Origin: Gemmatimonadales bacterium
Lineage (GTDB): Bacteria > Gemmatimonadota > Gemmatimonadetes > Gemmatimonadales > GWC2-71-9
Length of the DNA: 64,000 nucleotides
Assembly: GCA_035517615.1 (NCBI GenBank)
Contig: DATIYM010000018.1
Span: forward strand, 45,822 to 109,821
Reading direction: 5' to 3'
How positions within the stretch are numbered: position 1 is the stretch's first letter; each line of letters begins with the position of its first letter. Positions 1 through 64,000 of the stretch are shown here, in pieces. The position numbers and the translations under genes were made by a program. The notes beneath the pieces are model-generated. The model saw only the letters and a list, made by a program, of their open reading frames with translations, did not search any database and was not told the DNA's origin.

Positions 1-1106
1 CCGGCATTGCGCCGCGCCGCCACTTGCCGCACGCACGCAATGAGCCGCTCGAGCCGCGCGGCCGCGACGGCGTCGGGAACGGACTCCTGAAGGCGCGTGG
101 CGGGCGTCCCCTCGCGGGGCGAAAACCGGAACGTGTAGGCGTCGTCGAAATCGACTTCCTGAACCAGCGAAACCGTTTGCTCGAAATCGCTATCGGTTTC
201 GCCCGGGAACCCGACGATGAGATCGGTCGTGAGCGCGATGGTCGGGATCGCCTGCCGCAGCGCCCGTACGACGTCCAGGTACCGCGCCCGGTCGTAGCGC
301 CGCAGCATGCGCTTGAGGGTGCGATCGCTGCCGCTCTGCGCCGGCAGATGCACGTGCTCGCACACCGCGGGCGTATCGGCCATCGCAGCCACGACCCGCT
401 CGGTGAAATCCGTGGGGTAAGGCGAGGTGAACCGGACCCGCCGAATTCCCGGCACGGCCCCGACCGCACGCAACAGGTCGGCGAAGTCGTGACTGCCGTC
501 GTGATAGCTGTTGACCGTCTGCCCAAGCAGCGTGACCTCCGTGGTACCGCGCTCCACGAGCGTGTGGATTTCGCGTACCACGTCGGACAACATGCGACTC
601 CGCTCCGGTCCTCGTGTCATCGGAACGATGCAGAACGTGCACCGATAATCGCAGCCCCGCTGCACCGTCACGAACGCGGAGACCGGATCGCCGCGCACCG
701 GCGGCACATCCTCGTAGTGCTCCCAGGCGCGGAATTCCACTTCGGCGGCCCGCTCGCCATGCCGCGCCCGCTCGATCAGCTCGGGCAGCGTGCGGTAGCC
801 GTCCGGCCCGACCACCAGGTCGACCTGAGGCACGCGCTCGAGCAGCCGTGCGCCGAGCCGCTGGGCCATGCAACCCACCACCCCGAGCACGTCGCCGGGC
901 CGCTTGTGGCGCTGTAGATCGCCGACACGACCGAGCACACGCTGCTCGGCGTGGTCGCGGACCGCGCAAGTGTTCACGAGCAGCACGTCGGCCAGGGCAG
1001 GATCATCGGTACGCGAATATCCCTCCCGCTCGAGAATTCCGAACATCAGCTCGGAATCCGAGACGTTCATCTGGCAGCCGTACGTTTCGATATACAGGCG
1101 TGGCAT
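1..1106 (-). CDS. miaB: tRNA-i6A37 methylthiotransferase MiaB (radical SAM), 3' end cut by the window edge
   Basis: Not in the ORF track because it is open-ended. My minus-strand translation from ATG 1106 gives MPRLYIETYGCQMNVSDSELMFGILEREG, the MiaB UPF0004 N-terminus. A CDYRCTFC radical-SAM CxxxCxxC motif lies near 630-660. Confidence 0.85.
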   Translation of the reverse strand, partial: MPRLYIETYGCQMNVSDSELMFGILEREGYSRTDDPALADVLLVNTCAVRDHAEQRVLGRVGDLQRHKRPGDVLGVVGCMAQRLGARLLERVPQVDLVVGPDGYRTLPELIERARHGERAAEVEFRAWEHYEDVPPVRGDPVSAFVTVQRGCDYRCTFCIVPMTRGPERSRMLSDVVREIHTLVERGTTEVTLLGQTVNSYHDGSHDFADLLRAVGAVPGIRRVRFTSPYPTDFTERVVAAMADTPAVCEHVHLPAQSGSDRTLKRMLRRYDRARYLDVVRALRQAIPTIALTTDLIVGFPGETDSDFEQTVSLVQEVDFDDAYTFRFSPREGTPATRLQESVPDAVAAARLERLIACVRQVAARRNA

Positions 1107-1109
1107 CGA

Positions 1110-2321
1110 TCAGGTGATCGTCACGGGAAATCGGAGCTCGCCGCTCCACGCATCGAGCGGCAGCTGCACGGAAAGATAATCCTCGGTGAGCGCCTCGACG
1201 CACCCGCCGCCGTGTCCGCCGGCCACCGCGTCCGCACGCCGTCCCCGCTGGCTCACGCGATACGCGCGCGCGCGCGTCTCGCCCAGCTCCCGCAGCTCGG
1301 CGGCGCGTCGGTGCACCACTGCCGGCGCCAGTGCGTCGCCCAAGCGCGTGGCCGCGGCGTCGGGCCGGGCGCTGAAGGGAAAGACGTGCAGGTACGTGAA
1401 TGGCAGCGTCCGGACGAGCTCGATCGTGGCGTGATGGTCTTCCTCGGTCTCGCCGGGGAACCCCGCGATGATGTCGGCGCCGAGTCCGAACACCGGCACC
1501 CGATCGGCTAGCCATTCGATACGGGCGCGATACGAGCCTGCCGTGTACCAATTCCGCCCCATGCGTCGCAACACGCGATCCGAGCCTGATTGCAGTGGCG
1601 CATGGACGTGGGGCGCGAGCTGTCGCGGGGCTTCGATCATGAGCGCCGCCAGACGATCGTCGACTTCCGTCGCCTCGATCGACGACAGACGAAACCGCAC
1701 CGAGGGCACCGCGTCGACCAGTGCCTCGACGAGCGCGCCAATGGAGCGCCCGTCCCAGTCTTTCCCATAGGTGCCGATGTGGACGCCGGTGAGAACGATC
1801 TCCGCGTGGTGTTCTGCGAGCGCGCGCGCCTCTGCGATCAGGTCCGCCACCGGCCGGGACCGGTTGGCGCCACGCGCCAGCGTGGTCGCGCAGAAGGTGC
1901 AGTGCTCATCACATCCGTCCTGAATCTTGAGCCACGCGCGCGCGTGCGTCGTGAAACGACGCAGCACGGGCGAGACCCGCGCGCCATCGAGCCCCGCCGC
2001 GTCGAGCACGGACGCGGGATCGGCGCCGGGAAGCACGCGCGTGACTGACGGCAGGCGCGCGATCGTTCCGTCGTCTAACGCCGCGGCGCACCCCATCACG
2101 ACCGTCGCGAGATTCGCGCGGCCCGCGCGAGCCAGGCGCCGGATATAGCGCCGCATCTTGGCTTCGCTCTCTTCCGTGACGGTGCAGGAGTTCACGACGG
2201 CAATGTCGGCGGACTCGGGGGTCGCGACGATCGTCGCTCCCTGATCGACGAACGCCTGACGCACGACTTCGGTATCGTACTGATTGGCACGGCAACCGAA
2301 CGTGTGGAGAAAGACGTTCAC
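1110..2321 (-). CDS. mtaB: MiaB-like radical SAM methylthiotransferase, MtaB family
   Basis: Track ORF 1110..2651 trimmed to GTG 2321 (VNVFLHTFGCRANQYDTE). It has CDEHCTFC radical-SAM cysteines and a TRAM-like C-terminus. The GTGA overlaps the upstream stop. It ends 3 nt before the miaB ATG. Confidence 0.7.
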   Translation of the reverse strand: MNVFLHTFGCRANQYDTEVVRQAFVDQGATIVATPESADIAVVNSCTVTEESEAKMRRYIRRLARAGRANLATVVMGCAAALDDGTIARLPSVTRVLPGADPASVLDAAGLDGARVSPVLRRFTTHARAWLKIQDGCDEHCTFCATTLARGANRSRPVADLIAEARALAEHHAEIVLTGVHIGTYGKDWDGRSIGALVEALVDAVPSVRFRLSSIEATEVDDRLAALMIEAPRQLAPHVHAPLQSGSDRVLRRMGRNWYTAGSYRARIEWLADRVPVFGLGADIIAGFPGETEEDHHATIELVRTLPFTYLHVFPFSARPDAAATRLGDALAPAVVHRRAAELRELGETRARAYRVSQRGRRADAVAGGHGGGCVEALTEDYLSVQLPLDAWSGELRFPVTIT

Positions 2322-3421
2322 GGCCGCACGGACAATCCGAAGAACACGGACCACACTTGCTCGGTGAGTCCCACCCCGGTGCGCTCGAGACGCTCGATGC
2401 CGAGATCGAACGCGCCATGGCCCCGGGCGAACTGGCGCGCCGTTCCGAGCGAGACTGCCCACTCGGTGGGCGTGGTTCCGTTCGGACCGAATGGCAGCTG
2501 CCCGCCTCGAACGCCGAATCGCACCGGCGACGTCCGGCCGATCTCCGCGCCTGCCGACCAATTCAATGTATTGCTCGCGGTGCTGATTGCATCGCCCCAC
2601 GTGGTCATGGTCGCCGAACCCGCGAACCGGACCTTGCTGCTGGGCCGCCACATGATCCCGGCGCCGACCGTGTTGGGAAGATTGGTCGAGTTGGTGAGCG
2701 TGTCGCCGACGTATTGGTTCAGGTGCGAATCGTCGCGGCCATACACGGAGATCGAAAGCGCCCGCCCCAGGTTGAGCAGCGCGCTCACCGAGAGCCCATA
2801 GCCTTCGTAGCGCACTTGGGCAATCTGATGCACCGGCGAGAACGTCGTCGTGTCATCGAAGGTGCGGGTGGCGCTCTCTTTCGTCGATCCGGGCAGCAGG
2901 TGGACGCCGAACCCGATGGACAGCGCGCGGCCCAACCGGAACCCAGCCCCCAGATGGACGTCCGACACACCGCCGTCGCTCGTAATCTGGTCGTAGTACG
3001 GCTGCATGGTCCCCCGGAGAATCATGCTGTCGCGGGTGACCACGCTGTAGGTCCGGTCGAGGTAGTTCGAGAAGCCGCCGCCCAAGAATATGCCCGCCAC
3101 GGGGCCGGCGAGCGTGAACGATGGAAACCGCGTGGTCCTGAGCCACGTGTTGAACGTCGGGTACTCGAGATCGCGATTCGACGTGTTGAGTGAAGCCGTG
3201 GCCGTGAGCGAGCCGATAGTCGTGAGCGACGCCTCGGTGAGGAACGACAGCGAATCGAACTGCGCGAACGCACCGCCCGTGCTGCGCGCGCGCACGCTCT
3301 CGGTCCGGCCCGGCGTACCCAGGCCCGTGATGCCGAACTGCGACTCCTGCGCGCGCGCCAGTCCCGGAACGGTCCCGGCCAGGGTGACCAGCCCGATCAC
3401 GATACGGAGGCGCCCGCTCAT
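2318..3421 (-). CDS. predicted outer-membrane beta-barrel protein (hypothetical)
   Basis: 367 aa. Signal peptide MSGRLRIVIGLVTLAGTVPGLARA-QE. Alternating amphipathic G/S/T-rich strands and an aromatic-rich C-terminal strand (WSVFFGLSVRP). No family recognised. Confidence 0.55.
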   Translation of the reverse strand: MSGRLRIVIGLVTLAGTVPGLARAQESQFGITGLGTPGRTESVRARSTGGAFAQFDSLSFLTEASLTTIGSLTATASLNTSNRDLEYPTFNTWLRTTRFPSFTLAGPVAGIFLGGGFSNYLDRTYSVVTRDSMILRGTMQPYYDQITSDGGVSDVHLGAGFRLGRALSIGFGVHLLPGSTKESATRTFDDTTTFSPVHQIAQVRYEGYGLSVSALLNLGRALSISVYGRDDSHLNQYVGDTLTNSTNLPNTVGAGIMWRPSSKVRFAGSATMTTWGDAISTASNTLNWSAGAEIGRTSPVRFGVRGGQLPFGPNGTTPTEWAVSLGTARQFARGHGAFDLGIERLERTGVGLTEQVWSVFFGLSVRP

Positions 3422-4689
3422 GGTTTCCCGAATGGGAACGGGTTGCTGTACGTGAGCCGCAGCAGCGGCCGGTGAGCGGGGTCGCGCGACGAGTAGAACC
3501 GGATCTCGGCGAAATTGCCGCCCTCACCGGTCTGGCGCAGCACCATCGTGTGGGGTGCGAGGCTGTCACCAATCCAGTATCGCATGAGTCGCGTCACCTC
3601 GACCTTGACCGTATCGGTTGTCCCGATTTGCACGCCGGTCGTGTCCACGTGCGTGAGATCGATCGGCGATTTGGCGCCGAAGTCGGTTACCGCCGCGTGC
3701 GCCGCGATCCCGAACGAGTCGGCGGTGATTCCCATGGGAGCAACCGCCGGGACCAGCTCGAGCGTCGCCCGGATGAGCCGCGACGAATCCGAGATAATCT
3801 GCGGAAATACGACGCGCAGCACCGAGCGTGCGGAGGGCACGCCCCCCACCGTAAGGTCACTGTCGAGCGCCGGCGACGGCGGATCGTACACGAAACCGTC
3901 GAATGCCGGAGACCGGGTTTGCAGGCGGTGCGCCGTGGCGATCCCGAGCGAATCGACCCGCAGGTACCAGGAGATCAACGGTCCCGTGCCCACATTCTCC
4001 GACGATCCGATCGCGATGCTCGCCAGCGTGTCGGCGGCCACGCGAATGCCGAGCGCGACCGCGCCCGAGTCCGGCGTGTCGATCGGCAGGTGGGCCGAGT
4101 CTACGGCCATGAGTAGGATGATGCGCTGATTCGTCGTGTCGACCAGCACACTGTCCCCCGCGGCATTGCGCCGTCCCGGGAGCGCGATCACGCTGTCGAC
4201 ATTGACCCGCCTGATCAGGGAATCCGTGAATGGTCCCACCAGCTGCCCGAAAGTCGTGTTGGAGTCGATCGACAGCGGCAGCTTGTACAGCGAGATCGTG
4301 AGGTTATGGGCGGCGCTATCGCGGCGCAGAATCGTCAACCGCAGCCGGATGGAATCGACCCCGTTGACCTGGCTGGTCGTGGTGTCGGCCGACAGCGGCA
4401 GCCGCAGCAGCAGCTGGGTCGTGCGGAAAATGGGACGGCTGTCGCGCAACCCGGGGAGCGCGTCGGCCAGGAGCGTAAGCGAGTTGAACGGATTGACGTA
4501 CCCAACCGGGCGACCGAAGGCGGAATCGCCGTAGACCGCCATCGGCAGCACGGTGTCGACTACGGTGATCATTCCGGTCGGACAATACGCGGGACACTCG
4601 CCGGGGGCGGCAATCTTGTCGGTGCACGCCGCGAACCCGAGCGCCGCAAGCCAGGGCAGCGCCCGTCGCATGCCGTCGCGCCACTTCAT
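3418..4689 (-). CDS. predicted lipoprotein (hypothetical)
   Basis: 423 aa. N-terminus MKWRDGMRRALPWLAALGFAAC has a lipobox-like GFAAC. ATGA overlap with the downstream OMP gene. Confidence 0.55.
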   Translation of the reverse strand: MKWRDGMRRALPWLAALGFAACTDKIAAPGECPAYCPTGMITVVDTVLPMAVYGDSAFGRPVGYVNPFNSLTLLADALPGLRDSRPIFRTTQLLLRLPLSADTTTSQVNGVDSIRLRLTILRRDSAAHNLTISLYKLPLSIDSNTTFGQLVGPFTDSLIRRVNVDSVIALPGRRNAAGDSVLVDTTNQRIILLMAVDSAHLPIDTPDSGAVALGIRVAADTLASIAIGSSENVGTGPLISWYLRVDSLGIATAHRLQTRSPAFDGFVYDPPSPALDSDLTVGGVPSARSVLRVVFPQIISDSSRLIRATLELVPAVAPMGITADSFGIAAHAAVTDFGAKSPIDLTHVDTTGVQIGTTDTVKVEVTRLMRYWIGDSLAPHTMVLRQTGEGGNFAEIRFYSSRDPAHRPLLRLTYSNPFPFGKP

Positions 4690-4810
4690 GTCAGGGACTC
4701 GCCGGTGAATGCATCAGGAAGAAGGGCGATCGCCGCTCCCACCCGGAAATGATTGTACGGCGCATACGCGCGCTGCATCACCGTCCGGGCTTGCCGCACC
4801 AGGTCTCCGC

Positions 4811-5971
4811 TCAGTTCCAGATCTCCTGTAAGAATGACCGGCCGACCGGCAGCGGCGCGGCGTCGAAGTACTCCGCGAGAGTGGCCCCGATATCGGCAAA
4901 CGTGCCGCGCTCGCCCAAATGCGCCGGGCGCGTCCCGAGACCGAATGCCAAGATTGGAACAGCCTCGCGGGAATGATCAGTCGACGCCGTCGTCGGATCG
5001 TTCCCATGATCCGCGGTGACGATCACCAGATCGCCACCGCGAACGCGCTGAACGAGCCGGGGCAGCCACGCATCGAGGGCTTTCAGCCCCTCATGAAACC
5101 CCAGTACGTCGTTTCGGTGCCCCCACGTCTGATCGAACTCGATCACGTTCACGAACACGAGACCCGCGTCGATCGCGTCGAGCGCCGCTTCGATCAGGTC
5201 GAAGGCAGCCTGATTCGTCGCAGTATGGCGGCTCGTGATGTTTCGCCCCGCGAACAGATCGTCGACTTTCCCAATCCCCACCCGCGCTACGCCGCGCGCC
5301 GCGAGCCGGTCCAGCAACGTGTCCCGCATCGGCGCGACGGAAAAATCGCGGCGATTAGCCGTACGCTCGTACGCGCCGGGAGTGCCCCGGAACGGCCGTG
5401 CGATGACCCGGCTGACCCGGTGCGGGCCGTCGAGCAGCGCCCGTGCGATTTCAGAACCACGGTACAGCTCAGCCAGGGGAATGGTCTCTTCATGCGCGGC
5501 GATCTGAAAGACCGAATCGGCGGAGGTATAGACGATCCAGCTTCCGGTGCGCTGGTGCAGCGCCCCCAGCTCGGCGAGGATCGCCGTCCCGGACGCCGGC
5601 CGGTTGCCCAGCACGCCCCGGCCGGTCCGCCGACTGAACTCGGCCAGCAGCTCTTCCGGGAACCCGTGCGGATACGTCGGAAACGGTCGTTCGAGAATGA
5701 GCCCGCAAATCTCCCAATGCCCCGTCGTGCTGTCCTTTCCAGGAGAAGCCGGCAGCGCCACTCCATGTGCCGCGGTGGGAGCACGACACGACATTCCCAG
5801 CAGCGGGCGGCAGCAGCCCAGTCCCAGCCGCTCGAGGTTCGGCAACCGGAATCCGCCCACTGCGCGCGCGACATTGCCGAGCGTGTCGCTCCCCGCGTCA
5901 CCGTACGCCGCCGAATCGGGCGCCGCGCCCATTCCCAGCCCGTCGATGACGATCAATGCCGCGCGCTTCAA
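4811..5971 (-). CDS. deoB: phosphopentomutase
   Basis: 386 aa. MKRAALIVIDGLGMGAAPDSAAYGDAGSDTLGN and C-terminal TADHGNDPT motifs are typical of DeoB. The TTG start overlaps the alr stop (TTGA). Confidence 0.85.
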   Translation of the reverse strand: MKRAALIVIDGLGMGAAPDSAAYGDAGSDTLGNVARAVGGFRLPNLERLGLGCCRPLLGMSCRAPTAAHGVALPASPGKDSTTGHWEICGLILERPFPTYPHGFPEELLAEFSRRTGRGVLGNRPASGTAILAELGALHQRTGSWIVYTSADSVFQIAAHEETIPLAELYRGSEIARALLDGPHRVSRVIARPFRGTPGAYERTANRRDFSVAPMRDTLLDRLAARGVARVGIGKVDDLFAGRNITSRHTATNQAAFDLIEAALDAIDAGLVFVNVIEFDQTWGHRNDVLGFHEGLKALDAWLPRLVQRVRGGDLVIVTADHGNDPTTASTDHSREAVPILAFGLGTRPAHLGERGTFADIGATLAEYFDAAPLPVGRSFLQEIWN

Positions 5972-7092
5972 TCGTATACGCGCGGCAATCGCGAGCCGAA
6001 TGACGTGAGCGCTTCACGCTGCAGCACGTCTGCCGCACTCGCGTATTCATCGAGCGTGATTGCCGCATCACCCGCGTCCGCCCGCCCGATCAGGGTCGCG
6101 GTGTCACCGACTGCAACCGGGAGATCGCCGATATCCACCATGGTCATGTCCATCGTGACCGCGCCGACCAGCGGGCAGCGCCGTCCGGCAACCAGCGCGA
6201 CCCCGCGGCCCGAAAGCGAGCGCCGCACGCCGTCCGCATAGCCGATCCCGAGCGTGGCGACGCGGGTCGGAGCCCGCGCGGTCCAGAGTGCCCCATAACT
6301 GACGCTTTCCCCGGCGCTAAGGTCGCGCAGGGCCACGACCCGCGCCTCGAGCCGAATGACGGCGCGGGGCATCTCGAGCCCCGGTCCCGGAGAGCCGCCA
6401 TACAGGAACACACCGGGTCGGATCAGATCGAGCGCGTAGCGACGGCCGCGCACCGCCGCGGCGCTGTTCGCCACGTGCAGAAGCTGGGGGCGCCGCGCCA
6501 GACCGCCGACACTCTGCATGAAGCGCTCGAGCTGCACATCGATGGTGCTGTCCGCACGATCCGCCGAATAGAACTGCGTGTAGCACCCCTCGAGCGCCGC
6601 GGTGTCGAGCACGGAACGGGCGCTCGCGATTTCGTCCCACCGCAGTCCCGAGCGCCCCATCCCCGTGTCGATCTCGAGGTGAAAAGGCTGCGGGCTGCGG
6701 GCAGTCCAGGCGCGAATCGCCGCCACGTCGCCCAACGCGGGGGTCAGGTGGAACCGCTCGCAATCCGCGAACTGGCTCGGCTGCACCGGCATGAATACGA
6801 CAACCGATCGGCTGATCCCTGAGGCCCGGAGCTCTGCTCCCTCTTCGACCGTCGCCACGCCATAGCCCCATGGCTCGATCGACTCCAAGGCCCTAGATAC
6901 AGCGACGGCTCCGATCCCGTAGGCGTTAGCCTTCACCATCGGGAGGAGCCGCGTGCCGGCGATCCGTGCGGCAGTGCGGGCATTTTCCACCAGGGCGGCG
7001 AGATCGATTGCGATCCACGCGCGGCTGTACCGCCCGCTCGATGACACGTTCACAGGCGCGGGTATGATACCCGGCCCGGAGGCTAAATGCAA
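5968..7092 (-). CDS. alr: alanine racemase
   Basis: PLP-lysine motif MVKANAYGIGAV and a C-terminal beta domain. The longest ORF starts at TTG 7092, which overlaps the divergent mazG start by 6 nt. GTG 7053 or 7047 (VNVSSSGRYSRAWIAIDL) are equally plausible starts. Confidence 0.85.
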   Translation of the reverse strand: MHLASGPGIIPAPVNVSSSGRYSRAWIAIDLAALVENARTAARIAGTRLLPMVKANAYGIGAVAVSRALESIEPWGYGVATVEEGAELRASGISRSVVVFMPVQPSQFADCERFHLTPALGDVAAIRAWTARSPQPFHLEIDTGMGRSGLRWDEIASARSVLDTAALEGCYTQFYSADRADSTIDVQLERFMQSVGGLARRPQLLHVANSAAAVRGRRYALDLIRPGVFLYGGSPGPGLEMPRAVIRLEARVVALRDLSAGESVSYGALWTARAPTRVATLGIGYADGVRRSLSGRGVALVAGRRCPLVGAVTMDMTMVDIGDLPVAVGDTATLIGRADAGDAAITLDEYASAADVLQREALTSFGSRLPRVYD

Positions 7093-7869
7093 GGCGATTC
7101 AGCGCTTGGACGCGCGCTCGACGTCGTGCGCGACCTGCGCGCCCGCTGCCCGTGGGATCGGGCCCAAACCCGCGCGAGCTTACGTCCCTACCTCGTCGAA
7201 GAAGCGCTCGAGCTCGATCAAGCGCTCCGACGCGAGGACCCGGTCGAGTTGCAGGACGAACTCGGCGACCTGCTGCTGCACCTCGCCTTTCAGATCGTGA
7301 TCGCCGAGGAGCGGCACGAGTTCGATGCGGAAGCGGTAACGCGCGGCCTCGAGGCCAAGATGCGGCGTCGGCATCCGCACCTGTACGGCGAAGGAGAGAA
7401 ACCCCAGTCGTGGGAATTGGGGAAGCGGGAAGGGGGAAGCGGGAAGGGCAAGACCCTGCGTGGACTACCCCCGACCATGCCGCCGCTACTGATGGCCTAC
7501 CGGCTTCAGGAACGGGCGGCCGGAGTGGGGTTCGACTGGCCGGACGCGCTCGGGCCCATGGCGAAAGTGAAGGAAGAGATCGACGAGATCGAGCGGGAAA
7601 CGGGAAGCGACAAGCGGGAAGCGTTGGAAGCGGAGATCGGCGACCTGCTGTTTTCGGTCGTGAATCTCGCGCGCAAGCTGTCGATCGATCCCCGTGCGGC
7701 GCTCGAGCGCGCCAACGACAAATTCGTGCGCCGGTTCGGAGCGGTGGAGGACCTGGCGGCGTCCCGGGGCGTGAAACTCGGGCGGGTAGGCCTCGAGGCG
7801 CTGGACGAACTTTGGGAAGAAGTTAAGAAGTCGGAAAGGGACGGAAAGGGACGGAACGAGACCGACTAA
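7087..7869 (+). CDS. mazG: nucleoside triphosphate pyrophosphohydrolase MazG (two MazG domains)
   Basis: 260 aa. CPWDRAQT, EEALEL, ELGDLLL, RRHPHLYG, then a second domain GFDWPD...EEIDE...EIGDLLFSVVNLAR. The linker and tail are encoded by short tandem repeats (see repeat features). Confidence 0.85.
   Translation: MQGDSALGRALDVVRDLRARCPWDRAQTRASLRPYLVEEALELDQALRREDPVELQDELGDLLLHLAFQIVIAEERHEFDAEAVTRGLEAKMRRRHPHLYGEGEKPQSWELGKREGGSGKGKTLRGLPPTMPPLLMAYRLQERAAGVGFDWPDALGPMAKVKEEIDEIERETGSDKREALEAEIGDLLFSVVNLARKLSIDPRAALERANDKFVRRFGAVEDLAASRGVKLGRVGLEALDELWEEVKKSERDGKGRNETD
7420..7447 (+). repeat. tandem heptamer array GGGAAGC/GGGAAGG x4 inside mazG (encodes GKREGGSGKG)
   Basis: Read directly as gggaagc gggaagg gggaagc gggaagg. 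It is on the sense strand. The same 13-mer GGGAAGCGGGAAG recurs at 15013-15068 and 52285-52340 on the other strand. Confidence 0.8.
7595..7631 (+). repeat. degenerate heptamer array (GGGAAAC GGGAAGC GACAAGC GGGAAGC ...) inside mazG
   Basis: Read directly. It encodes RETGSDKREALEA and belongs to the same motif family as 7420-7447. Confidence 0.6.
7832..7861 (+). repeat. 10-nt tandem repeat CGGAAAGGGA x2 plus CGGAACGAGA, forming the mazG C-terminal tail
   Basis: Read directly. It encodes ...SERDGKGRNETD just before the stop at 7867-7869. Confidence 0.65.
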
Positions 7870-7894
7870 CCGCCGCCCGGTTCCGTCTCTTCGC

Positions 7895-9193
7895 TCAGGG
7901 CCACAGCTTGTACAGCGTCCGCGGAAACGCGATCGCCTCCCGCACGTGCGGAATGCCGCAGATCCATGCAACCGTGCGCTCGATGCCCAGTCCGAACCCG
8001 GCGTGGACGAACGTGCCGTATTTTCTGAGATCGAGATACCAGCTGTATGACTCCACCGGCAGCCCCTCGGCTTGAATCCGCGCGAGCAGCTTGTCGTAGT
8101 CGTCTTCGCGCTGGCTCCCGCCGATGATTTCGCCGTAGCCCTCGGGCGCCAGCATGTCGTTGTTCAACACGGTGCGCGGATCGTCCGGATTCTCCTTCAT
8201 GTAAAACGCTTTGACGTGCTTGGGGTAGTTGTACACGATCACCGGACGGTCGAATTGCTGCGCGAGCAGGGTCTCGTCCTCGCCTCCCAGGTCTACGCCC
8301 CACTGCATGTCGCTGCCCAGGGTTCTCAAACGTTCCACGGCGTCCGTGTAGGAGATGCGGGGAAAGGGAGGTTGCACGCGCTCGAGCGGTGTCGTATCTC
8401 GCTCGAGCTCCGCGAGCTCGGCCTTGCGGCGCTCGAGACTGCGGCCGACGACATAGCTCACGAATTCTTCCTGCAGCCTCTGGTTTGCCGCGGAGTCGTT
8501 CCACGCGACCTCGGGCTCCACCATCCAGAATTCGGTCAGATGCCGCCGCGTTTTCGATTTCTCGGCGCGAAACGTCGGCCCGAAACAGTAGACCTTTCCG
8601 AGGGCCGCAGCCGCCGCCTCCACGTACAGCTGGCCGGTTTGGGCGAGATAGGCGGTTCCCAGATCGAAGTACTCGGTCGCGAACAGATTGCCCGCCGCTT
8701 CGCCGATCGAACCGGTCAGGATCGGCGTGTCGACGAGGACGAAGTTGCGCTCGTAAAAGAAATCCCGAATCGCCTGGATCACTTCGTTTCGCACCCGGGC
8801 GATCGCCACCTGGCGCCGACTGCGCAGCCAGAGATGCCGGTGCTCGAAGAGAAACGCCGTGCCGTGTTCCTTGGGGGAGATCGGGAAGTCGGGACTCGGT
8901 CCGAGTATCTTGAAATCGGAGGCTTGCAGCTCCACACCGCCGGGGGCGCGCGCATCGGCGCGGACTGCGCCCGTGACTTCGATCGAAGTCTCCTGGCTCA
9001 CCCGCTCAAACGCTTCCCACGCGGTTTGCGGGACGTCTTTCTTGGAGAGTACGGCTTGCAGGTATCCGGTTCCGTCCCGGAGCGTCACGAACGCGATCTT
9101 GCCGCTCGACCGGGTGGTCATCACCCAGGCGCGAAGCGTGGCCGTTTCGCCAACGTGCTGAGGCAACGCCTCGATGCGCAGCGCCTCGGACAT
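7895..9193 (-). CDS. asnS: asparagine--tRNA ligase
   Basis: 432 aa. N-terminal OB fold, then class II motifs FRAEKSKTRRHLTEFWMVEPE and GFGLGIER. Length and C-terminus fit the short AsnRS type. Confidence 0.9.
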   Translation of the reverse strand: MSEALRIEALPQHVGETATLRAWVMTTRSSGKIAFVTLRDGTGYLQAVLSKKDVPQTAWEAFERVSQETSIEVTGAVRADARAPGGVELQASDFKILGPSPDFPISPKEHGTAFLFEHRHLWLRSRRQVAIARVRNEVIQAIRDFFYERNFVLVDTPILTGSIGEAAGNLFATEYFDLGTAYLAQTGQLYVEAAAAALGKVYCFGPTFRAEKSKTRRHLTEFWMVEPEVAWNDSAANQRLQEEFVSYVVGRSLERRKAELAELERDTTPLERVQPPFPRISYTDAVERLRTLGSDMQWGVDLGGEDETLLAQQFDRPVIVYNYPKHVKAFYMKENPDDPRTVLNNDMLAPEGYGEIIGGSQREDDYDKLLARIQAEGLPVESYSWYLDLRKYGTFVHAGFGLGIERTVAWICGIPHVREAIAFPRTLYKLWP

Positions 9194-9235
9194 AGGCGCG
9201 GCATACTAGCGGCCGTCATTTGTAGTGTCAACGCG

Positions 9236-10348
9236 ATGGCGTGCTCGAGCTACGTGCCGCCGCCGCGCCCCGGGTCGCCGACGTACACCGCTCCCGCCCG
9301 TCAGGAGACGCGCTGGCTCGTCTACCTGGCGACGCCGCAACACGACCCGTCCGCATCCGAGTCGTTGAGCGCCGACCCCCGGCCGTCGTGGCACGTGAGC
9401 GTGGGGCGCGCGGTACGGGGCGCGCCGGCGATCACGGAATCGGTGATCGCGGTGGGGACCGCCGACCGCCAGGTCGCGCTGGTGGACCGCTCGAGCGGTC
9501 AGGTGCTCTGGCGCGCGGGGCTCCACGGAACGATCCATGGCGGCCCGCTCATCGACGGCGATCGCGTGTACGTCGCGACCGAAGCGTCGCCCTCCGGGCG
9601 CGTCTACGCCCTCGGGCTCAAGGATGGCCGCGTGGTATGGAGTACGGAGACGGGGGGCATCGAGGCAGGCCTCGCGATCGAAGGCGATTCGTTGTACGCG
9701 GGCACGGAAACAGGACACATCATGCGGCTCGAGACACGGGAAGGCAAAGTCCAGTGGCAGCGCCAGCTCGCCGGAGCGATTCGGGCGGACCCCGTTCCCG
9801 GTCCCGCGGGCCTCGCCGTGATCACGACCGCCGATACGCTGTATCTCCTGGACGCGGAATCGGGCGCCGTGCGCCGGCGGGTGGCGCTGCCGGGCACAGT
9901 GCTCGCTCCCCCGGCGCTCAGCCAAACGGGCATTCATCTGTTCGCGGGTACGACGGCTGGACATCTCCTCGCGATCAATCTGATCGACGGGACATTCTCC
10001 TGGGATGTGAAGGCCGGCGACGCGGTGCTCGCGGCACCGGTCCTGGTGCGCGACACCGTGTTCTGTCTCACGCGCGACGGGCATCTCTGGCTCGTCCCGC
10101 GCGATCATCCGGACTCGGCCCGCGTCCTGCCCCTCGCGGTCGTCACGATCGCGGGCCCGACACCGCTGAGCGAAGGGGCCGGCACTCTGGTCGCGACGAT
10201 CGCCGGCGAAGTCCTGCTCGTGGAACCGCGGCGCGGCGACATTCTCTGGCGCGCGGAGCTCGACGGTCCCATCGAGCAACCACCGCTGGTCCGCGGTCGG
10301 GAACTGGTCGTGATCGGGGGGCGAGGCGATATTCACGCGTACCGATGA
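9236..10348 (+). CDS. PQQ-like beta-propeller repeat protein, BamB-like
   Basis: This is the C-terminal 370 codons of track ORF 8072..10348; the upstream part is antisense to asnS. It has repeated motifs such as G.V.W......I.GGP.I.GD.VYV. The in-frame GTG at 9155 would add VLRQRLDAQRLGHRRGILAAVICSVNAMAC, a lipoprotein-like signal. Confidence 0.65.
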   Translation: MACSSYVPPPRPGSPTYTAPARQETRWLVYLATPQHDPSASESLSADPRPSWHVSVGRAVRGAPAITESVIAVGTADRQVALVDRSSGQVLWRAGLHGTIHGGPLIDGDRVYVATEASPSGRVYALGLKDGRVVWSTETGGIEAGLAIEGDSLYAGTETGHIMRLETREGKVQWQRQLAGAIRADPVPGPAGLAVITTADTLYLLDAESGAVRRRVALPGTVLAPPALSQTGIHLFAGTTAGHLLAINLIDGTFSWDVKAGDAVLAAPVLVRDTVFCLTRDGHLWLVPRDHPDSARVLPLAVVTIAGPTPLSEGAGTLVATIAGEVLLVEPRRGDILWRAELDGPIEQPPLVRGRELVVIGGRGDIHAYR

Positions 10349-10842
10349 GCACCCGCGCTTTCGCAGTTCTGGCCGGGTTGTTGTGGTGTGCCTCGCTCCG
10401 CGCGCAGCAGCCTGGACTCTCGACCGAAATCAGCCACGAGCATAAGCGCGGCTGGATCACCCATTACGGGAAATGGGTCGCGTTCGCGTTTGCGGGCACA
10501 TTCACGGCGCTCGGCGCCCACGAGCACGAAAACTCGAACCGCGTCTACAATCAGCTGGTCAATGTCTGCCGCGACGACAACAGCGCATGCGCCCTTGGGC
10601 CGGACGGCGCCTACCTGAACCCCGCCACCGAGCAGATCTACCAGACGTCGCTGCATTACGACTCGCGCGCCCGGCTCCGCCTCATTGCCGGCCAGGCGGG
10701 CCTGCTGCTCGCGGGGGCGCTGTTCCTCGCCGATCTCCATCACGGTGACGATCCGGGAAACATTCCCTTCACACCTCCGGCAGAGCTGCTCGTGGCACCC
10801 AAGCCGGACGGGGCAGAGGTCGGAGTTCAGATCCACTTCTAA
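10345..10842 (+). CDS. hypothetical secreted/membrane protein
   Basis: 165 aa. ATGA overlap with the upstream gene. Signal peptide MSTRAFAVLAGLLWCASLRA-QQ and two further hydrophobic segments. No family recognised. Confidence 0.5.
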   Translation: MSTRAFAVLAGLLWCASLRAQQPGLSTEISHEHKRGWITHYGKWVAFAFAGTFTALGAHEHENSNRVYNQLVNVCRDDNSACALGPDGAYLNPATEQIYQTSLHYDSRARLRLIAGQAGLLLAGALFLADLHHGDDPGNIPFTPPAELLVAPKPDGAEVGVQIHF

Positions 10843-10855
10843 ACGCGTTCTGGCG

Positions 10856-12919
10856 TCAACCGACGCGAAACAACTCCAGCCCCCGTTCGTACCGCGCCAG
10901 AATGCGTTCCCGGTACCGCACGTGTCGCTCGAGGGCCGGATCGTGGGCGATGATGTCGGCCGCCGCGCGGCGCGCGGCTTCGACCAGCGGCAGGTCGGTT
11001 TCGAAATTGGCGTACTTGAGCTCCGCGCTGCCCGACTGCCTCGCACCGACCAGCTCTCCCATGCCGCGCTCCTTCAGGTCGAGCTCGGCGATCGCGAACC
11101 CATCGGTGGTCCTGGCGAATGCGGTGAGCCGCCCCGTCGCCTCCGGCACATTGGAGAGCAGGATGCAGTGGCTCTGCGCTTCACCGCGGCCGACGCGCCC
11201 GCGCAGCTGATGTAGCTGGGCGAGTCCGAAGCGCTCGGCGTGCTCGATCAGCATGACGGACGCGTTCGGAACGTCGATCCCCACCTCGATGACCGTCGTT
11301 GCCACAAGAATCTGAATCTGATTGTCGCGGAACTCGCGCATGACACGGTCGCGCTCCTCGGCCGGGAGCCGGCCGTGTACGAGCCCGACCCTGAGCTCGG
11401 GAAACGTGCGCTCGAGCCGGCCGGCCATTGTGGTCGCGGCCTTGAGATCGGCCTTCTCGGATTCATCGATCACCGGATAAATGACGTACGCCTGCCGTCC
11501 CGCACGGGCTTCAGCGCGGAGGAACTCGTAGATCTTCGCGCGCGCCGCGTCGTCGCGGACCGCCGTTTTGACCGCACCGCGCCCCGGAGGACGCTCGCGG
11601 ATTTGGGTGACGTCCAGATCCCCGTACAGCGTCAGCGCCAGCGAGCGTGGAATCGGCGTGGCCGTGAGCAGCAGGACATCCGGCGCGTCGCCCTTTTCGA
11701 CCAGGGCGGCGCGCTGCTCCACGCCGAAGCGGTGCTGCTCGTCGATGACCGCCAGTCCGAGCCGCCCGAACGCCACCTCGTCCTGAATCAGTGCATGCGT
11801 GCCGACCACGATCCGCGAATCGCCCCGAGACAGCCGGTCGCGGGCGGCGATCTTTGCGCCGGCCGAAAGTTTCCCGATCAGGAGATCGGGCGCAACGCCC
11901 AGCGGCTCGAGCAATCGGCCCAACGTGGCGTGGTGCTGCTCCGCGAGCAGCTCGGTCGGCGCCATGAGCGCGGCCTGGTATCCGTTGTCGAGCGCCAACA
12001 GCATGGCAAACAGGGCCACAACGGTCTTGCCCGTTCCCACGTCGCCCATCAACAAGCGGTGCATGCGCTCGGGAGCGGTCATGTCGGCCGCGATCGCCTC
12101 GATCGCGTTCTGCTGATCTCCCGTCAATACGAACGGCAATGATCGCGTGAGTCGCGTTTCGAGGTCATCCGAGTCCTTGCGACGCGCGAACTGAATGCCG
12201 GAACGGCCGCGCTTCGCGAGAAACCGGGCGCGGGCCTGCACCAGCTGCTGGTCGAACAATTCGTCATAGGCGAGGCGGCGGCGCCCTGCCTCCGCGGCGT
12301 CGAGACTCGCGGGCCGGTGCATCGCCTCGAGCGCGCGACCAAGCGGCGGCAATCCCAGCGCCTCGAGGCGCGCGGGGGGATGCGGGTCCTGCGTCAGTGT
12401 GAGCAGCGTATCGAGGTGCTGGTGAACGAGCGCGCGGATCTGCCGGTGCGTGAGCCCTTCGGTGGCCGGGTAGACCGGCAGCACCAGGCCGCGCTCCGGC
12501 TCCTCGCCGTTGTCCGACAACACGAGGAACTCGCGCGGCACGATCTGCCGTCCGTGGTAGTAGCGGACGGGACCGGTCACGAGCAGCAGCTGCCCGGGAA
12601 CGATCTGGCGCTCGAGAAATGGCTGTCCCGGCCAGGCGCACTCGAGCACACCGCTCGCATCGCGCAGCACCGCGTGGAATACTCGCAAACCGCGCCGCGT
12701 CGGCAGCACGCCCGTCGATACCACCCGTCCAACGCTCGTCACCTCGTGACCCACCGTCGCGCGGGCCAATGGGGTCAGCGTGGTGGCGTCGAGATAGCGG
12801 TGTGGCGTGTGATACAACAGATCGCCCACGGTCCGAATGCCGAGGCGGGCCAGGGCCTCGGCACGTTTGGGGCCCACGCCCTTCAGGAATTTGACCGGAG
12901 TCGTGATCTCGAGCGGCAT
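10856..12919 (-). CDS. recG: ATP-dependent DNA helicase RecG
   Basis: 687 aa. Wedge/OB N-terminus and SF2 motifs GDVGTGKT, DEQHRFG, TATPIPRS, QLHQLRGRVGRG. Confidence 0.9.
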   Translation of the reverse strand: MPLEITTPVKFLKGVGPKRAEALARLGIRTVGDLLYHTPHRYLDATTLTPLARATVGHEVTSVGRVVSTGVLPTRRGLRVFHAVLRDASGVLECAWPGQPFLERQIVPGQLLLVTGPVRYYHGRQIVPREFLVLSDNGEEPERGLVLPVYPATEGLTHRQIRALVHQHLDTLLTLTQDPHPPARLEALGLPPLGRALEAMHRPASLDAAEAGRRRLAYDELFDQQLVQARARFLAKRGRSGIQFARRKDSDDLETRLTRSLPFVLTGDQQNAIEAIAADMTAPERMHRLLMGDVGTGKTVVALFAMLLALDNGYQAALMAPTELLAEQHHATLGRLLEPLGVAPDLLIGKLSAGAKIAARDRLSRGDSRIVVGTHALIQDEVAFGRLGLAVIDEQHRFGVEQRAALVEKGDAPDVLLLTATPIPRSLALTLYGDLDVTQIRERPPGRGAVKTAVRDDAARAKIYEFLRAEARAGRQAYVIYPVIDESEKADLKAATTMAGRLERTFPELRVGLVHGRLPAEERDRVMREFRDNQIQILVATTVIEVGIDVPNASVMLIEHAERFGLAQLHQLRGRVGRGEAQSHCILLSNVPEATGRLTAFARTTDGFAIAELDLKERGMGELVGARQSGSAELKYANFETDLPLVEAARRAAADIIAHDPALERHVRYRERILARYERGLELFRVG

Positions 12920-13785
12920 CAGGCGCTCATGATGCGGCGCGCATACTGCTCGGGATCGAACGGCTCCAGGTCGCCAAGCGCCTCCCCGGTGCCGATGAAT
13001 CGTACGGGAACGCTGACCTCCCGTCGCAAGGCGATCACGCTCCCGCCCTTCGCCGTGCCATCGAGCTTGGTCACGATCAGCCCCGTGAGGGGAATCGCGG
13101 CGGCGAACGTCTTGCCCTGCTGCACGGCATTCTGTCCCGTCGTACCGTCGAGCACGAGCAGCGATTCGTGCGGCGCGCCGCTCGCGGGATGCGCTTTGTC
13201 CGCCACCCGCACGACTTTCTTCAATTCCTCGAGCAGTCGTTCATCGGTGTGGAGCCGGCCGGCCGTGTCGACGAGCACGGTGTCCACGCCACGCGCTTTC
13301 GCCGCGCTGATCGCATCGAAGGCGACGGCCGCCGGATCGGAGCGTTCTCCCCCGCTCACACATGGGGCGCCGAGCCGGTCAGCCCAGATGCGCAGCTGAT
13401 CTACGGCGCCGGGGCGAAATGTATCGGCGGCGGCGAGCAGCGTGGGACGCCCTTCGTCGATGAGACGCCTCGCAAGCTTCGCCACCGTGGTCGTCTTGCC
13501 AACCCCGTTCACGCCGAAAACCAGAATGATCGTCGGGGCGCGATCCGCATGAGCAAGCTCACCCGGCGCGCGTCCTCCCGCCGCTGTGCCGTCCGTGAGA
13601 AGGTCCGCGATGGTGCGCTCGAGCGTTTGCTGCAATTCACCGTCCTTGACGCGCGATAGCCGATCCAGGATTTCGGTCGTGGCCGTCACGCCGAAATCGG
13701 CCTCGAGCAGCAGGCGTTCGGCGGCGTCGCGTTCCGCGAGAGTCGCGCGGCCGAACACGCGGCGCATGCGATCCCACAATGACAT
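12919..13785 (-). CDS. ftsY: signal recognition particle receptor FtsY (NG domain only)
   Basis: GVNGVGKTTTVAKLA, DTAGRL, TKLDGTAKGG. I chose ATG 13785 (MSLWDRMRRVFG), which overlaps the upstream stop by 1 nt (TGATG). The track start at 13818 is also possible. Confidence 0.85.
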   Translation of the reverse strand: MSLWDRMRRVFGRATLAERDAAERLLLEADFGVTATTEILDRLSRVKDGELQQTLERTIADLLTDGTAAGGRAPGELAHADRAPTIILVFGVNGVGKTTTVAKLARRLIDEGRPTLLAAADTFRPGAVDQLRIWADRLGAPCVSGGERSDPAAVAFDAISAAKARGVDTVLVDTAGRLHTDERLLEELKKVVRVADKAHPASGAPHESLLVLDGTTGQNAVQQGKTFAAAIPLTGLIVTKLDGTAKGGSVIALRREVSVPVRFIGTGEALGDLEPFDPEQYARRIMSA

Positions 13786-15593
13786 CAGGGCATTCCCTGG
13801 CGCCGTCGCCACGCCCATTCACCCGCGAACGCGCCGAGCGCGAGCGCGAACAACCACCACCGATCGCGCGCGTCCCGCCCCAGGACATCGGTCGCGCCGG
13901 CTCCTGGCTGCGCCCGCAGTACGGGTTCGGCGGGGCGCCACTCGTCGGAATAAGTATCGACCGCGATCATGCCCTGCTCTCCGCCCCCGCCGAGCCGATA
14001 TCGATAGATACCGGGGGGAAGGACCAGCGCGCTTCGGCCGGCGGCATTCCATCGCAGGGTGTCCTGCCGCGCGGTGTCGCCGTTCGTCAATGTCGCGACG
14101 AGGTCTTCCGGCGTTCCCCAGCCGATCCAGCGCCACCCGAGCGGCATGCCGTTCGGAACGACGAGCGCATCGGGAATGGCGCGGGTTTCGGCGCCCTTGC
14201 GATGCTCGGCCAGGAGCCAGTCCGCAAGCGCGGCAACGAGCGCCCGGTACGCCTCCGCGCTTCTGCCGCCGCGAAACACCCAACGATACAATCCCGCCGC
14301 GCCGATCTCCGCTCGCCTGGTTCCGCCAACTTCGGAAAGCACCACGGCCGGGCGTGACAACCCGCGCCGCGCGAGGCGCGCCGTCAGCACGGCCACGCCC
14401 CCGCTGTCGACAGCCGGCGCAGCGAGCGAGACCGCCGGCGGCAGCGAGTCCCAGGAGATCCCGCCTAACGCGGGGGCCGCGGGAGAGATGGGAGGCAGAT
14501 CGAAGTACCAGTCGCCATCCTGACCGCCGCGCGTGGGCCAGCGCAGCAGCGCGGCACGCGCCGGGAAGTGCCCGAAGTTCGCCGGGTCACCGCCCTCAAC
14601 GAGCAGGCGCGCCTGCGAGACCGCTGTGTGCACCTCGGCCTGGGAGACGGGCGTCAGGGACGCGGCATCGATCCAATGCTCGCCGGTACCCGCACCCGCG
14701 GTCCGCGAAAACATTCTGAGCGGCGCGCGCGCGACGTCCGACAGAGTGCGAGCGAGAAAGCGCACATCCCAATCGGGTGGCTCGGCGAGCACGACGATCG
14801 CGGGCGCCGCGCTCACCTCGACCGGGAACAATCGCGCGTCGTCACGAGGTTCGGAATCGTTCACGCCTTCCAGGCGAATCGACAGCGCATGCCAGCCGGC
14901 AGCCGGGAAGCGAGCAGCGGGAAGCGTGAGTTCTGTCGAGACAATCCCGCTGTCGGGGAGCGGGACTCGTTGCGATGCCAGCATCATGCGATCGATGGTG
15001 GCGGTCAATTTCGCTTCCCGCTTCCCGCTGCCCGCTGCCCGCTGCTCGCTTCCCGCTTCCCGCCTCCCTGCCGTTCCGTAACTCACCCTGAGCCGCAGCG
15101 TATCGCTCGCCGTGATGCGATTGGGCCCGTCTACGGCCGCGACAAAGGCATCGAAAAACGAGGCTCGCGGAAGCAGGACAATTTTCGGCAGCCGGAGCAG
15201 GTCGGGAGGGATTGCTGCTCGGTCGGTGATCGCGCCGTCGGTGACGATCGCGACGGGACCCCCGCGGCCGGCGGCGGCGCTCAGCGCGGGCGCAAGCCGG
15301 CTGTCGCCTGCGGTCGGTGGCGACGTGTCGAGCGCCGCTCCCGCCGTCTGTCCCGCGATCTCGGTCCCAAACCGCCAGACGACGCCTCCACGGGCGAGCC
15401 GGCGCGCGCTGTCTGCCGCCACGCTCCACGTCGCCCCGTACCCGCGCATGCTGAGCGAGGCATCGAGCAGCACGAGCGGTGGTTCGCTGGCGGGGAGACG
15501 ATGGGTGGCGACGGGATTCCACAACAGGAGGATCAGCGCGGCAAGACCGACGACGCGGAGAAGCGCGATCCCGAGCGTCAGCCGGCCATGCAT
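13785..15593 (-). CDS. vWA-like membrane protein with N- and C-terminal TM anchors (hypothetical)
   Basis: Track ORF 13785..16013 trimmed to ATG 15593 (MHGRLTLGIALLRVVGLAALILLLWNPV). DxSxS-like LLDASLSM follows the TM segment. C-terminal TM is WWLFALALGAFAGEWAW. It overlaps the hisA stop by 16 nt. Confidence 0.6.
   Translation of the reverse strand: MHGRLTLGIALLRVVGLAALILLLWNPVATHRLPASEPPLVLLDASLSMRGYGATWSVAADSARRLARGGVVWRFGTEIAGQTAGAALDTSPPTAGDSRLAPALSAAAGRGGPVAIVTDGAITDRAAIPPDLLRLPKIVLLPRASFFDAFVAAVDGPNRITASDTLRLRVSYGTAGRREAGSEQRAAGSGKREAKLTATIDRMMLASQRVPLPDSGIVSTELTLPAARFPAAGWHALSIRLEGVNDSEPRDDARLFPVEVSAAPAIVVLAEPPDWDVRFLARTLSDVARAPLRMFSRTAGAGTGEHWIDAASLTPVSQAEVHTAVSQARLLVEGGDPANFGHFPARAALLRWPTRGGQDGDWYFDLPPISPAAPALGGISWDSLPPAVSLAAPAVDSGGVAVLTARLARRGLSRPAVVLSEVGGTRRAEIGAAGLYRWVFRGGRSAEAYRALVAALADWLLAEHRKGAETRAIPDALVVPNGMPLGWRWIGWGTPEDLVATLTNGDTARQDTLRWNAAGRSALVLPPGIYRYRLGGGGEQGMIAVDTYSDEWRPAEPVLRAQPGAGATDVLGRDARDRWWLFALALGAFAGEWAWRRRQGMP
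15013..15068 (-). repeat. 8-unit heptamer array; sense strand reads GGGAGGC GGGAAGC GGGAAGC GAGCAGC GGGCAGC GGGCAGC GGGAAGC GGGAAGC
   Basis: Read directly on the plus strand as gcttccc gcttccc gctgccc gctgccc gctgctc gcttccc gcttccc gcctccc. It encodes GRREAGSEQRAAGSGKREA within the vWA-like CDS. Confidence 0.85.
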
Positions 15594-16291
15594 TGCAGCG
15601 CCTCGACGAGCGTGAACCGGCCCTCGTACAGTGCGCGTCCGACGATGGCGCCCGCGAGACCGGCCGCCCGCACGCCCCGAAGGTCGTCGAGCGACGACAC
15701 TCCACCGGATGCAATGACGTCGAGCCCGTATTGCGCCAGCGCGCTCGCCCCCTTCACGTCCGGACCCGTGAGCATGCCGTCGCGCGCCACGTCGGTGTAG
15801 ATGACAGTCCGCGCGCCCTGCTTGCGAACGCGCTGCGCGAGATCCGCCGTGGTCAAGTCGAAGACTTCCGTCCATCCTCGCACCGCCACCTGTCCCGCCT
15901 TGGCGTCGATGCCGATGGCCAGCCGCTCGGGGCCGTGCCGGGCAAGCAGCGTATCCACGAGCGCGGGATCCGTGGCGGCTTTGGTACCGATCACCACGCG
16001 CGTGGCGCCCCAATCGAGCATCTCCTGGATCGCATCTTCGGTGCGCAGGCCGCCGCCGACCTGCACGGGAATGGTCGCGGCGTTGAGAAAGCGGCGCGCC
16101 AGGTCGCGATTGTCGCCGCGACCGAACGCGCGGTCGAGGTCGACAAAGTGCACCCAGCGGGCGCCATCCCGTGCGAACGATCGCGCGATGGCCAGCGGAT
16201 CGTCGGCGTAGGCCGTCGCCTGGTCCGCCACCCCTTGCCGCAAGCGCACGACGCGCCCGCCCTGGACGTCGACGGCGGGATAGAGCTCCAC
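15578..16291 (-). CDS. hisA: 1-(5-phosphoribosyl)-5-[(5-phosphoribosylamino)methylideneamino]imidazole-4-carboxamide isomerase
   Basis: Track ORF trimmed to GTG 16291 (VELYPAVDVQGGRVVRLRQG). Other motifs are HFVDLDRAF, VQVGGGLR and ASGGVSSLDDL. It stands alone, with no other his genes nearby. Confidence 0.85.
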   Translation of the reverse strand: MELYPAVDVQGGRVVRLRQGVADQATAYADDPLAIARSFARDGARWVHFVDLDRAFGRGDNRDLARRFLNAATIPVQVGGGLRTEDAIQEMLDWGATRVVIGTKAATDPALVDTLLARHGPERLAIGIDAKAGQVAVRGWTEVFDLTTADLAQRVRKQGARTVIYTDVARDGMLTGPDVKGASALAQYGLDVIASGGVSSLDDLRGVRAAGLAGAIVGRALYEGRFTLVEALQCMAG

Positions 16292-16304
16292 AGTTGTCGG
16301 GAAA

Positions 16305-17618
16305 CTAATCGATCGGGGCGCTGGAACTCGACGTGAGAGGCTGGGTCGCGATGGGAATCGGGCCCTCGGGCTCGGCGGTCTCGGCCGTGCTCGAATCGAG
16401 CTCCGTCTGGAGCCGCGAGCGTGCCGAGTCGTACACGGCGCGCAGCGAGCGGGGAATCGCTGAGCCCGTCCCAACGTCCTTGCGTTGCGGATTGGTGGGG
16501 CGGCCATTCACGAGAAACTCATAATGCAGATGAGGGCCCGTGGCCAACCCGGTGGCGCCGACAAAACCAATCGTCTCTCCCTGCTCCACGCGCTTCCCGG
16601 CGTGCAGGCCGTGCGCGAATGCCGACAAATGACCGTAGCGCGTGCGAACCCCGTTGGCATGCCGGATTTCAATCAGATTGCCGTAGCCATCGTCGCGACC
16701 CGCCTCGGTCACGACCCCGTCGGCGGTGGCGCGCACTGGCGTGCCGTAGGGAGCGGCGAAATCGATGCCTTCGTGATTGCGCCAGAGGTGAAGAATGGGA
16801 TGGTAGCGAACTCCGAACCCCGACGAAATGCGCCGGAACTGGAGGGGCGCGCGCAGGAAGGCGCGCTTCAATGATCGGCCCTGATCGTCGTAGTAGGCGC
16901 CGCTCTCGCTCACGTCGGGCGTGAAATAGAACGCATAGCTCGGCCTGCGCGCGGCTTCGACCTCGGCCGCGAGCAGCCGGCCGAACCGGAGCTCGCCTTC
17001 GGGCGATTCGAGGCGCTCGAATAGCACCCGGAAGTGGTCGCCGGGGCGGACGTCACGCGTGAAATCGACCTCCCAGTCGTACACATCTGCCAGTGCCCAC
17101 GCCAGCGAGCGGCGCTCGACGGGCGGCAGCACGGCACCGGAAACGGCGTTGTCGAGGGCGTCGTACAGCGACGTGCTGATCACACCGTCCACGCGCACCC
17201 GGCTGACGGACCACGGGATCGTTTCGGCGGTCTCCGTCCACTGCGCGCCGCTGCGGTCGAGCTGAATGCGCCGCTCGCGCGACACGCGCACGTTCACCCG
17301 GCTCACTTCCGTTTCGGTCTTGAGCCGGCGGAACTGAAATACGACACCGGGCCGGAGCCGGCGTGCCGGCAGATCGCGCGCCGCGGTCAGAAAACTGGAA
17401 TAACTCTGGGAGACGATCCCATTGCGCGCCAGCAGGTGTGAAAGTGTCTCGCGCCGGCCGAGCGTGTCGGCGTATTCGACGTACGCCTCCTGAACCAGGA
17501 TGGGTTGCGCCGTGAGCGGCTGGCGTCCGGACCACGCTTCGCGCGCGCCCCAGGCGAGTGCTCCGAGGGCGAGCGCTGCAGTGGTGATGAAGTGGATCCG
17601 GGTGGGGCGACGGTTCAT
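16305..17618 (-). CDS. M23 family metallopeptidase (MepM/NlpD-like murein endopeptidase)
   Basis: 437 aa. N-terminal TM/signal segment. HEGIDFAAPYGTPVRATADG ... GATGLATGPHLHYEF is the LytM/M23 signature. It sits immediately downstream of ftsZ with a TAATG overlap. Confidence 0.85.
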   Translation of the reverse strand: MNRRPTRIHFITTAALALGALAWGAREAWSGRQPLTAQPILVQEAYVEYADTLGRRETLSHLLARNGIVSQSYSSFLTAARDLPARRLRPGVVFQFRRLKTETEVSRVNVRVSRERRIQLDRSGAQWTETAETIPWSVSRVRVDGVISTSLYDALDNAVSGAVLPPVERRSLAWALADVYDWEVDFTRDVRPGDHFRVLFERLESPEGELRFGRLLAAEVEAARRPSYAFYFTPDVSESGAYYDDQGRSLKRAFLRAPLQFRRISSGFGVRYHPILHLWRNHEGIDFAAPYGTPVRATADGVVTEAGRDDGYGNLIEIRHANGVRTRYGHLSAFAHGLHAGKRVEQGETIGFVGATGLATGPHLHYEFLVNGRPTNPQRKDVGTGSAIPRSLRAVYDSARSRLQTELDSSTAETAEPEGPIPIATQPLTSSSSAPID

Positions 17619-18781
17619 TAGTCCAGTTGCCGTCTGATGAAGGTGGGAATCTCGAGCTCATTCACATCGGCCACGGGCGGCTGTGCGAGTGGTCGTTTGA
17701 CCGGCGGCTCGACCGGCTTCACCACCCCGGGAGCGGGCGGCGTGCCCGGCCGGGTGATACGCTCCCGGAACGGCAGCACCCCGGCCGCCGTCGCGCGCAG
17801 CGCGGCGTCGGTCGCCGCGTTCTGCTTTTCGAAGCCGGTCGCGATCACCGTGACGCGCAGCTCGCCGTGCATGGCGGGATCGTTTACCGTCCCAAAAATG
17901 ATTTCCGCCTCTTCTCCCGCGGCATCCTTGACGACGTCCGAAATCTGCGTGACCTCGCCGAGGGTGAGATCTTCACCACCGGTGATGTTGATCAGCACGC
18001 CCGTCGCCCCCGCGATCGACACGTTGTCGAGCAGCGGGCTCGAGATCGCCTGCTGCACCGCTTCCATCGCGCGATTTTCGCCCCGCCCCGTGCCCGTGCC
18101 CATGATCGCGGAGCCGCCGTTCTGCATCACGGTGCGCACGTCCGCGAAGTCTACGTTCACGATGCCGGTGACGGAGATGAGCGAGGAGATGCCCTGGGTC
18201 GCGTGTAACAGCACGTCGTCCGCCTTCTTGAGCGCATCCTGAAACGGTATGCCCTTCCCGACCACGGCAAGCAGCCGCTCGTTCGGCACGACGACCATCG
18301 TATCGACGTGCCGCTTCATTTCCGCGATGCCCATTTCCGCCTGGCGCATCCGCTTGCGGCCCTCGAACAGAAATGGCTTGGTCACGATCCCGATGGTCAG
18401 CGCGCCCAGATCGCGCGCCGCCTGCGCGATGATCGGCGACGCCCCGGTGCCGGTACCGCCGCCCATCCCGCAGGTGACGAACACGAGATCGGCGCCCTGC
18501 AGTGCATGGAGCACTTCGTCGCGATTTTCTTCGATTGCCTGACGGCCGATTTCGGGCCGGGCACCCGCGCCCAGGCCGCGCGTGAGCTTCTTGCCAATCT
18601 GGACTTTGACGTCGGCCTTGTTGTTGAGCAGCGCCTGCGCGTCGGTGTTGACCGAGATGAATTCGACGCCTGGCAGGCCTTCGTCCACCATGCGGTTCAA
18701 GGCGTTCCCGCCCCCACCGCCCACGCCGACGACCTTCATACGCGCGTTCTGTGAGACAGTCTCTTCAAGCTCGAAGATCAT
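17618..18781 (-). CDS. ftsZ: cell division protein FtsZ
   Basis: Trimmed to ATG 18781 ([31 protein letters not shown]). GGGTGTGA tubulin signature and conserved C-terminal peptide [11 protein letters not shown]. Confidence 0.92.
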
Positions 18782-18800
18782 GGTGTCTCCCGGTCCCCGA

Positions 18801-20066
18801 TCAGAAGAAGTCCTGCAACCATCGTTTGAGCGGCCCGAACCACCGATCCACTCCGCCGGCCCCACCGCCACCGGTCACGAGCAAGCTTCCCGAAGCGCCC
18901 TGCACCGCGCGTCGCGCGGCGTACACCACCAGTCCCGCCGGTACCGCGTAGCGCGGCGCCTGCACGCTGTCGACCAGCCCGGCCAGCCCGTGCTCCGGCG
19001 CGCCGGCCCGGACCGGCAGCGCGAACGCCTCGCGCGCCAGCTCGGCCATGCCCGGAAGGTGCGCCGTACCGCCCGTCAACACGACCCCGGCGGGCAGCTT
19101 CCCCGCCCCATATCCCGCGCGCTCGAGCTCCCGCGCCACGAGGTCGAAGATTTCATCCACCCGATGGTGGATGATGTTGGACAACAGCTCGCGCGAGGCC
19201 TGGCGCGCGCCCTGTCCCGGGGTCGACGGCAGCGTCACCATTTCCTCGGCATCGACGAGCGGCGTGTAGGCGACACCGTGGCGTTCCTTGAGCCGCTCCG
19301 CATCCGCCTGTGTCACGCCGAGGACCTGAACGAGATCCGTGGTGACCTGTCCGCCCGCGTATCGGATCGACGCGAGGTGGCGGATCTTTCCGTCGTGAAA
19401 GATCGACACTCCTGTAGACCCACCGCCCACTTCGACCAGAGCTACTCCCAGCTCTTTCTCGTCCTCGGTCAGCACCGCGTACGACGCCGCCAGCGGTTCG
19501 AGCACGAGATCGGCGATACGGTATTTCGCGCGTTCGACGCTCCTGCGCACGTTCTGGGCCGCAGTCTGCGGCACCGTCACGAGATACATCTCTACCTCGA
19601 GCCGCGTGCCGGTCATTCCGACCGGATCGGAAATCCCGCGCTGCTGGTCGACCACGTACTCCTGCGGGATGTCGTGCAGCAGCTCGTTGTCACGGCCGAT
19701 CGACACGGCGCGCGCCACCTCATTCACCCGGGCGACGTCAGCGGCGGTGATCTCCTCCCCCCTGACCGCGACCACACCCGACGAGGTCCGTGCCGAAACG
19801 TGTTCGCCCGCGACGCCGCAGGTGACGGCCTGCACTTTCGCTCCCGCCATCAGCTCGGCGTCGCGGAGCGCCGCGGAAATCGATTGCGCGGTCTCTTCAA
19901 TATCGCGCACCATCCCGCGCCGCACACCGCCATTCTTCGCGAGCCCCACACCGAGCACCTTCGCCACCGGCTGTCGGGGAATGTCGCCCGTGACTTCCGC
20001 GATCACGGCGCACGTTTTGGTGCTGCCGAGATCGAGCCCCGCGACCAACCGACGCTCGCGCGTCAT
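18801..20066 (-). CDS. ftsA: cell division protein FtsA
   Basis: 421 aa. Actin-like fold: [43 protein letters not shown]. Confidence 0.9.
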
Positions 20067-20797
20067 TCGCCCGTCCTAGTGGGCGACGCAGCCGTCGAGT
20101 GATCGCGTCGCGCCCGCACCACCACCTGACCCGCGAAGCGCGCGTCGAGCTCGGTGTACCGCCGGCGGCGGCGCTTCAGGTCCTGCTGGACGAGCAGCGC
20201 CGCGCGCACGTCCTCGACGCCCGCATCCCGGGCGAACAGCACACGCGAGGTCGTGCAGTCGAGCGCGATGCCCGCTCCCTTGGGGAGCACACGCGCGGTG
20301 ATCACGACCGCCGAAAAATCCGGATCGACCGTCGCGACCAGCGCCAGCACGCGCAGCAATGCGGTATCGCGCGCGGCCGCGACGGGCAGATCGATGCGGG
20401 CGCGCGCCGGATCGAATGGCAGCACAACCCCATGCGCATCGACCGGGGAGAGCTCGCCGCGTGGCCCCGGAATGAACGCCGCCGGCTCCACTTCCTGCAC
20501 GACGATCTCGAGCGTCCCGGGGAAATGCCGCTCGATTGCCGCGTCCGCCACGCCGGCAACGCCCTTCACCCGATCCCGGAGCAGCTGGGCGTCGGTGAAC
20601 ACGCTCGACTCGGACGTGAGCCTGAGCGCGTGGACGATCGAGTCGGGCGCAAGATAACGGATGCCGGCCAGCTCGATTCGCCGGACACGAAATGCCGGCA
20701 TCATGCGGATGGCGCGTGGCGCCCCGATCCAACCCACTACGATGACGGCCGCCGCGGCGGCGACGAACCCCAGGCGGCGTCGATCGCGTCGTTTCAC
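20063..20797 (-). CDS. ftsQ: cell division protein FtsQ (POTRA domain)
   Basis: 244 aa. Basic N-terminus, one TM, then a POTRA-like VRRIELAGIRYLAPDSIV. Its position between murC and ftsA supports the call. GTGA overlap with murC. Confidence 0.75.
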   Translation of the reverse strand: MKRRDRRRLGFVAAAAAVIVVGWIGAPRAIRMMPAFRVRRIELAGIRYLAPDSIVHALRLTSESSVFTDAQLLRDRVKGVAGVADAAIERHFPGTLEIVVQEVEPAAFIPGPRGELSPVDAHGVVLPFDPARARIDLPVAAARDTALLRVLALVATVDPDFSAVVITARVLPKGAGIALDCTTSRVLFARDAGVEDVRAALLVQQDLKRRRRRYTELDARFAGQVVVRARRDHSTAASPTRTGE

Positions 20798-22197
20798 TCG
20801 CGAGCCCCAGGAGACCGCGGGTATCGTCCGGACAGTTCGCGTCCCACCCGCGTGATGTCTCCGGCGCCGAGCGTGAGGACCACGTCGCCACGTCGCATGA
20901 GCGCGGCCACCCGTTCCGTGAGCGCCGGGCGGTCGCGCACAGCCACCGTCGGCGCGCCCGCGCGGGCCGCGCCGCGCGCCACGATCTCCGCGGTGACGCC
21001 CGCGAGCGGCTGTTCCCGGGCGGCGTAGATCGGCGCGATCACGGCGACATCGGCCGCCGCGAGCGAGCGCCCCAGCGCGTCGCCGTGAAGCGCGGTGCGC
21101 GAAAAGAGGTGCGGCTGAAACACCGCCACGAGCCGCCGCCCCGGAAACCGCTGGCGCGCCGCGGCCAGCGTGGCCGCGACTTCGGTGGGATGGTGCGCGT
21201 AGTCATCCACGATGGTCACTCCGTCCACATCCCCGACATACTCGAACCGGCGAGCCACGCCGCTGAACCGCGCCAGTGCCTCGAGCGCCGGGCCGACATC
21301 AGCTCCGAGCGCGCGCACCACGCCCAGCGCCGCCGCGGCGTTCCGCAGGTTGTGCAGCCCTGGCACGCGTAACGATAACTCGACCTCCTCCCGCTCACCG
21401 GGGCCGGATGCGGGGAGCCGCACGCGAGCGCGTGAGGTCCCGACCTCGAGTGTCGGATCGATCAGGCGAATGTCGGCTTCAGGCGCCACCCCGAACGTCC
21501 AGACCGGGTTCGACAGTGCTTCGGCGACACGACGCGCCCCGACATCGTCGGAGCCAACGATTACCCGTGTTGCTCGGCTCGCGAATTCGCGGAACGCGTC
21601 GTCGAGCGCCGCCATCGAGCCATAACACTCGAGATGATCGGCTTCCACGTTGTTCACGACGGCCACCGTCGGCCGGAGCGACAGAAACGCGCGATCGAAC
21701 TCGTCCGCCTCGACCACATACAGCGCCCGGCCGCCGATCCTGGCGTTGCCGCGCCACTGAGCGACACGGCCGCCGGCGAGTCCCGTGGGATTTCGCCCGG
21801 CGGCCGTGAGCGCCTCCGTGACCATCACCGTGGTGGTCGTCTTGCCGTGGGTGCCGGCGACGGCCACCAAGGTCCCGCCGGAAACCACCTCGCCGAGAGC
21901 ATCGGCTCGGCGAATGACGGGAATACCCTGGGCGCGTGCTCGCTCAACCTCCGGGTGCTGCCCCGGAACTGCGGCGGTCACGACCAGCGCACGGGCGCCT
22001 TCGACATGGCTGGGGTCGTGCCCCTGCTGGACGACGACCCCAAGGGCTGCCAAATCGGCGGCACCGGACGGATCGTTATCACAGCCTGTTACGGCGAGAC
22101 CTTGTTGCCTGGCCAACAACGCCAAGCCACTCATCCCCGCCCCGCCTACTCCCATAAAGTGAATCGGGCGGGGATCGCCCGTTCCAAACAAGGTCAT
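20794..22197 (-). CDS. murC: UDP-N-acetylmuramate--L-alanine ligase
   Basis: 467 aa. IHFMGVGGAGMSGLALLA, AVAGTHGKTTTT, DDYAHHPTE. Confidence 0.9.
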   Translation of the reverse strand: MTLFGTGDPRPIHFMGVGGAGMSGLALLARQQGLAVTGCDNDPSGAADLAALGVVVQQGHDPSHVEGARALVVTAAVPGQHPEVERARAQGIPVIRRADALGEVVSGGTLVAVAGTHGKTTTTVMVTEALTAAGRNPTGLAGGRVAQWRGNARIGGRALYVVEADEFDRAFLSLRPTVAVVNNVEADHLECYGSMAALDDAFREFASRATRVIVGSDDVGARRVAEALSNPVWTFGVAPEADIRLIDPTLEVGTSRARVRLPASGPGEREEVELSLRVPGLHNLRNAAAALGVVRALGADVGPALEALARFSGVARRFEYVGDVDGVTIVDDYAHHPTEVAATLAAARQRFPGRRLVAVFQPHLFSRTALHGDALGRSLAAADVAVIAPIYAAREQPLAGVTAEIVARGAARAGAPTVAVRDRPALTERVAALMRRGDVVLTLGAGDITRVGRELSGRYPRSPGARE

Positions 22198-22209
22198 TAG
22201 TGAATGGCT

Positions 22210-22237
22210 AATATAGGAAATCTACGAGACTTGTGAA
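22210..22237 (-). promoter_or_regulatory. candidate sigma70-type promoter upstream of murC (TTCACA-N16-TATATT)
   Basis: The only AT-rich intergenic stretch in the dcw cluster is 22198-22248. The minus strand reads cccgtaaggcTTTCACAagtctcgtagatttccTATATTagccattcactaATG. There is no experimental support. Confidence 0.3.
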
Positions 22238-22248
22238 AGCCTTACGGG

Positions 22249-23343
22249 TCAGAGCGTCAGGATGGCAGCCGCGATTTCGCGCGACGCTTCCGGGTGTCCA
22301 TTCGCCTGCGCCCGCTCCGCCATCGTCGTGAGTCTCGGTCGGTCCCCGCTCATCTCGACCACGGTCTTGGCGAGCGATTCCGCAGTGAGGTCCGGCTCTG
22401 GAAGAAGGATGGCCGCCCCCCGGGCGGCAAGCGCGCGGGCGTTGTAGGTCTGGTGATCAGCCGCCGCGGTCTTGAGCGGGACCAGGACACTCGGCTTTCC
22501 CCACGCGCACAGCTCGGCAATCGTCATTGCACCCGCGCGGGAAACCACGAGATCCGCGGCTCGGTACGCCGGAGCGATGGGATCGAAGAACCCGCGTACC
22601 ACCACGCGCCCGGGAACAGCGCGCGACGCGTAGCGCTGCGCGTGCGCCGGCCCCGTGCCCCACAAGAGACTCACCCCGTCGAGCAACCGCTGTTCGAGCG
22701 CGCCGGCCACAGCCGCATTCAACGTCTGCGATCCCTGGCTGCCACCGAACACAAACACGCACGGTCGCGACGGCTCGAGGCCCATCTCGCGCAACACGGC
22801 GAAGCGATCGGTGCCCTCGGTGCCGTTGGCCGCCGGCGGACGGATCGGATTGCCGAACGTAAAGATCTGCGTCGCGACACCGGTCGAGAGCCGGCCACGA
22901 GCATCGTCGATGCCGAGATAAATGTGGCGTGCGCGCCGGGCGAGCCAGCGGGTCGTGAGGCCGGGAAACGCGTTCTGCTCCTGAAGTGCCGTCGGAATGC
23001 CACGCCGCTGGGCGCGCCACACGACGGGCCCGGCCGCGTATCCCCCGGTGCTCACCACCACGTCCGGACGTTCGGCGTCGAGCAGCCGATCGACGTCGTG
23101 CTTGAGCCTGAGTGCGAGTCGAATCCAGCGCACGTTCCGCCACCACGATCCACGATACAGCGGTTCGGATGGGAGGAGACGATAGGCGTAGGGATACTTC
23201 GGCAAGACGATCTTCTCGATGCCTCGTTCTGAACCGATCAACAGCAGCTGGATATCGGGGCGCTGCTCAGTGAGCGCGGCGGCGATCGCAAGCGCCGGCA
23301 TCAGGTGACCGCCTGTGCCGCCGCCCGCGATGAGAACCTTCAT
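22249..23343 (-). CDS. murG: UDP-N-acetylglucosamine--N-acetylmuramyl-(pentapeptide) pyrophosphoryl-undecaprenol GlcNAc transferase
   Basis: 364 aa. MKVLIAGGGTGGHLMPALAIA and a C-terminal GT28 domain. Confidence 0.9.
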   Translation of the reverse strand: MKVLIAGGGTGGHLMPALAIAAALTEQRPDIQLLLIGSERGIEKIVLPKYPYAYRLLPSEPLYRGSWWRNVRWIRLALRLKHDVDRLLDAERPDVVVSTGGYAAGPVVWRAQRRGIPTALQEQNAFPGLTTRWLARRARHIYLGIDDARGRLSTGVATQIFTFGNPIRPPAANGTEGTDRFAVLREMGLEPSRPCVFVFGGSQGSQTLNAAVAGALEQRLLDGVSLLWGTGPAHAQRYASRAVPGRVVVRGFFDPIAPAYRAADLVVSRAGAMTIAELCAWGKPSVLVPLKTAAADHQTYNARALAARGAAILLPEPDLTAESLAKTVVEMSGDRPRLTTMAERAQANGHPEASREIAAAILTL

Positions 23344-23376
23344 GCGGACCGCACGTCGGGTGCCGCCCCGCCCCGA

Positions 23377-24507
23377 TTACCCACCACCGCTCCGCACGTC
23401 TCTCCTGCTCCCGATGCTAATCAGCGCGCCGATCATCAGCAGCGCCATAAACAGGCTGGATCTGCCGTACGAGATGAACGGCAGCGTCACCCCGGTGGCC
23501 GGGATCAAGGCGAGAGTCACCCCGATGTGCAGCAGGGCGGAGACCGCGATTGATGCGGTGAGCCCGACAGCCAGGAGCTGGCCGAACGAGTCGCGAGCAC
23601 TCGTGGCGATTCGGAAACCGAGCCAGAGCACAGTAGCGAACAGGAGCAGCACCACACTCAATCCGAGGAATCCCCATTCCTCTCCGATGGTCGAGAAAAT
23701 GAAATCGGAGTACGCGTACGGCAGGTACCCGAATTTCTGCTGTCCCATGCCAAGCCCGACGCCCACGAGCTGCCCTGCGCCGATGCCGACCAGTGATTGA
23801 TGCACCTGCCACGTCGCTTCGGAGGGGGCGCTTCCCGGATTGAGGAACGTCAGCACGCGAGCCAGACGATATTGGGCACTGGCGACGGCGCCGAACGCGA
23901 GTGGCGCGCCCACTACCGCGAGTGCGAGGAAATGGCCAATCCGCGCGCCCGCCGCGAACAGGACGACGCCGGCCAGCAGAGCAACGAGCAGCGCCATCGA
24001 AAGGTTGGGCTCGAGGAAGATCAGTGCCACAATGGGCCCCAGCACCAGGACAAACGGCAGGAGGCCGTGCTGAAACGTGCGGATGTGCTCGCCCTTCCGC
24101 GCCGCGAGCATGGCCGTCCAGATCACGACCGCGAACTTCGCCACCTCGGAAGGTTGCAGCGTGAGCGGCCCGAATTGCACCCAGCGCCGAGCGCCGTTGA
24201 CCGCGGGCGCGACGGAGCGCGTAAACGGCAGCACCGGCAAGAGCAGCAGCAGCGCCGTCAGCCCCAGCAACGGCCAGGCCGCGCGCTGCCACAGGCGATA
24301 ATCCACGCGAGCACACACCACGGCCGCGAGCGCCCCGGCTGCGCCGCCCATGAGCTGACGCAGCGCGAATCCCGCACCCACCTCGCCCGATCCCCCCGCG
24401 GCGGTAACGAGACTCGAGGAGCCGTAGACCGCCACGAGTCCGAATACGACGAGCACGGCCACTACGAGCGCCAGCAAGCGCGTTTCCCAGCGCCGCTCGG
24501 CGCTCAC
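23377..24507 (-). CDS. ftsW: SEDS-family peptidoglycan glycosyltransferase FtsW
   Basis: 376 aa polytopic membrane protein. QPSEVAKF, SDFIFSTIGEEWG, PFISYGRSS. dcw context. Confidence 0.85.
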   Translation of the reverse strand: MSAERRWETRLLALVVAVLVVFGLVAVYGSSSLVTAAGGSGEVGAGFALRQLMGGAAGALAAVVCARVDYRLWQRAAWPLLGLTALLLLLPVLPFTRSVAPAVNGARRWVQFGPLTLQPSEVAKFAVVIWTAMLAARKGEHIRTFQHGLLPFVLVLGPIVALIFLEPNLSMALLVALLAGVVLFAAGARIGHFLALAVVGAPLAFGAVASAQYRLARVLTFLNPGSAPSEATWQVHQSLVGIGAGQLVGVGLGMGQQKFGYLPYAYSDFIFSTIGEEWGFLGLSVVLLLFATVLWLGFRIATSARDSFGQLLAVGLTASIAVSALLHIGVTLALIPATGVTLPFISYGRSSLFMALLMIGALISIGSRRDVRSGGG

Positions 24508-25844
24508 GCCGTCTCCGCCAGCGCCCGGAACCGCGCGCCGCGCTCTTCGTAATTGTGGAACATGTCGTAGCTCGAGCAGGCGGGCGACAGCAGAATCACG
24601 TCCCCCGGTTTCGCGGCGCGGCGCGCGCGGGCCACGACGTTCTCGAACGTGGTGCCGCGCTCGAGCGGCACCTGTCCCGCGAGATGCTGCTCGACGAGTG
24701 GTCCCGCCTCGCCGTACGCGATCACCAGCCGGCAGCGTCCGGTCTGGCGCAGCAAGTCGCCCAGCCGGGTATACGGCTCGCCCTTGTGCCGCCCACCGAG
24801 TAGCAGCACGAACGGCCGGGTCATCGCCTCGATGGCCACGACGGTCGAGGCAATGTTCGTGGCCTTCGAATCGTTGACCCAGAGCACGCCCCCCACCTCC
24901 CGCACCGGCTCGAGCCGGTGCGGGAGCGGATGAAACGAGCTCAGGCCGCGCGCGATCGCGTCGGCCGCGACCCCGGCCTCGCGCACTGCAAGCGCGGCGG
25001 CGAGAGCGTTGGCCACATTGTGGTCGCCCAACAGCTTCAGGTCATCGCGGCCGAGCAGCACCTCGTCTCCGAACCGCAATACGTGCCGCGCGCGGTCGTA
25101 CCACGCGTCCGCCCGTCCGCGCAGCGAAAACAACCGCCGCTCGCCCCGTACCGACCTGGCCATGCCGAGGACCGCCCGATCGTCGCCGTTCAAGACCCAT
25201 ACGCTCTTGTCAGCGGCGTTGCGAAACAGGAGTTGTTTGTCCGCATAGTACTCCGCGACACTGGAGTAGCGGTCGAGATGATCGGGCGCGAGGTTCGTCA
25301 TCACGCCCACCGCGGGCGCAAAATGCGGGCTGTCGTGCAGCTGAAACGAAGAGACTTCGACCGCGAGCCAGGAATACCGGTCCGGCGCGAGCGCCACCTC
25401 CGCGAGCGGCCGGCCGATGTTGCCTGCCGCTTCGGATTCGACGCCGCCCTGAATCAGCAGATGTTTGACGAGTGCCGTCGTGGTGGTCTTGCCGTTCGTA
25501 CCCGTGACCGCGATGCAGCGCGTCGCGCGCAAATGCTGAAAGCCGAGATCGAGCTCGGAAATGATCGGAACGCTGGCGGCGCGCGCCGCGGCGAGGGGAG
25601 GTGCCGCCGGAGGCACGCCCGGCGATACCACTACGAGCTCCGACTGTTTGATCCGCGCGAGATCGTGTCCTCCGAGCTGGACCGTAACGTCCCGCAGATC
25701 CCGGAGCGAGTCGAGCGCGACTCCGCTGTGTGCCTCCGGATGAGGATCCGCGTCGCTCGCGTACACCGCCTTCTTGTCTCGCACCAACAGTCGTGTCGCC
25801 GCGATTCCACTCCGGCCCAGCCCGATGACTGCGACTTCGCTCAT
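24504..25844 (-). CDS. murD: UDP-N-acetylmuramoylalanine--D-glutamate ligase
   Basis: Track ORF 24504..26645 trimmed to ATG 25844 (MSEVAVIGLGRSGIAATRLL). ATGA overlap with the mraY stop was checked in the sequence. VTGTNGKTTTT. Confidence 0.9.
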   Translation of the reverse strand: MSEVAVIGLGRSGIAATRLLVRDKKAVYASDADPHPEAHSGVALDSLRDLRDVTVQLGGHDLARIKQSELVVVSPGVPPAAPPLAAARAASVPIISELDLGFQHLRATRCIAVTGTNGKTTTTALVKHLLIQGGVESEAAGNIGRPLAEVALAPDRYSWLAVEVSSFQLHDSPHFAPAVGVMTNLAPDHLDRYSSVAEYYADKQLLFRNAADKSVWVLNGDDRAVLGMARSVRGERRLFSLRGRADAWYDRARHVLRFGDEVLLGRDDLKLLGDHNVANALAAALAVREAGVAADAIARGLSSFHPLPHRLEPVREVGGVLWVNDSKATNIASTVVAIEAMTRPFVLLLGGRHKGEPYTRLGDLLRQTGRCRLVIAYGEAGPLVEQHLAGQVPLERGTTFENVVARARRAAKPGDVILLSPACSSYDMFHNYEERGARFRALAETA

Positions 25845-26962
25845 CGCACCTTCAGCGTCGCCAGCGCTACCGCGGCGCAGAGGACGCCGAGGATGTAGAA
25901 CCGCACGACCACCTGCGGCTCCGCCCAGCCCAGCTTTTCGAAATGGTGGTGTAGCGGCGCCATGCGGAATACCCGGTGGGCGTCGGCGTACTCCTTGCCA
26001 TGCTTTTTCTTGCGCCAGCGGTACGCGCTCGTTTGGATCAGCACCGAGAGGGCTTCCGCGGCAAACACCGCCCCCGCGATGAGCAGCAGGAACTCCGCCT
26101 TGAGCATGATGGCGACGGTGCCGAGCGCGCCGCCAATCGCGAGCGCTCCCGTATCTCCCATGAATACCTGCGCCGGATGGGCATTGAACCAGAGGAATCC
26201 GAGCGCCGCGCCGAGCAGAGCGCCGCAGAACACGGTCAGCTCGCCAGCTCCCGGAAGGAAATACACGCCGAGATACCTCGCGGCGTCGAAGCGTCCGAAG
26301 AGGTATGCGAAGATCGCGAACGCGCCCGCGGTAATCGCCGTGAGCCCGCTCGCGAGCCCGTCCAGACCGTCGGTCAGGTTCACGGCGTTCGAGCTGCCGG
26401 TGAGCACGAATGTCACGAACAGGACATACAGCGGCGGCCAGAACGGGAGCAGGTAGTACTTGAACAGTGGCACCTGCGTGGACGCGGCGTGCAAATTGGG
26501 CGCGAGCGGCCACACCAGCAGAAACACGCCGAGCGCGACGCCGAATGACACCTGGCCCGCGAGCTTCCAGCGCGCGATCAGCCCGCGCGACTCCGCGCGT
26601 ACGATCTTGAGATAGTCGTCGAGAAATCCGATTGCGCCCATCCACAGCGTCGCGACGACGGCCAGCACCACATAGCGGCTATCGAGCCTCGCCCAGAGCA
26701 GGGTCGCGCTCACGCAGGCGAGAATGATGATGAGCCCGCCCATCGTCGGCGTGCCCCGCTTGCCCTGATGACTTGCCGGTCCCTCCGCGCGGATCACCTG
26801 CCCCACCTTGTAGCGCCGCAACGCGTCGATGATCCTCGGCCCGAAGACGAGCGCGACGAGCAGCGCCGTGAGCGTCGCGCCCGCCGCGCGAAACGTGATG
26901 TAGTTGAAGAGATTGAAGAGAATGTGACGCTTGGCGAACGGGGCCAGCAGGTGATACAGCAC
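25841..26962 (-). CDS. mraY: phospho-N-acetylmuramoyl-pentapeptide transferase
   Basis: 373 aa. GTPTMGG, NAVNLTDGLDGLA, FMGDTGALAIGG. Confidence 0.9.
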   Translation of the reverse strand: MLYHLLAPFAKRHILFNLFNYITFRAAGATLTALLVALVFGPRIIDALRRYKVGQVIRAEGPASHQGKRGTPTMGGLIIILACVSATLLWARLDSRYVVLAVVATLWMGAIGFLDDYLKIVRAESRGLIARWKLAGQVSFGVALGVFLLVWPLAPNLHAASTQVPLFKYYLLPFWPPLYVLFVTFVLTGSSNAVNLTDGLDGLASGLTAITAGAFAIFAYLFGRFDAARYLGVYFLPGAGELTVFCGALLGAALGFLWFNAHPAQVFMGDTGALAIGGALGTVAIMLKAEFLLLIAGAVFAAEALSVLIQTSAYRWRKKKHGKEYADAHRVFRMAPLHHHFEKLGWAEPQVVVRFYILGVLCAAVALATLKVR

Positions 26963-26980
26963 GTGGTCGGATCCTTGGAG

Positions 26981-28318
26981 TCAGGTCAGGTGGCGGAGCA
27001 CCCGCTCGAGCGCCACGCCGCGTGACGCCTTCAGCAAGACGACCTCGTCGCCCCGCAGGGCGGCACGCAACCTCGGGCCCAGGCGCTCCGCGTCCTCCGC
27101 CGTCACGAGCCGATCGCGGGCCGTGGGCAACGCATTGAACGCGGGCACGAATTCACCCACGGCGCCGATCAGCGCCGGATCGAAGTCGACGATTTCCCGC
27201 GCCGCCGCGGCGTGCAATCTTGCACTTTCGGCGCCCAATTCCAACATCGACCCGACCACAATCGCGAGCGGCCGGTGTGCCCGCTCGGCCAGAAGGTGCG
27301 CGAAGCGCAGCGCCGAATGAAGCGACCCGGGGTTGGCATTGTAGGTGTCGTCGACCACCGTGAGACCCCGGATGGCGAGCACGGTCCCCCGACCCGAAGG
27401 AAGGCGTACGAGCGCCAGCGCCGCGAGCGCCGGCCCCGGGTCGGCGCCGGCCGCTCGCGCGACCGCCAGCGCGATCATCGCGTTCTCCACCTGATGCTCG
27501 CCGGGCACGGCGAGCCGCGCCTCGTGCTGCATCCATCGGACCGTGGCATATCCGGCATCATCGAGCTGGATGCGTTCCGGCCGCACGTCCGCGCCCGGTG
27601 CCGTTCCCGCCACGATCGTGCGGGTGCGCCGCCGTGCTTCGATCGCCAGCTCCGGAGGATCGGTGCCCACCACTCCCAGCGGCGTTCCCTCGAGGAGCGA
27701 TAGCTTTTCGCGCATCACGCCGGCGAGCGAGCCGAATCCTTCGACATGCGCGTAATTCACGTTGGTCACGACGCCGATCGTCGGCTCCACGATGCGCCGC
27801 AGCTTCGCGATCTCGCCCGGGATGCTCGCGCCCGCTTCGATCACGAGCGCTTCCGTACCTTCCGGCGCCGCCAGCAACGTCAACGGCACACCGATGAGAT
27901 TGTTCAGGTTTCCGGACGTGGCATGGACGCGCCATTTCGAGCCGAGTGCGGCGCGGATCATTTCCTTCGTGCTCGTCTTGCCGCTCGATCCCGTGACGGC
28001 TACGACCGGCTTGTCGGTTCCGAGCGTGCGCCGCCGTGCGCGCCCGAGCAGCCCGAGCGCATCGAGCGTGTCGTCGACCTCGAAACAGGGCAGCCCCTGG
28101 ACCGGAGTGGTCCCGCGCCGGACGACTGCGGCGATCGCCCCGCGAGCCTTCGCCTCGGGCAGGAACGCGTGCGCATCGAACCGCTCGCCCTCGAGCGCCA
28201 CGAACAGCGCGCCGGGCGCGAGCTGGCGCGTGTCGGTGCTCACCCCGCCTCCGAAGGAAAGGCCCGGTGGACCGGGCACGCCCAGCGCGGCAGAGACCGA
28301 GGCGGAGGTCCACATCAC
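26981..28318 (-). CDS. murF: UDP-N-acetylmuramoyl-tripeptide--D-alanyl-D-alanine ligase
   Basis: 445 aa. VAVTGSSGKTSTKEM, DDTYNANP. dcw position. Confidence 0.85.
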   Translation of the reverse strand: MMWTSASVSAALGVPGPPGLSFGGGVSTDTRQLAPGALFVALEGERFDAHAFLPEAKARGAIAAVVRRGTTPVQGLPCFEVDDTLDALGLLGRARRRTLGTDKPVVAVTGSSGKTSTKEMIRAALGSKWRVHATSGNLNNLIGVPLTLLAAPEGTEALVIEAGASIPGEIAKLRRIVEPTIGVVTNVNYAHVEGFGSLAGVMREKLSLLEGTPLGVVGTDPPELAIEARRRTRTIVAGTAPGADVRPERIQLDDAGYATVRWMQHEARLAVPGEHQVENAMIALAVARAAGADPGPALAALALVRLPSGRGTVLAIRGLTVVDDTYNANPGSLHSALRFAHLLAERAHRPLAIVVGSMLELGAESARLHAAAAREIVDFDPALIGAVGEFVPAFNALPTARDRLVTAEDAERLGPRLRAALRGDEVVLLKASRGVALERVLRHLT

Positions 28319-29784
28319 GACGCTCCCAGCTCCTTCACGATCTGACGCTCATCAAAGGGCCGCTTCTCGGTGCCGACAATCTGGTAGGTCTCGTGCCCCT
28401 TGCCCGCGAGCAGGACCACGTCGTCCGGGCGAGCCCGGTTGAGCGCCAGGGCGATGGCCGCGCGGCGATCGGCCACGCGCTCGTGCCGCACTCCGGACAT
28501 TCCTGCTTCCACTTCGTCGAGAATGCGCTCGGGGTCCTCGCGGCGCGGATTATCGGACGTGGCGATCGCGAGATCCGCGAGCCGGGCGGCGATGGCACCC
28601 ATCGGGGCGCGCTTGCCACGGTCGCGCTCGCCGCCCGCGCCGAACACGACGATCACCTTTCCCCGGGTCAGCGCGCGTACCGTCTGCAACGCCCGCTCGA
28701 GCGCGTCGGGCGTGTGGGCGTAGTCCCGCAGGACCACGCACGGGGTGGTCGCGAGACGCTCCATGCGTCCGGGCACCTGTGGCGCGTGTGTCAGGCGCTC
28801 CCCGATGACCGCGAGCGGGACGGCAAGACCAAAGGCGCAGGCGGCGACTCCGAGCGCGTTGCTCACGTTGAACCGGCCGAGCAACGGTAGAGCTACGGCA
28901 ACGGTTCCCGCGGGTGTGATGAGCGTGAAGCGCGACCCGCGCGCGTCGACCTCCACCCCGCGCGCCATGACGTCGGCCGCGGTTTCGCCGAAGCTGATCC
29001 GCCGGCGCCCGTTCGCGAGCGGCAGTGCCGTCCATGCCGGATCATCCGCGTTCACGACGGCAATGCCGTCAGGCGGGGGTGCGAGATACTCGAGCAATCG
29101 GGCTTTCGCCGTGAAGTAGGCCTCGAGCGTCCTGTGATAGTCGAGATGATCCCGCGTCAGGTTCGTGAAAATCGCGGCACGGAACACGAGGCCGTCGATG
29201 CGCCCCTGATCGAGGCTGTGTGACGATGCCTCCATCACCGCTCCGCGCGCGCCGTGCTGGACCAGCGCCGCCAGCGTGGCCTGCAGATCGATCGGACCGG
29301 GCGTCGTGAGGTTGCCCGCCTCGCTCGCGATCTGGTTCCCCGCCCCGTCGAACGCGCCCAGCGTGCCGATCGACCCGGTCGGCTCGATCGCCGAGAGCAC
29401 GTGCCGGCAGAGGGTGACCGAGGTCGTCTTGCCGTTCGTACCGGTGACCGCGATCAGGTGCAGCCGGCTTGCGGGATGCCCGTACCAGGTTTCCGCGGCG
29501 ACGGCCGCCGCGCGCCGCCCATCGCGCACGATGAGTTGCAGCAGCGGCGCCTCCACGGGGGCGTCGACCAGCGCGGCGCTTGCCCCGGCCCGCGCGGCGT
29601 CGGCCACGAAGCGATGGCCGTCCATTGTCGCACCTCGTACGGCGCAGAACAGGGTCCCCGGAATGAGGCGTCTCGTGTCGGCCGTCACCCCGGTGATTTC
29701 CGGCCAGCTGGACCGCTCGCCTGGGGCCGCCACGAGCAATCCCGCCTGCTCCAGTGCCGCGGCGATCGCGACGAGGCGCGTCAT
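28315..29784 (-). CDS. murE: UDP-N-acetylmuramoyl-L-alanyl-D-glutamate--2,6-diaminopimelate ligase
   Basis: Track ORF trimmed to ATG 29784 (MTRLVAIAAALEQ), with ATGA overlap with the ftsI stop. VTGTNGKTTS, DYAHTPDAL and a DNPR motif that indicates the meso-DAP type. Confidence 0.9.
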   Translation of the reverse strand: MTRLVAIAAALEQAGLLVAAPGERSSWPEITGVTADTRRLIPGTLFCAVRGATMDGHRFVADAARAGASAALVDAPVEAPLLQLIVRDGRRAAAVAAETWYGHPASRLHLIAVTGTNGKTTSVTLCRHVLSAIEPTGSIGTLGAFDGAGNQIASEAGNLTTPGPIDLQATLAALVQHGARGAVMEASSHSLDQGRIDGLVFRAAIFTNLTRDHLDYHRTLEAYFTAKARLLEYLAPPPDGIAVVNADDPAWTALPLANGRRRISFGETAADVMARGVEVDARGSRFTLITPAGTVAVALPLLGRFNVSNALGVAACAFGLAVPLAVIGERLTHAPQVPGRMERLATTPCVVLRDYAHTPDALERALQTVRALTRGKVIVVFGAGGERDRGKRAPMGAIAARLADLAIATSDNPRREDPERILDEVEAGMSGVRHERVADRRAAIALALNRARPDDVVLLAGKGHETYQIVGTEKRPFDERQIVKELGAS

Positions 29785-31733
29785 CGCGTGAACAACGTTA
29801 CTGCCGATCCGATCTCGAGCATCTCGCCCGCCGCGGGCATGGTACGATCGGCGATCACTCCGGTCTGCCCCGGCTCGAGGGCGAGCGACCCCCGCAGGAC
29901 CACGCGGAAGCCGCGCGCGTGAAGCACGCGCACGGCGGCGCGCAAATCGCGGCCGCGCACGTCGGGGACGCTCGCTCGCGAGCTGAGCGGCACCGTGTCG
30001 GGCCGATACGGCCAAGGGACGACGTAGGGGACCACACCGCGAGCGACCTCCTGCTCGGCGAGCGAGGCGTTCGGCAGTGTCGCGGCAGTCGAGAGGCGGG
30101 CGCGATCGAGCCCGACGTCGCGTGCGGCCAGCGCCTGCTCGAGCATGGAGCGCGTCACCGGCGCCGCCGTCTGCGCCGCGAAATAGCTCCCGTTGCGCGG
30201 ATCGTCGAGCTTCACCACGAGGACCACCTGTGGATGGTCCGCGGGGAACACGGCGGCGAATGACGCGGTGTACTGCCCCGGCGCATAGCGACCGCGCACC
30301 ACGCGACGGGCGGTCCCAGTCTTGGCGGCGATCGTATAGTGGGCCAGCGCCGCTTCCGCTCCGGTGCCGTGCTCCACCACGGCGACGAGCAGCTGTCGCA
30401 GCGCACTCGCGACCGCGGGCGTCACGACTCGGCGCACCGGCTCCGGCTGGTGGCGGTACATCACACGTCCGTCCGCTGCCCGGATCTCGCGAATCAGCGT
30501 TGGCGCGAGCAGGACCCCATCATTGGCCAGCGCGCCGTACGCGGCGGCGATCTGGATTGGCGTCACGGATACTTCGTAGCCCATCGCGAGACTCGCGGCA
30601 CTGACCCCGGACCAGTTCGCGGGCGGCCGGAGCCGCCCCGCCGCCTCCGCCGGGAATTCGATGCCGGTGAGCGAGCCGAGGCCGAAGTTTCGCAACATAG
30701 TGTACTGCGCGTCGGGGGAGAGGCGGGCCGCGAACTTCACGATGCCGATGTTGCTCGATACCCGAATGGCGTCGGCCAGCGTGAGCGATGCGAGCGGCTC
30801 CTCGTCCGTAATCGTGCGCGCGCCCAGCCGGTAGCGGCCGGCTTCTCCGGAGACACGCTCCGACGGACTAACGAGCTGTTCCGAGAGGAGTGCGGCGGCG
30901 GCGAAGATCTTCGCAATCGAGCCCGGCTCGTAGGTCTCCGTGAATGCGCTCGGCCGGATAGCACGATCGCGCCGGCACGCGGCCAGCGCGAGCACCTCTC
31001 CCGATGCCGGGTCGAGCATCACCACATCGCCGCCGTCCGCCTGCGTGTGCAGGACGGCATCGTCGAGTGCGCGCTGCGCGATGTCCTGCAGCTCGGCATC
31101 GAGTGTGAGCACCACGTCCGCCCCGGCGAGCGGCTCGGCGATGATCCGGGCCGGCGATTCGAATTCATGCCCCGCCCGGTCCTTGAGCACCACCGCCGCG
31201 CCCGCGGTGCCCGCGAGCAAACTATCCAGCTCCAGCTCGAGCCCGGAGGCGCCGCGGCCATCGTCCCCCACGCGGCCGATGATGGGCCGCGCGAGCTCGG
31301 GCCGGGGATAGAAGCGGTTCATCAGCGGCACGAGGTGCACCCCGCGCGTGGCGCGCAGCGGCGCGATCTCGCTCGCGGTGAATGGGCCGGCGAAATAGGC
31401 GTAGCGCTTCCGGAGAGCTTCCTCGAGGTCGGAGGCGGAAAGGTGCAGCTCACGCGCGATCAGGGCCGCGTCGCGCGCGCGGTCCCTCAGCTCATTCGGC
31501 GCGATGCCGACATGGTAGGTCTCCTGGGTCCGCGCCAGCTCCGTGCCATGCCGGTCGAGCAACGCGCCGCGTCGGGCGCCGAGCGTGATGCGCTCGGTCC
31601 GCTGCACGCGCGCTTCATTCGACCAGCGCGCTCCCTGAATGAGCTGGACCTGCGCCGCCCGACCGATCAGCGCGACCAGCGCGAAGGCGACCGCGACCTC
31701 GATCGCCTGCACGCGTGTCGCGAACCGAGCCAT
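29781..31733 (-). CDS. ftsI: penicillin-binding protein, class B transpeptidase (FtsI/PBP3) with a C-terminal PASTA domain
   Basis: Trimmed to ATG 31733 (MARFATRVQAIEVAVAFALVALIG). SxxK-like EPGSIAKIF and KTGTA. The last ~62 aa (VPDVRGRDLRAAVRVLHARGFRVVL...) look like a PASTA domain. Confidence 0.85.
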   Translation of the reverse strand: MARFATRVQAIEVAVAFALVALIGRAAQVQLIQGARWSNEARVQRTERITLGARRGALLDRHGTELARTQETYHVGIAPNELRDRARDAALIARELHLSASDLEEALRKRYAYFAGPFTASEIAPLRATRGVHLVPLMNRFYPRPELARPIIGRVGDDGRGASGLELELDSLLAGTAGAAVVLKDRAGHEFESPARIIAEPLAGADVVLTLDAELQDIAQRALDDAVLHTQADGGDVVMLDPASGEVLALAACRRDRAIRPSAFTETYEPGSIAKIFAAAALLSEQLVSPSERVSGEAGRYRLGARTITDEEPLASLTLADAIRVSSNIGIVKFAARLSPDAQYTMLRNFGLGSLTGIEFPAEAAGRLRPPANWSGVSAASLAMGYEVSVTPIQIAAAYGALANDGVLLAPTLIREIRAADGRVMYRHQPEPVRRVVTPAVASALRQLLVAVVEHGTGAEAALAHYTIAAKTGTARRVVRGRYAPGQYTASFAAVFPADHPQVVLVVKLDDPRNGSYFAAQTAAPVTRSMLEQALAARDVGLDRARLSTAATLPNASLAEQEVARGVVPYVVPWPYRPDTVPLSSRASVPDVRGRDLRAAVRVLHARGFRVVLRGSLALEPGQTGVIADRTMPAAGEMLEIGSAVTLFTR

Positions 31734-31737
31734 GGGA

Positions 31738-32022
31738 TTACCGGCCAGACGGGACGGAAAGCAGGATGATTTCGGTGTCCGCGGGAAGCCGCATGCCAAG
31801 CTGGTCGCGCGCGCGCCGTACGAGCACCGAGCGACTTTCGGCCACGCGGATGCGGTGCTCGAGATCGGCTCGGCGTCCCTCGAGCGCCGCGCGTTGCTCC
31901 CGCACCAGGGCGAGGGCGCGCGCCGTGCGGATCGCCCGCGTCTGGCGCGCAATGACGATCCAGGCGGCGCCGAGAAAGGCGAGCAGCCAGAGCGCCGCCC
32001 AGTGGCGGCCCTTAATCGTCAC
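31738..32022 (-). CDS. ftsL: cell division protein FtsL-like (single TM plus coiled coil)
   Basis: Position between rsmH and ftsI. TM segment WAALWLLAFLGAAWIVIA is followed by a heptad-like region. The start is uncertain: GTG 32022 overlaps rsmH by 11 nt, and the track start at 32076 overlaps by 65 nt. Confidence 0.5.
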   Translation of the reverse strand: MTIKGRHWAALWLLAFLGAAWIVIARQTRAIRTARALALVREQRAALEGRRADLEHRIRVAESRSVLVRRARDQLGMRLPADTEIILLSVPSGR

Positions 32023-32932
32023 CGAATACCTCGAATGCGCGAAAGCTGGCCGAGCGGGCGCGCGGATTTGCGGCAATCTCCGCGGGCGTTGGGCGCACGC
32101 CTTTCCGGGTCAGCACACGGCCCAGCGGCTGTCCCCGGCAGGTGCATACCGGTTGCCGCGGCGGGCAGACGCACGCGCGTGCCCACTCCCGAAAATGGTT
32201 TTTCACGATTCGATCTTCGCCCGAGTGATAGCTGATCACGCCCATCCTGCCGCCGGAAACGAGCGCCGCGCGCAGCGCGGGCAGACCCAGCTCGAGCTGA
32301 TCGAGCTCCTGGTTGACGACGATGCGCACCGCCTGAAACAGCCGAGCAAAATCCGCGGGCCCCGACCGCGGGCCCAGCGTGCCGCGGATCGCGTTCACGA
32401 AATCGTCGCTGGTGGCAAACGGCCCGCGCAAGCGGCGGCGCACGATCGTGGCGGCGAGGCGATGCGCGCGAGCCGGCCGCTCATCCGCGAGCTCGCGAAA
32501 GCACTCCGCCAGCTGCTCCACGGTCCATGTGTTGAGCACGTCGGCCGCCGTCATTCCCCCCGGGCCCATGCGCATATCGAGCGGCGCGCCGGGACGGAAG
32601 GTGAACCCGCGATTCTGCGTATCGAGCTGATGCGAGGACACGCCCAGGTCGAGCAGAATCCGGTCGGGCTTGAAGGTCTGAATCGTGCCGAGCACCTTCC
32701 CCGAGGCGAACGGGCCGGTGGAGTAGCGGACCTCGGTCTCGCCCAGGAGCGCGCGCGCGGCGGCGATCGCGTCCGGGTCCCGGTCCACCGCCAGCACCGT
32801 GGCTCCTGCCTCACGCAACAGGGCGGCGTGCCCTCCCCCGCCTACCGTCGCGTCCACGGCACGCCGTCCGCCGGCGGCCCAGGCGCGAACCGCTTCGGCC
32901 AGAACCGGAACGTGGTACGTGGTCGTGCCCAG
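32012..32932 (-). CDS. rsmH: 16S rRNA (cytosine1402-N4)-methyltransferase RsmH/MraW
   Basis: DATVGGGGHA, LDLGVSSHQLD, ISYHSGEDRIVK. The track start (GTG 32857) cuts off the conserved N-terminal YHVPVLAEAV, which is in frame upstream. The only start-like codon there is CTG 32932, preceded by GAGGAAGG. The 5' end is uncertain. Confidence 0.8.
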   Translation of the reverse strand: MGTTTYHVPVLAEAVRAWAAGGRRAVDATVGGGGHAALLREAGATVLAVDRDPDAIAAARALLGETEVRYSTGPFASGKVLGTIQTFKPDRILLDLGVSSHQLDTQNRGFTFRPGAPLDMRMGPGGMTAADVLNTWTVEQLAECFRELADERPARAHRLAATIVRRRLRGPFATSDDFVNAIRGTLGPRSGPADFARLFQAVRIVVNQELDQLELGLPALRAALVSGGRMGVISYHSGEDRIVKNHFREWARACVCPPRQPVCTCRGQPLGRVLTRKGVRPTPAEIAANPRARSASFRAFEVFGDD

Positions 32933-32955
32933 GTTCCTTCCTCTGTGGAGGTAAA

Positions 32956-32984
32956 CGAAAACCCCGCCTGGTGACAGACGGGGC
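32956..32984 (-). terminator. rho-independent terminator downstream of tRNA-Asp
   Basis: The minus strand reads CCCCGTCTG-tcac-CAGGCGGGG followed by TTTTCGTTT. This is a 9-bp stem (one G-U pair) with a 4-nt loop. Confidence 0.55.
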
Positions 32985-33016
32985 CACAGCTGCTCGTCCC
33001 GCGGCGCGGGTTCAGG

Positions 33017-33090
33017 CGGGGCTGACGGGGCTCGAACCCGCGACCTCCGGTGTGACAGACCGGCGCTCTAACCAGCTGAGCTACAACCCC
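33017..33090 (-). tRNA. tRNA-Asp (anticodon GTC)
   Basis: Hand-folded. Acceptor GGGGTTG/CAGCCCC; D arm GCTC-AGCTGGTTA-GAGC; anticodon arm CCGGT-CTGTCAC-ACCGG; T arm GCGGG-TTCGAGC-CCCGT; discriminator G. CCA is not encoded. Confidence 0.9.
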
Positions 33091-33192
33091 GGATACAGAT
33101 AAGCACATACGCGAGGAAGGCGTCGTAGAGGTGACCTCGCACCATGGTGACCCGGTGTCCTAAACTAGCGACACAGACCCGCTCGCGGTATC

Positions 33193-34989
33193 TCAGAAGT
33201 TCTTGCACTTGAATTGCTTCTTCACCTGCGGCATCACCTGCTCGAATTTCGCCAGGTTCTGCATCATCGTGTTCGTGAATGTGGGCTGGATGCGTGCTCC
33301 CGCGATCAGCGCGTCCTTGGTCCGGTCGATGCGATCCTGGATGGCCTTCGCTTGCTTGCAGTCCTTCGATTTCACCATTTGGGCGTAGGGCCCCGGCAGC
33401 GACGCCACGGACGCGATGCCGAACCAGAAGCTGGCCTGCAGGCGCACTTGTGCGCGCGGTCCCAGGGTATCCGCCGCCGAGTGCGGGGGACCGACGGTTG
33501 TAAGCGTCTGATCGAGCCAATCGTACGAAGCATCGAACGCCTGCGCCTGCGCGAGCTTCGAGCCGCCGGTGAGCAGGATAACCGCGGCCGACAGCCGCTG
33601 GGTCGAATCCGTCGAGGCCATGGCCTTCGCCAGATACGGACGGGCGCTGTCGAGCTGCGCGGCAAACTCCGCGCGCAGGCGATTCAGCTCGGAGGAATCG
33701 TTCTTCGCCCGCTTCGCGGCCACGGTGTCGTACGTGGCCCCGTCGACGATCGCTTTCGCGACCAGCAGACTCGCGTTCACGTCGTTGGGGTTCGCGGACA
33801 ACGCCTGCTTTTGCGCCCACAGCGCGGAGTCGGTGAGCCCGCGCATCGCGTAGGCCGAGCCCAGCACTTTCCAAAAATCAGGCGAATGGGGGAACTTGTG
33901 CACGGCGATGCGTGAGAACCGCAACAGTTGCTGGGTGTCCGGCACCTGTTGCGCCGCGCCGATCGCCGCCTTGAGGAAGCTCGTGTCGGCAAGTCTTGTG
34001 GTGTCGGCGGTCGCCTGTGCCACGAAGCCGTCCAAGGTGCAGCGCCACATCTGACCCTCGACGCAGATCTGGGCCTTGAGGTCGAGCAGCTTCGCGTCAT
34101 CCTGGTTGCGTGTCAAACCCTGATCGATCAGCGCGACGGCCCTTTGATACTGCTTCTCCTGGCGCAGGATTTCCGCCACCGCGGCGCGGAGCTGCGTGTT
34201 CCCCGGTTCACCCGCCAGCTCCTTCGTGAAGGCATCGACGGCGCGGGCCGTGTCGCCCTTGGCGAGATAGGCCCGCGCGATCGTCTCCCACGCGGTCGCG
34301 TTGAGCGAATCCCCGCGCACCGCGCGCGACGCGGCCGCGATCAGGCTGTCCTGCGGCATGTGCTGCATTTCATAGATGAGGGCGACGCACATGTGCGCGC
34401 CCGTCAGATCCGGCTCGATGGCGAACGCCTTCTTCGCCGACTCCAGGGCCGCAGCCGCCTGCCCCTTCTGCCGCTTGTCCTCGCACTCGCGCGCGTATTC
34501 GCCGGCGCGCACCACCGTGTTCAGGCGAGTGGCGATCGCCTCGGAGAGCGCCGCCGGCGTTCCGGGCGGCGGCGCCGTTGCCACGAACGTGAAGGCGAAT
34601 CCGGACGACCCGATGTCCACGATCCGCACCCGCGCGCCCAGCGTCGCGCTCGGGCGGGCGAGCAGCCCCGTCGTATAGGCGTTGACGTTCAGCAGGCGCG
34701 CTAGGAGCTTCGCCTGCGCATCGTCGAGTAGCACGTCGCACGGAAATCCGGAGGCCTTGAGCGCGTCACACAGCTTGGCCTTGGGGACGACGATCACCTT
34801 GTAGCGCGCCAGGGCGGTCAGGCGATCCCGCGCGCCATCCATCACGGCTACGCTCGTGGCCGAATCGCCGGCGGTGGACACGCTCAGCGGGAGAACCAGC
34901 AGTTTCGTCGTGGGTTGTTGAATGGCGAGCTGAGCGTGCGCGGGAGCAGCGACCATCAAGGTGAGTCCGACGAATCGGAGTAGTCTCAC
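33193..34989 (-). CDS. secreted TPR-repeat protein (hypothetical)
   Basis: Track ORF 33193..35505 runs through tRNA-Val. It was trimmed to GTG 34989 (VRLLRFVGLTLMVAAPAHA-QL signal peptide), with a GGAGG 10 nt upstream. TPR-like helical repeats run throughout. Confidence 0.65.
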   Translation of the reverse strand: MRLLRFVGLTLMVAAPAHAQLAIQQPTTKLLVLPLSVSTAGDSATSVAVMDGARDRLTALARYKVIVVPKAKLCDALKASGFPCDVLLDDAQAKLLARLLNVNAYTTGLLARPSATLGARVRIVDIGSSGFAFTFVATAPPPGTPAALSEAIATRLNTVVRAGEYARECEDKRQKGQAAAALESAKKAFAIEPDLTGAHMCVALIYEMQHMPQDSLIAAASRAVRGDSLNATAWETIARAYLAKGDTARAVDAFTKELAGEPGNTQLRAAVAEILRQEKQYQRAVALIDQGLTRNQDDAKLLDLKAQICVEGQMWRCTLDGFVAQATADTTRLADTSFLKAAIGAAQQVPDTQQLLRFSRIAVHKFPHSPDFWKVLGSAYAMRGLTDSALWAQKQALSANPNDVNASLLVAKAIVDGATYDTVAAKRAKNDSSELNRLRAEFAAQLDSARPYLAKAMASTDSTQRLSAAVILLTGGSKLAQAQAFDASYDWLDQTLTTVGPPHSAADTLGPRAQVRLQASFWFGIASVASLPGPYAQMVKSKDCKQAKAIQDRIDRTKDALIAGARIQPTFTNTMMQNLAKFEQVMPQVKKQFKCKNF

Positions 34990-35028
34990 GGCGAGTACGC
35001 CTCCACGGTGGTGGTCTGACGACCTCAA

Positions 35029-35103
35029 TGGGCGAAGAGGGATTCGAACCCCCGACTTCCTGCGTGTAAGGCAGGCGCTCTGGACCAGCTGAGCTATTCG
35101 CCC
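35029..35103 (-). tRNA. tRNA-Val (anticodon TAC)
   Basis: Hand-folded. Acceptor GGGCGAA/TTCGCCC; D arm GCTC-AGCTGGTCCA-GAGC; anticodon arm CCTGC-CTTACAC-GCAGG; T arm CGGGG-GTTCGAATC-CCCTC region; discriminator A. Confidence 0.9.
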
Positions 35104-35135
35104 GTGCATGCGCGCCGGCGCCGGTGCGATTGGGA

Positions 35136-35327
35136 CTAGAGAGCGAGTCCGAAGGGAATGAAGACGCAGTATCCCAACGCCAGCAAGATGGGCGCGGCGG
35201 TCGTGGAGCCGCGAGACAAGAGCCAGTAGCCGGCCGCGAGCGAAACGGCCGCGGCCCCGAGCACTACCGAGTTCCGCTTCCCGATTTGTAGCCTCGAGCC
35301 CGAGCCGCCCCGACCAGGTTCCGACAC
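35136..35327 (-). CDS. small two-TM membrane protein, DUF3098-like
   Basis: 63 aa. IGKRNSVVLGAAAVSLAAGYWLL...TTAAPILLALGYCVFIPFGL matches my recollection of the DUF3098 pattern (FGKKNY..., two TM). No search was run. Confidence 0.45.
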   Translation of the reverse strand: MSEPGRGGSGSRLQIGKRNSVVLGAAAVSLAAGYWLLSRGSTTAAPILLALGYCVFIPFGLAL

Positions 35328-35360
35328 AGGCGCGGAGTCTACCCGCCATCCGCAGTGCCG

Positions 35361-36254
35361 TCAAGAACTTGGCCAATCCTCGGGGATCACCCACCCTTCG
35401 TCGAGCGACGCGCGCCGCGCCCGGTCGCGCCGGCGCCGCACGAACACGAGCCAGACAAGCACGATCGCCAGCACGGTCCAAAACAGCCCTACGGCCGCCA
35501 TCCACGAGAGATATCCGTAGCCCGACGCGACGTCACCTTGCCACCGCGTTTCGAACTCGCTCTCGGTGATGTGGTACGTGCTGCGGAGGGCCGCGTCAAA
35601 ATCCCGCTTGCTGGCCAGGGCATCGATGAGCGGGCGCAAGCCGTCGCGCCCCCCACCCCCCCAGCGGTTCAGCAACGCCACCGCGGTCGTCGCGAGCGCG
35701 TAGGCGGTCTGGGCATCGGGCTCGTCCGACCGGAGCGCGAGGTCGATCTGATCGAGATTCATTTGGACGCCGCGCGCGATCTGCCAGTTCAAGCGCAGCA
35801 CCTCGAGCCGGTCCCATTCACCCGCGGCGAACGCCGCGTACCCCTCGTCGAACCAGAGCGGCGGCGGATACGTGAGCCGCGAATGCAGCGCCAGATGCGC
35901 CAGCTCATGGCGCAGCGCGGCGAAGACGCGATCGGCGGAGCGGGACGAAAGCAGCACGATGCTTCGTTCTTCGGGAAACGCCGCGCCCTCGCTCCACTCG
36001 GGCAGCCGGCCGTGCGTGAGCGAGTCAAACAGCGCGCGATTGGGCGCGAGGAACAGCCGGATCGGCCGGTCTGGAACGGGTCCGAGCCCCGCGAACCACG
36101 TCGTCCGGTCTGCGGTCTCGGCGAGCAGCGTGGCGAGTCGTTCGCCGCCGGGCCAGGAGACCGCGGTCACGCGCCCGATCGTGACGGCTTGCGGGGAGGG
36201 TGAACGGCCAACCTGCAGGGGCATCGCGAGCGCGAGCCATACTGCGAACGGCAT
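35361..36254 (-). CDS. HExxH metallopeptidase-like protein (Peptidase_MA_2-like) with a C-terminal TM anchor
   Basis: Trimmed to ATG 36254 (TGATG overlap). Signal-like N-terminus, RHELAHLALH (HExxH) and PLWFDEGYAAF (downstream Glu). C-terminal TM is YLSWMAAVGLFWTVLAIVLVWLVFV. Confidence 0.6.
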   Translation of the reverse strand: MPFAVWLALAMPLQVGRSPSPQAVTIGRVTAVSWPGGERLATLLAETADRTTWFAGLGPVPDRPIRLFLAPNRALFDSLTHGRLPEWSEGAAFPEERSIVLLSSRSADRVFAALRHELAHLALHSRLTYPPPLWFDEGYAAFAAGEWDRLEVLRLNWQIARGVQMNLDQIDLALRSDEPDAQTAYALATTAVALLNRWGGGGRDGLRPLIDALASKRDFDAALRSTYHITESEFETRWQGDVASGYGYLSWMAAVGLFWTVLAIVLVWLVFVRRRRDRARRASLDEGWVIPEDWPSS

Positions 36255-37114
36255 CAGGGGCGCGGCAGGTCCTGCCCCTTGGCGATCAGCTCGAGCATCT
36301 CCTGACATTTCTTCGCCCATGTGTTGAACTTGTTCGCCTTGAAGCCCTCTTCCCAGGTCCGGCGCGCCGTGTCCTGATTGCCGGCGAACCAGTACGAGCG
36401 GCCCAGCTCGTAATACGCTTCGATCAGGTTCGGTCCGAGCTTCAACGTCTTCTCGAAGAACGTCTGCGCGTCTTCGTACATCTGCCGCTGCAGGTACACG
36501 AGCCCGAGATAGAAATGCGCGTACAGCGTGGCCTTCTTGTCGTTGTCGAGCCGGATCGCCTTCGAGAGATGCTCGATCGCTTCGCCGAAGATCCGCTTCT
36601 TGAGACAGATGTACCCCACATTGATCCGGGCGAGCGAGTTGGCCGGCTCCTTCATCAGCACTTTCTGGAACGTCTGCAGCGCGTCGTCGTATTCCTCGTG
36701 CAGCATCTGCGCCCATCCGAGCAGCGATTCGGCCTGCGTCTCCCCGGGCGACAGCTGCAGCGCGCGCTGGAGCGCCTGGATCGCCCCGGCATGGTCGCCG
36801 AGCGAAATTAGACTCCAGCCTTTTTCGATGAATGTGGAGGCTCCGATGTGATCGGCGTGCACGGCCGGACGCGCGCCGGTGAACTCGGGAGCCGACGCCT
36901 CGGTCGCCGCGGGCGTGAGCTGCTTGTACCGGTCGACCAGCGAGCGCACCGATTCCTTCAACTCCGAGAGCTCCGCGATCATTCCATCGACCTGCTTGAA
37001 ATAGCCGATAATCTCGCGCTTCACCGCTTCGCGCTCGGCGGTGCCGTTGGCGCTGTTGAGCCGCCGCGCGATGGCCTCGTACTCGGCGCGGAGCGCGGGG
37101 AGAGTCGAGTCCAT
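36254..37114 (-). CDS. TPR-repeat protein with an N-terminal coiled coil
   Basis: 286 aa. Several canonical TPRs (A..YLG..Y......A...F.KAL.L.P). 1-nt overlap with the cheW stop. Confidence 0.65.
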   Translation of the reverse strand: MDSTLPALRAEYEAIARRLNSANGTAEREAVKREIIGYFKQVDGMIAELSELKESVRSLVDRYKQLTPAATEASAPEFTGARPAVHADHIGASTFIEKGWSLISLGDHAGAIQALQRALQLSPGETQAESLLGWAQMLHEEYDDALQTFQKVLMKEPANSLARINVGYICLKKRIFGEAIEHLSKAIRLDNDKKATLYAHFYLGLVYLQRQMYEDAQTFFEKTLKLGPNLIEAYYELGRSYWFAGNQDTARRTWEEGFKANKFNTWAKKCQEMLELIAKGQDLPRP

Positions 37115-37632
37115 CAGGACGCCTCCGCGAGCGGACCTGCCGCCGCGAGCACGAGCTGCTCCTGTGAGCTCAACAGCTGTGCCGTGTTGAGCACGATAAT
37201 CGTGCGTCCCTCGCGCGCGATGAGCCCGCCGATGTATTCGGCGGCGAGCCCGCGGACGATCTTCGGCGGCGGCGTGATTTCGTTTGCGCCCAGCTCCAGC
37301 ACTTCCGTGACCGCGTCCACGATCACCCCGATCCGGCCGCCACCCGCCACCGACTCGCCATCGTTGCCGCGGCTCGCGCCCAACTCCCAGTCGAGAATCA
37401 CGGTCCGCGTTTCGTTCTTGACCGGCGCCGGCACTCCGAGCCGCTTCCGGAGATCGATGACCGGCACCACGGTCCCTTGATAGCGGAGCACGCCCTCGAG
37501 AAAGGCAGGCGCCTTGGGCAGCGGCACCGGAGGTTCGTAGCGGAGGATCCGCTCAACGTGAAAGATGTTGAACGCGAAGTCCTGCCCCGCAACCTTGAAC
37601 GAGACGAGCTGGACTTCATCGCCTGTGTTCAT
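37114..37632 (-). CDS. cheW: chemotaxis coupling protein CheW
   Basis: 172 aa. LVSFKVAGQDFAFNIFHVERI...GVLRYQGTVVPVIDLRKRLG...IGVIVDAVTEVL. Confidence 0.85.
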   Translation of the reverse strand: MNTGDEVQLVSFKVAGQDFAFNIFHVERILRYEPPVPLPKAPAFLEGVLRYQGTVVPVIDLRKRLGVPAPVKNETRTVILDWELGASRGNDGESVAGGGRIGVIVDAVTEVLELGANEITPPPKIVRGLAAEYIGGLIAREGRTIIVLNTAQLLSSQEQLVLAAAGPLAEAS

Positions 37633-38054
37633 GCGAACCGCTCCTCCAAAGCCGCGAAATCGAGAATCGGTACGAGTCCCGTCCCCTCCGCGCGATGCGC
37701 CACGCCGCTGGCCCAGGGAAGCGACTCTCCCGGCGGCACCGGGATGGCCCGTACGCGCACCACTTCCTCGGCATCGTCCACTTCGAAAGCGACGTAGCGC
37801 TCCCCCTCACCGATCTGCACCACGACTGTCGTCTGCCCCTGCGCTGCCGGGGGCGTCCGTCCGGCGCCGCCGAGCAGCGCGCCCAGGTGCACGAGCGGCA
37901 CGAGCCGACCGCGCCACGGGGTGAGACCGCGCATCGCATCGAGCGCCCGGGGCACGGACAGCACTTCCGCCCCGTCGTTGACCTCGAGCACCCGCACGAG
38001 CGGCAGGCCATACGGACGGCCTTCCGATCGCACCAGGAGATAGCCCTCGCTCAT
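37629..38054 (-). CDS. CheW-like protein (divergent)
   Basis: 141 aa. [21 protein letters not shown]...[20 protein letters not shown]...[11 protein letters not shown] has CheW topology. ATGA overlaps on both sides. Confidence 0.75.
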
Positions 38055-39145
38055 GGCGGCGCGACGCGTGGGGCTCGCACCAGCTCAACCACGCGTCCGG
38101 CAATGTGTGCCAGCGGCAGCACCGCGTCCGCGCCGCCGCCCTGCGCTGCCGCCACGGGCATGCCAGCGATCACCGACGACTCGCGATCCTGCGCGACGCC
38201 CCTGCCCCCGGCATCATGAATCGCCCGCAGCCCGGCCGCGCCGTCCCGACCCATTCCCGTCAACACGACGCCGACTGCACGGGAACCGAACAGCTCCGCG
38301 ACCGAGCGAAACAGGGGATCGGCGGCCGGGCGAACGCCCCATACCGGAGGGGATTGATCGAGGGCGAGTGCGGGACCGTCGGGCCCTTGGACCACGCGCA
38401 TATGATAATCTCCGGGGGCCACATAGGCGGTGTCCTCCACCACAGGCGCCCCGTGGTCACCCTCAACCACGCGGAGCGGACTCATCGAATCGAGCCGTTC
38501 CGCCAGACTGCGCGTGAATTTGGGCGGCATGTGTTGCGCAATCAGGACCGCCGCCCCAAGGCCGGCAGGCAGTCGGGGAATGAGCTCCGCCAGGGCCCGC
38601 GGCCCGCCCGTCGATGCGGCGATCGCGACGACGGCCCGCGCCCGGGGGCGAAGCTGCATCTCGGCCGGATGACGCACCGCGGCCGGCGGGCGGGCCATCA
38701 CCGAGACGTGCGAGAGGTCGGCGGCCAGCGCGCGCCTCACCGCGGCCACGAGCTCCGGCGCGATGTGCTCGAGCGGCGCCCGGCCGGAATCGGGGGGCTT
38801 GGCGACGATCTCGACGGCACCGAGCTCGAGCGCGCGGATCGCCGCCTGCGTGCCGGGTCCGGCGTGTGCGCTCACGACCACGATGGGGCGCGGGATCTCG
38901 GACATGATGTAGCCGATCGCGGCGAGCCCGTCGAGCTCGGGCATCTCGAGATCCATCGTGATCACGTCCGGCTCGTGCTGATGGACTTTGCGCACCGCGT
39001 CCAGCCCGTCGCGCGCGGTGCCGACGACGTCGAATTCCCCGGAGCCTTGCGGTCCCGCGAGCACGTCCGAAATCACCCGGCGCAGGAATGCGCTGTCGTC
39101 CACCACGAGCACCCGGGCCTTCCGGGCCTGGCGCTCAGATGACAC
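38051..39145 (-). CDS. cheB: protein-glutamate methylesterase/deamidase CheB (REC plus esterase)
   Basis: Trimmed to GTG 39145 ([23 protein letters not shown]). REC Asp in [14 protein letters not shown]. Esterase motifs [22 protein letters not shown]. Confidence 0.85.
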
Positions 39146-39635
39146 GAACGGGACATCCCACGGTACGCACCTCGACGCGGCCGTCCGCCACGAACATGTG
39201 CACCGAGCGGCCCGATCCGCCCCCCACGGCCTCCGCCGTGACCGGGATCGACGCATGGCGCAGCGCCTGCCGGGCCGCGACGATGTTGCGCTCGCCCATC
39301 TGGACCGATCCCGGTTGCATCAGCTGCGCAAACATGCTGGCCCCACCCGCAAGCTTGGCGACGACATGGCGCGGGTCGGCCCCGAGCTCCGCCACTCGTT
39401 CGAGCAGAAACGGCACCGCGGTCTCGGGGAATCGCGCCGGATTCGCGGCGTCGCGCGACAGGCTCCGGGATGGCAGGAGGATGTGCGCCATTGCGCCCAC
39501 TCGAGCCCCCGGATCGTGCAGCATGATTGCGACGCAGGAGCCGAGACCGAGGGTGACGAGCACCGCGTCGCCGCGATCCGCCGCCCATTCCCCCACGCGT
39601 ACCATGTGCTCACGACGCGCATCGGAGCGGTTCAT
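39135..39635 (-). CDS. cheD: chemoreceptor glutamine deamidase CheD
   Basis: Trimmed to ATG 39635 (ATGA with the cheR stop). [12 protein letters not shown]...AHILLP...KLAGGASMF. Confidence 0.85.
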
Positions 39636-40447
39636 TCGAGCCGACGGTAGATCCGCTCCCGCGGCTCCTCCAGCTTGAAGCGCTGCCGGACCTCGCCGAA
39701 CAGCGTCTCGACTTTTCCGAGCACGAGAATGCCGGCGGGAACGAGCGCGTCGGCGAACGCGCCGAACAGCCGCTCCTGGAGCGGCCGCTCGAAGTAGATC
39801 ATCACGTTGCGGCACACGATCAGGTCATACGGCGCCGCGGGCGGCGGCTCGGTCGTGAGATCGTGCCGGCGCACGCGCATCATGGTGCGCAGCCGCTCCA
39901 CGGCCTGGCGGGGCTCTACCGCGCTGAAGTACCGCGCGGCGAGCTCGCCGGGAATTTCTCCGAACGCGCTCGCCGGGAACGCCGCGGATTCCGTGCGCGC
40001 GATACTTTCGCGATCGAGATCCGTGGCATCGATGCGGGGCCGATCGAGCCAGCGTTCCTGTCCCTGGTGCCGCGCGGTCTCGGCGATCGCCACCGCGAGG
40101 CTGTAGGGCTCCTCGCCCGACGCGCAGCCCGCGGACCACACCCGAATCCGTCCTTCCCGCGCGTGCCACAGCTCGCGCAAGTAGACGGCCAGCGCCTCCC
40201 ACGTTTCGGCGTTGCGCCAGAACTTGGTGACATTGATGGTGAGCGTGTCGAGCAGCCGATCGTATTCGGTCGCGTCTTCGTCGAGCAGGCGCGCGTAGGC
40301 ACCGTAGGTATGGACGCCGCGTGCGCGCATGCGCACGGCCAGCCGCCGCCGAAAGCACTTGTGTTTATAGCTCTCGCAGCTGATGCCCCGGGCCAGCGAG
40401 ATCTTGCGGGTCAGCGCGTCGAATTCAGGATCCTGCGATGGAATCAC
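39632..40447 (-). CDS. cheR: chemotaxis protein methyltransferase CheR
   Basis: 271 aa. TINVTKFWRN, RVWSAGCASGEEPYSLA, DLIVCRNVMIYF. Confidence 0.85.
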   Translation of the reverse strand: MIPSQDPEFDALTRKISLARGISCESYKHKCFRRRLAVRMRARGVHTYGAYARLLDEDATEYDRLLDTLTINVTKFWRNAETWEALAVYLRELWHAREGRIRVWSAGCASGEEPYSLAVAIAETARHQGQERWLDRPRIDATDLDRESIARTESAAFPASAFGEIPGELAARYFSAVEPRQAVERLRTMMRVRRHDLTTEPPPAAPYDLIVCRNVMIYFERPLQERLFGAFADALVPAGILVLGKVETLFGEVRQRFKLEEPRERIYRRLE

Positions 40448-42060
40448 GACAGCGCGCTCAGCGTGTCGAGGTTCGCCTTCACGAGCTCATGCTTGGGATT
40501 CAGCTCGAGGGCTCTGCGCCAGAACATGGTGGCGAGGTCCCGGTCGTTCCGCTTGTAGGCGATGTTGCCAAGCTTGAAGTAAACATCGTCGCCCAGGTCG
40601 GGAGCGAGCTCGATGGCGCGGCTGTAGGCTTCCCACGCCTCGTCGTAGCGCGATCCCCGGTACGCGAGATCGCCTTGATTCTTCGAGAGCTGGGGCAGCG
40701 ACGGCTCGCTCTTCTTGGCGGTCTGGATCAATTCCTCGGCTTTTTCCAGATCCCCGGCGAGTTCGTGCAGCACCGCCATGTTGTTCTGCAGCACGGCATG
40801 CGAGGGGTATGCCTCCGCCCCTTCCTCCGCGATCTGATCGGCAAGCTCGAATTCGCCCGCCGAGGCGGCGGCGAGCCCGCGTGCCCAAAACCACACCGGC
40901 GGCGGCACGCCCTGGAACAGCTCGCGCGCGCGATCGAGCCGTCCGGCCGCGCTCGCGAAATCCCCCTGTTTCAGCGCGATGATTCCCCACCCGAGGAACG
41001 TGCGCGGATCGTTCTTCCCGCGCGCCGCGGCCTCGCTGTACGCCGCCTCCGCGTCGGGGAGCCGGCCGAGCTGCTCGTACGCGAGCGCGAGATTGTGCAG
41101 CACCGCGGGCTTGCCGCCGCCTTTCTCCGCGGCGAGCCGCAGCGCGTCCATCGCTTCCCGCCAGCGCGCCTGACGCAACCCCACCAGCCCGAGATAGAAA
41201 TGCGCGTGCGCATCGCCGGGCCGGAGCTCCGTCACCCGGCGGAACTCCCGCGCCGCCTCGTCGAGCATTCCCGTCTTGTAGAACGCGATGCCGAGATTGC
41301 GATGCTCCTCGACCCGCGCCTCCGTGAGCTGGGCATCATCGGACGGGGCGGTGCGTCCCGCCCGGTGCAGAAACCCCGCCGTAATGAGCCCGTACAGCGC
41401 CTTCCCGATCTCGAACTCGCCCAGCCCAGAATCTTCGATGATCTGGTTCACGTCCCGCGTGCCGTCGAGCAGCGGGAGAATTCGCTGCTGCGCGTCGGTC
41501 AGCTTTGCGTCGGAAATCGCGAGCCGGTCTTTGTCCACGATGAAAATCAGATCGAACGCCGGAATCTTCTTCTCGATCAGGCTCCATTCGTCCACGCGGC
41601 GCGCGCCTTCGAGCAGCAGCGACTCGGGATTGATGGAAACCAGGAAATCCTGCCGGTCGGCACGTACGTCGGCCTCGAAGTTGAACGTCCCCTGCGTCCA
41701 CGTGAACAGGTAATAGACGGATTCCTCGATCTGCACGCGCATATAACGCTCGAGATCGTCCTGGGTGATGACGTTCTGGCTGACGAGAATCTGCCCGAGC
41801 TTCTTGTCGCGCTGCTTGGATTGTCGATGGATGCCGGCGTCGAGCTGTTCCTGCGTGATCTTGCCGTGCTTGACGAGGATGTCGCCGAGGCGGTCGCGGC
41901 GGTTGACGATGGAGGCGTAGGAGATCCGCCCCTTCTCGAAGTAGATGTAGCCGAAGTTGGCCCGGTCGGCGATCGAGAGACACCCGGTCTTCTGCCCCAG
42001 CGAGAGCAGCTGCAGGACGTCCGGGAGCGAGGCCTCCTTGAGCGAACCCTTGATGGCCAC
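40444..42060 (-). CDS. DUF4388/PATAN-domain protein with tandem MshEN-like (T2SSE_N) motifs and C-terminal TPRs
   Basis: 538 aa. N-terminus GSLKEASLPDVLQLLSLGQKTGCLSI...GYIYFEKGRISYA is the DUF4388 signature. Then RLGDILVKHGKITQEQLDAGIHRQ-SKQRDK-KLGQILVSQNVITQDDLERYMRVQ, followed by TPRs. The GTG start directly abuts the upstream TAG. Confidence 0.7.
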   Translation of the reverse strand: MAIKGSLKEASLPDVLQLLSLGQKTGCLSIADRANFGYIYFEKGRISYASIVNRRDRLGDILVKHGKITQEQLDAGIHRQSKQRDKKLGQILVSQNVITQDDLERYMRVQIEESVYYLFTWTQGTFNFEADVRADRQDFLVSINPESLLLEGARRVDEWSLIEKKIPAFDLIFIVDKDRLAISDAKLTDAQQRILPLLDGTRDVNQIIEDSGLGEFEIGKALYGLITAGFLHRAGRTAPSDDAQLTEARVEEHRNLGIAFYKTGMLDEAAREFRRVTELRPGDAHAHFYLGLVGLRQARWREAMDALRLAAEKGGGKPAVLHNLALAYEQLGRLPDAEAAYSEAAARGKNDPRTFLGWGIIALKQGDFASAAGRLDRARELFQGVPPPVWFWARGLAAASAGEFELADQIAEEGAEAYPSHAVLQNNMAVLHELAGDLEKAEELIQTAKKSEPSLPQLSKNQGDLAYRGSRYDEAWEAYSRAIELAPDLGDDVYFKLGNIAYKRNDRDLATMFWRRALELNPKHELVKANLDTLSALS

Positions 42061-44004
42061 CTAGTGCAGCTCCTCGATCAATCGATCCGCGGGCGCCGGC
42101 CAGTCCCACACCATTTTTTCGCGGCTGCGGATGCCGCCGAGGCTCGAGACCACGAGCCCGCTCGTCCGGAGCGCGCCGCTCTTCCGATTGGGTTCGCGCT
42201 CGTGCCCCTCGAGCACCGCGCGCGCGAGCCCCACCGAGACGGACTGGTCCTGCGCGGCCGCCGCTCCGATCACGCGCTGCAGCAGTCCCTGCAGACCCCG
42301 CACCGAGTCCACCGGCCGGTCGGCTAAATACTCGAGCAGCGCCGAATCGCGATTCAACTGGTGCGTAACGAAGAGCCGCTCGAGCATCGCGCGACGGATT
42401 TCCCGGTCCGGCTCCATGATCTCGGCCACGAGTCCGCCTCCGAGGCGCGAGATCAGCCGTGCCTCCATTCCAGTGAGCTTGCTGGGATGCACCGGCGCGG
42501 TGAACAGGAGCTGACGTTCCTGATCGAGAAACAGATTGAACAGATTGAACAGCTCTTCCTGTGTCCGATCCTTCCCGGCGACGAGGTGGATGTCGTCGAG
42601 CAGCAGAGCGGTCGCGCGGCGGTAGCGTGCGCGCCACCACTCCACGCGATTCCCATTGATGGATGTGATCAATTCGTCGATGAACGTCTGCGTGGACAGG
42701 CACGCGACGACGGCGCCTGGCTGCTTGGCCAGCTCGAGTCCGACGCCGTGCAGGAGATGCGTTTTCCCCGACCCGCTCTTTCCGATGAACACGAGCGGGT
42801 TATACCGCTTGCCCGGTTGCTCGAGCACGGCGCGCGCGGCCGTGACCGCAACCTGATTCGCCGCCCCGGTGGCGTAATTCGCGAGCGGGAACGCGGCCGA
42901 TGGACCGTGCGGCGGCGCCGAACCGACGAGCACCTGCGACGCGGCCGCTTCCGCTTCGGTCATCCGCTCGGGATCGCGGAACAGGCTCTGGCCCGCGGCC
43001 TGCGGATCGAGCGCCGCCACCTCGTTCTCCAGGGTCCGGAGCCGCTCGACGTCGCGGGCAAATGCCGCGATCTCCGCATCGACCGCCGGCGGGGTGTCGC
43101 GCTCGAGCAGGACCTCGAGTCGATGGGTCCGGTAGCCCTCGCCCTCCCAGCGCAGGATGGCCTCGGCCACGCGAGCGCGCCATGCCTCCACGGCCTTCCC
43201 GACGGTGGCAGTCACGTCATCGAGGAACGATCCAAACTCGTCCGCCGAGCCCGCGACGCGAGCGGCCGCCGGCGGCGCCACCGCTCTCTCGAGTCCGAGC
43301 AGTTGCTTCGCGCCCTCCGCGTTGAGGGGCGTGTCGTTCACCGCCTGGTAGGCGACCATGCGGTTCAACGCGCCCATCAGCTCGCGCACGTTCGGGAATT
43401 CGGCCGTCGCCACCGTTTCGAGCACGCCGGGCTGGAAGTTCGCGCCCCGTTCCTCGGACTTGCGGCGCAGGATCGCTACGCGGGTCTCGTAATCGGGGAC
43501 GCCGATGTCGACCACCAGGCCCCCCGAGAACCGCGAGATGAGCCGCTCGTCGAGATCAGCGATCTCGGCCGGAGGGCGATCGCTCGTCAGCACGATCTGG
43601 TGGCCGCCGGACTGCAGCGCTTCGATCAGCCGCAGCAGCTCCGCCTGCATCTCCTTGCGGTTCGTGAGGAACTGCACATCGTCGATCAGCAGCACGTCGA
43701 CGTTCTGAAACCGGCGGCGAAACGCGTCTCCTTGCCCCGCCGCCACGGCGGCGTGGAACGCCTCGACGTATTCGTCCAGGCTCAGGTACTCGATGTTCAG
43801 ATTCGGAAACAGCTTCTTCGCGCTTTGTCCGATCGCCATCAACAGGTGTGTCTTGCCGAGGCCCGAGACGCTGTAGACGAACAGCGGGTTGTAAACCGTT
43901 CCCGGATTCTCGGCCACGGCGCGTCCCGCCGTTACCGCCAGGCGGTTGGCCGCGCCGACCACGCATGTCTCGAACGACAGCCGGGGATTGAGCGCCGTGG
44001 TCAT
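42061..44004 (-). CDS. tandem DnaA-type AAA+ ATPase (two domain-III modules; no domain I or domain IV)
   Basis: 647 aa. Module 1 (aa ~10-225): [91 protein letters not shown]. Module 2 (aa ~372-600): [86 protein letters not shown] overlap with the mglA stop. Confidence 0.75.
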
Positions 44005-44600
44005 GCGGTGGTCCCGGCGGACAGACGCTTCAGCACCAGCTCCGAGATCGCCTTGAGGGTCTCGAACACACCCCGGCCGTGGAGCGCGTCGGCGGGAAGG
44101 CTCGGGACCGCGCGGAAATTGAGCGCATCATCGAGCTCCGCCGGCTCGAGAATCAGCTCACGCGGCAGGTCCTGCTTGTTGTATTGCATGACGAGGGGGA
44201 GCGTGCGGACGTCGATCCCAAGCTCGAGCAGATTGCTCTGCAGGTTCTGCAGGCTTTCGACGTTCTCGTCGAGCTGCCGGGCCTGACTGTCCCCGACGAA
44301 CACCACGCCGTCCGCGCCCTGGAGCACGAGACGCCGCGTCGCGTTGTAATAGACCTGCCCCGGCACCGTGTACAGCTGGAACCGCGTGCTGAAGCCCGAG
44401 ATCTGACCCAGATCGATGGGGAGAAAATCGAAGAACAGCGTGCGATCGGTTTGCGTCGCGAGCGACACCATCCGTCCGCGCCGGGCCTCGGGGACGCGGC
44501 CGTAGATGTAGTGGAGATTGGTGGTCTTGCCCGATCGTCCGGGTCCGTAGTAGACGATCTTGCAGGTGATCTCGCGGGTCGTGAAGTTGACGAGGGACAC
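44001..44600 (-). CDS. mglA: Ras-like polarity/gliding GTPase MglA
   Basis: 199 aa, colinear with Myxococcus MglA as I recall it. [62 protein letters not shown]. The intrinsic Arg and catalytic Gln positions are conserved. Confidence 0.9.
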
Positions 44601-44603
44601 GTG

Positions 44604-45074
44604 CTATCTCCCGAACAGCGTGTCGAGGCTGTCGCTCAGCTGGCGCTCGAAATCGGCCGCCAGCACCTGCTTCGGGACGCCGGTCTTGGGACTCGCCGCG
44701 TGCAGCTCCGTCCGGAGTTGCTCGAAAAATAACTGCACCAGCCCGATCGATGAAACGTCGAGGTCGTACACCACCAGAACCACCACCATGCCCTGATGGG
44801 TCGGCGCGTTCGCGAGAAAGATTCCGTGACGCTCTCCCTGGTGCGTGAGCGCGGCAAACGGCGGCTCGCCGAGTTGGCGCGCGATCTCGGTGGTCGACGC
44901 CACGATCGCCGAACTGAGTGCGGCCGCCGACATGACGTCGAGCGCGCGCGCGAAGCCATGCTGCGCCAGCACCTGCCCCGCGGGCGTCATCAGCAGCACC
45001 AGCCGCGCCGCAGCCTCCCCGACGAACTGCTTGAGGGGATCGAGCGTCCACGTCTCCACCGCGCGCGTGGTCAT
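44604..45074 (-). CDS. mglB: Roadblock/LC7 protein, MglB-like (putative MglA GAP)
   Basis: Trimmed to ATG 45074 (ATGA overlap). 156 aa. VLLMTPAGQVLAQHG...VVLVVYDLDVSSIGLVQL and a C-terminal acidic tail ...DSLDTLFGR parallel the MglB architecture. It lies directly upstream of mglA. Confidence 0.75.
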   Translation of the reverse strand: MTTRAVETWTLDPLKQFVGEAAARLVLLMTPAGQVLAQHGFARALDVMSAAALSSAIVASTTEIARQLGEPPFAALTHQGERHGIFLANAPTHQGMVVVLVVYDLDVSSIGLVQLFFEQLRTELHAASPKTGVPKQVLAADFERQLSDSLDTLFGR

Positions 45075-45418
45075 CCGACCAGCTCCGCGGCGCGCAGCAG
45101 CTCGAGCCGGACCAGTCCGACATTCACCTCCGTCTCGGCCACGGCCACGATGAGGACTCCCGACGGCGCGGGCACCACGAGCAGGGCACCTTCGGTGCAC
45201 TGCAGATGCCAGAACAGCGCGGCGCCGATGCCCCCCGCGGCCATCGCGCGCGACAGCCGGTTCGCGAGGCTGCCGGCGAGCGCCGCCACGGCAGGACCCT
45301 TGATGCCCTCCATCAGCTGCTCGGCGACCACCAATCCATCCGTTGCGGAGACGAGCATCGCGCCCCGGACGCCCCGGACTCGCGTGACGAGATCGAGCGC
45401 ACGCACATAGCCGCTCAT
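45071..45418 (-). CDS. Roadblock/LC7 domain protein
   Basis: 115 aa. LDLVTRVRGVRGAMLVSATDGLVVA...ALLVVPAPSGVLIVAVAETEVNVGLVRLEL is a canonical Roadblock pattern. Confidence 0.75.
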   Translation of the reverse strand: MSGYVRALDLVTRVRGVRGAMLVSATDGLVVAEQLMEGIKGPAVAALAGSLANRLSRAMAAGGIGAALFWHLQCTEGALLVVPAPSGVLIVAVAETEVNVGLVRLELLRAAELVG

Positions 45419-46302
45419 GCCTGTCGCTCCAGCCAGCGGGCGGCAACCTGTGCCGCGCGCTGCGCGATGATCGCGAGCCGCCCCATGGGCACCGCGCGAT
45501 CGCGGATGATCAGCAGCAACGTTTGCGCGCTCGGTTGGGCCAGATGGACGTGTCCGCTCACACCTTCGGCGGCAAGACCGGTCCAGGTGCCGAGCCCTAC
45601 GAGCTTCGCGGTCCGGGCGGCTTCCTGTGACACGCCGGCCAGGTACGCCGCCACGGGAGCGGTGACGTCGTTTCCCGAGCCATCCCGCAATGCGCCGCCC
45701 AGCACCTGGCCCGAGCCGTCGAGCAGCAGCAATCCTTCCTGCGCGCCCTCGAGCCCCGCGAATACGCGCTGCTCGTCGAGTGGACCAGACGACGCGGCCG
45801 GAGCCGGCGGCGGCGTCGGCGCCGGTGCGGCAGAGCTCGGGGGCGCCGGAGCGGCGGGCACGGCAGCGCTCTCGAATCCCAGTCCCGCCGCCGCCGCCCC
45901 CGCATCGCCGCCCTGCACCATGGCCACGGCCTGCGCGATGGTGGGATCGCTCGGCGAGTGGCGTTGCGCCGCCTCGAGGTGCGCGGCGGCCTGCTCCACG
46001 TCACCGACCTTGAAATACAGAAACGCGAGTCCTTTCAGCGCGCCCACGTGCGTGGGCGCGATCCGGAGCGTCATGTCCCATTCGTCGAACGCGCGCTCGA
46101 AATCGCGCTTGTCGGCCAGGATCCGCGCGTAGAGGTCGTGCGCATCCGCGAGATGCGGGTGCCTCTCGAGCCCCGAGAGAGCCACCCGATGCGCCGCATC
46201 GAGCTGGCCCTTGTGGCGCAGCAGCTCGCCCAAGCGCAGGAACACGAGACTCGTGGGGTCCTGGGCGAGCTGCGCGGACAACGACTTCACGTCCTCAGCC
46301 AT
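45415..46302 (-). CDS. TPR - Pro/Ala linker - Roadblock/LC7 fusion protein
   Basis: ATG 46302 (MAEDVKSL) overlaps the upstream stop by 8 nt. N-terminal TPRs, then a linker AVPAAPAPPSSAAPAPTPPPAPAASS. The C-terminus GLLLLDGSGQVLGG...LLLIIRDRAVPMGRLAII is Roadblock-like. Confidence 0.65.
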   Translation of the reverse strand: MAEDVKSLSAQLAQDPTSLVFLRLGELLRHKGQLDAAHRVALSGLERHPHLADAHDLYARILADKRDFERAFDEWDMTLRIAPTHVGALKGLAFLYFKVGDVEQAAAHLEAAQRHSPSDPTIAQAVAMVQGGDAGAAAAGLGFESAAVPAAPAPPSSAAPAPTPPPAPAASSGPLDEQRVFAGLEGAQEGLLLLDGSGQVLGGALRDGSGNDVTAPVAAYLAGVSQEAARTAKLVGLGTWTGLAAEGVSGHVHLAQPSAQTLLLIIRDRAVPMGRLAIIAQRAAQVAARWLERQA

Positions 46303-47452
46303 GCTGCACCCCCGCACGGCCCAAGGTCAGCGCCGCGGCTTTCGCCTGCTGAACTTCTTCGACGCGAGCCGCCTCCGCGGGGCCATGCGGCGTGAGCCGT
46401 TCCCAATGCTCCCATTGTTCGACGGCTTCACCGAAGCGGCCGATCGCCGCGAGCGCGTGCCCCAGCAGGCGGTGCGCCGCCGCGAGCCGTGGGTCGAGCC
46501 GCACCCCCTGCCGCAGCGCCGTCACGGCCTCCGCCGGCCGTCCCGCCGCGAGCTGGACGCGGCCCAGCAGCAGGTGAATCGCCGCATTCTCGGGGTGCGC
46601 AGCGGCCGCCTGCTCGGCGGCCGCCCGCGCCTCCTGGTGGTCATGGCGTGCCAGCGCCGCCTCGGTGCCCGCCAAGAGCTCCGCGAGCTCGGCGGCCGAC
46701 CCGCCTCCCGGGCGCTCGCGCGCCGCCGCCCCGGGATCGATGAGCAGAATCACGCCGGCGCTCTCGAGTCCGAACAGCGTCTTCGCGACGTCGAAATCCG
46801 AGCGGCCGAGCTGCCGCGCGATGGTGCGCACGTCACGCGTCGAGTCGATCATCGCCAGGACTTCCCATTCCGCCGGAAGCAGATCGAGCGCCGGGCTGGT
46901 GCCCGACGACAGCGCCGCCAGATGCGGCACGACGCCGACGTGCGGAACGCGCTTCTCGATCCGCGACCATTCGTCGATGCGGCGCGCGCCCTCCATGAGG
47001 AGCGCCTCGGTTCGAATCCGCACCACGGCGCGCATCGCCACGTCCGGCCCCGGCTCTTCGCTGAACGAGAAGAACCCCTCGTTCCAGCTCATGACTTCGA
47101 ACACGACTTCCTCGATCTGAAAGCGCACCTGGCGCTCCACGTCGCGCGGCGTGACCGCGCCCATCTCCACGAGGATTTCGCCCAGTCGGCGCGCGTCGCC
47201 TTTCGTCTGCAGCTCGCGCGCGCGCTCGAGGTCCGATTCGGTGATCTTGCCGGTGCGGACGAGCAGTGTGCCGATCTGGTGCGGGTTGCTCCGCATCTCG
47301 GCGAACACCACCGCGCCTTCGTCGAAGTAGATCTTGCCGTCGTTCAACCGCAGATCCGACGTGACGCGCAGCACGCCCGTCTTCCGGCTCAGGTCGAGCA
47401 GCTGGAAGACGTCGTGAATCCCGAGCTCGCGTAGCGGTCCTTCGATCGGCAT
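46295..47452 (-). CDS. DUF4388/PATAN-domain protein with tandem MshEN-like motifs and C-terminal TPRs (paralog of 40444..42060)
   Basis: 385 aa. GPLRELGIHDVFQLLDLSRKTGVLRV...GKIYFDEGAVVFA, then QIGTLLVRTGKITESDLERARELQ-TKGDAR-RLGEILVEMGAVTPRDVERQVRFQ, then Ala-rich TPRs. Confidence 0.7.
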   Translation of the reverse strand: MPIEGPLRELGIHDVFQLLDLSRKTGVLRVTSDLRLNDGKIYFDEGAVVFAEMRSNPHQIGTLLVRTGKITESDLERARELQTKGDARRLGEILVEMGAVTPRDVERQVRFQIEEVVFEVMSWNEGFFSFSEEPGPDVAMRAVVRIRTEALLMEGARRIDEWSRIEKRVPHVGVVPHLAALSSGTSPALDLLPAEWEVLAMIDSTRDVRTIARQLGRSDFDVAKTLFGLESAGVILLIDPGAAARERPGGGSAAELAELLAGTEAALARHDHQEARAAAEQAAAAHPENAAIHLLLGRVQLAAGRPAEAVTALRQGVRLDPRLAAAHRLLGHALAAIGRFGEAVEQWEHWERLTPHGPAEAARVEEVQQAKAAALTLGRAGVQHG

Positions 47453-47455
47453 GCG

Positions 47456-50146
47456 TCAGGCCGCTTCCGAGGTGAAGATGTGCGCCAGGTCGAGCGCGGT
47501 ACGCGCGTGCGCCCGGGCACGCTGCGCGTAGGGGCCGCTGGGATCGAGCCGCGTCACTTTCTCCCACGCCTCGACGGCCTCCGCGTAGCGATGCGCCAGC
47601 GCGAGGGCGACGCCCAGCTGGAACCACGCCTCGACGTGCTCGGCGTCGAACTTGAGCACGCGGCGGAACGCCTCGCGCGCCGCCTCGGCCCGCTTGTCGT
47701 CCAACAGCGCCCGACCCAGCAGCAGCAGCGCCTTCAAATCGTACGGGTCGTCCTCGAGCATGCTCGCGAGGCGCGCGATTGCCTCCCGCAGCCGCCCGAT
47801 GCGGCGCAACAGATCGGCGCGGGCGAGCGCCGCCTCGTAAAATGTCGGCAGGACGTCCAGCGCCCGATCGTACGACCGCTCGGCCTCGCCCCAGTCCTCG
47901 CGCTGCTCGTGCAGCCGGCCCAGCTCGAGCCACACCTGCCCGTATCCCGGATCGAGCTCGAGCGCGGCGCGATAGGCGGCGAGCGCGCCCGTCCGATCTC
48001 CCACCTTCGCGGCGACATCGCCTTGCAGCTTGCGGAGGTCGGCGCGCTGGGGCGCGCGGGTCTGCGCCCGTCCCAGCACCGTGAGCGCGCCGGCGGCATC
48101 GCCACCCGCGGCCCGGCCCTTGGCGACCACGACCAGCGCCTCCACGTCGTCCGGCGTGCGCTCGAGCAGCTGCTCCGCGAGCCCCCGCGCTTCTTCGTCG
48201 CGTCCCAGGCTGAACAGCGCTTTCACCTCGCCGAGCAACGCGTCGCTGCGCGCGCCGTTTGTCGACCGCGCTTCGCGATAGCGCTCGAGCGCCTCGCCGT
48301 GCAGCCCGCGCCGCGCGAAGATCTCGCCCAGGAGCACCGAGGCATCGACGGGATCAGCGCCGCGCTGCACGGCGCGCACGGCCTCGGCGGCCGCGAGATC
48401 CATCAATCCCTTGCTCACGTAGTCGCGCGCGAGCTCGAGCGGGTCGTCCGCGCTCCGCGGGGGCTCAGGCCCGGCCGGCGCAGGCTCGAGCTCCTGGAAG
48501 ATGTTGTCCAGGAGTCGCTGATCGAACGAGAAGTCCTCGCCCAGGGCTTCGGTCTGCACGTCGGCCGAGATTTCGGGAGCGATGCCGATGGTCGTCTTCT
48601 CGAACTGCAAATCGATGCTCAACGCGAACTTCTGCGAGACGTAATACGGATCGATCTCGAGTGCGCGCTTCGTCGCGCGCAACGCGCCCTCGAAGTCGCC
48701 GAGATTCGAGAGCGTGAAGCTCAGGTTGTAGTGCGCGCCCGCGTGCGCCGGGTCGGCTTCCACCGCGCGCACGAAGGCGTTGCGCGCGTCGGTGAACCGC
48801 TTCATCTCGACGAGCACGAGCCCGACGCCATTCCACGCCGGCGCCGATCCCGGCTGATCGGCGAGCATCTGCCGGTACGCTTCGAGCGACAGCTGAAAGC
48901 GCCGCAGCTGGTACAGGAGCAGGGCGAGATTGAGCCGCGCCGCGGCGAATCCGCGCTCGAGCTGCAGCGCTTTGCGAAATGCCTCGATCGCCTGTTCGGT
49001 ATCCGATTGGTGCGTGAGCACCACGCCCAGGTTGTTCCATGCGAGCGCGTAGCGCGCATCGATGTCCACGGCCTGGCGATAGGAGGTGAGCGCGTCGGCC
49101 ATGCGGCCGGCCTGGTGCAGCACGACGCCGTGTTCGTTCCACAGCTTGGGGGAATCGGGAATCTCGCGCAGCAGGGTTTCGTACAGTTCGAGCGCGGCCC
49201 CGAGATCGCGCTTCAGCAGATGCACCTCGGCCATCGCCTGCAGCGTGAGCCGCCGATCCTCGCCGCGGTCCAGCGCGAGGCGATATTCGCGCAGCGCCTC
49301 GTTGTAATAGCCCTTCTGCCGGAACGCGAGCCCGAGGTTGTAGTGCGCCAGCTCCTTGCTCTCGGCCAGCCCCGGCTCCGGAGCGTTCTGCTGGCGCAGC
49401 GCGTCGCTCTTACGCTCGGCGTTGTAGCGCTCGAGCGAGAGATTGGTCTGCGCGCGGGCCAGCGGCGGGTTGAGCTCGATGGCGCGCTTCGATGCCACGC
49501 GCGCGTCCTGGTGCCGCCCCAGGTCGCCCAGGACGAACGCCATCAGGTAGTGCACGTTCGCGTTGTCGGGATTGAGACTCACGGCGCGCTCGAGCGCCGC
49601 GAGTGCGTCGCCGTTCAGCCCGCGGGCGTAATAGACCTCTGCGAGATAGAAATGCACCACGCTCGACTCGGGATCGAGCTCGCAGGCGCGCTGAAACCAG
49701 TCGGTGGCCACATCCATCCGCCCGCGGTTCTTCTCGGCCAGCCCGAGCTGAATGATGGCGGCGACGTCGTCGGGCCGGCGTGCGAGCAGCTCCTCGAACT
49801 CTCCCGCCGCGTCCTCGTGCTGCCCGAGAATCGCGTACGCGCGCCCGAGCTCCCAGCGTGCGTCGCGGTCGTCCGGTGAATGGCGCAGCCGCTCGCCCAG
49901 CTCAGCCACGCGGCGGTCGTAGAACCCCGTGTCATTATGGGCGATCTCGAGGTTGCGCTGAGCGACCTGCATTTTGGGATCGAGCTCGAGCGCGCGCGTG
50001 AATTCCGCGATGGCTTCCGGAACGAGCCCCTTGCGGTAATAGAGGACCCCGAGGTTGTTATGCGCCCCGGCGTCCGACGGATCGATCCGGCGGGCAAACG
50101 ATCGGAGGGCGGCGAGGTCGCGTTCGGAGAGCGCCGGCGCCGTCAT
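47456..50146 (-). CDS. large TPR-repeat protein (896 aa)
   Basis: TPR consensus (W..LG..Y...G....A...Y..AL.LDP) recurs end to end, roughly 20 repeats by eye. No signal peptide or TM segment noticed. Confidence 0.75.
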   Translation of the reverse strand: MTAPALSERDLAALRSFARRIDPSDAGAHNNLGVLYYRKGLVPEAIAEFTRALELDPKMQVAQRNLEIAHNDTGFYDRRVAELGERLRHSPDDRDARWELGRAYAILGQHEDAAGEFEELLARRPDDVAAIIQLGLAEKNRGRMDVATDWFQRACELDPESSVVHFYLAEVYYARGLNGDALAALERAVSLNPDNANVHYLMAFVLGDLGRHQDARVASKRAIELNPPLARAQTNLSLERYNAERKSDALRQQNAPEPGLAESKELAHYNLGLAFRQKGYYNEALREYRLALDRGEDRRLTLQAMAEVHLLKRDLGAALELYETLLREIPDSPKLWNEHGVVLHQAGRMADALTSYRQAVDIDARYALAWNNLGVVLTHQSDTEQAIEAFRKALQLERGFAAARLNLALLLYQLRRFQLSLEAYRQMLADQPGSAPAWNGVGLVLVEMKRFTDARNAFVRAVEADPAHAGAHYNLSFTLSNLGDFEGALRATKRALEIDPYYVSQKFALSIDLQFEKTTIGIAPEISADVQTEALGEDFSFDQRLLDNIFQELEPAPAGPEPPRSADDPLELARDYVSKGLMDLAAAEAVRAVQRGADPVDASVLLGEIFARRGLHGEALERYREARSTNGARSDALLGEVKALFSLGRDEEARGLAEQLLERTPDDVEALVVVAKGRAAGGDAAGALTVLGRAQTRAPQRADLRKLQGDVAAKVGDRTGALAAYRAALELDPGYGQVWLELGRLHEQREDWGEAERSYDRALDVLPTFYEAALARADLLRRIGRLREAIARLASMLEDDPYDLKALLLLGRALLDDKRAEAAREAFRRVLKFDAEHVEAWFQLGVALALAHRYAEAVEAWEKVTRLDPSGPYAQRARAHARTALDLAHIFTSEAA

Positions 50147-50150
50147 GGGA

Positions 50151-50771
50151 TCAGGTCACGCGAATGGCGTCGAAGATCGCCTTAAGAGACGCGAGATCCG
50201 GCAGGAGCAGGAAGTGGCCCCGCAGCCCCTCACCGTTGTCGAACCGGAATTCCGTTTCGACGCAGAAAATGAAATCGCGCTCGTGACCGAAATTGAGATA
50301 GGCCGTCGTGAGGACCGCGCCCGCCACATCGATGACGAGACTCGGCACCGACGGCAGGAGCAGCATGCCCATGAACTCGGAGAGCGCGTTCATGTAGGCG
50401 CCCGCGAGAATATTCCCGGCTTCCTTGAGGCAGGATTGCTCGAGCGTCTCGTAGCTTGCGGTCTGGCCCTTCGGCCGGCGCAGCAGCATGTCGCACAGCC
50501 GCCGGCCGACCGCTTCCGGCAACACGAGCAGCGTTCTCCCGGTGAGATCGCCCAGCATGTGCATGAGCACCGCTGCCACTACCGCCTGCGAATCACCCAA
50601 CAGCTCGGGCACGTCCTCGAGCCGTGTGATGATGATGCGCGGAACCGTGATCATGATGCGCCGATCCGTCATCTGGGACAGCGCGGTCGCTGCGTGCCCC
50701 GCCCCGATGTTCGCCACCTCGCGCAGCGCATCGATCTGCAGCGCTTTCAATTCGCGGACGTCCTGCATCAC
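50151..50771 (-). CDS. cheC: CheY-P phosphatase CheC
   Basis: 206 aa. Both phosphatase motifs ([DS]xxxExxN) are present: DALREVAN and SCLKEAGN. Confidence 0.8.
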   Translation of the reverse strand: MMQDVRELKALQIDALREVANIGAGHAATALSQMTDRRIMITVPRIIITRLEDVPELLGDSQAVVAAVLMHMLGDLTGRTLLVLPEAVGRRLCDMLLRRPKGQTASYETLEQSCLKEAGNILAGAYMNALSEFMGMLLLPSVPSLVIDVAGAVLTTAYLNFGHERDFIFCVETEFRFDNGEGLRGHFLLLPDLASLKAIFDAIRVT

Positions 50772-50785
50772 GTAGGCCGCCCTTC

Positions 50786-52711
50786 CTAGACGAGGCCGCC
50801 GGCGTCGAGAATCAAGGCCGGCACGCCGTCGCCCATGATGGTCGCGCCACTGAAGAGGGGCAGCGTACCCCGGGGCGCATCGAATCCCTTCACCACGATC
50901 TCCTGTTGTCCCAGCATGCTGTCGACTACGAGCCCGGCGCGCCGCTCCCCCATTTCGAGCACGATGATCGGCCGTCGGGGCGGCACGTCGCCATCACCCA
51001 CGGCAAGCAGACGGCGCAGGTGCACGAGCGGCACCACGCGATCGCGCAGCACGATCGCCTCGCGCCCTTCGAGGGTCGTGGTCGGCGCGCTCCCGAGCTC
51101 GATCGTCTCCGAGACGTACGTCAACGGCAGCGCATACCGCTCGCGACCCACGCTCGCGATGAGCGCCCGCACGATGGCGAGCGTGACGGGAAGCCGCAGA
51201 ACGAACGTCGTTCCCCGCCCCTCATCCGAGCGCACTTCGACGCTGCCGCCGAGTGCACGCAGCCGCGTGACGGCGACGTCGATGCCCACGCCCCGGCCGG
51301 AAACGGCGGTGACCGACTCGGTCGTCGTGAACCCCGGCCGCGCGATGATCCGCAGCAGCTGGTCGTCGGTGAGGTTCTCGGCATGCGGGTCGACCAATCC
51401 CTCGCGTTTGGCACGCTCGAGCACCTTGCGGCGGGGAATGCCGCGGCCGTCATCCGAAATCGTGATGATCACGCTCGAGCGCTCGCGCACCGCCGCGAGC
51501 ACGATCTCGCCCTCGGGCTTCTTGCCGGCGCGCCGCCGCTCTTCCGGCGGCTCGATCCCGTGGTCCACCGCGTTGCGGAGCATGTGCACGAGCGGATCGC
51601 CCAGCTCGTCCAGGATCGTGCGGTCCAGCTCGATCTCTTTTCCCTCGACGCGGAACTGCACCTGCTTGCCGAGCTGGCGCGCACTGTCGCGCACCAGCCG
51701 GGGAAACCGGTCGAACACCTGCCACACGGGCGTGAGACGAGCCTGAATGATTTGATCCTGCAGATCACGCGAGAGGCGCGCGACGCCGAGGGCGATGTCG
51801 TCGATCGCCGGGTCGCGGCGCGCCACCGCCAGCTCGTTCAACCGTCCACGCACGATCACGAGCTCGCCGATCAGATCCATCAACGCGTCGAGGCGGCGCA
51901 GGTCGACCCGCAGATGCCGCGCGCGTCCCGCCTCGCTCCCCGGCGCCGCCGTCTGAGATTCGGGTCGCGGCGCCGCGGGCTCGTCCGCGGCCACGTCGAC
52001 GGATTCCACGTCGCCCGCCCGTTCGATTGCCTGCACGACGTCCGCGATGGACGCGGGCGTTTCGAGACGGAAGGCAAAGTGCCCGTCGAAATCTTCGGAT
52101 TCGAACGTTTCGGTCGGCGGTGAGACGGCCCGCACCGTACCGAGCGCGCCCGCATAACGCAGCGCGATCAGCGCCCGGCCACCCTTGAGCGGCGCCGTTT
52201 CGCGCAGCGCGACGCGCACGAGACGCCCGGCGGGCTTGAGGGTCCGCGCTGGTTCTGGTACGCGCGGACTCGGGTCCGCATCTGGCGTGCCGCTTCCCGC
52301 TTCGCGCTTCCCCTTCTCCTCTCCCCCTTTCCCCTTTCCCGACGCGAGGGCGAGGTCGCGCAGCACGGCATCGAGGTCCGCGTCTCGCTCGCGACCGGCA
52401 ACCGCGAGCCCGATGCTCGATTCGAGCGCATCGACCGCGCGGAACAGGAGCTGGAGCACTTCGGGACTGACGGGGGCGGCGCTGCTGCGAATCCCATCCA
52501 GCAGGCTTTCCGCCGTATGCGCGAGCTCGGCCACACGCGCGTATCCCATCGTGGCCGCCATGCCTTTGACCGTATGCATCGCGCGGAAGATGCCGCTCAC
52601 CGGGTCACGCGCCGACGGATCACGCTCGAGCGCGAGCAGCAGCTCGTTGCAGGCGCTCACATGCTCCCGGCTCTCCGCCAGGAACAGGTCCGCGTACTGC
52701 GAAAGATCCAT
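50786..52711 (-). CDS. cheA: chemotaxis histidine kinase CheA
   Basis: 641 aa. HPt FRAMHTVKGMAATMGY, dimerisation domain, HATPase motifs (HMLRNAVDHGIE, DDGRGI, GRGVGIDV) and a C-terminal CheW-like P5. The linker after P1 is encoded by a heptamer array. Confidence 0.9.
   Translation of the reverse strand: MDLSQYADLFLAESREHVSACNELLLALERDPSARDPVSGIFRAMHTVKGMAATMGYARVAELAHTAESLLDGIRSSAAPVSPEVLQLLFRAVDALESSIGLAVAGRERDADLDAVLRDLALASGKGKGGEEKGKREAGSGTPDADPSPRVPEPARTLKPAGRLVRVALRETAPLKGGRALIALRYAGALGTVRAVSPPTETFESEDFDGHFAFRLETPASIADVVQAIERAGDVESVDVAADEPAAPRPESQTAAPGSEAGRARHLRVDLRRLDALMDLIGELVIVRGRLNELAVARRDPAIDDIALGVARLSRDLQDQIIQARLTPVWQVFDRFPRLVRDSARQLGKQVQFRVEGKEIELDRTILDELGDPLVHMLRNAVDHGIEPPEERRRAGKKPEGEIVLAAVRERSSVIITISDDGRGIPRRKVLERAKREGLVDPHAENLTDDQLLRIIARPGFTTTESVTAVSGRGVGIDVAVTRLRALGGSVEVRSDEGRGTTFVLRLPVTLAIVRALIASVGRERYALPLTYVSETIELGSAPTTTLEGREAIVLRDRVVPLVHLRRLLAVGDGDVPPRRPIIVLEMGERRAGLVVDSMLGQQEIVVKGFDAPRGTLPLFSGATIMGDGVPALILDAGGLV
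52285..52340 (-). repeat. heptamer array on the cheA sense strand (GGGAAAG GGGAAAG GGGGAGA GGAGAAG GGGAAGC GCGAAGC GGGAAGC GGCACGC)
   Basis: Read directly. It encodes SGKGKGGEEKGKREAGSGT in the P1-P2 linker of CheA. Confidence 0.8.
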
Positions 52712-52712
52712 G

Positions 52713-53075
52713 TTAGCCGAGCACTCGCTGCACCGCTTCGAGCACCCGTGAAGGTTGGAACGGCTTGACGACGAAGTCCTTGGCGCCGGCCTGAATCGCC
52801 TCGACGACGAGCGCCTGCTGGCCCATGGCGCTGCACATCAGAATCTTGGCGTCGGGATCCTGGCGGACGATTTCGCGCACCGCGTCGATGCCGCCCATAT
52901 CCGGCATGACAATATCCATGGTGACCAGATCGGGTCGGAGCTGGCGGTATTTCTCCACCGCCTGCGCGCCCGTCTCCGCTTCACCAACCACCTCGAACCC
53001 GGCCTGAGCCAGGATATCGCTGATCATCGTCCGCATGAAGATCGCGTCATCGCAGACGAGGACAGTGTGATTCAC
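52713..53075 (-). CDS. cheY: chemotaxis response regulator CheY
   Basis: 120 aa single REC domain. VLVCDDAIFMR, LVTMDIVMPDMGG, conserved Lys in KDFVVKPF. Confidence 0.9.
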   Translation of the reverse strand: MNHTVLVCDDAIFMRTMISDILAQAGFEVVGEAETGAQAVEKYRQLRPDLVTMDIVMPDMGGIDAVREIVRQDPDAKILMCSAMGQQALVVEAIQAGAKDFVVKPFQPSRVLEAVQRVLG

Positions 53076-53084
53076 ACACCCTCC

Positions 53085-53540
53085 CTAGGATGCGAAAACA
53101 GGACCGAGAAGCGCGTCGGTGTCGAGGACGATGAAGAGTCGTCCATCGCGCCGGCCGACCGCCTGGACGAGGGTGGGATCGACCCCGGGCAGAGCCTGCC
53201 GAGGCTCGAGGGCATCTCCACCCACCGCGAGAAGGTCGACCACTTCATCCACCGTGAAACCCACGAGGCGGCGGGCGGGCGCGACGCCGAGCTCGAACAA
53301 CATGGTCGTCGCGGCATCCGTGGATCCGGCGGCGGCCGGCTGGCCCAGGGCCCGCCAACCATCTATCACCGTGATCAGGTTGCCCCGGACATTGACTAGC
53401 CCCCGCACCACCTCCGGTGCACCCGGAATTCGTGTTGCTGGGAACTGCGGCAGGATCTCTCGGACCAGGTCGGCGGGTGCCGCGCAGGCCAACTCGCCCA
53501 CCCGGAAAACGAGCAATCGGACCACCCCGCCGTCACTCAT
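53085..53540 (-). CDS. CheW-like coupling protein
   Basis: Trimmed to ATG 53540, an 8-nt overlap with the rluD stop. LLVFRVGELACAAPADLVREI...GLVNVRGNLITVIDG...VGFTVDEVVDL. Confidence 0.75.
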   Translation of the reverse strand: MSDGGVVRLLVFRVGELACAAPADLVREILPQFPATRIPGAPEVVRGLVNVRGNLITVIDGWRALGQPAAAGSTDAATTMLFELGVAPARRLVGFTVDEVVDLLAVGGDALEPRQALPGVDPTLVQAVGRRDGRLFIVLDTDALLGPVFAS

Positions 53541-54540
53541 CCGATGCGAAGAAGCCAAAATATGACAATGGGTTGGGCTGAGCAAGCAATGTGTCGTCTT
53601 CGGCCGCTCTGGCCAGCGCTTCACGCAAATCGGCAGGCCATTCTGACCGCAATGTGACCCGTACACCGGTCACCGGATGGTCGAACGTGAGCACCGCGGC
53701 GTGTAGGGCCTGGCGGGGCGTTGCGGCTTCGATGCGCTCGGCTTCCCCCCGCAAGGACCCTGTCACCCGGCGGCTCCCACCGAACGCGTACTCCCGATCA
53801 CCCACCACCGGATGCCCCACGTGGGCCAGGTGCACCCGAATCTGGTGGGTCCGGCCCGTCTCGAGCTCGAGGCGGAGCAGATCGACATGAGCAAACCGGG
53901 CGAGCACGGCCGCATGCGTGACGGCGTGACGGCCTCCCGCCAGTACCGTCATGCGTTGACGGTTCGTGGGATGGCGCGTGATCGGCGCTTCGATGCGCAC
54001 CGGACTCCTGGCCAGGTGCCCCCAGGACAGCGCGGCATAGCCGCGTTTCACCTTGCGATACTCGATCGCCCGAGCCAGACGACGATGCGCCCGGTCGGTT
54101 TTCGCAATCAGCAGGAGGCCGGACGTGTCCCGGTCGAGGCGATGCACGATGCCCGGCCGGCCGGCTTCGCTTCCCTCGGACAGCGGCGTGCCCCTCCCTA
54201 CGAGCACGTTGACGAGCGAATCGTTCCAATGACCCGGACCCGGGTGCACCACCAATCCGGCGGGTTTATCGATGACGAGCAGGTGCTCGTCCTCGTATGC
54301 GACGGTGAGATTTCGCTCGGCGGGCTGATAGACGCGGGGAGCGGCTTCGGGCGGGAAGTTGACCGAGACGACGGTGCCGCGCGCGAGACGAGCAGACGCC
54401 CGGAGCGGGCGTCCATCACTTTCGACCCGTTTGTCGGCAATGAGACGCGCGGCCGCGGTTCGGGACAGCGCGAGTTGTTCGGCGAGAAAGCGATCCAGGC
54501 GATCGGACTCGGGTACCGCCACACAAAAGGTGACGGTCAC
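53533..54540 (-). CDS. rluD: 23S rRNA pseudouridine synthase, RluD family
   Basis: 335 aa. S4 domain (RLDRFLAE), HRLDRDTSGLLLIAK, and C-terminal GRTHQIRVHLA. Confidence 0.85.
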   Translation of the reverse strand: MTVTFCVAVPESDRLDRFLAEQLALSRTAAARLIADKRVESDGRPLRASARLARGTVVSVNFPPEAAPRVYQPAERNLTVAYEDEHLLVIDKPAGLVVHPGPGHWNDSLVNVLVGRGTPLSEGSEAGRPGIVHRLDRDTSGLLLIAKTDRAHRRLARAIEYRKVKRGYAALSWGHLARSPVRIEAPITRHPTNRQRMTVLAGGRHAVTHAAVLARFAHVDLLRLELETGRTHQIRVHLAHVGHPVVGDREYAFGGSRRVTGSLRGEAERIEAATPRQALHAAVLTFDHPVTGVRVTLRSEWPADLREALARAAEDDTLLAQPNPLSYFGFFASDE

Positions 54541-55052
54541 GGCTCCGTTGCCTGAGCCTCCTCGTGCCGCTCGTGGGTGCGGCCTTCGAGCCAGAGCGAG
54601 ACGGCGAGTGTGATCGCCCCGACCGTGATCGCGGAGTCAGCCACATTGAAAGTGGGCCAGCGCATCACCCCGACGCCAACATCGACGAAATCCACCACGC
54701 CGAGCGAGCTGCGCAGGCGGTCCAGCACGTTGCCCACCGCGCCCGCCGAAACGAGTGCCAGGGCGATGAGGCGCACGCGGTCGCCCGGTCGCGTCCCGCG
54801 CACCATCGAGCCGAGCACGAACAGGGCCGCAATAGCGAGCCCGAAGAAAATCCAGCGCGAGTACAGGCCCAGACACAGGCCGAACGCGGCGCACTGGTTG
54901 TAGACCAGCCGCAGCTGGACGTAATCGCCCAGTACGGAGACGGGCAGGTGCCGGGCCAGCAGGGCCTCCGCGAGCATCTTCGTGACGAGGTCCAGGACCA
55001 CAACGGCGCCCGCGGTCATCCAGAACAGCCGCCGATCAGCGCCGCTGGTCAT
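54537..55052 (-). CDS. lspA: lipoprotein signal peptidase II
   Basis: 171 aa with four TM segments. VLDLVTK, LVYNQCAAFG, GAVGNVLDR, FNVADSAI. Confidence 0.85.
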   Translation of the reverse strand: MTSGADRRLFWMTAGAVVVLDLVTKMLAEALLARHLPVSVLGDYVQLRLVYNQCAAFGLCLGLYSRWIFFGLAIAALFVLGSMVRGTRPGDRVRLIALALVSAGAVGNVLDRLRSSLGVVDFVDVGVGVMRWPTFNVADSAITVGAITLAVSLWLEGRTHERHEEAQATEP

Positions 55053-55452
55053 CTTCTTCCTTCGCCTTGCACTTGATGCACAGCCGCGCGTGTGGCAGCG
55101 CGTCGAGCCGCTCGAAGCTGATGTCTTCGCCGCACTGCTCGCAGCGTCCGAACTTCTCGGGAGCCTGATACAAGCGGCGCAGCGCCTGATTCACGTGCCA
55201 CAGATAGCGCCCTTCCTGTGACGCGAACAAGAACGCCTTCTCGCGCTCCATGGCATCGGTGCCTTGATCGGCCATGTGGAACGAATAGCTCGAGAGGTCG
55301 CCATCCGACGCCTGCAGGCTCGAATTGAACGACTCGCCGTAGTAGCCCAGCTCCTTCATCACGCGCGAGCGCTCCTCGAGCAATCGCTTCTCGAGATGGG
55401 TGAGCTGCTTCTTGTTCAGGCCCTTTGCCTTCGACTTGGATTTCGTCGGCAT
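55036..55452 (-). CDS. DksA/TraR-family C4 zinc-finger protein
   Basis: 138 aa. Coiled-coil N-terminus and CEQCGEDISFERLDALPHARLCIKC. Confidence 0.75.
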   Translation of the reverse strand: MPTKSKSKAKGLNKKQLTHLEKRLLEERSRVMKELGYYGESFNSSLQASDGDLSSYSFHMADQGTDAMEREKAFLFASQEGRYLWHVNQALRRLYQAPEKFGRCEQCGEDISFERLDALPHARLCIKCKAKEEDDQRR

Positions 55453-58400
55453 TATCGAGTTCCGCCCTTTCGTCCGTCACAGCGCCGCAGGCCAATCGTG
55501 ACGCGGCGCCCTTCGATGTCCACTTCCGAGGTCACGTCTGCCTGCTCGAGGACGGTGCGCAACGCCGTCTTTCGCGCCAGTGTTTCCCCCTCGACGAAGC
55601 CTTGGAACGCCCGTACAGCGGCGACCACTTCCTCGTCGCCCGAGATCGACAGCTCGATGCGCGTCGTGTAGTCGTAACCGGCGTCCTTGCGCAGCCGCTG
55701 CACCCGATTGACGACCTCGCGCGCGAGCCCCTCCTGCACCAGCTCCCGGCTGAGCCGCGGGTCGAGCGCCACGACGTACGGCCCGTCCGCCTGGATCACC
55801 CAATCGCTCGCGACTTCGCGGGCGATCGTGACATCTTCCGGTCCGAACTCGTACTCCCCGTGCCGCACCGTCTCGCCGCGCTCCAGCGCGCGCAGCGCGT
55901 CCGGCCCAAGCTCCGACACGGCGGCTGCCGCTCGGGGAGTCTCCTTGCCGTACCGCTTGCCGAGACTCCGAAAGTTGGCCTTGCCCTTGAGTGTCACGAG
56001 ATCGTGGTCCGATGCCACAACCTCACATGCCTTAGCGTTAACTTCCGCAGCCAAGATATCTAACAGGTCGTGGAAGGCGGGGCCCCTGACCTGGGCGGGG
56101 ACGGCCACCTGGATGCGTGCAACCGGTTGCCGCACACGCAGGTTTCGGGCCTCCCGTGCCGCCCGCGCCAGGGACGCGAGCCGCCGGACCGCGTCCATCG
56201 CTCGGAGCAGCTCCGGCGCGGCCCGCCCGCGGTCCGCCGGAAACGGCGCCAGGTGCACCGATGTGCCGGTGAGCGCCCGGTGCAGCCAATCCGAAATAAA
56301 TGGTGCCACGGGCGCGAGCAGCCGTGCCGCCGCCACCAGGGCCTCGTGCAGCGTTTCGAGCGCCACGGGATCGGTGGCCCGGTCGGGCGCCCAGAACCGT
56401 GGGCGATTCCGCCGGATGTACCAGCGCGACAAGTCTTCGCCCACGAAGTCCATGATCGCGCGCGTTCCCGCGGTCACATCGAACGCCGACCACGCCGCTC
56501 GCACCTGACCCACGACTTCGTCGAGGCGGGCGAGCAGCCAGCGATCGGCAAGCGGACGTGCCTCGAGCGGCGTTGCAGCTTCGGGCTTCCACTGCTGGGC
56601 GTACAACGCGAAAAACCGGTACGTCTCACGCAGCGTAACGAGAAACCCACCGACGAGTTTGGGAATCTCAGTGCGGTCGAACCGCTTCGGCAGCCAGACC
56701 TGGCTCTGTCCCACCAGGTACAGCCGCACCGCATCCGCGCCGTGCTCGCTGATTACCTCCCAGGGGTTCACAACGTTCCCCCGGCTCTTGGACATCTTTT
56801 GCCCCTCGGCATCGAGCACCAGCTCGTTCACGATCACGTTCCGATAGACGGGCGAGTCGAACGCGCCGATGCCGATCGCGAGCAGCGAATAAAACCAGCC
56901 GCGGGTCTGGTCCACCCCCTCGCAGATGAAATCCGCGGGAAAATGCGCGCGGAATTCCGCCTCGTGCTCGAAGGGGAAATGCCACTGCGCGTAGGGCATC
57001 GAGCCGGAATCGAACCAGGCATCGATCACGGGAATGACCCGCCGCATCACGCCGCCGCATTGCGCGCAGGGCCATGTGTACGCGTCGATGAACGGCCGGT
57101 GGGGATCGAAGTCGCTCGGCAGGTCCTTACCCCAATGGGTGCGCAGCTCGGCAAACGACCCCACCACGGTGCGATGCTCGGAATCGCGATCGCACTCCCA
57201 CACATTGAGCGGCGTGCCCCAGTAGCGATCGCGCGACAGCGCCCAATCGACGTTGTTTTCGAGCCACTCGCCAAACCGCCCGCTGCCGACTTCCGGTGGA
57301 TGCCAGCCGACCTGCGCGTTGGCGTCGAGCATGCGTGTCTTCAACGCCGTGGTGCGGATGAACCAGGAATCGCGCGCGTAATAGATCAGCGCCGAATCGC
57401 AACGCCAGCAGAACGGATACGTGTGCTCGATCGGCCGGGTTTCGAGCCAGCGGCCTTCCGCCTTCAGGCGATCGATGATGAGACGATTGGTGTCCTTGTC
57501 GGTGACGAGCCTGCCATTGATGTCGGCCCAGCGCGTGCCCTGAAACGTGCCGTCCGGCGCGACGGGATTGACGAACGCGAGGCCGTTGTCGCGGCCGGCC
57601 TGATAGTCGTCGGCGCCGAATGCCGGCGCCATGTGCACGAGGCCGGTGCCCTCGTCGGCCGACACGAAATCGGCCGCGATCACAATGGCGCGCTCCCCCT
57701 GCTCCGGAAGCGGCACCACGTCGAGCGGACGGGTGTAGCGCTGTCCCACGAGCTCGCGGCCGCGAAACGTCGCGACCCGCTCCGCCTGCGCGAGCGGTCG
57801 GCCGCCGACGTGCAGATCACCGGCCCGCGCGCTGGCCACGATGTAGCGCGTCCGGCCGACGGCGTATTCCCCGTAGTCGAGGTCCGCATCCACCGCCACG
57901 GCGACGTTGGACAGGAGCGTCCAGGGTGTGGTCGTCCAGATCACGAGCTGCCGTCCGGGATCGGAGACCAGCGGAAACGTCACGTAGATGCTGTTGGTCT
58001 GTACGCGCTCGTAGCCCTGCGCCAGCTCGTGCGAAGACAGCGCGGTGCCGCAGCGCGGGCAGTAGGGCAGCACCTTGTGACCGCGGTACAAGAGCCCCTT
58101 CTCGTGCAGTCGCTTGAGCAGCCACCATACGGTCTCGATGTAGCCGTTGGTGTAGGTGATGTAGGGATGTTCGTAATCGAGCCAGTACGCGATGCGCTCC
58201 GAGAGCGCTTCCCAGTCGGCCTTGTACTTGAACACGCTCTCGCGACACAGCCGGTTGAACTTCTCGATTCCGTACGCCTCGATCTGTTTCTTGCCGTTGA
58301 TGCCGAGCGTTCGCTCGACTTCGATTTCCACCGGTAGGCCATGCGTATCCCACCCCGCGATGCGGGTCACGGAATGCCCCAGCATGGTCTGATAGCGGCA

Positions 58401-58607
58401 CACGAGATCCTTGATCGTGCGGGCAAACACGTGGTGAATGCCCGGACGGCCGTTCGCCGTAGGCGGTCCCTCGAAGAATACGAACGGCGTGGCGGTACTC
58501 GAGGCTGTTTCGGTCTGCGCGAACAACCGCTCCCGTTTCCAGGTCGCGAGCAGCTGTTGTTCGAGCGCGTCCGGCGAAAGCTCGGGATCGAGCTGCGGGT
58601 AGGCCAT
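55452..58607 (-). CDS. ileS: isoleucine--tRNA ligase (type 2)
   Basis: Trimmed to ATG 58607 (MAYPQLDPELSPDALEQQLL), with TGATG overlap with punA. PPTANGRPGIHHVFAR (HIGH region) and KMSKSRGN. Confidence 0.9.
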   Translation of the reverse strand: MAYPQLDPELSPDALEQQLLATWKRERLFAQTETASSTATPFVFFEGPPTANGRPGIHHVFARTIKDLVCRYQTMLGHSVTRIAGWDTHGLPVEIEVERTLGINGKKQIEAYGIEKFNRLCRESVFKYKADWEALSERIAYWLDYEHPYITYTNGYIETVWWLLKRLHEKGLLYRGHKVLPYCPRCGTALSSHELAQGYERVQTNSIYVTFPLVSDPGRQLVIWTTTPWTLLSNVAVAVDADLDYGEYAVGRTRYIVASARAGDLHVGGRPLAQAERVATFRGRELVGQRYTRPLDVVPLPEQGERAIVIAADFVSADEGTGLVHMAPAFGADDYQAGRDNGLAFVNPVAPDGTFQGTRWADINGRLVTDKDTNRLIIDRLKAEGRWLETRPIEHTYPFCWRCDSALIYYARDSWFIRTTALKTRMLDANAQVGWHPPEVGSGRFGEWLENNVDWALSRDRYWGTPLNVWECDRDSEHRTVVGSFAELRTHWGKDLPSDFDPHRPFIDAYTWPCAQCGGVMRRVIPVIDAWFDSGSMPYAQWHFPFEHEAEFRAHFPADFICEGVDQTRGWFYSLLAIGIGAFDSPVYRNVIVNELVLDAEGQKMSKSRGNVVNPWEVISEHGADAVRLYLVGQSQVWLPKRFDRTEIPKLVGGFLVTLRETYRFFALYAQQWKPEAATPLEARPLADRWLLARLDEVVGQVRAAWSAFDVTAGTRAIMDFVGEDLSRWYIRRNRPRFWAPDRATDPVALETLHEALVAAARLLAPVAPFISDWLHRALTGTSVHLAPFPADRGRAAPELLRAMDAVRRLASLARAAREARNLRVRQPVARIQVAVPAQVRGPAFHDLLDILAAEVNAKACEVVASDHDLVTLKGKANFRSLGKRYGKETPRAAAAVSELGPDALRALERGETVRHGEYEFGPEDVTIAREVASDWVIQADGPYVVALDPRLSRELVQEGLAREVVNRVQRLRKDAGYDYTTRIELSISGDEEVVAAVRAFQGFVEGETLARKTALRTVLEQADVTSEVDIEGRRVTIGLRRCDGRKGGTR

Positions 58608-59416
58608 CAGTCGAGTCGGTCCAGCACGCCCTGAATCAAGGCCGTCAGGTGCGGCTCCGCGTCGCGCGCCACGGCGATGATGCGTTCCACCGTCGTGGGC
58701 GCGAGCGCGTCCGGCAGACACTGGTCGGTGATGATCGACACGCCGAGCACGCGCATGCCCATGTGGACGGCGGTGATCACTTCGGGAACCGTGCTCATGC
58801 CCACCACGTCGGCGCCGAGCGCGCGCAGCATGCGGTATTCGGCGCGCGTCTCGAGATTCGGCCCGGTCACGGCGACGTACACGCCCTCGCGCAGCGTGAA
58901 TCCCCGCTCGCGGGCCACCCGGCGCGCGATCTCGCGGAGCCACGGATCATATGGCTCCGACATATCCGGAAACCGGGGACCGAGCGATTCGTCGTTGGGC
59001 CCGACGAGCGGGTTGTCGCCCAACAGATTGATATGATCGGCGATGAGCATGAGATCGCCGGGACTCCACAGCGGGTGCATGCCGCCGCAGGCATTCGAGA
59101 CGACAAGCAGCCGCGCTCCCAGTGCGCGCAGCACGCGAACGGGAAACGCGATCTGCTGCAGCGTGTACCCCTCGTAGCGGTGAAACCGGCCCTGCATCGC
59201 AACCACCGGCCGCCCCGCCAGTCGGCCCAGCAGCAGCACGCCCGCATGGCTCTCGACCGTGGCGATCGGAAAACCGGGTATCTCGGTGTAGGGAATCCGG
59301 GTGGCGTCGGCGATCTCGGTGGCCAGAGCGCCCAGCCCGGTGCCAAGAATCACGGCCACCTCCGGGGTGAGCGTCGATCTCGCCTGAATGGCGCGGACCG
59401 CGTCCGCGATGATCAT
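58607..59416 (-). CDS. punA: purine nucleoside phosphorylase (PNP-I / PunA type)
   Basis: 269 aa. AVILGTGLG, GFPIATVESHAG, MQGRFHRYEGY, GMSTVPEV. Confidence 0.85.
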   Translation of the reverse strand: MIIADAVRAIQARSTLTPEVAVILGTGLGALATEIADATRIPYTEIPGFPIATVESHAGVLLLGRLAGRPVVAMQGRFHRYEGYTLQQIAFPVRVLRALGARLLVVSNACGGMHPLWSPGDLMLIADHINLLGDNPLVGPNDESLGPRFPDMSEPYDPWLREIARRVARERGFTLREGVYVAVTGPNLETRAEYRMLRALGADVVGMSTVPEVITAVHMGMRVLGVSIITDQCLPDALAPTTVERIIAVARDAEPHLTALIQGVLDRLD

Positions 59417-59994
59417 CCCGCTTGCTTGCCGTCCAGTGCCCGCAGCTCCGCCATTTGTCGGTCGAGAATCGCGCGAAATCCGCCGACGTAGGCCTGGAAC
59501 TGCCGCTCGGCTTCGGCGAGCTGGCGCCGCACGGCGAGCTCCGCCGCGTGCGCCTCGTCCACGATCCGCCGCGCCTCGGCCTCGGCGTCGCGCCGAATCG
59601 CCTGGGCTTCGCGTTCCGCGGCCGTGCGGGTTTCCTCGCGCAGCTGCTGTGCCGTGACGAGTGCCTCGTTCAGCGCACGCTCCCGCTCGCGAAACGAACG
59701 CAGCTGGTCGGTGAGCGCGGCGAGCCGCTCCTCGAGTACCGAGCGCTCGCGCAGAATGCGCTCCAGCTCGTCGGCCACCCGCAGGCGGAAATCCTCGACG
59801 CCGAGCGGCTCGTAGCCGCGCAGCCTCTTGCGAAACTCCTGCTTCCGGATGTCGAGCGGCGTGAGATGAAACCCGCCGTTCGCTACGTCGTCCTCGGACC
59901 GAATAGCGCGGTACCCAACCGAAGCATCGTCGCTCCCTCCTCGACCGCTATGCCGTAGTCCGCGGACATCCCCATCGAGAGCGCTGGAACCCAT
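59413..59994 (-). CDS. divIVA: DivIVA-domain protein
   Basis: LTPLDIRKQEFRKRLRGYEPLGVEDFRLRVADELE is followed by a long coiled coil. The only canonical start in frame is ATG 59994, which overlaps yggS by 112 nt. The true start is uncertain. Confidence 0.7.
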   Translation of the reverse strand: MGSSALDGDVRGLRHSGRGGSDDASVGYRAIRSEDDVANGGFHLTPLDIRKQEFRKRLRGYEPLGVEDFRLRVADELERILRERSVLEERLAALTDQLRSFRERERALNEALVTAQQLREETRTAAEREAQAIRRDAEAEARRIVDEAHAAELAVRRQLAEAERQFQAYVGGFRAILDRQMAELRALDGKQAG

Positions 59995-60584
59995 AGTCCC
60001 TCCTTCTGCAACTCGTCGCGCAGCACGCGCAACGCGCGAAACGTGTTTCGTTGTACCGACAGGTCGTCGGTGAACGGGGCGATGGTCATCAACCCCTCGA
60101 GTTTCAGATGCGGCTGCGCCACCACGGCGCGCGCGACTGCCGGCGCCACAGCCGGCGTGCAGCCGCTTTTCTGCTGCTCCCCTGCCACGTTCACCTGCAC
60201 GAGCACGCGGAGCTTCGACTCTTCCCCACTCTCCCCCGCCCGGCGCTCGAGCTCCGCCGCCAGACTCGCACTCTCCACGGAATGCACCACGGCAAAGCGG
60301 CCCGGAATGAACTTAGCCTTGTTGCGCTGCAGGTGACCGATGAGGTGCCACGTGAGCGGAGCCTCGGCGAGCGCCTCGATTTTCCCCAGCGCCTCCTGGA
60401 CGCGATTTTCGCCGATGTCGGTCAGGCCTGAGGCTTGGGCGGCCCGCACCGCGTCGGGCCCGAACCCCTTGGTCACCGCGACGATGGTCAGGGGATGGCT
60501 CCATCCGGAGAGCGCCTGCCTGCGCGCGATTTCCTGTTGCACCCGGGCGAGCCGCTCGGGCAGATCCCGGAAATCCTGACTCAA
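59883..60584 (-). CDS. yggS: PLP-binding homeostasis protein YggS/YlmE family
   Basis: 233 aa. IVAVTKGF (PLP Lys), WHLIGHLQRNK, LSMGMSADY. Confidence 0.85.
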   Translation of the reverse strand: MSQDFRDLPERLARVQQEIARRQALSGWSHPLTIVAVTKGFGPDAVRAAQASGLTDIGENRVQEALGKIEALAEAPLTWHLIGHLQRNKAKFIPGRFAVVHSVESASLAAELERRAGESGEESKLRVLVQVNVAGEQQKSGCTPAVAPAVARAVVAQPHLKLEGLMTIAPFTDDLSVQRNTFRALRVLRDELQKEGLWVPALSMGMSADYGIAVEEGATMLRLGTALFGPRTT

Positions 60585-60602
60585 GCTAGCGACGGTGCCG
60601 CT

Positions 60603-61403
60603 TCAACCGGTCGCCGCGAGCAACCGCTCACCGCCCTCCAAATGAGAGATCACGCCCGAGAGAAGATCGCGCACCTGCTGCGGGGTGAGTGGACGGTGCA
60701 GCAGTCCGTGGCTCGCGATCGATATCGTCGACGTCTCCTCGGAGACCACGAGCACAGTGGCGTCGGTTTCCTCCGAGAGCCCGAGCGCCGCGCGATGTCT
60801 CGTTCCGAGCGACTTGTCGGCCACCTTGAACTGCGTGAGCGGCAACACGCAGCCGGCGCCGATGATGCGGTCGCCGCGTATCAGCACCGCGCCGTCGTGC
60901 AGCGGCGAATATGGCGTGAAAATCGTCGTCAGCAGATCGGCCGACACCTTGGCCTCCATCGGAACGCCCGAGGAGATGAATTCCTCGAGCCCGATGTCCC
61001 CTTCGACGGCGATGATCGCGCCGGTTCCGGCGCGCGACAGGCGATCCATTGCCTCCGCGATCTCTTCAGCCACCGATTGGCGGTCGCTTTGCGAAAATCG
61101 CCGCATAAACCGTGACTGGCCCAGCCGGGCGAGGGCGTTTCGCAGCTCCGGCTGAAACACCACGACCGCCGCAAAGGCGCCGTAGGTGAACAACAGGCCG
61201 AGCAGGAAGCTGATCATCTGAAACTTCGCGAGCACCGCGGCAAAATAGGCGACCGAAAGGATCATCACCCCGATCACGATCTGCATGGCGCGGGTGCCGA
61301 CGAGGAACAGCAGAAAGCGATAGATGACGAACGCGACGAGCAAAATCTCGACGACGTCAGGCCACAAACGGGGAATCAGGAAACGGTAGGAGTCGAAGCT
61401 CAC
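60603..61403 (-). CDS. cdaA: diadenylate cyclase CdaA (three TM segments plus DAC domain)
   Basis: Trimmed to GTG 61403 (GTGA overlap with the folP stop). GAIIAVEG, PLHDGAVLI, GTRHRAALGLSEETDA. Confidence 0.85.
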   Translation of the reverse strand: MSFDSYRFLIPRLWPDVVEILLVAFVIYRFLLFLVGTRAMQIVIGVMILSVAYFAAVLAKFQMISFLLGLLFTYGAFAAVVVFQPELRNALARLGQSRFMRRFSQSDRQSVAEEIAEAMDRLSRAGTGAIIAVEGDIGLEEFISSGVPMEAKVSADLLTTIFTPYSPLHDGAVLIRGDRIIGAGCVLPLTQFKVADKSLGTRHRAALGLSEETDATVLVVSEETSTISIASHGLLHRPLTPQQVRDLLSGVISHLEGGERLLAATG

Positions 61404-62572
61404 GTTCGAGGTGTCGTGGTCGTTGCGCTTGCCACGTTCAGGGCCTCCCGCGCGAGGCTCACGTCGTGGACTCGGAAGAGCCGCGCGCCCCGCTCCCAGG
61501 CGAGGGCACAGGCAAGCGCGCTGGCGCGGTCGCGGTCCTGAACCGGGCGGCCCGTCGCGGCACCAAGAAATCGCTTGCGCGAGGGACCAACGGCTACAGG
61601 ATAGCCCAACCCCACCACGGACGCCAGTTCGTCGAGCAATCGAAAATTCTGCTCGACGGTCTTCGCAAACCCAAACCCGGGGTCGAGCACGATGCGGTCG
61701 CGCGTCACGCCGGCCGCGAGCGCCTGCCCCGCGCAATCGGCCAGCTCGCCGGCCACGTCGGCCGCCACGTGGTGATAGGTCGCGAGCCCGTCCATCGTTT
61801 CCGGCGTCCCGCGGGAATGCATCAGGATCACGCCCACGCGGGCACCGGCCGCGACGCCGAGCAGCGCGGGGTCGAACCGCCCCCCCGAGATGTCGTTGAT
61901 CGCGGCCGCCCCCGCGGCGAGCGCTGCCCGGGCCACCTCACTCTTCCGCGTGTCCACCGACACCGGCCCGAGTCCGCGGCTCACAATCGCATCGACCACG
62001 GGAATCACGCGCGCCAGCTCATCTGCTACCGCCACGGCGGTCGCTCCCGGTCGCGTAGACTCGCCACCGACGTCGATGACTCGGCAGCCGTCGGCCTTGA
62101 GCCGTTCGGCGCGCACCACGGCGGCCTCCGCGCCCATGAAGCTGCCGCCGTCGGAAAACGAATCGGGAGTGACGTTGAGTACCCCGATCAGCACCGGCGC
62201 ATCGAGCGCAATGGATTCTCCCGCAATGCTCCAGCTCCGGGGCGGGTCGGCATAGGTCGCGAGAAACCGCGCCAGCGTTTCGCCGACGCGCTCGAGCCCT
62301 GGCGGCACACGATCGGCACGGGCGAGCGGCGCGAGGCGGCTCGCGGCCGCCGCGACGAGCGCCCAACCTTCTCCCGTGAGCAGGTCCGCGCCCGTGCGCG
62401 TACTCCAGCGCAGGAGCGCCTCCCGTTCAGATTCGGAGATGTCGTCGAGAACGAGCGACAGGGGCTGAACGCCCGTCGCGGCCAGCCACGCCGGCTGGGC
62501 TTCCCATCCACGCGCCGCGAGCGCCGCGCGCACCGCCTCCGGGGTGTGCGCGGCGAGCGCGGTAAGCTTCAC
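61400..62572 (-). CDS. folP: dihydropteroate synthase with an N-terminal extension of ~125 aa
   Basis: The DHPS core starts at about aa 126: [50 protein letters not shown] could not assign the N-terminal domain. Confidence 0.85.
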
Positions 62573-64000
62573 GCGCCGGCGGGCTCGGGCGGAGGACTGC
62601 CGAGCACCGGCCCGCGGGACGGTGCTTTTTCCTTCGCCGGCTCCACCGCGGACGCGGTCGGTGCCGCCGGCGGCGGAGTGGGCGGCACGAGCGGCGGCAG
62701 CGGCCGCCCGGTCAGAATCAGATCGACCTGATCGCGGTCGAGGGTTTCGCGCTCGAGCAGTGCGTTGGCCAGGGCGTCGAGCTGCCCGCGATTCTCGGTC
62801 AGAATCGAGCGGGCCCGCTCGTAGGCTTCTCCCAGTAGACGCTTGAGCTCGGTATCGACGAGCTCCGCGGTCCGCTCCGACACTTCGCGCCGCTGTACGA
62901 CCTCACGGCCGAGGAAGATCTCGGCCTCGCGATCGCCCACGGCGATCGGTCCTACCGCGTCGCTCATCCCGAACTGGGTCACCATCCGGCGGGCCAGCTC
63001 CGTGGCCTGCTGGATGTCCGAGTACGCACCCGTGGTCACCTTGTCGGCGCCGAATACCAGCTCTTCGGCGACCCGGCCCCCGTACGACATCGCGAGCTGC
63101 CCCACGAGCCACTGCTTGGTCACGTTGCGCCGATCCTTTTCGGGCAGGAAGAACGTGATCCCCAAGGCGCGGCCCCGTGGCACGATCGTGACCTTGTGAA
63201 TCGGATCGACCCCCGGCACCGACAGGCCGACGAGCGCATGACCGGCCTCGTGATACGCGGTGAGCTTCCGCTCTTCTTCGGTCAGGACCATGCTCTTCCG
63301 CTCGAGCCCGAGCATGACTTTGTCTTTCGCGTCCTCGAGGTCGGCGTTATCGACGCTCGGCTTGTTGCGCCGCGCCGCGAGCAGCGCCGCCTCATTCACG
63401 ATATTCGACAGCTCGGCGCCGGACAGACCGGGAGTCCCCTTCGCGATACGCTCGAGGTTCACGTTCGTGGCAAGCGGAATCTTGCGCGTGTGCACGCGCA
63501 GGATTTGCTCGCGACCTTTCACGTCGGGCATATCGACCACGATCTGCCGGTCGAACCGTCCGGGGCGCAACAGCGCCGGATCGAGAATGTCCGGCCGGTT
63601 CGTTGCGGCAAGCAGAATGACGCCATCGTTCGACTCGAACCCATCCATTTCCACGAGCAGCTGGTTCAACGTTTGCTCGCGCTCATCGTGGCCGCCGCCA
63701 AGCCCCGCCCCACGGTGCCGTCCGACGGCGTCGATTTCGTCGATGAAAATGATGCACGGGGCGTGCGCCTTGCCCTGCTCGAACAGATCGCGGACGCGCG
63801 ACGCACCGACGCCCACGAACATCTCGACGAAGTCCGATCCCGACATCGAGAAGAACGGGCGGCCCGCCTCCCCGGCGACGGCCTTCGCCAGCAGCGTCTT
63901 ACCCGTGCCCGGCGGCCCGACGAGCAGCGCGCCCTTGGGCAGGCGGCCACCCAGCCGCTGGAATTTTTGCGGGTCCTTGAGGAAATCGATGATCTCCTCG
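62569..64000 (-). CDS. ftsH: ATP-dependent zinc metalloprotease FtsH, 5' end beyond the window edge
   Basis: The frame stays open past the track start. My translation of 63847-64000 gives ...[42 protein letters not shown] (Walker A). Downstream are the SRH, then HEAGHAL (HExxH). Confidence 0.9.

What the first reader, a model, noticed from the sequence alone, without database searches (positions are those of the whole stretch)
42061..44004. Duplicated DnaA-type AAA+ protein without a DNA-binding domain, translationally coupled to mglA
The 647-aa product contains two copies of the DnaA domain-III signature. These are GAANxxAVTAxRAV, YNPLF/V, a GKTHLL Walker A, a hhhDDhxh Walker B, and RLISRxxGGLVxxIxxPDxExRxAhL. 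The copies are separated by an Ala/Glu-rich linker of ~140 aa.

Module 1 keeps the box VII TSDRPP (arginine finger) and sensor-II-like [11 protein letters not shown]. Module 2 has FTAPVHP in place of SDR, so it has probably lost the arginine finger. That would give an asymmetric pseudo-dimer.

There is no DnaA domain I and no domain IV helix-turn-helix, so this is not a replication initiator. Its ATG overlaps the mglA stop (ATGA), and its TAG directly abuts the GTG of the next PATAN-TPR gene. It is therefore stoichiometrically tied to a small GTPase.

I am not aware of a DnaA/Hda-like ATPase being described as a partner of a Ras-like GTPase polarity switch.
Basis: partly seen in the sequence, partly recalled or inferred. 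Interest (0 to 1): 0.85.

Follow-up and report, generated by a model that had tools for sequence, protein, structure and literature searches.

The report
Tandem DnaA-like ATPase in polarity operon
A conserved protein, so far named only from Gemmatimonadota (one divergent clade carries a different, unverified label), is built from two copies of the ATPase core of the replication initiator DnaA, has no DNA-binding domain, and sits inside a chemotaxis/MglA cell-polarity operon always next to a PATAN-TPR signalling protein, so it looks like an initiator ATPase reused as a signalling switch and is routinely mislabelled as DnaA.

Summary
ORF 42061-44004 (-) encodes 647 aa with two DnaA domain-III AAA+ modules (Pfam E=4e-96; 34% identical to each other). 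It has no domain I or IV. Its start overlaps the mglA stop (ATGA) and its stop abuts the next gene.

Two details were wrong:
- TSDRPP is sensor I, not the arginine finger. Both modules keep the finger (R158, R520); module 2 lost only the sensor I aspartate (P504).
- The "Ala/Glu linker" is mostly a conserved helical domain (pLDDT 86, dN/dS 0.17). A conserved C-terminal motif (EKMVWxWP..DRLIEE) follows module 2.

The family spans at least 185 species-level genomes and dozens of 50%-identity clusters. Every member whose source names an organism is Gemmatimonadota, except one divergent clade labelled Cloacimonetes.

mglA is immediately upstream in 74/74 close loci and in relatives down to 34% identity. 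The invariant neighbour is instead the PATAN-TPR protein, which carries an MshE-type c-di-GMP motif. Some lineages keep only DD plus PATAN-TPR or Che plus PATAN, without MglA, and one variant is fused to a receiver domain.

Best reading: an ATP-gated switch or scaffold of a PATAN/TPR-Che-MglA polarity module, not a replication initiator. Function is untested. I found no published description in the held library. New variant of a known kind.

The parts
42061..44004 (-). DD gene: 647-aa tandem DnaA-domain-III protein (module 1, middle domain, module 2, tail)
   Evidence: ORF. Two PF00308 matches, E=4.4e-96. AF2 model pLDDT 79.9. Best fold match B. subtilis DnaA domain III, TM 0.88.
43297..44004 (-). 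Module 1 (aa 1-236). DnaA-type AAA+ with Walker A K51, Walker B D108/D109, sensor I D142, box VII R154/R158 (arginine finger) and sensor II R207. The ssDNA H/B-motif positions are changed (H84, E118).
   Evidence: TIGR00362 272 bits, profile positions 102-335. dN/dS 0.13.
43243..43296 (-). Disordered Ala/Pro-rich spacer (aa 237-254)
   Evidence: pLDDT below 50 for 240-265. Low conservation. dN/dS 0.49.
42925..43242 (-). Family-specific helical middle domain (aa ~255-360) with motifs DEFxxFL, WR..ILRWxxEGxRTxRLExLL and FRDPDR
   Evidence: Conserved in relatives down to 33% identity (G290 57/58, P345 56/58). Modelled alone at pLDDT 86, pTM 0.69. No Pfam or NCBIfam hit. No PDB fold match (best E=3.7). 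No similarity to DnaA domain IV (HHalign 0.2%). dN/dS 0.17.
42205..42888 (-). Module 2 (aa 373-600). DnaA-type AAA+ with Walker A K414, Walker B D470/D471, box VII R516/R520 and sensor II R569. Sensor I Asp is replaced (TAPV, P504). E. coli-like ssDNA-contact residues are kept (I446, K478, R480).
   Evidence: TIGR00362 211 bits against Hda 94. dN/dS 0.24.
42064..42168 (-). Conserved C-terminal tail motif (aa 613-647): [30 protein letters not shown]. Predicted disordered, so probably a short linear binding motif.
   Evidence: K630 55/58, W635 57/58, P636 47/58, E644 45/58 among family representatives. pLDDT below 50. dN/dS 0.17, against ~1.6 for the preceding 601-612. Absent where a REC domain is fused instead (P0219).
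44001..44600 (-). mglA (199 aa), Ras-like polarity GTPase. Its stop overlaps the DD start by 4 nt.
   Evidence: E=3.5e-72 to M. xanthus MglA 5ymx over the full length. Junction.
44604..45074 (-). mglB-like Roadblock/LC7 protein (156 aa from the ATG at 45074)
   Evidence: Robl_LC7 E=1.2e-6. Start assignment.
45071..45418 (-). Second Roadblock/LC7 protein (115 aa)
   Evidence: Robl_LC7 E=9.8e-7.
45415..46317 (-). TPR protein with a weak C-terminal Roadblock-like region (300 aa)
   Evidence: TPR families, and Robl_LC7 E=0.0016 below cut-off.
46295..47452 (-). PATAN(DUF4388)-TPR protein 1, carrying an MshE-type c-di-GMP motif
   Evidence: DUF4388 E=2.8e-32. NF053729 44.5 bits, above the cut-off of 38.
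47456..50146 (-). Large TPR protein (896 aa)
   Evidence: Multiple TPR families.
50151..53666 (-). Upstream che genes: CheW (53085-53666), CheY (52713-53075), CheA (50786-52711), CheC/X (50151-50771)
   Evidence: Pfam.
40444..42060 (-). PATAN(DUF4388)-TPR protein 2 (538 aa), carrying an MshE-type tandem c-di-GMP motif at aa 57-110. This is the invariant neighbour of DD.
   Evidence: DUF4388 E=1e-39. NF053729 54.3 bits, above the cut-off of 38. Immediately downstream of DD in 74/74 loci and in distant or minimal loci.
36254..40447 (-). Downstream che genes: CheR (39632-40447), CheD (39135-39815, start uncertain), CheB (38051-39256, start uncertain), CheW (37629-38054), CheW (37114-37632), TPR protein (36254-37114)
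   Evidence: Pfam. Junctions.

Best explanation
I call the 42061-44004 product DD. It is the founding type of a protein family, found so far essentially in Gemmatimonadota, in which two DnaA-type (initiator-clade) AAA+ ATPase modules are joined by a family-specific helical domain and end in a conserved C-terminal peptide.

It is not a replication initiator. It most likely works as an ATP-gated switch or assembly scaffold inside a cytoplasmic signalling complex. The core of that complex is the adjacent PATAN-TPR protein, a predicted c-di-GMP receptor. In most Gemmatimonadota the complex also includes MglA, the MglB/Roadblock proteins and a Che pathway.

Shown:
- The architecture.
- Invariant P-loop lysines and Walker B aspartates in both modules.
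- Largely conserved sensor II arginines and arginine fingers.
- Purifying selection on all four conserved parts.
- Constant adjacency to a PATAN protein, and frequent but dispensable adjacency to mglA and che genes.
- A natural fusion to a receiver domain.

Inferred:
- Both modules bind ATP.
- The two modules, or modules of neighbouring molecules, pair head to tail as DnaA protomers do, so that an arginine finger completes the neighbour's ATP site. The module 2 finger is the better conserved.
- The nucleotide state controls assembly with PATAN-TPR. The disordered tail possibly docks on a TPR or PATAN surface.
- CheY-P, MglA-GTP and c-di-GMP feed into this assembly, which sets the polarity or activity of a motility apparatus, probably type IV pili.
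For: Architecture and clade.

ATP-site conservation across 58 family representatives:
- Walker A Lys and Walker B Asp: 58/58 in both modules.
- Sensor II Arg: 54/58 and 49/58.
- Arginine finger: 39/58 (module 1) and 49/58 (module 2).

Family-specific middle domain and tail, conserved and under purifying selection.

Context:
- mglA upstream 74/74 and PATAN-TPR downstream 74/74 in close loci.
- The same operon in relatives at 39-55% identity and at 34-36%.
- A minimal DD + PATAN-TPR pair without MglA or Che (P0214; P0267).
- Che-TPR-PATAN-DD without MglA (P0192).
- A DD-REC fusion in a hybrid-kinase/Hpt/REC cluster (P0219).
- Both PATAN proteins pass the MshE-type c-di-GMP motif model (motif definition in PMC5013675).
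- Unrelated MshEN-fused DnaA-module proteins lie in a type IV pilus cluster.

No replication context: no DnaA domain I or IV anywhere in 1.6 Mb of DD loci, and only 1 of the 74 other loci from the metagenome scan (mostly ordinary dnaA) has an mglA hit.

Rate: DD modules average 35-37% identity to one another, against 60% among canonical DnaA domain III from many phyla. They are therefore not under initiator-type constraint.
Against: - Nothing here is biochemical. ATP binding, oligomerisation and every protein contact are inferred.
- All characterised initiator-clade AAA+ proteins (DnaA, DnaC/DnaI, IstB, Orc/Cdc6) act on DNA, so a DNA-free role would be unprecedented. Module 2 keeps E. coli-like ssDNA-contact residues in the majority of members (I446 32/58, R480 38/58).
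- Module 1 in this clade is still very DnaA-like: HMMER E=2e-56 to B. subtilis DnaA domain III and 44% identity in the structural alignment. That would also suit an interaction with DnaA.
- The output (type IV pili or polarity) is guessed from what MglA, PATAN and MshEN do in other organisms. No pilus or flagellar gene lies in the 64-kb window.
- The relative orientation of the two modules in the model is uncertain (pTM 0.44).
- Synteny within one phylum is partly inherited and is weaker evidence than independent co-occurrence.
Confidence: 0.5

Rival explanations
1. MglA-specific partner. DD is a dedicated regulator or effector of the MglA GTPase (a GEF, co-GAP, effector or localisation factor) and is made in fixed proportion with it.
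For: - mglA is immediately upstream with a 4-nt overlap.
- This holds in 74/74 close loci and in relatives at 34-55% identity.
- MglA stays ~80% identical across these loci while DD diverges.
- No RomR/RomX-type regulator was seen in the operon.
Against: - Family members with intact middle domain or tail exist with no mglA or Roadblock gene nearby: P0192, P0214, P0267, P0219.
- The 4-nt overlap is shared by six other junctions in the operon, so it is not specific.
- The constant neighbour is PATAN, not MglA.
Confidence: 0.2
2. Replication coupler. DD uses its DnaA-like modules to co-assemble with, cap, or stimulate ATP hydrolysis by the genuine DnaA. That would be Hda-like or dominant-negative action, placing replication initiation under the control of chemosensory and polarity signals.
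For: - Both modules score best against the DnaA model.
- Module 1 is very close to DnaA domain III (E=2e-56; TM 0.88) and retains the box VII arginines used for DnaA-DnaA contacts.
- The operon sits directly upstream of the dcw division cluster.
- Established knowledge: Hda inactivates DnaA through an arginine finger.
Against: - About a third of the family has lost the module 1 arginine finger, and a quarter its sensor I Asp.
- DD modules evolve much faster than DnaA (35-37% against 60% mean identity). That is hard to reconcile with an interface to a slowly evolving DnaA.
- Hda-specific features are absent: Hda model below cut-off, and no clamp-binding motif by eye.
- Every conserved neighbour or fusion partner is a signalling protein (PATAN, TPR, Che, MglA, REC, Hpt) and none is a replication protein.
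- The position next to dcw is simply inherited along with the flanking ileS/rluD genes.
Confidence: 0.12
3. DNA- or nucleoid-binding positioning ATPase. Like other initiator-clade AAA+ proteins, DD binds DNA through its AAA+ modules in the ATP state. It uses the nucleoid or ssDNA as a matrix to position the signalling complex, or it acts in DNA uptake. By analogy, ParA-like ATPases encoded in che operons position chemosensory arrays.
For: - Module 2 keeps the residues equivalent to the E. coli ssDNA-binding H/B motifs (I446, K478, R480), and they are conserved in the majority of the family.
- The two helices between beta2 and beta3 that form the initiator-specific motif are predicted in both modules.
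- The gene is encoded inside a che operon.
- Established knowledge: all characterised relatives (DnaA, DnaC, IstB, Orc/Cdc6) bind DNA.
Against: - Module 1 has replaced these residues (H84, E118).
- Conservation of the module 2 residues is only 55-65%.
- There is no dedicated DNA-binding domain.
- No DNA-uptake genes lie nearby.
- The analogy to ParA-type positioning rests on my own knowledge, not on any test here.
Confidence: 0.1
4. Decaying duplicate or annotation artefact. On this reading it is a degenerate dnaA paralogue with no function of its own.
For: It lacks the initiator's DNA-binding and helicase-loading domains. Sensor I is degenerate in module 2.
Against: - Full-length orthologues occur in at least 185 species-level genomes and in dozens of 50%-identity clusters.
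- dN/dS is 0.13-0.24 in all conserved parts.
- P-loop and Walker B residues are invariant.
- The family has its own conserved domains.
Confidence: 0.01

Closest known systems
DnaA, chromosomal replication initiator (domain III AAA+ module; TIGR00362 / PF00308)
   Same: Both modules are DnaA-clade AAA+ domains. They score best against the DnaA models (272 and 211 bits). The fold matches B. subtilis DnaA domain III (TM 0.88, RMSD 2.5 A). The Walker A, Walker B, box VII and sensor II residues are aligned and conserved.
   Different: - No domain I/II (helicase and partner binding) and no domain IV (DnaA-box binding).
- Two ATPase modules in one chain, plus a family-specific helical domain and tail.
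- Encoded in a che/mglA/PATAN operon, not next to dnaN.
- Evolves much faster than DnaA.
- It passes the DnaA equivalog cut-off only because two partial hits are summed.
Hda / HdaA (DnaA-related regulatory inactivator of DnaA; TIGR03420)
   Same: A DnaA-derived AAA+ protein lacking domains I and IV that is not itself an initiator. It retains an arginine finger. NCBI names the family 'DnaA/Hda family protein'.
   Different: - Hda is a single ~230-aa module with an N-terminal clamp-binding motif.
- Here the Hda model scores below its cut-off (165.7 against 194.8 for the whole protein; 78 and 94 bits per module) and always below the DnaA model.
- No clamp-binding motif was seen, and there is no replication context.
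DnaC/DnaI helicase loaders and IstB (other initiator-clade AAA+ proteins)
   Same: The same AAA+ clade. These are single-purpose ATP switches that assemble into open helical oligomers rather than closed unfoldase rings.
   Different: Scores are far below the family cut-offs (IstB 51 and 44 bits against a cut-off of 200; DnaC 17-23 bits against 357). There is no helicase- or transposase-interaction domain.
Known MglA partners in Myxococcus xanthus (MglB, RomR/RomX, MglC/RomY, SgmX, FrzS) and the Frz chemosensory input
   Same: The operon combines a genuine MglA, Roadblock proteins, TPR proteins and a Che pathway. This matches the logic of Frz acting on the polarity module (PMC4316618; PMC10329633 and PMC7668184 abstracts).
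   Different: None of the known partners is an AAA+ ATPase, and DD has no sequence similarity to any of them. Here the components are physically clustered in one operon together with PATAN proteins.
PATAN-domain regulators (PatA-type response regulators; cyanobacterial PATAN-REC proteins that bind the type IV pilus motor)
   Same: A PATAN protein is the constant neighbour of DD. Genes for PATAN proteins were already known to lie near mglA/mglB (PMC4316618). The Gemmatimonas aurantiaca entry 'PATAN>MglA>-PATAN>' shows the same layout, with an unnamed gene in the DD position.
   Different: No AAA+ partner of PATAN proteins has been described in the papers searched. Here PATAN is fused to TPR repeats rather than to a receiver domain.
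Tandem (type II) AAA+ ATPases such as p97/Cdc48 and NSF
   Same: Two AAA+ modules in one polypeptide, possibly with divided labour between a more and a less catalytic site.
   Different: A different AAA+ clade. The fold search hits them only through generic AAA similarity (RMSD ~29 A, 14-16% identity). DD has the initiator-type helical insertion and no evidence for a closed hexamer or pore loops.

Membership tests
DnaA (chromosomal replication initiator) | AAA+ domain III of the DnaA type (PF00308) with Walker A/B, sensor I, box VII arginine finger and sensor II | tested here: met
   Two copies. Module 1 has all the motifs. Module 2 lacks only the sensor I Asp.
DnaA (chromosomal replication initiator) | C-terminal domain IV helix-turn-helix that binds DnaA boxes (PF08299) | tested here: not met
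   No Pfam or NCBIfam hit. TIGR00362 is matched only at profile positions 102-337 of 437. HHalign of the middle domain or the tail against 57 domain IV sequences gives probability 0.2%. Middle-domain fold search finds nothing. tblastn finds no domain IV in the window or in 95 DD loci.
DnaA (chromosomal replication initiator) | N-terminal domain I (PF11638) for helicase loading and self-interaction | tested here: not met
   No hit. The ORF cannot extend upstream. Module 1 starts at residue 3. tblastn is negative.
DnaA (chromosomal replication initiator) | Typical genomic context (dnaA-dnaN, near oriC) and being the genome's initiator | tested here: inconclusive
   The context is a che/mglA/PATAN operon next to the dcw cluster, with no dnaN. 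I could not show directly that the same genomes carry a separate canonical dnaA (led nowhere).
Hda / HdaA | Single DnaA-like AAA+ module scoring above the TIGR03420 or HdaA cut-offs | tested here: not met
   Whole protein 165.7 bits against a cut-off of 194.8. Modules score 78 and 94 bits, each lower than its DnaA score.
Hda / HdaA | N-terminal beta-clamp-binding motif (QL[SD]LF / QLxLxL type; from my own knowledge) | tested here: not met
   The N-terminus is [15 protein letters not shown], with no such motif. This was inspection only, not a profile test.
DnaC/DnaI/IstB helper ATPases | Score above the family cut-offs, plus the partner-binding N-terminal domain | tested here: not met
   IstB 51 and 44 bits (cut-off 200). 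DnaI 26-37 bits (cut-off 228). DnaC 17-23 bits (cut-off 357).
Proposed new family 'DD' (tandem DnaA-III with middle domain and tail) | Two DnaA-type modules with P-loop Lys and Walker B Asp, the DEFxxFL...RW..EG.RT.RLE / FRDPDR middle domain, and the EK...WxWP...EE C-terminal motif | tested here: met
   The window protein has all of these. They are shared by 58 representatives down to 33% identity.
Proposed new family 'DD' (tandem DnaA-III with middle domain and tail) | Adjacent PATAN-domain gene | tested here: met
   The window gene 40444-42060 abuts DD. 74/74 close loci. Distant loci. The exception is the REC-fused P0219.
MglA (Ras-like polarity GTPase), for the upstream gene | Full-length similarity to characterised MglA, including the TDRTLFFDF and LYTVPGQ signatures | tested here: met
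   E=3.5e-72 to M. xanthus MglA 5ymx and E=2.2e-69 to T. thermophilus MglA 3t12. Both signatures are visible in the alignment.

The most novel reading that the evidence does not exclude
The DnaA-derived modules still recognise the cell's real DnaA. DD would then physically couple a chemosensory/MglA polarity switch to chromosome replication initiation, by capping DnaA filaments or triggering DnaA-ATP hydrolysis when the polarity module is in a given state. That would make it an Hda-like device wired to a small GTPase and to c-di-GMP. The evidence disfavours this (fast-evolving modules, arginine finger of module 1 lost in a third of the family, purely signalling neighbours) but does not exclude it for the clade of this window, where module 1 remains very close to genuine DnaA domain III.
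Probability: 0.1. Interest if true: 0.9.

Novelty: new variant of a known kind. Interest (0 to 1): 0.62.

Why it matters
- **A new use for an initiator ATPase.** Initiator-clade AAA+ ATPases (DnaA, DnaC, IstB, Orc/Cdc6) are known only as DNA-handling machines. A phylum-wide family that has dropped the DNA-binding domain, doubled the ATPase core, gained its own domains and moved into a chemotaxis/MglA/PATAN operon suggests this module can serve as a general nucleotide-gated assembly switch in signal transduction.
- **A new component for the polarity field.** It adds an ATPase to the GTPase-centred MglA polarity paradigm, and it gives PATAN proteins, whose mechanism is poorly understood, a candidate enzymatic partner.
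- **An annotation problem.** The family passes the DnaA equivalog score by summing two partial hits, and IMG calls it "chromosomal replication initiator protein DnaA". Gemmatimonadota genomes may therefore appear to have two dnaA genes, and origin-prediction pipelines could be misled.
- **Testability.** A cultured strain, Gemmatimonas aurantiaca T-27, appears to carry the same arrangement, which makes the question experimentally testable.

Tried and rejected
1. **Middle domain or tail as a degenerate DnaA domain IV.** Rejected. HHalign probability is 0.2% for both, there are no Pfam or NCBIfam hits, and there is no PDB fold match.
2. **Module 2 as Hda-derived and module 1 as DnaA-derived (chimera).** Not supported. 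Both modules score best against DnaA. An NJ tree places each module in its own group, but with weak bootstrap support (42%, 66%; joint clade 20%), so the order of duplication is unresolved. The first attempt at this tree timed out.
3. **P0194 (III-III-IV architecture) as an evolutionary intermediate.** Rejected. It is a singleton on a 2.6-kb contig whose relatives are proteobacterial DnaA, so it is probably a chimeric assembly.
4. **Finding the Gemmatimonadota canonical dnaA, to rule out 'only dnaA'.** Unresolved.
   - The canonical DnaA I traced to a contig, P0240, lies on a 35% GC contig, so it is not Gemmatimonadota.
   - Literature searches gave nothing usable.
5. **Metagenome scan with the family alignment.** It chose a generic P-loop pattern, so only 6 of 80 loci were family members. 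I used the other 74 as a negative control for mglA linkage.
7. **The giant MshEN-DnaA proteins (P0203, P0205) as family members.** Rejected. They lack the middle domain and the tail. I treat them as a separate, parallel recruitment.
8. **The ATGA overlap as evidence of a special MglA-DD stoichiometry.** Rejected, because the same coupling runs through the operon.


Full report

Yes. The minus-strand ORF 42061..44004 encodes 647 aa and begins at the first start codon after an in-frame stop, so no N-terminal extension is possible.

- Pfam gives two Bac_DnaA (PF00308) matches (E=4.4e-96) and no DnaA_N or Bac_DnaA_C.
- NCBIfam matches the DnaA equivalog TIGR00362 only over profile positions 102-337 of 437, which is domain III alone, and does so twice.
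- The two halves align with each other at 34% identity (E=1e-38).
- Module 1 aligns with the B. subtilis DnaA domain III structure at E=2e-56.
- An AlphaFold model (pLDDT 79.9) superposes on that structure with TM 0.88 and RMSD 2.5 A.
- The junctions are as described. The ATG overlaps the mglA TGA by 4 nt, and the TAG is directly followed by the GTG of the next gene.
- The upstream gene is a genuine MglA: E=3.5e-72 over its full length to M. xanthus MglA, with the TDRTLFFDF and LYTVPGQ signatures.
- The downstream gene is a DUF4388/PATAN-TPR protein.

**2.

I aligned both modules with E. coli DnaA (translated from NC_000913) and B. subtilis DnaA.

| E. coli DnaA residue | Role | Module 1 | Module 2 |
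|---|---|---|---|
| D269, in TSDR | sensor I | D142 | P504 |
| R281, in RLxSRF | box VII | R154 | R516 |
| R285, in RLxSRF | arginine finger | R158 | R520 |
| R334 | sensor II | R207 | R569 |

PMC7561715 confirms that R285 in box VII is the arginine finger.

So module 2 has not lost its arginine finger. It has lost the sensor I aspartate (TSDR becomes TAPV). Walker A and Walker B are intact in both modules.

The residues that contact single-stranded DNA in E. coli DnaA (V211, K243, R245) are H84, R116 and E118 in module 1. In module 2 they are I446, K478 and R480.

**3. The 'linker' is mostly a domain, and there is a tail**

- Among 78 close orthologues, mean column conservation is 0.90 (module 1), 0.79 (residues 237-372), 0.84 (module 2) and 0.78 (tail).
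- Residues ~255-360 are predicted helical. Modelled alone they give pLDDT 86 and pTM 0.69.
- dN/dS against 30 orthologues:

| Region (aa) | Median dN/dS |
|---|---|
| Module 1 (1-236) | 0.13 |
| Spacer (237-254) | 0.49 |
| Middle domain (255-360) | 0.17 |
| Module 2 (373-600) | 0.24 |
| Spacer (601-612) | ~1.6 |
| Tail (613-647) | 0.17 |

- The middle domain has no Pfam or NCBIfam match and no significant PDB fold match (best E=3.7). It shows no profile similarity to DnaA domain IV (HHalign 0.2%).
- The tail (…[10 protein letters not shown]…DRLIEELH) is predicted disordered but is among the best conserved features of the whole family: K630 55/58, W635 57/58.

**4. How big is the family, and whose is it?**

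- A word-indexed search returned more than 100 clusters at 72-98% identity, all 643-658 aa.
- A scan of one genome per species found 185 relatives. The 80 kept are 67-80% identical and nearly all are labelled Gemmatimonadota or Gemmatimonadales.
- An exhaustive HMMER search of 1.84 billion representatives found dozens of 50%-identity clusters of ~640-700 aa that match residues 1-646 in a single stretch at 33-55% identity. The four-part architecture is therefore ancient within the group.
- All named members are Gemmatimonadota. The exception is one divergent clade whose closest named relative is labelled 'Candidatus Cloacimonetes bacterium 4572_55'. That MAG label is unverified.
- Sources call the protein 'DnaA/Hda family protein', 'AAA family ATPase' or, wrongly, 'chromosomal replication initiator protein DnaA'. 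The last name follows from the summed score of the two modules (479.7 bits) exceeding the DnaA equivalog cut-off (343.9). Neither module does so alone (272 and 211 bits).

**5. Which AAA+ clade?**

Each module scores far better against DnaA than against Hda (78 and 94 bits), IstB (51 and 44), DnaI or DnaC. A neighbour-joining tree of 22+22 modules, 58 canonical domain III sequences and E. coli Hda puts each module type in its own group. Support is weak (42% and 66%; joint clade 20%), so I draw no conclusion on the order of events.

A robust result from the same alignment concerns rate. Canonical DnaA domain III sequences from many phyla are on average 60% identical. DD modules are only 35-37% identical to one another. 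They are not under initiator-like constraint.

Across 58 full-length representatives:

| Feature | Module 1 | Module 2 |
|---|---|---|
| Walker A Lys | 58/58 | 58/58 |
| Walker B first Asp | 58/58 | 58/58 |
| Sensor II Arg | 54/58 | 49/58 |
| Arginine finger | 39/58 | 49/58 |
| Sensor I Asp | 43/58 | 27/58 |

Nucleotide binding in both modules is evidently selected. Catalytic completeness varies by lineage.

**6. Context in the window**

The gene lies in an 18-gene minus-strand operon. In order of transcription:

1. CheW, CheY, CheA, CheC.
2. A large TPR protein, PATAN-TPR, TPR-Roadblock, Roadblock, MglB.
3. MglA, DD, PATAN-TPR.
4. CheR, CheD, CheB, CheW, CheW, TPR.

- Three junctions have uncertain start calls: PATAN1→TPR-Roadblock (-23 nt), CheR→CheD and CheD→CheB. 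Every other junction lies between -4 and +14 nt, and seven of them, including mglA-DD, are 4-nt overlaps. The overlap with mglA is therefore not a special tie.
- Both PATAN proteins pass NCBI's model for the MshE-type tandem c-di-GMP-binding motif (54.3 and 44.5 bits, cut-off 38; motif defined in PMC5013675).
- The operon sits between ileS-dksA/traR-lspA-rluD and the dcw division cluster.
- No MCP, pilus or flagellar gene lies in the 64 kb.

**7. Context elsewhere**

In the 80 close loci, mglA is immediately upstream in 74/74 and the PATAN-TPR gene immediately downstream in 74/74 of those with enough flanking sequence. More distant members:

| Member(s) | Identity to the window DD | Context |
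|---|---|---|
| L082-L087 | 38-82% (local tblastn segments) | Same operon in L082 and L084-L086. L083 and L087 are short contigs showing only mglA-DD-PATAN2. MglA is 78-88% identical where full length. |
| P0172, P0202 | 35-36% | PATAN-TPR, TPR, Roadblock, Roadblock, MglA, DD |
| P0163 | 34% | Same chromosomal slot. The operon has no CheA, CheW, CheR, CheD or CheB but keeps CheY, CheC, TPR, PATAN, Roadblock, MglA, DD and PATAN-TPR. |
| P0214 | about 40% | Same slot (ileS, rluD … Peptidase_MA), holding only DD and PATAN-TPR |
| P0267 | 34% | DD, PATAN-TPR, TPR, behind thiamine genes |
| P0192 | 33% (49% GC) | CheY, CheA, AAA, CheW, CheC, TPR, PATAN, DD, with no MglA or Roadblock |
| P0219 | 37% | The tail is replaced by a receiver domain. 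The gene sits among a hybrid kinase, a REC-HD protein and two Hpt-REC pairs. |

As a control, only 1 of the 74 other loci from the metagenome scan, which are mostly ordinary dnaA, shows an mglA hit.

The pattern is a nested one. PATAN (or a receiver domain) is the constant companion. MglA/Roadblock and the Che proteins are frequent but dispensable additions.

No DnaA domain I or IV is encoded anywhere in 1.6 Mb of these loci.

**8. Mechanism**

What is shown:

- The architecture.
- The conserved nucleotide-binding residues.
- The family-specific domains under purifying selection.
- The gene associations and fusions.

What I infer:

- DD is an ATP-gated switch or scaffold that works with the PATAN-TPR protein.
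- By analogy with DnaA, whose ATP form assembles head to tail with the arginine finger completing the neighbour's site, the two modules probably pair within one chain or between chains.
- The disordered, conserved tail looks like a docking peptide. It is missing exactly where a receiver domain is fused instead. TPR or PATAN surfaces are the obvious receptors.
- Inputs would be CheY-P, MglA-GTP and c-di-GMP.
- The output is probably polarity or activity of a motility machine. This last step rests on what MglA, PATAN and MshEN do in other bacteria (PMC4316618; bioRxiv 10.1101/2021.06.11.447907; PMC5013675) and on the parallel case below. It does not rest on anything in the window.

I put about 0.5 on this overall picture, and about 0.9 on the narrower statement that DD is not the replication initiator.

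**9. Rivals**

- **MglA-specific regulator or effector (0.2).** Fits most genomes but not the MglA-less lineages.
- **Coupler to DnaA and replication (0.12).** Attractive because module 1 here is so DnaA-like. The fast divergence, the frequent loss of the module 1 finger and the purely signalling neighbourhood argue against it.
- **DNA- or nucleoid-binding positioning ATPase (0.1).** Consistent with the biology of the clade and with the retained ssDNA-contact residues in module 2, which are only 55-65% conserved.
- **Decaying paralogue (0.01).** Excluded by conservation and dN/dS.

**10. Comparison with what is known, and novelty**

The closest families are DnaA (domain III only) and Hda. Membership of either fails on defining features that I tested. 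Domains I and IV are absent, the Hda model scores below its cut-off, and there is no clamp motif or replication context.

No paper in the held library links a DnaA-type ATPase with MglA, PATAN or MshEN. The 2014 survey of prokaryotic small GTPases lists Gemmatimonas aurantiaca GAU_1409 as 'PATAN>MglA>-PATAN>'. The unnamed gene in that entry is in the DD position. I have not seen that strain's sequence, so the assignment is by position only.

I classify this as a new variant of a known kind. It is a DnaA/Hda-superfamily ATPase with a new architecture and a new, non-replicative context.

**11. Limits**

- I could not verify directly that DD-carrying genomes also have a canonical dnaA.
- The relative orientation of the modules is uncertain (pTM 0.44).
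- Synteny inside one phylum is partly inherited.
- No interaction or activity has been measured.

Noticed in passing
L166:2486-23973 (GCA_030620115.1, JAUXFG010000024.1): A type IV pilus cluster (prepilin peptidase, PilB-like MshEN-T2SSE, PilT, PilC, PilS) contains four consecutive MshEN-domain proteins. Three of them carry DnaA-type AAA+ modules (983 aa, 398 aa and the 1990-aa P0203 with two modules). They lack the DD middle domain and tail, so this looks like a second, independent recruitment of DnaA-type modules to c-di-GMP/pilus signalling.
   Followed up: partly
L162:4444-11691: P0219 is a DD protein whose C-terminal tail is replaced by a receiver domain. It sits between a PAS hybrid histidine kinase, a REC-HD protein and two Hpt-REC pairs, with no mglA or PATAN gene nearby.
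   Followed up: partly
window 46295-47452 and 40444-42060 (both minus): Both PATAN(DUF4388)-TPR proteins pass NCBIfam NF053729, the MshE-type tandem c-di-GMP-binding motif, within what the PATAN literature calls the alpha-helical insertion of the domain. In the 40444-42060 protein the second repeat is slightly degenerate (Asn at the conserved Gly position), so binding is predicted, not certain.
   Followed up: partly
window 36254-53666 (minus): The che gene set is nearly complete (CheA, CheY, three CheW, CheC, CheD, CheR, CheB), but no methyl-accepting chemoreceptor gene lies anywhere in the 64-kb window.
   Followed up: no
window 44604-46317 (minus): Three Roadblock-type proteins precede mglA: a 156-aa MglB-like protein, a 115-aa Roadblock protein, and a 300-aa TPR protein with a weak C-terminal Roadblock match. 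This is reminiscent of multi-component Roadblock GAP complexes described for Myxococcus.
   Followed up: no
window 17618-32857 (minus) and L167:1-19950: The operon occupies a conserved chromosomal slot between ileS-dksA/traR-lspA-rluD and a TPR/Peptidase_MA pair followed by the dcw cluster (rsmH, ftsI, murE, murF, mraY, ftsW, ftsQ, ftsA, ftsZ). The slot is kept even in lineages where the operon has shrunk to two genes.
   Followed up: partly
window 42061-44004; database names: The family passes the TIGR00362 DnaA equivalog cut-off only by summing two partial domain-III hits. IMG names it 'chromosomal replication initiator protein DnaA'. This is a systematic misannotation that could suggest a second dnaA in these genomes.
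   Followed up: yes
L163:2035-2853: In the MglA-less lineage (P0192) the che operon carries a 272-aa P-loop protein with weak nSTAND/AAA_22 matches between cheA and cheW. The window operon has no counterpart.
   Followed up: no
P0194 (ENA contig of 2656 bp): A 673-aa protein with an extra DnaA domain III in front of a normal III-IV unit. It is a singleton whose relatives are proteobacterial (Nevskiales-type) DnaA, so it is probably an assembly chimera.
   Followed up: yes
window 2318-3421, 3418-4689, 9206-10336, 13785-16013 (all minus): Four sizeable ORFs with coding-like GC3 or length (367, 423, 376 and 742 aa) have no Pfam match at E<=1e-5.
   Followed up: no

Follow-up and report, generated by a model that had tools for sequence, protein, structure and literature searches.

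Three distinct Roadblock genes directly upstream of mglA in a che-like operon of Gemmatimonadota

Why should three different Roadblock proteins be encoded beside one MglA-type GTPase? This question is raised by the genome of a soil Gemmatimonadota bacterium, in which three distinct Roadblock-type genes are located directly before mglA inside a che-like operon. The locus lies on the minus strand of the window, i.e., the stretch of 64,000 nucleotides of contig DATIYM010000018.1 that was analyzed; the gene order is TPR-Roadblock, robl2, mglB and mglA, and the che operon around the array comprises about 17 kb (Table 1). The initial annotation described three Roadblock reading frames chained by ATGA overlaps and followed by mglA at a distance of 3 nt; coordinates and junctions were both confirmed in the sequence. 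The overlaps are located at 45418-45415 between the TPR-Roadblock gene and robl2 and at 45074-45071 between robl2 and mglB, which ends with TAG, followed by 3 nt (CAC) and the GTG start of a group-1 mglA at position 44600. Upstream, the start of the TPR-Roadblock gene overlaps the stop of a PATAN-TPR gene by 8 nt. The TPR-Roadblock reading frame starts with ATG at 46302 or, alternatively, with GTG at 46317; the ATG is favored because orthologues begin with MADDIK or MSDDIR.

Table 1. Features of the Roadblock array and the surrounding che-like operon (window positions).
Feature	Position	Strand	Basis or remark
Upstream che genes, whole block	50151..53666	-	Pfam
cheW	53666-53085	-	Pfam
cheY	53075-52713	-	Pfam
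cheA	52711-50786	-	Pfam
cheC	50771-50151	-	Pfam
All-TPR protein, 896 aa (TPR896)	47456..50146	-	many Pfam TPR families; synteny conserved
PATAN (DUF4388)-TPR protein, 385 aa	46295..47452	-	Pfam DUF4388 E 2.8e-32 and TPR; directly upstream of TPR-Roadblock
TPR-linker-Roadblock fusion, 295 aa (gene 1)	45415..46302	-	Pfam TPR families and Robl_LC7; AlphaFold2; family profile
TPR domain, aa 1-140	46302-45883	-	AlphaFold2 pLDDT ~90
Disordered Pro/Ala-rich linker, aa 141-187	45882-45742	-	AlphaFold2, residues 145-187 pLDDT below 50
Roadblock domain, aa 188-295	45741-45418	-	AlphaFold2 pLDDT 70-80, Roadblock topology
Robl2, stand-alone Roadblock/LC7, 115 aa (gene 2)	45071..45418	-	Pfam Robl_LC7 28.9 bits (at least the gathering score, 23)
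MglB orthologue, 156 aa, Roadblock core and C-terminal helix (gene 3)	44604..45074	-	phmmer; Pfam Robl_LC7 30.2 bits (at least the gathering score, 23)
MglB C-terminal helix, about aa 135-156	44672-44607	-	aligned with M. xanthus MglB
Group-1 MglA small GTPase, 199 aa, GTG start	44001..44600	-	sequence match to characterized MglA
Tandem DnaA-type AAA+ ATPase, 647 aa	42061..44004	-	Pfam Bac_DnaA twice, E 4.4e-96; ATGA overlap with mglA
Second PATAN (DUF4388)-TPR protein, 538 aa (PATAN-TPR538)	40444..42060	-	Pfam DUF4388 E 1e-39 and TPR
Downstream che genes, whole block	36254..40447	-	Pfam
cheR	40447-39632	-	Pfam
cheB	39256-38051	-	Pfam
cheW-like gene	38054-37629	-	Pfam
cheW, second copy	37632-37114	-	Pfam
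TPR protein, 286 aa	37114-36254	-	Pfam

The product of gene 1 had been described as a fusion of TPRs, a Pro/Ala linker and a Roadblock domain, and this architecture was recovered by Pfam, the family profile and an AlphaFold2 model. With Pfam Robl_LC7 (PF03259) the protein scored 18.6 bits (E 1.6e-3), under the gathering score of 23 bits; 48 of 50 divergent members of the TPR-Roadblock family matched the same model with E ≤ 0.01 and, in the strongest case, 1.2e-11. When compared with solved structures, a profile of the C-terminal domain family matched an Asgard Roadblock protein (7f8m, 1.6e-5) and T. thermophilus MglB (3t1s, 4.4e-5). AlphaFold2 predicted a b-b-a-b-b-b-a topology for this domain, helix a1 not being predicted; by predicted topology and profile similarity it is assigned to the Roadblock fold. 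A Foldseek search with the full model returned TPR proteins only (OGT and designed TPRs) and was uninformative on the Roadblock part. The family comprises 239 clusters at 50% identity and is likely confined to Gemmatimonadota. The Roadblock part is C-terminal in nearly all full-length members, and the linker length varies from 14 to 93 aa across orthologues. Helix alpha2 is strongly conserved; its patch positions are Q226/R230, the Arg being invariant. A literature search for such a fusion, or for Gemmatimonadota MglA beyond a survey of 2014, retrieved no paper.

The Robl2 family profile matched an Asgard Roadblock protein at 1e-11 and also dynein LC7, LAMTOR2, CvnB and MglB. The AlphaFold2 model of Robl2 (pLDDT 85) has an a-b-b-a-b-b-b-a topology, and Foldseek superposed it on Roadblock, LAMTOR2 and MglB structures with TM values of 0.78-0.88. 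Its best matches in structure and sequence are archaeal Roadblock, LAMTOR2, CvnB-type proteins and MglB. Among orthologues D27-G28 and R104 are invariant and the alpha2-patch positions variable. At the place of the FDI surface of MglC (F25, D26 and I28, around G27), Robl2 has D27-G28 followed by L29 and preceded by a variable position, not Phe; at the place of the KRR patch (K104, R106, R110), it has R104, and R109 is Arg in 34/64. The D-G pair is generic among Roadblock proteins coupled to MglA groups 2-5 and hence not diagnostic for MglC. Robl2 as an MglC orthologue was unsupported, no chain named MglC being found among the PDB family-profile matches (E ≤ 10) or the Foldseek top 50, from PDB copies that may not hold MglC.

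The third protein matched M. xanthus MglB (6izw_B) with a phmmer E value of 2.4e-8 over residues 18-154, including the C-terminal ...LDTLF / ...IDNLF, and T. thermophilus MglB with 1e-6. The NCBIfam Thermus MglB equivalog model gave 40 bits at a cut-off of 200, so that the protein is an orthologue-level relative and not an equivalog by this model. An acidic C-terminal tail had been ascribed to it; the last 25 residues have a net charge of -1, which is also the family median, and are not markedly acidic. The conserved feature of the tail is instead a helix, F-E-x-x-L-x-x-S-L-x-x-L-F-G-R, which aligns with the C-terminal helix of M. xanthus MglB. The MglA-docking patch on alpha2 was defined by Tth A68/72R and Mx A64/G68R mutants, and Ala-to-Arg substitution there abolishes GAP stimulation in Thermus and Myxococcus MglB (PMC3199381). 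It corresponds to A59/E63; among 71 orthologues, 67 have Ala at the first position (that of Mx A64) and 63 have Glu at the second, with the alignment uncertain by about one residue. By its Roadblock core, probable alpha2-patch Ala, C-terminal helix and group-1 mglA neighbor, the third protein is identified from sequence as an orthologue of the characterized GAP MglB. The mglA product matched M. xanthus MglA with E 3.5e-72 and T. thermophilus MglA with E 2.2e-69; it retains the intrinsic arginine finger (Arg of TDRTLFFDF) and the G3 motif TVPGQ (LYTVPGQ) and is classified by these sequence features as a group-1 MglA.

Conservation of the array was analyzed in genomes and metagenomes. The order cheA-cheC-TPR-PATAN/TPR-three Roadblock genes-mglA-AAA+-PATAN/TPR-cheR-cheB is kept in 80 Gemmatimonadota genome loci, across which MglA is 76-92% and the Roadblock proteins are 34-80% identical. 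Of 139 informative loci, 134 contain the complete set of three Roadblock genes, and the gene order is strictly fixed across all 139. Genome loci with sufficient upstream DNA hold all three without exception (64/64). Among metagenome relatives, gathered by a scan with the MglA of locus L081 as query, Robl2 and MglB are both encoded in 67 of 70 informative loci, and TPR-Roadblock and Robl2 in 49/49 loci whose sequence extends more than 2200 nt beyond mglA on its upstream side; a metagenome scan with P0325 as query retrieved no relatives. Overlaps of 4 nt or 1 nt are conserved at the first junction in 61/66 and at the second in 67/69 loci. The three Roadblock genes are under purifying selection, with dN/dS values of 0.15-0.26 as compared to 0.05-0.09 for mglA.

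In five loci the operon lacks mglB, and the TPR-Roadblock gene and robl2 are followed directly by mglA. Four of them form one clade (L081, L086, L087, L088) and L083 stands separately; hence, mglB was probably lost at least twice. Loss of the TPR-Roadblock gene or robl2 was seen in no informative locus. The initial annotation had named absence of the TPR-Roadblock gene and robl2 from close relatives as a finding that would speak against its proposal; the outcome was the reverse, these two being retained in every informative locus and the MglB-like gene being missing from five.

Profile-profile comparison related Robl2 to the Roadblock domain of the fusion with a probability of 93% (E 3.7e-7) and to MglB with 84%, as opposed to 2.4% for the fusion and MglB; as judged by these profiles, Robl2 and the TPR-Roadblock domain are more similar to one another than either is to MglB. 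Furthermore, residual rate covariation was determined for 29 loci plus the window; with residuals that are not independent and dS near saturation, it is weak evidence. MglB and MglA, known partners that served as positive control, reached 0.42 (Mantel p ~5e-4). The same p was obtained for the TPR-Roadblock domain with Robl2 (0.42) and with MglB (0.38), and a covariation of 0.24 (p ~0.003) for this domain with MglA. Robl2 covaried significantly neither with MglB (0.07) nor with MglA (0.08). The N-terminal TPR part of the fusion reached at most 0.19 with the TPR/PATAN proteins of the operon. This chain from Robl2 over the TPR-Roadblock domain and MglB to MglA would fit a hetero-oligomeric assembly. 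Docking of the TPR arm onto the other TPR proteins of the operon and a separate GEF role among the Roadblock proteins, both suggested initially, are speculative.

We consider it an evenly balanced proposal that the three gene products join in a single regulator of the neighboring MglA, built of several Roadblock subunits and wired into the Che-type operon. As described for Thermus and Myxococcus, MglB would dock to MglA and bring the intrinsic Arg finger and Gln of the GTPase into position. TPR-Roadblock and Robl2, either as a heterodimer or as stacked dimers, would make a second Roadblock layer, in which the Roadblock domain of the fusion may bridge Robl2 and MglB/MglA. The TPR arm on its flexible Pro/Ala linker might tether the assembly to a partner, for example a polar landmark, an effector or a Che output, and overlapping stop and start codons would lead to coupled, roughly proportional synthesis of the Roadblock proteins. 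A precedent is the M. xanthus complex MglC2:(MglB2)2:RomR, which is broken by MglA-GTP (PMC10329633); as MglA-GTP breaks MglC/MglB there, the nucleotide state of MglA may control the association of the layers here. The TPR-Roadblock/Robl2 pair would then act as an adaptor, or possibly as a direct regulator. In the five loci without mglB an adaptor would lack its target unless an MglB gene lies elsewhere in the genome, which would point to direct action of the pair on MglA.

These loci lead to the alternative that the TPR-Roadblock/Robl2 pair is the primary MglA-binding regulator (a GAP, an exchange-promoting or anti-GAP factor or a GTP-state sensor, possibly a Ragulator-like heterodimer), with MglB accessory or partly redundant. 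It is unlikely in our judgment, but it has the presence of both genes in every informative locus, the covariation of the TPR-Roadblock domain with MglA and the conserved alpha2 with its invariant Arg on its side. Moreover, Arg finger and Gln are supplied by group-1 MglA itself, so that a GAP need only dock and requires no catalytic residue (PMC3199381). However, both proteins have bulky or charged residues at the positions by which MglB docks to MglA, the patch at which an Arg is not tolerated in MglB, and the covariation of Robl2 with MglA is nil. Furthermore, a second MglB>MglA locus is listed for Gemmatimonas aurantiaca, so MglB could come in trans in lineages devoid of mglB. Similarly doubtful is the more specific proposal that an obligate TPR-Roadblock:Robl2 heterodimer forms the core MglA regulator of Gemmatimonadota, a Ragulator-like layered platform which would read the MglA nucleotide state, the TPR arm coupling Che to the GTPase and MglB being a droppable add-on.

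The lack of significant covariation between Robl2 and MglB would be expected if the three proteins were independent homodimers with separate jobs, maybe condition-specific alternatives, and their adjacency reflected duplication history and co-expression. Characterized MglB and MglC are both homodimeric, and in other phyla two MglB-family genes occur beside group-1 mglA without known complexes. We nevertheless hold this reading to be improbable: start/stop overlaps and gene order are conserved, the TPR-Roadblock domain covaries significantly with both Robl2 and MglB, and homodimeric MglB and MglC still join one complex in Myxococcus. To our knowledge, all characterized prokaryotic Roadblock partners are MglA-family GTPases, and the AAA+ protein covaries negatively with the TPR-Roadblock domain (-0.43) and MglB (-0.42) and reaches -0.07 with Robl2, which makes it highly improbable that the two extra Roadblock proteins regulate another NTPase of the operon (the tandem DnaA-type AAA+ ATPase or CheA) and not MglA. 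That notion could draw on the broad implication of the Roadblock/LC7 superfamily in NTPase regulation (Koonin and Aravind 2000, cited in PMC4316618) and on the translational coupling of the unusual double AAA+ gene to mglA.

The proposed layered assembly on MglA was compared with known systems. With the M. xanthus MglA/MglB/MglC module (RomR, RomX, RomY; Frz control) the locus shares a group-1 MglA with Arg finger and TVPGQ, an MglB orthologue with a C-terminal helix, extra Roadblock paralogues, which in Myxococcus stack on MglB as MglC2:(MglB2)2, and a functional link to a Che-type pathway. In contrast to Myxococcus, where mglBA lies apart from an orphan mglC, the three Roadblock genes are linked in cis by overlapping codons and lie physically within the che operon, one of the proteins is fused to a TPR domain via a disordered linker, and some lineages do without MglB at the locus. 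The MglC-binding KRK patch of Myxococcus MglB is not conserved (the equivalent of R115 is Gln in 53 of 71 orthologues), Robl2 is not detectably an MglC orthologue, and RomR, RomX and RomY were not noticed in the operon; these observations count against the layered reading. TPR proteins are found among direct MglA partners in M. xanthus (SgmX) and in Bdellovibrio, whose MglA acts with the TPR protein Bd2492 and RomR (PMC3983030). Compared by description only, these TPR proteins differ from the fusion in having no Roadblock domain, and Bdellovibrio lacks MglB, which is present here.

As in eukaryotic Ragulator-Rag (LAMTOR2/3, LAMTOR4/5 and the C-terminal Roadblock domains of RagA/C), several Roadblock proteins accompany one small-GTPase system, and the Robl2 model superposes on LAMTOR2 with a TM of ~0.8, a likeness at the level of the fold only (14-18% identity). 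A conceptual parallel between Ragulator and layered Roadblock dimers controlled by the nucleotide state was drawn previously (PMC10329633). Heterodimers are putative here, indicated indirectly by Robl2 and the TPR-Roadblock domain being each other's closest paralogue and covarying at 0.42; in further contrast to Ragulator-Rag, the GTPase has no Roadblock domain of its own, and a p18-like membrane anchor is missing. Actinobacterial conservons (CvnA histidine kinase, CvnB Roadblock, CvnC DUF742, CvnD MglA-family GTPase) likewise combine a Roadblock protein, a GTPase and a two-component-type kinase in one operon, and Foldseek matched the Robl2 model with the Streptomyces Roadblock structure 3kye. 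Conservons, however, have one Roadblock protein, a group-2 GTPase without Arg finger and a membrane histidine kinase with no TPR/PATAN proteins, whereas three Roadblocks, a group-1 MglA, CheA, TPR and PATAN proteins are encoded here.

More than one Roadblock gene beside group-1 mglA and PATAN neighbors were also described for Chloroflexi and Chlorobi (Wuichet and Sogaard-Andersen 2014; McLoon et al. 2016), but in the surveyed loci the number of Roadblock genes does not exceed two, and neither a TPR fusion nor a che operon is listed. For G. aurantiaca the survey contains only GAU_1115 ('MglB>MglA>') and GAU_1409 ('PATAN>MglA>-PATAN>') (Wuichet and Sogaard-Andersen 2014), and the three-gene array is therefore not recorded there; a match of the three-Roadblock locus to either entry was ambiguous.

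The locus can be viewed as an elaborated and conserved counterpart of the polarity switch of Myxococcus. The initial proposal, a hetero-oligomeric regulator that goes beyond the MglB homodimer, is supported in part by three distinct conserved paralogues, overlapping codons and chain-like covariation with MglA, whereas a regulator richer than this homodimer is no longer new, MglC and RomY being already known. The loss of the canonical GAP gene and constant retention of the other two suggest that Roadblock proteins besides MglB can be essential partners of group-1 MglA. This bears on whether Ragulator-type layered Roadblock platforms have true bacterial counterparts. According to PMC10329633, it has yet to be established which molecules connect the Frz chemosensory pathway of Myxococcus to its MglA/MglB/MglC polarity switch. 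In Gemmatimonadota a single conserved set of translationally coupled genes encodes a Che system, MglA and three Roadblock proteins together with an AAA+ ATPase and TPR and PATAN proteins; with this compact, defined parts list the link from Che to MglA could be mapped there.

Additionally, the neighbors of the array were analyzed. In the 647-aa AAA+ protein no DnaA DNA-binding domain was detected, the NCBIfam DnaA and Hda models matching the ATPase parts only; the protein covaries with TPR896 (0.77) and PATAN-TPR538 (0.66). Both PATAN-TPR proteins match the NCBIfam MshE-related c-di-GMP motif, the 385-aa protein with 44.5 bits at a cut-off of 38 and PATAN-TPR538 with 54.3 bits.

Four consecutive genes encode a TPR/Pro-Ala linker/Roadblock fusion (TPR-Roadblock), a small stand-alone Roadblock protein (Robl2), MglB and MglA. 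This minus-strand array, described in the initial annotation, was confirmed in the ORF list and the sequence: ATGA overlaps form the TPR-Roadblock/Robl2 and Robl2/mglB junctions, and mglA follows after a 3-nt gap (TAG-CAC-GTG). Furthermore, the window sequence revealed an 8-nt overlap of the upstream PATAN-TPR gene with the TPR-Roadblock gene, and an ATGA overlap joining mglA to its downstream gene.

Features of the mglA region in the window and in homologous loci
Feature	Position	Strand	Basis or remark
TPR-Roadblock, 295 aa	ATG 46302 to stop 45415	-	ORF list and reverse-complement sequence
Robl2, 115 aa	45418-45071	-	ORF list and reverse-complement sequence
MglB, 156 aa	45074-44604	-	ORF list and reverse-complement sequence
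MglA, 199 aa	GTG start 44600	-	ORF list and reverse-complement sequence
che operon	53666 down to 36254	-	all genes on this strand
First PATAN (DUF4388)-TPR protein	46295-47452	-	cyclic-di-GMP motif, 44.5 bits
Tandem AAA+ protein, 647 aa	42061-44004	-	two DnaA-type modules
PATAN-TPR538, second PATAN (DUF4388)-TPR protein	40444-42060	-	cyclic-di-GMP motif, 54.3 bits
TPR protein, 286 aa	36254-37114	-	overlaps the peptidase ORF
Peptidase_MA_2 protein	35361-36716	-	overlaps the TPR ORF
Housekeeping genes, downstream flank	29781-32857	-
Housekeeping genes, upstream flank	53533-63846	-
mglB-less variant L081	8001-9977		same clade as L086-L088
mglB-less variants L086, L087, L088	about 1600-3600		same clade as L081
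mglB-less variant L083	5001-7133		separate lineage
CheD gene in L081	13423-13923		after second PATAN-TPR, at the place of cheR in the window

Robl2 and MglB are clear matches to Pfam Robl_LC7 (28.9 and 30.2 bits; cut-off 23 bits). Judged by sequence, the third Roadblock protein is an MglB orthologue: phmmer aligned residues 18-154 with Myxococcus xanthus MglB (E 2.4e-8), including the C-terminal helix (...LDTLF in the window, ...IDNLF in M. xanthus). The tail was described as acidic in the initial annotation, which is imprecise, the last 25 residues having a net charge of -1; what is conserved in it is an amphipathic helix with the pattern F-E-x-x-L-x-x-S-L-x-x-L-F-G-R. MglA, the fourth protein, belongs to group 1 (E 3.5e-72 to M. 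xanthus MglA) and has the TDRTLFFDF arginine and the TVPGQ motif intact. Robl2 is a generic Roadblock protein and complete as such. Matches to its family profile comprised an archaeal Roadblock (1e-11), dynein LC7, LAMTOR2, CvnB and MglB; its model (pLDDT 85) superposed on Roadblock-type structures with TM 0.78-0.88. Orthology of Robl2 to M. xanthus MglC was not supported, as no chain named MglC occurred among the PDB sequence hits or the top 50 fold hits. Robl2 does resemble MglC in a D-G pair, which is generic for Roadblock proteins coupled to MglA groups 2-5, and in a final helix that is basic and conserved. Profile-profile comparison identified Robl2 and the TPR-fused Roadblock as closest paralogues (probability 93%), MglB being more distant (84% to Robl2, 2.4% to TPR-Roadblock).

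In TPR-Roadblock, Pfam detected TPR repeats at residues ~20-130 and a sub-threshold Robl_LC7 match at residues 189-266 (18.6 bits, cut-off 23). This weakly scoring Roadblock domain is genuine. A profile built from the last 125 residues of 33 orthologues matched a Roadblock structure of Asgard origin (E 1.6e-5) as well as T. thermophilus MglB (E 4.4e-5). In the AlphaFold2 model, the TPR domain is confident (pLDDT about 90), residues 145-187 form a disordered linker (pLDDT below 50) and the C-terminal domain has b-b-a-b-b-b-a topology (pLDDT 70-80). Searched exhaustively with the C-terminal domain, a set of 1.84 billion representatives yielded 239 clusters at 50% identity; where a hit was full-length (260-460 aa), the match was nearly always C-terminal. 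Fifty divergent members shared an N-terminal TPR consensus, Robl_LC7 and TPR_14 each being found in 48 of them. Hence, these proteins are a distinct family for which the fusion is the usual architecture and only the length of the linker varies (14 to 93 residues across orthologues). Public annotation of these proteins reads merely 'tetratricopeptide repeat protein'.

A genome scan with MglA as query, limited to one genome per species, found 80 loci, nearly all of them with a Gemmatimonadota label. The entire gene order was conserved; identity was 76-92% for MglA and 34-80% for the Roadblock proteins. Family HMMs detected all three Roadblock genes in 64/64 loci with enough upstream DNA; four loci carried a single frameshift in one Roadblock gene, two of these being MFD-named MAG assemblies (L050, L076). 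A 4-nt or 1-nt overlap was retained at the first junction in 61/66 loci and at the second in 67/69. Compared with six close relatives, dN/dS was 0.15-0.26 for the three Roadblock genes and 0.05-0.09 for mglA, values that are approximate because dS (0.74-1.21) is close to saturation. Given conservation, retained overlaps and low dN/dS, the two additional Roadblock genes are neither pseudogenes nor sporadic.

The same operon surrounds distant members of the TPR-Roadblock family. In two such loci mglA directly follows the Robl2 gene (after 29 nt in L081 and 14 nt in L083), and no MglB-like ORF was found anywhere in the 15-kb L081 locus. A metagenome scan with L081 MglA gave 70 informative loci: Robl2 and MglB were both present in 67, and MglB was absent from the three nearest L081 relatives (L086-L088). 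TPR-Roadblock and Robl2 occurred in all 49 metagenome loci with >2200 nt upstream. Since L083, whose MglA is 76-79% identical to the L081 clade versus 82.6% to the MglB-containing L093, is no closer to that clade than to MglB-containing loci, mglB was probably lost from the operon at least twice. Altogether, 134 of 139 informative loci contained all three genes. The initial annotation had considered pseudogenization or absence of the two additional genes in relatives; the reverse was found, MglB being absent five times and the other two never. At this locus, canonical MglB is thus the dispensable Roadblock. According to a 2014 survey, Gemmatimonas aurantiaca has a second locus, 'MglB>MglA>', hence MglB may be supplied in trans in mglB-less lineages.

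A layered Roadblock assembly on group-1 MglA is the best-supported reading, to which we assign an even chance. MglB would act as the canonical docking GAP, aided by its own C-terminal helix, the invariant TPR-Roadblock/Robl2 pair would form a second layer, and the flexible linker and TPR arm of that pair would connect the assembly with a partner among the Che, TPR or PATAN components. Association of the layers might be modulated by the MglA nucleotide state, as for MglC/MglB in Myxococcus (PMC10329633). The main rival, direct action of the pair on MglA, is considered rather unlikely; it gains weight from the mglB-less variants. A division of GAP, GEF and scaffold functions among the Roadblock proteins, and docking between TPR proteins, as proposed in the initial annotation, are hypothetical. 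Recent work ascribes both GAP and GEF properties to MglB itself and reports no GEF function for RomRX (PMC13408092).

Pairwise protein distances of ten operon components from 29 loci and the window were correlated after removal of the operon-wide background. Residual correlations were 0.42 for the known partners MglB and MglA, 0.42 for the TPR-Roadblock domain with Robl2 and 0.38 with MglB (Mantel p about 5e-4 each), and 0.24 with MglA (p about 0.003); Robl2 correlated significantly with neither MglB (0.07) nor MglA (0.08) in this set. These residuals tentatively suggest, mainly as a working hypothesis, a chain Robl2 -> TPR-Roadblock domain -> MglB -> MglA, as would fit the layered assembly. 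An alpha2 patch docks MglB on MglA, and substitutions there (Tth A68/72R, Mx A64/G68R) abolish GAP stimulation (PMC3199381). In an alignment accurate to about one residue, the first patch position of the local MglB is Ala in 67/71 orthologues and the second is Glu; the TPR-Roadblock domain carries Gln at the first and an invariant Arg at the second, and Robl2 is variable. The MglC-binding KRK patch of Myxococcus MglB is not conserved here, the R115 equivalent being Gln in 53/71. A second covarying group (0.62-0.77) comprises the 896-aa all-TPR protein TPR896, the tandem AAA+ protein and PATAN-TPR538, residuals of the AAA+ protein reaching 0.77 with TPR896 and 0.66 with PATAN-TPR538.

A multi-Roadblock complex is already established in Myxococcus, and catalogues from 2014 and 2016 contain two Roadblock genes beside group-1 mglA as well as PATAN neighbours; the Gemmatimonas entries of the 2014 survey have one MglB at most. 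In the literature searched, we found no record of an array of three Roadblock genes, a family of TPR-Roadblock fusions, the position inside a che operon, the phylum-wide conservation or a loss pattern sparing the non-canonical pair.

The operon runs from cheW, cheY, cheA, cheC, the TPR896 gene and PATAN-TPR through the three Roadblock genes to mglA, the tandem AAA+ ATPase, the second PATAN-TPR, cheR, cheB, two cheW and a TPR protein. Thus, the MglA module lies within a chemosensory operon, a cluster in which no receptor (MCP) gene was seen. Gaps are tiny or absent except for ~375 nt that separate the end of cheR (39632) from the start annotated for cheB (39256); related loci likewise have a gap at this place. 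By eye, the Walker A (GKT) and Walker B (DD) motifs are intact in both modules of the AAA+ protein; Pfam and NCBIfam detected no DnaA DNA-binding domain in it. The AAA+ gene overlaps the mglA stop and is kept after mglA in all related loci. Within both PATAN domains (residues about 57-111), NCBIfam detected an MshE-related cyclic-di-GMP-binding motif (cut-off 38), suggesting a putative cyclic-di-GMP input into the system. The downstream flank begins a division/cell-wall cluster (MraW-family methyltransferase, FtsI-type PBP with PASTA domain). Upstream lie genes for a pseudouridine synthase, signal peptidase II, IleRS, a purine/uridine phosphorylase-family protein, DivIVA, a DAC (c-di-AMP cyclase) domain protein, a pterin-binding (FolP-type) protein and an FtsH-type AAA+/M41 peptidase. 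The Peptidase_MA_2 and 286-aa TPR ORFs overlap, and the peptidase gene probably has its actual start downstream of 36257.
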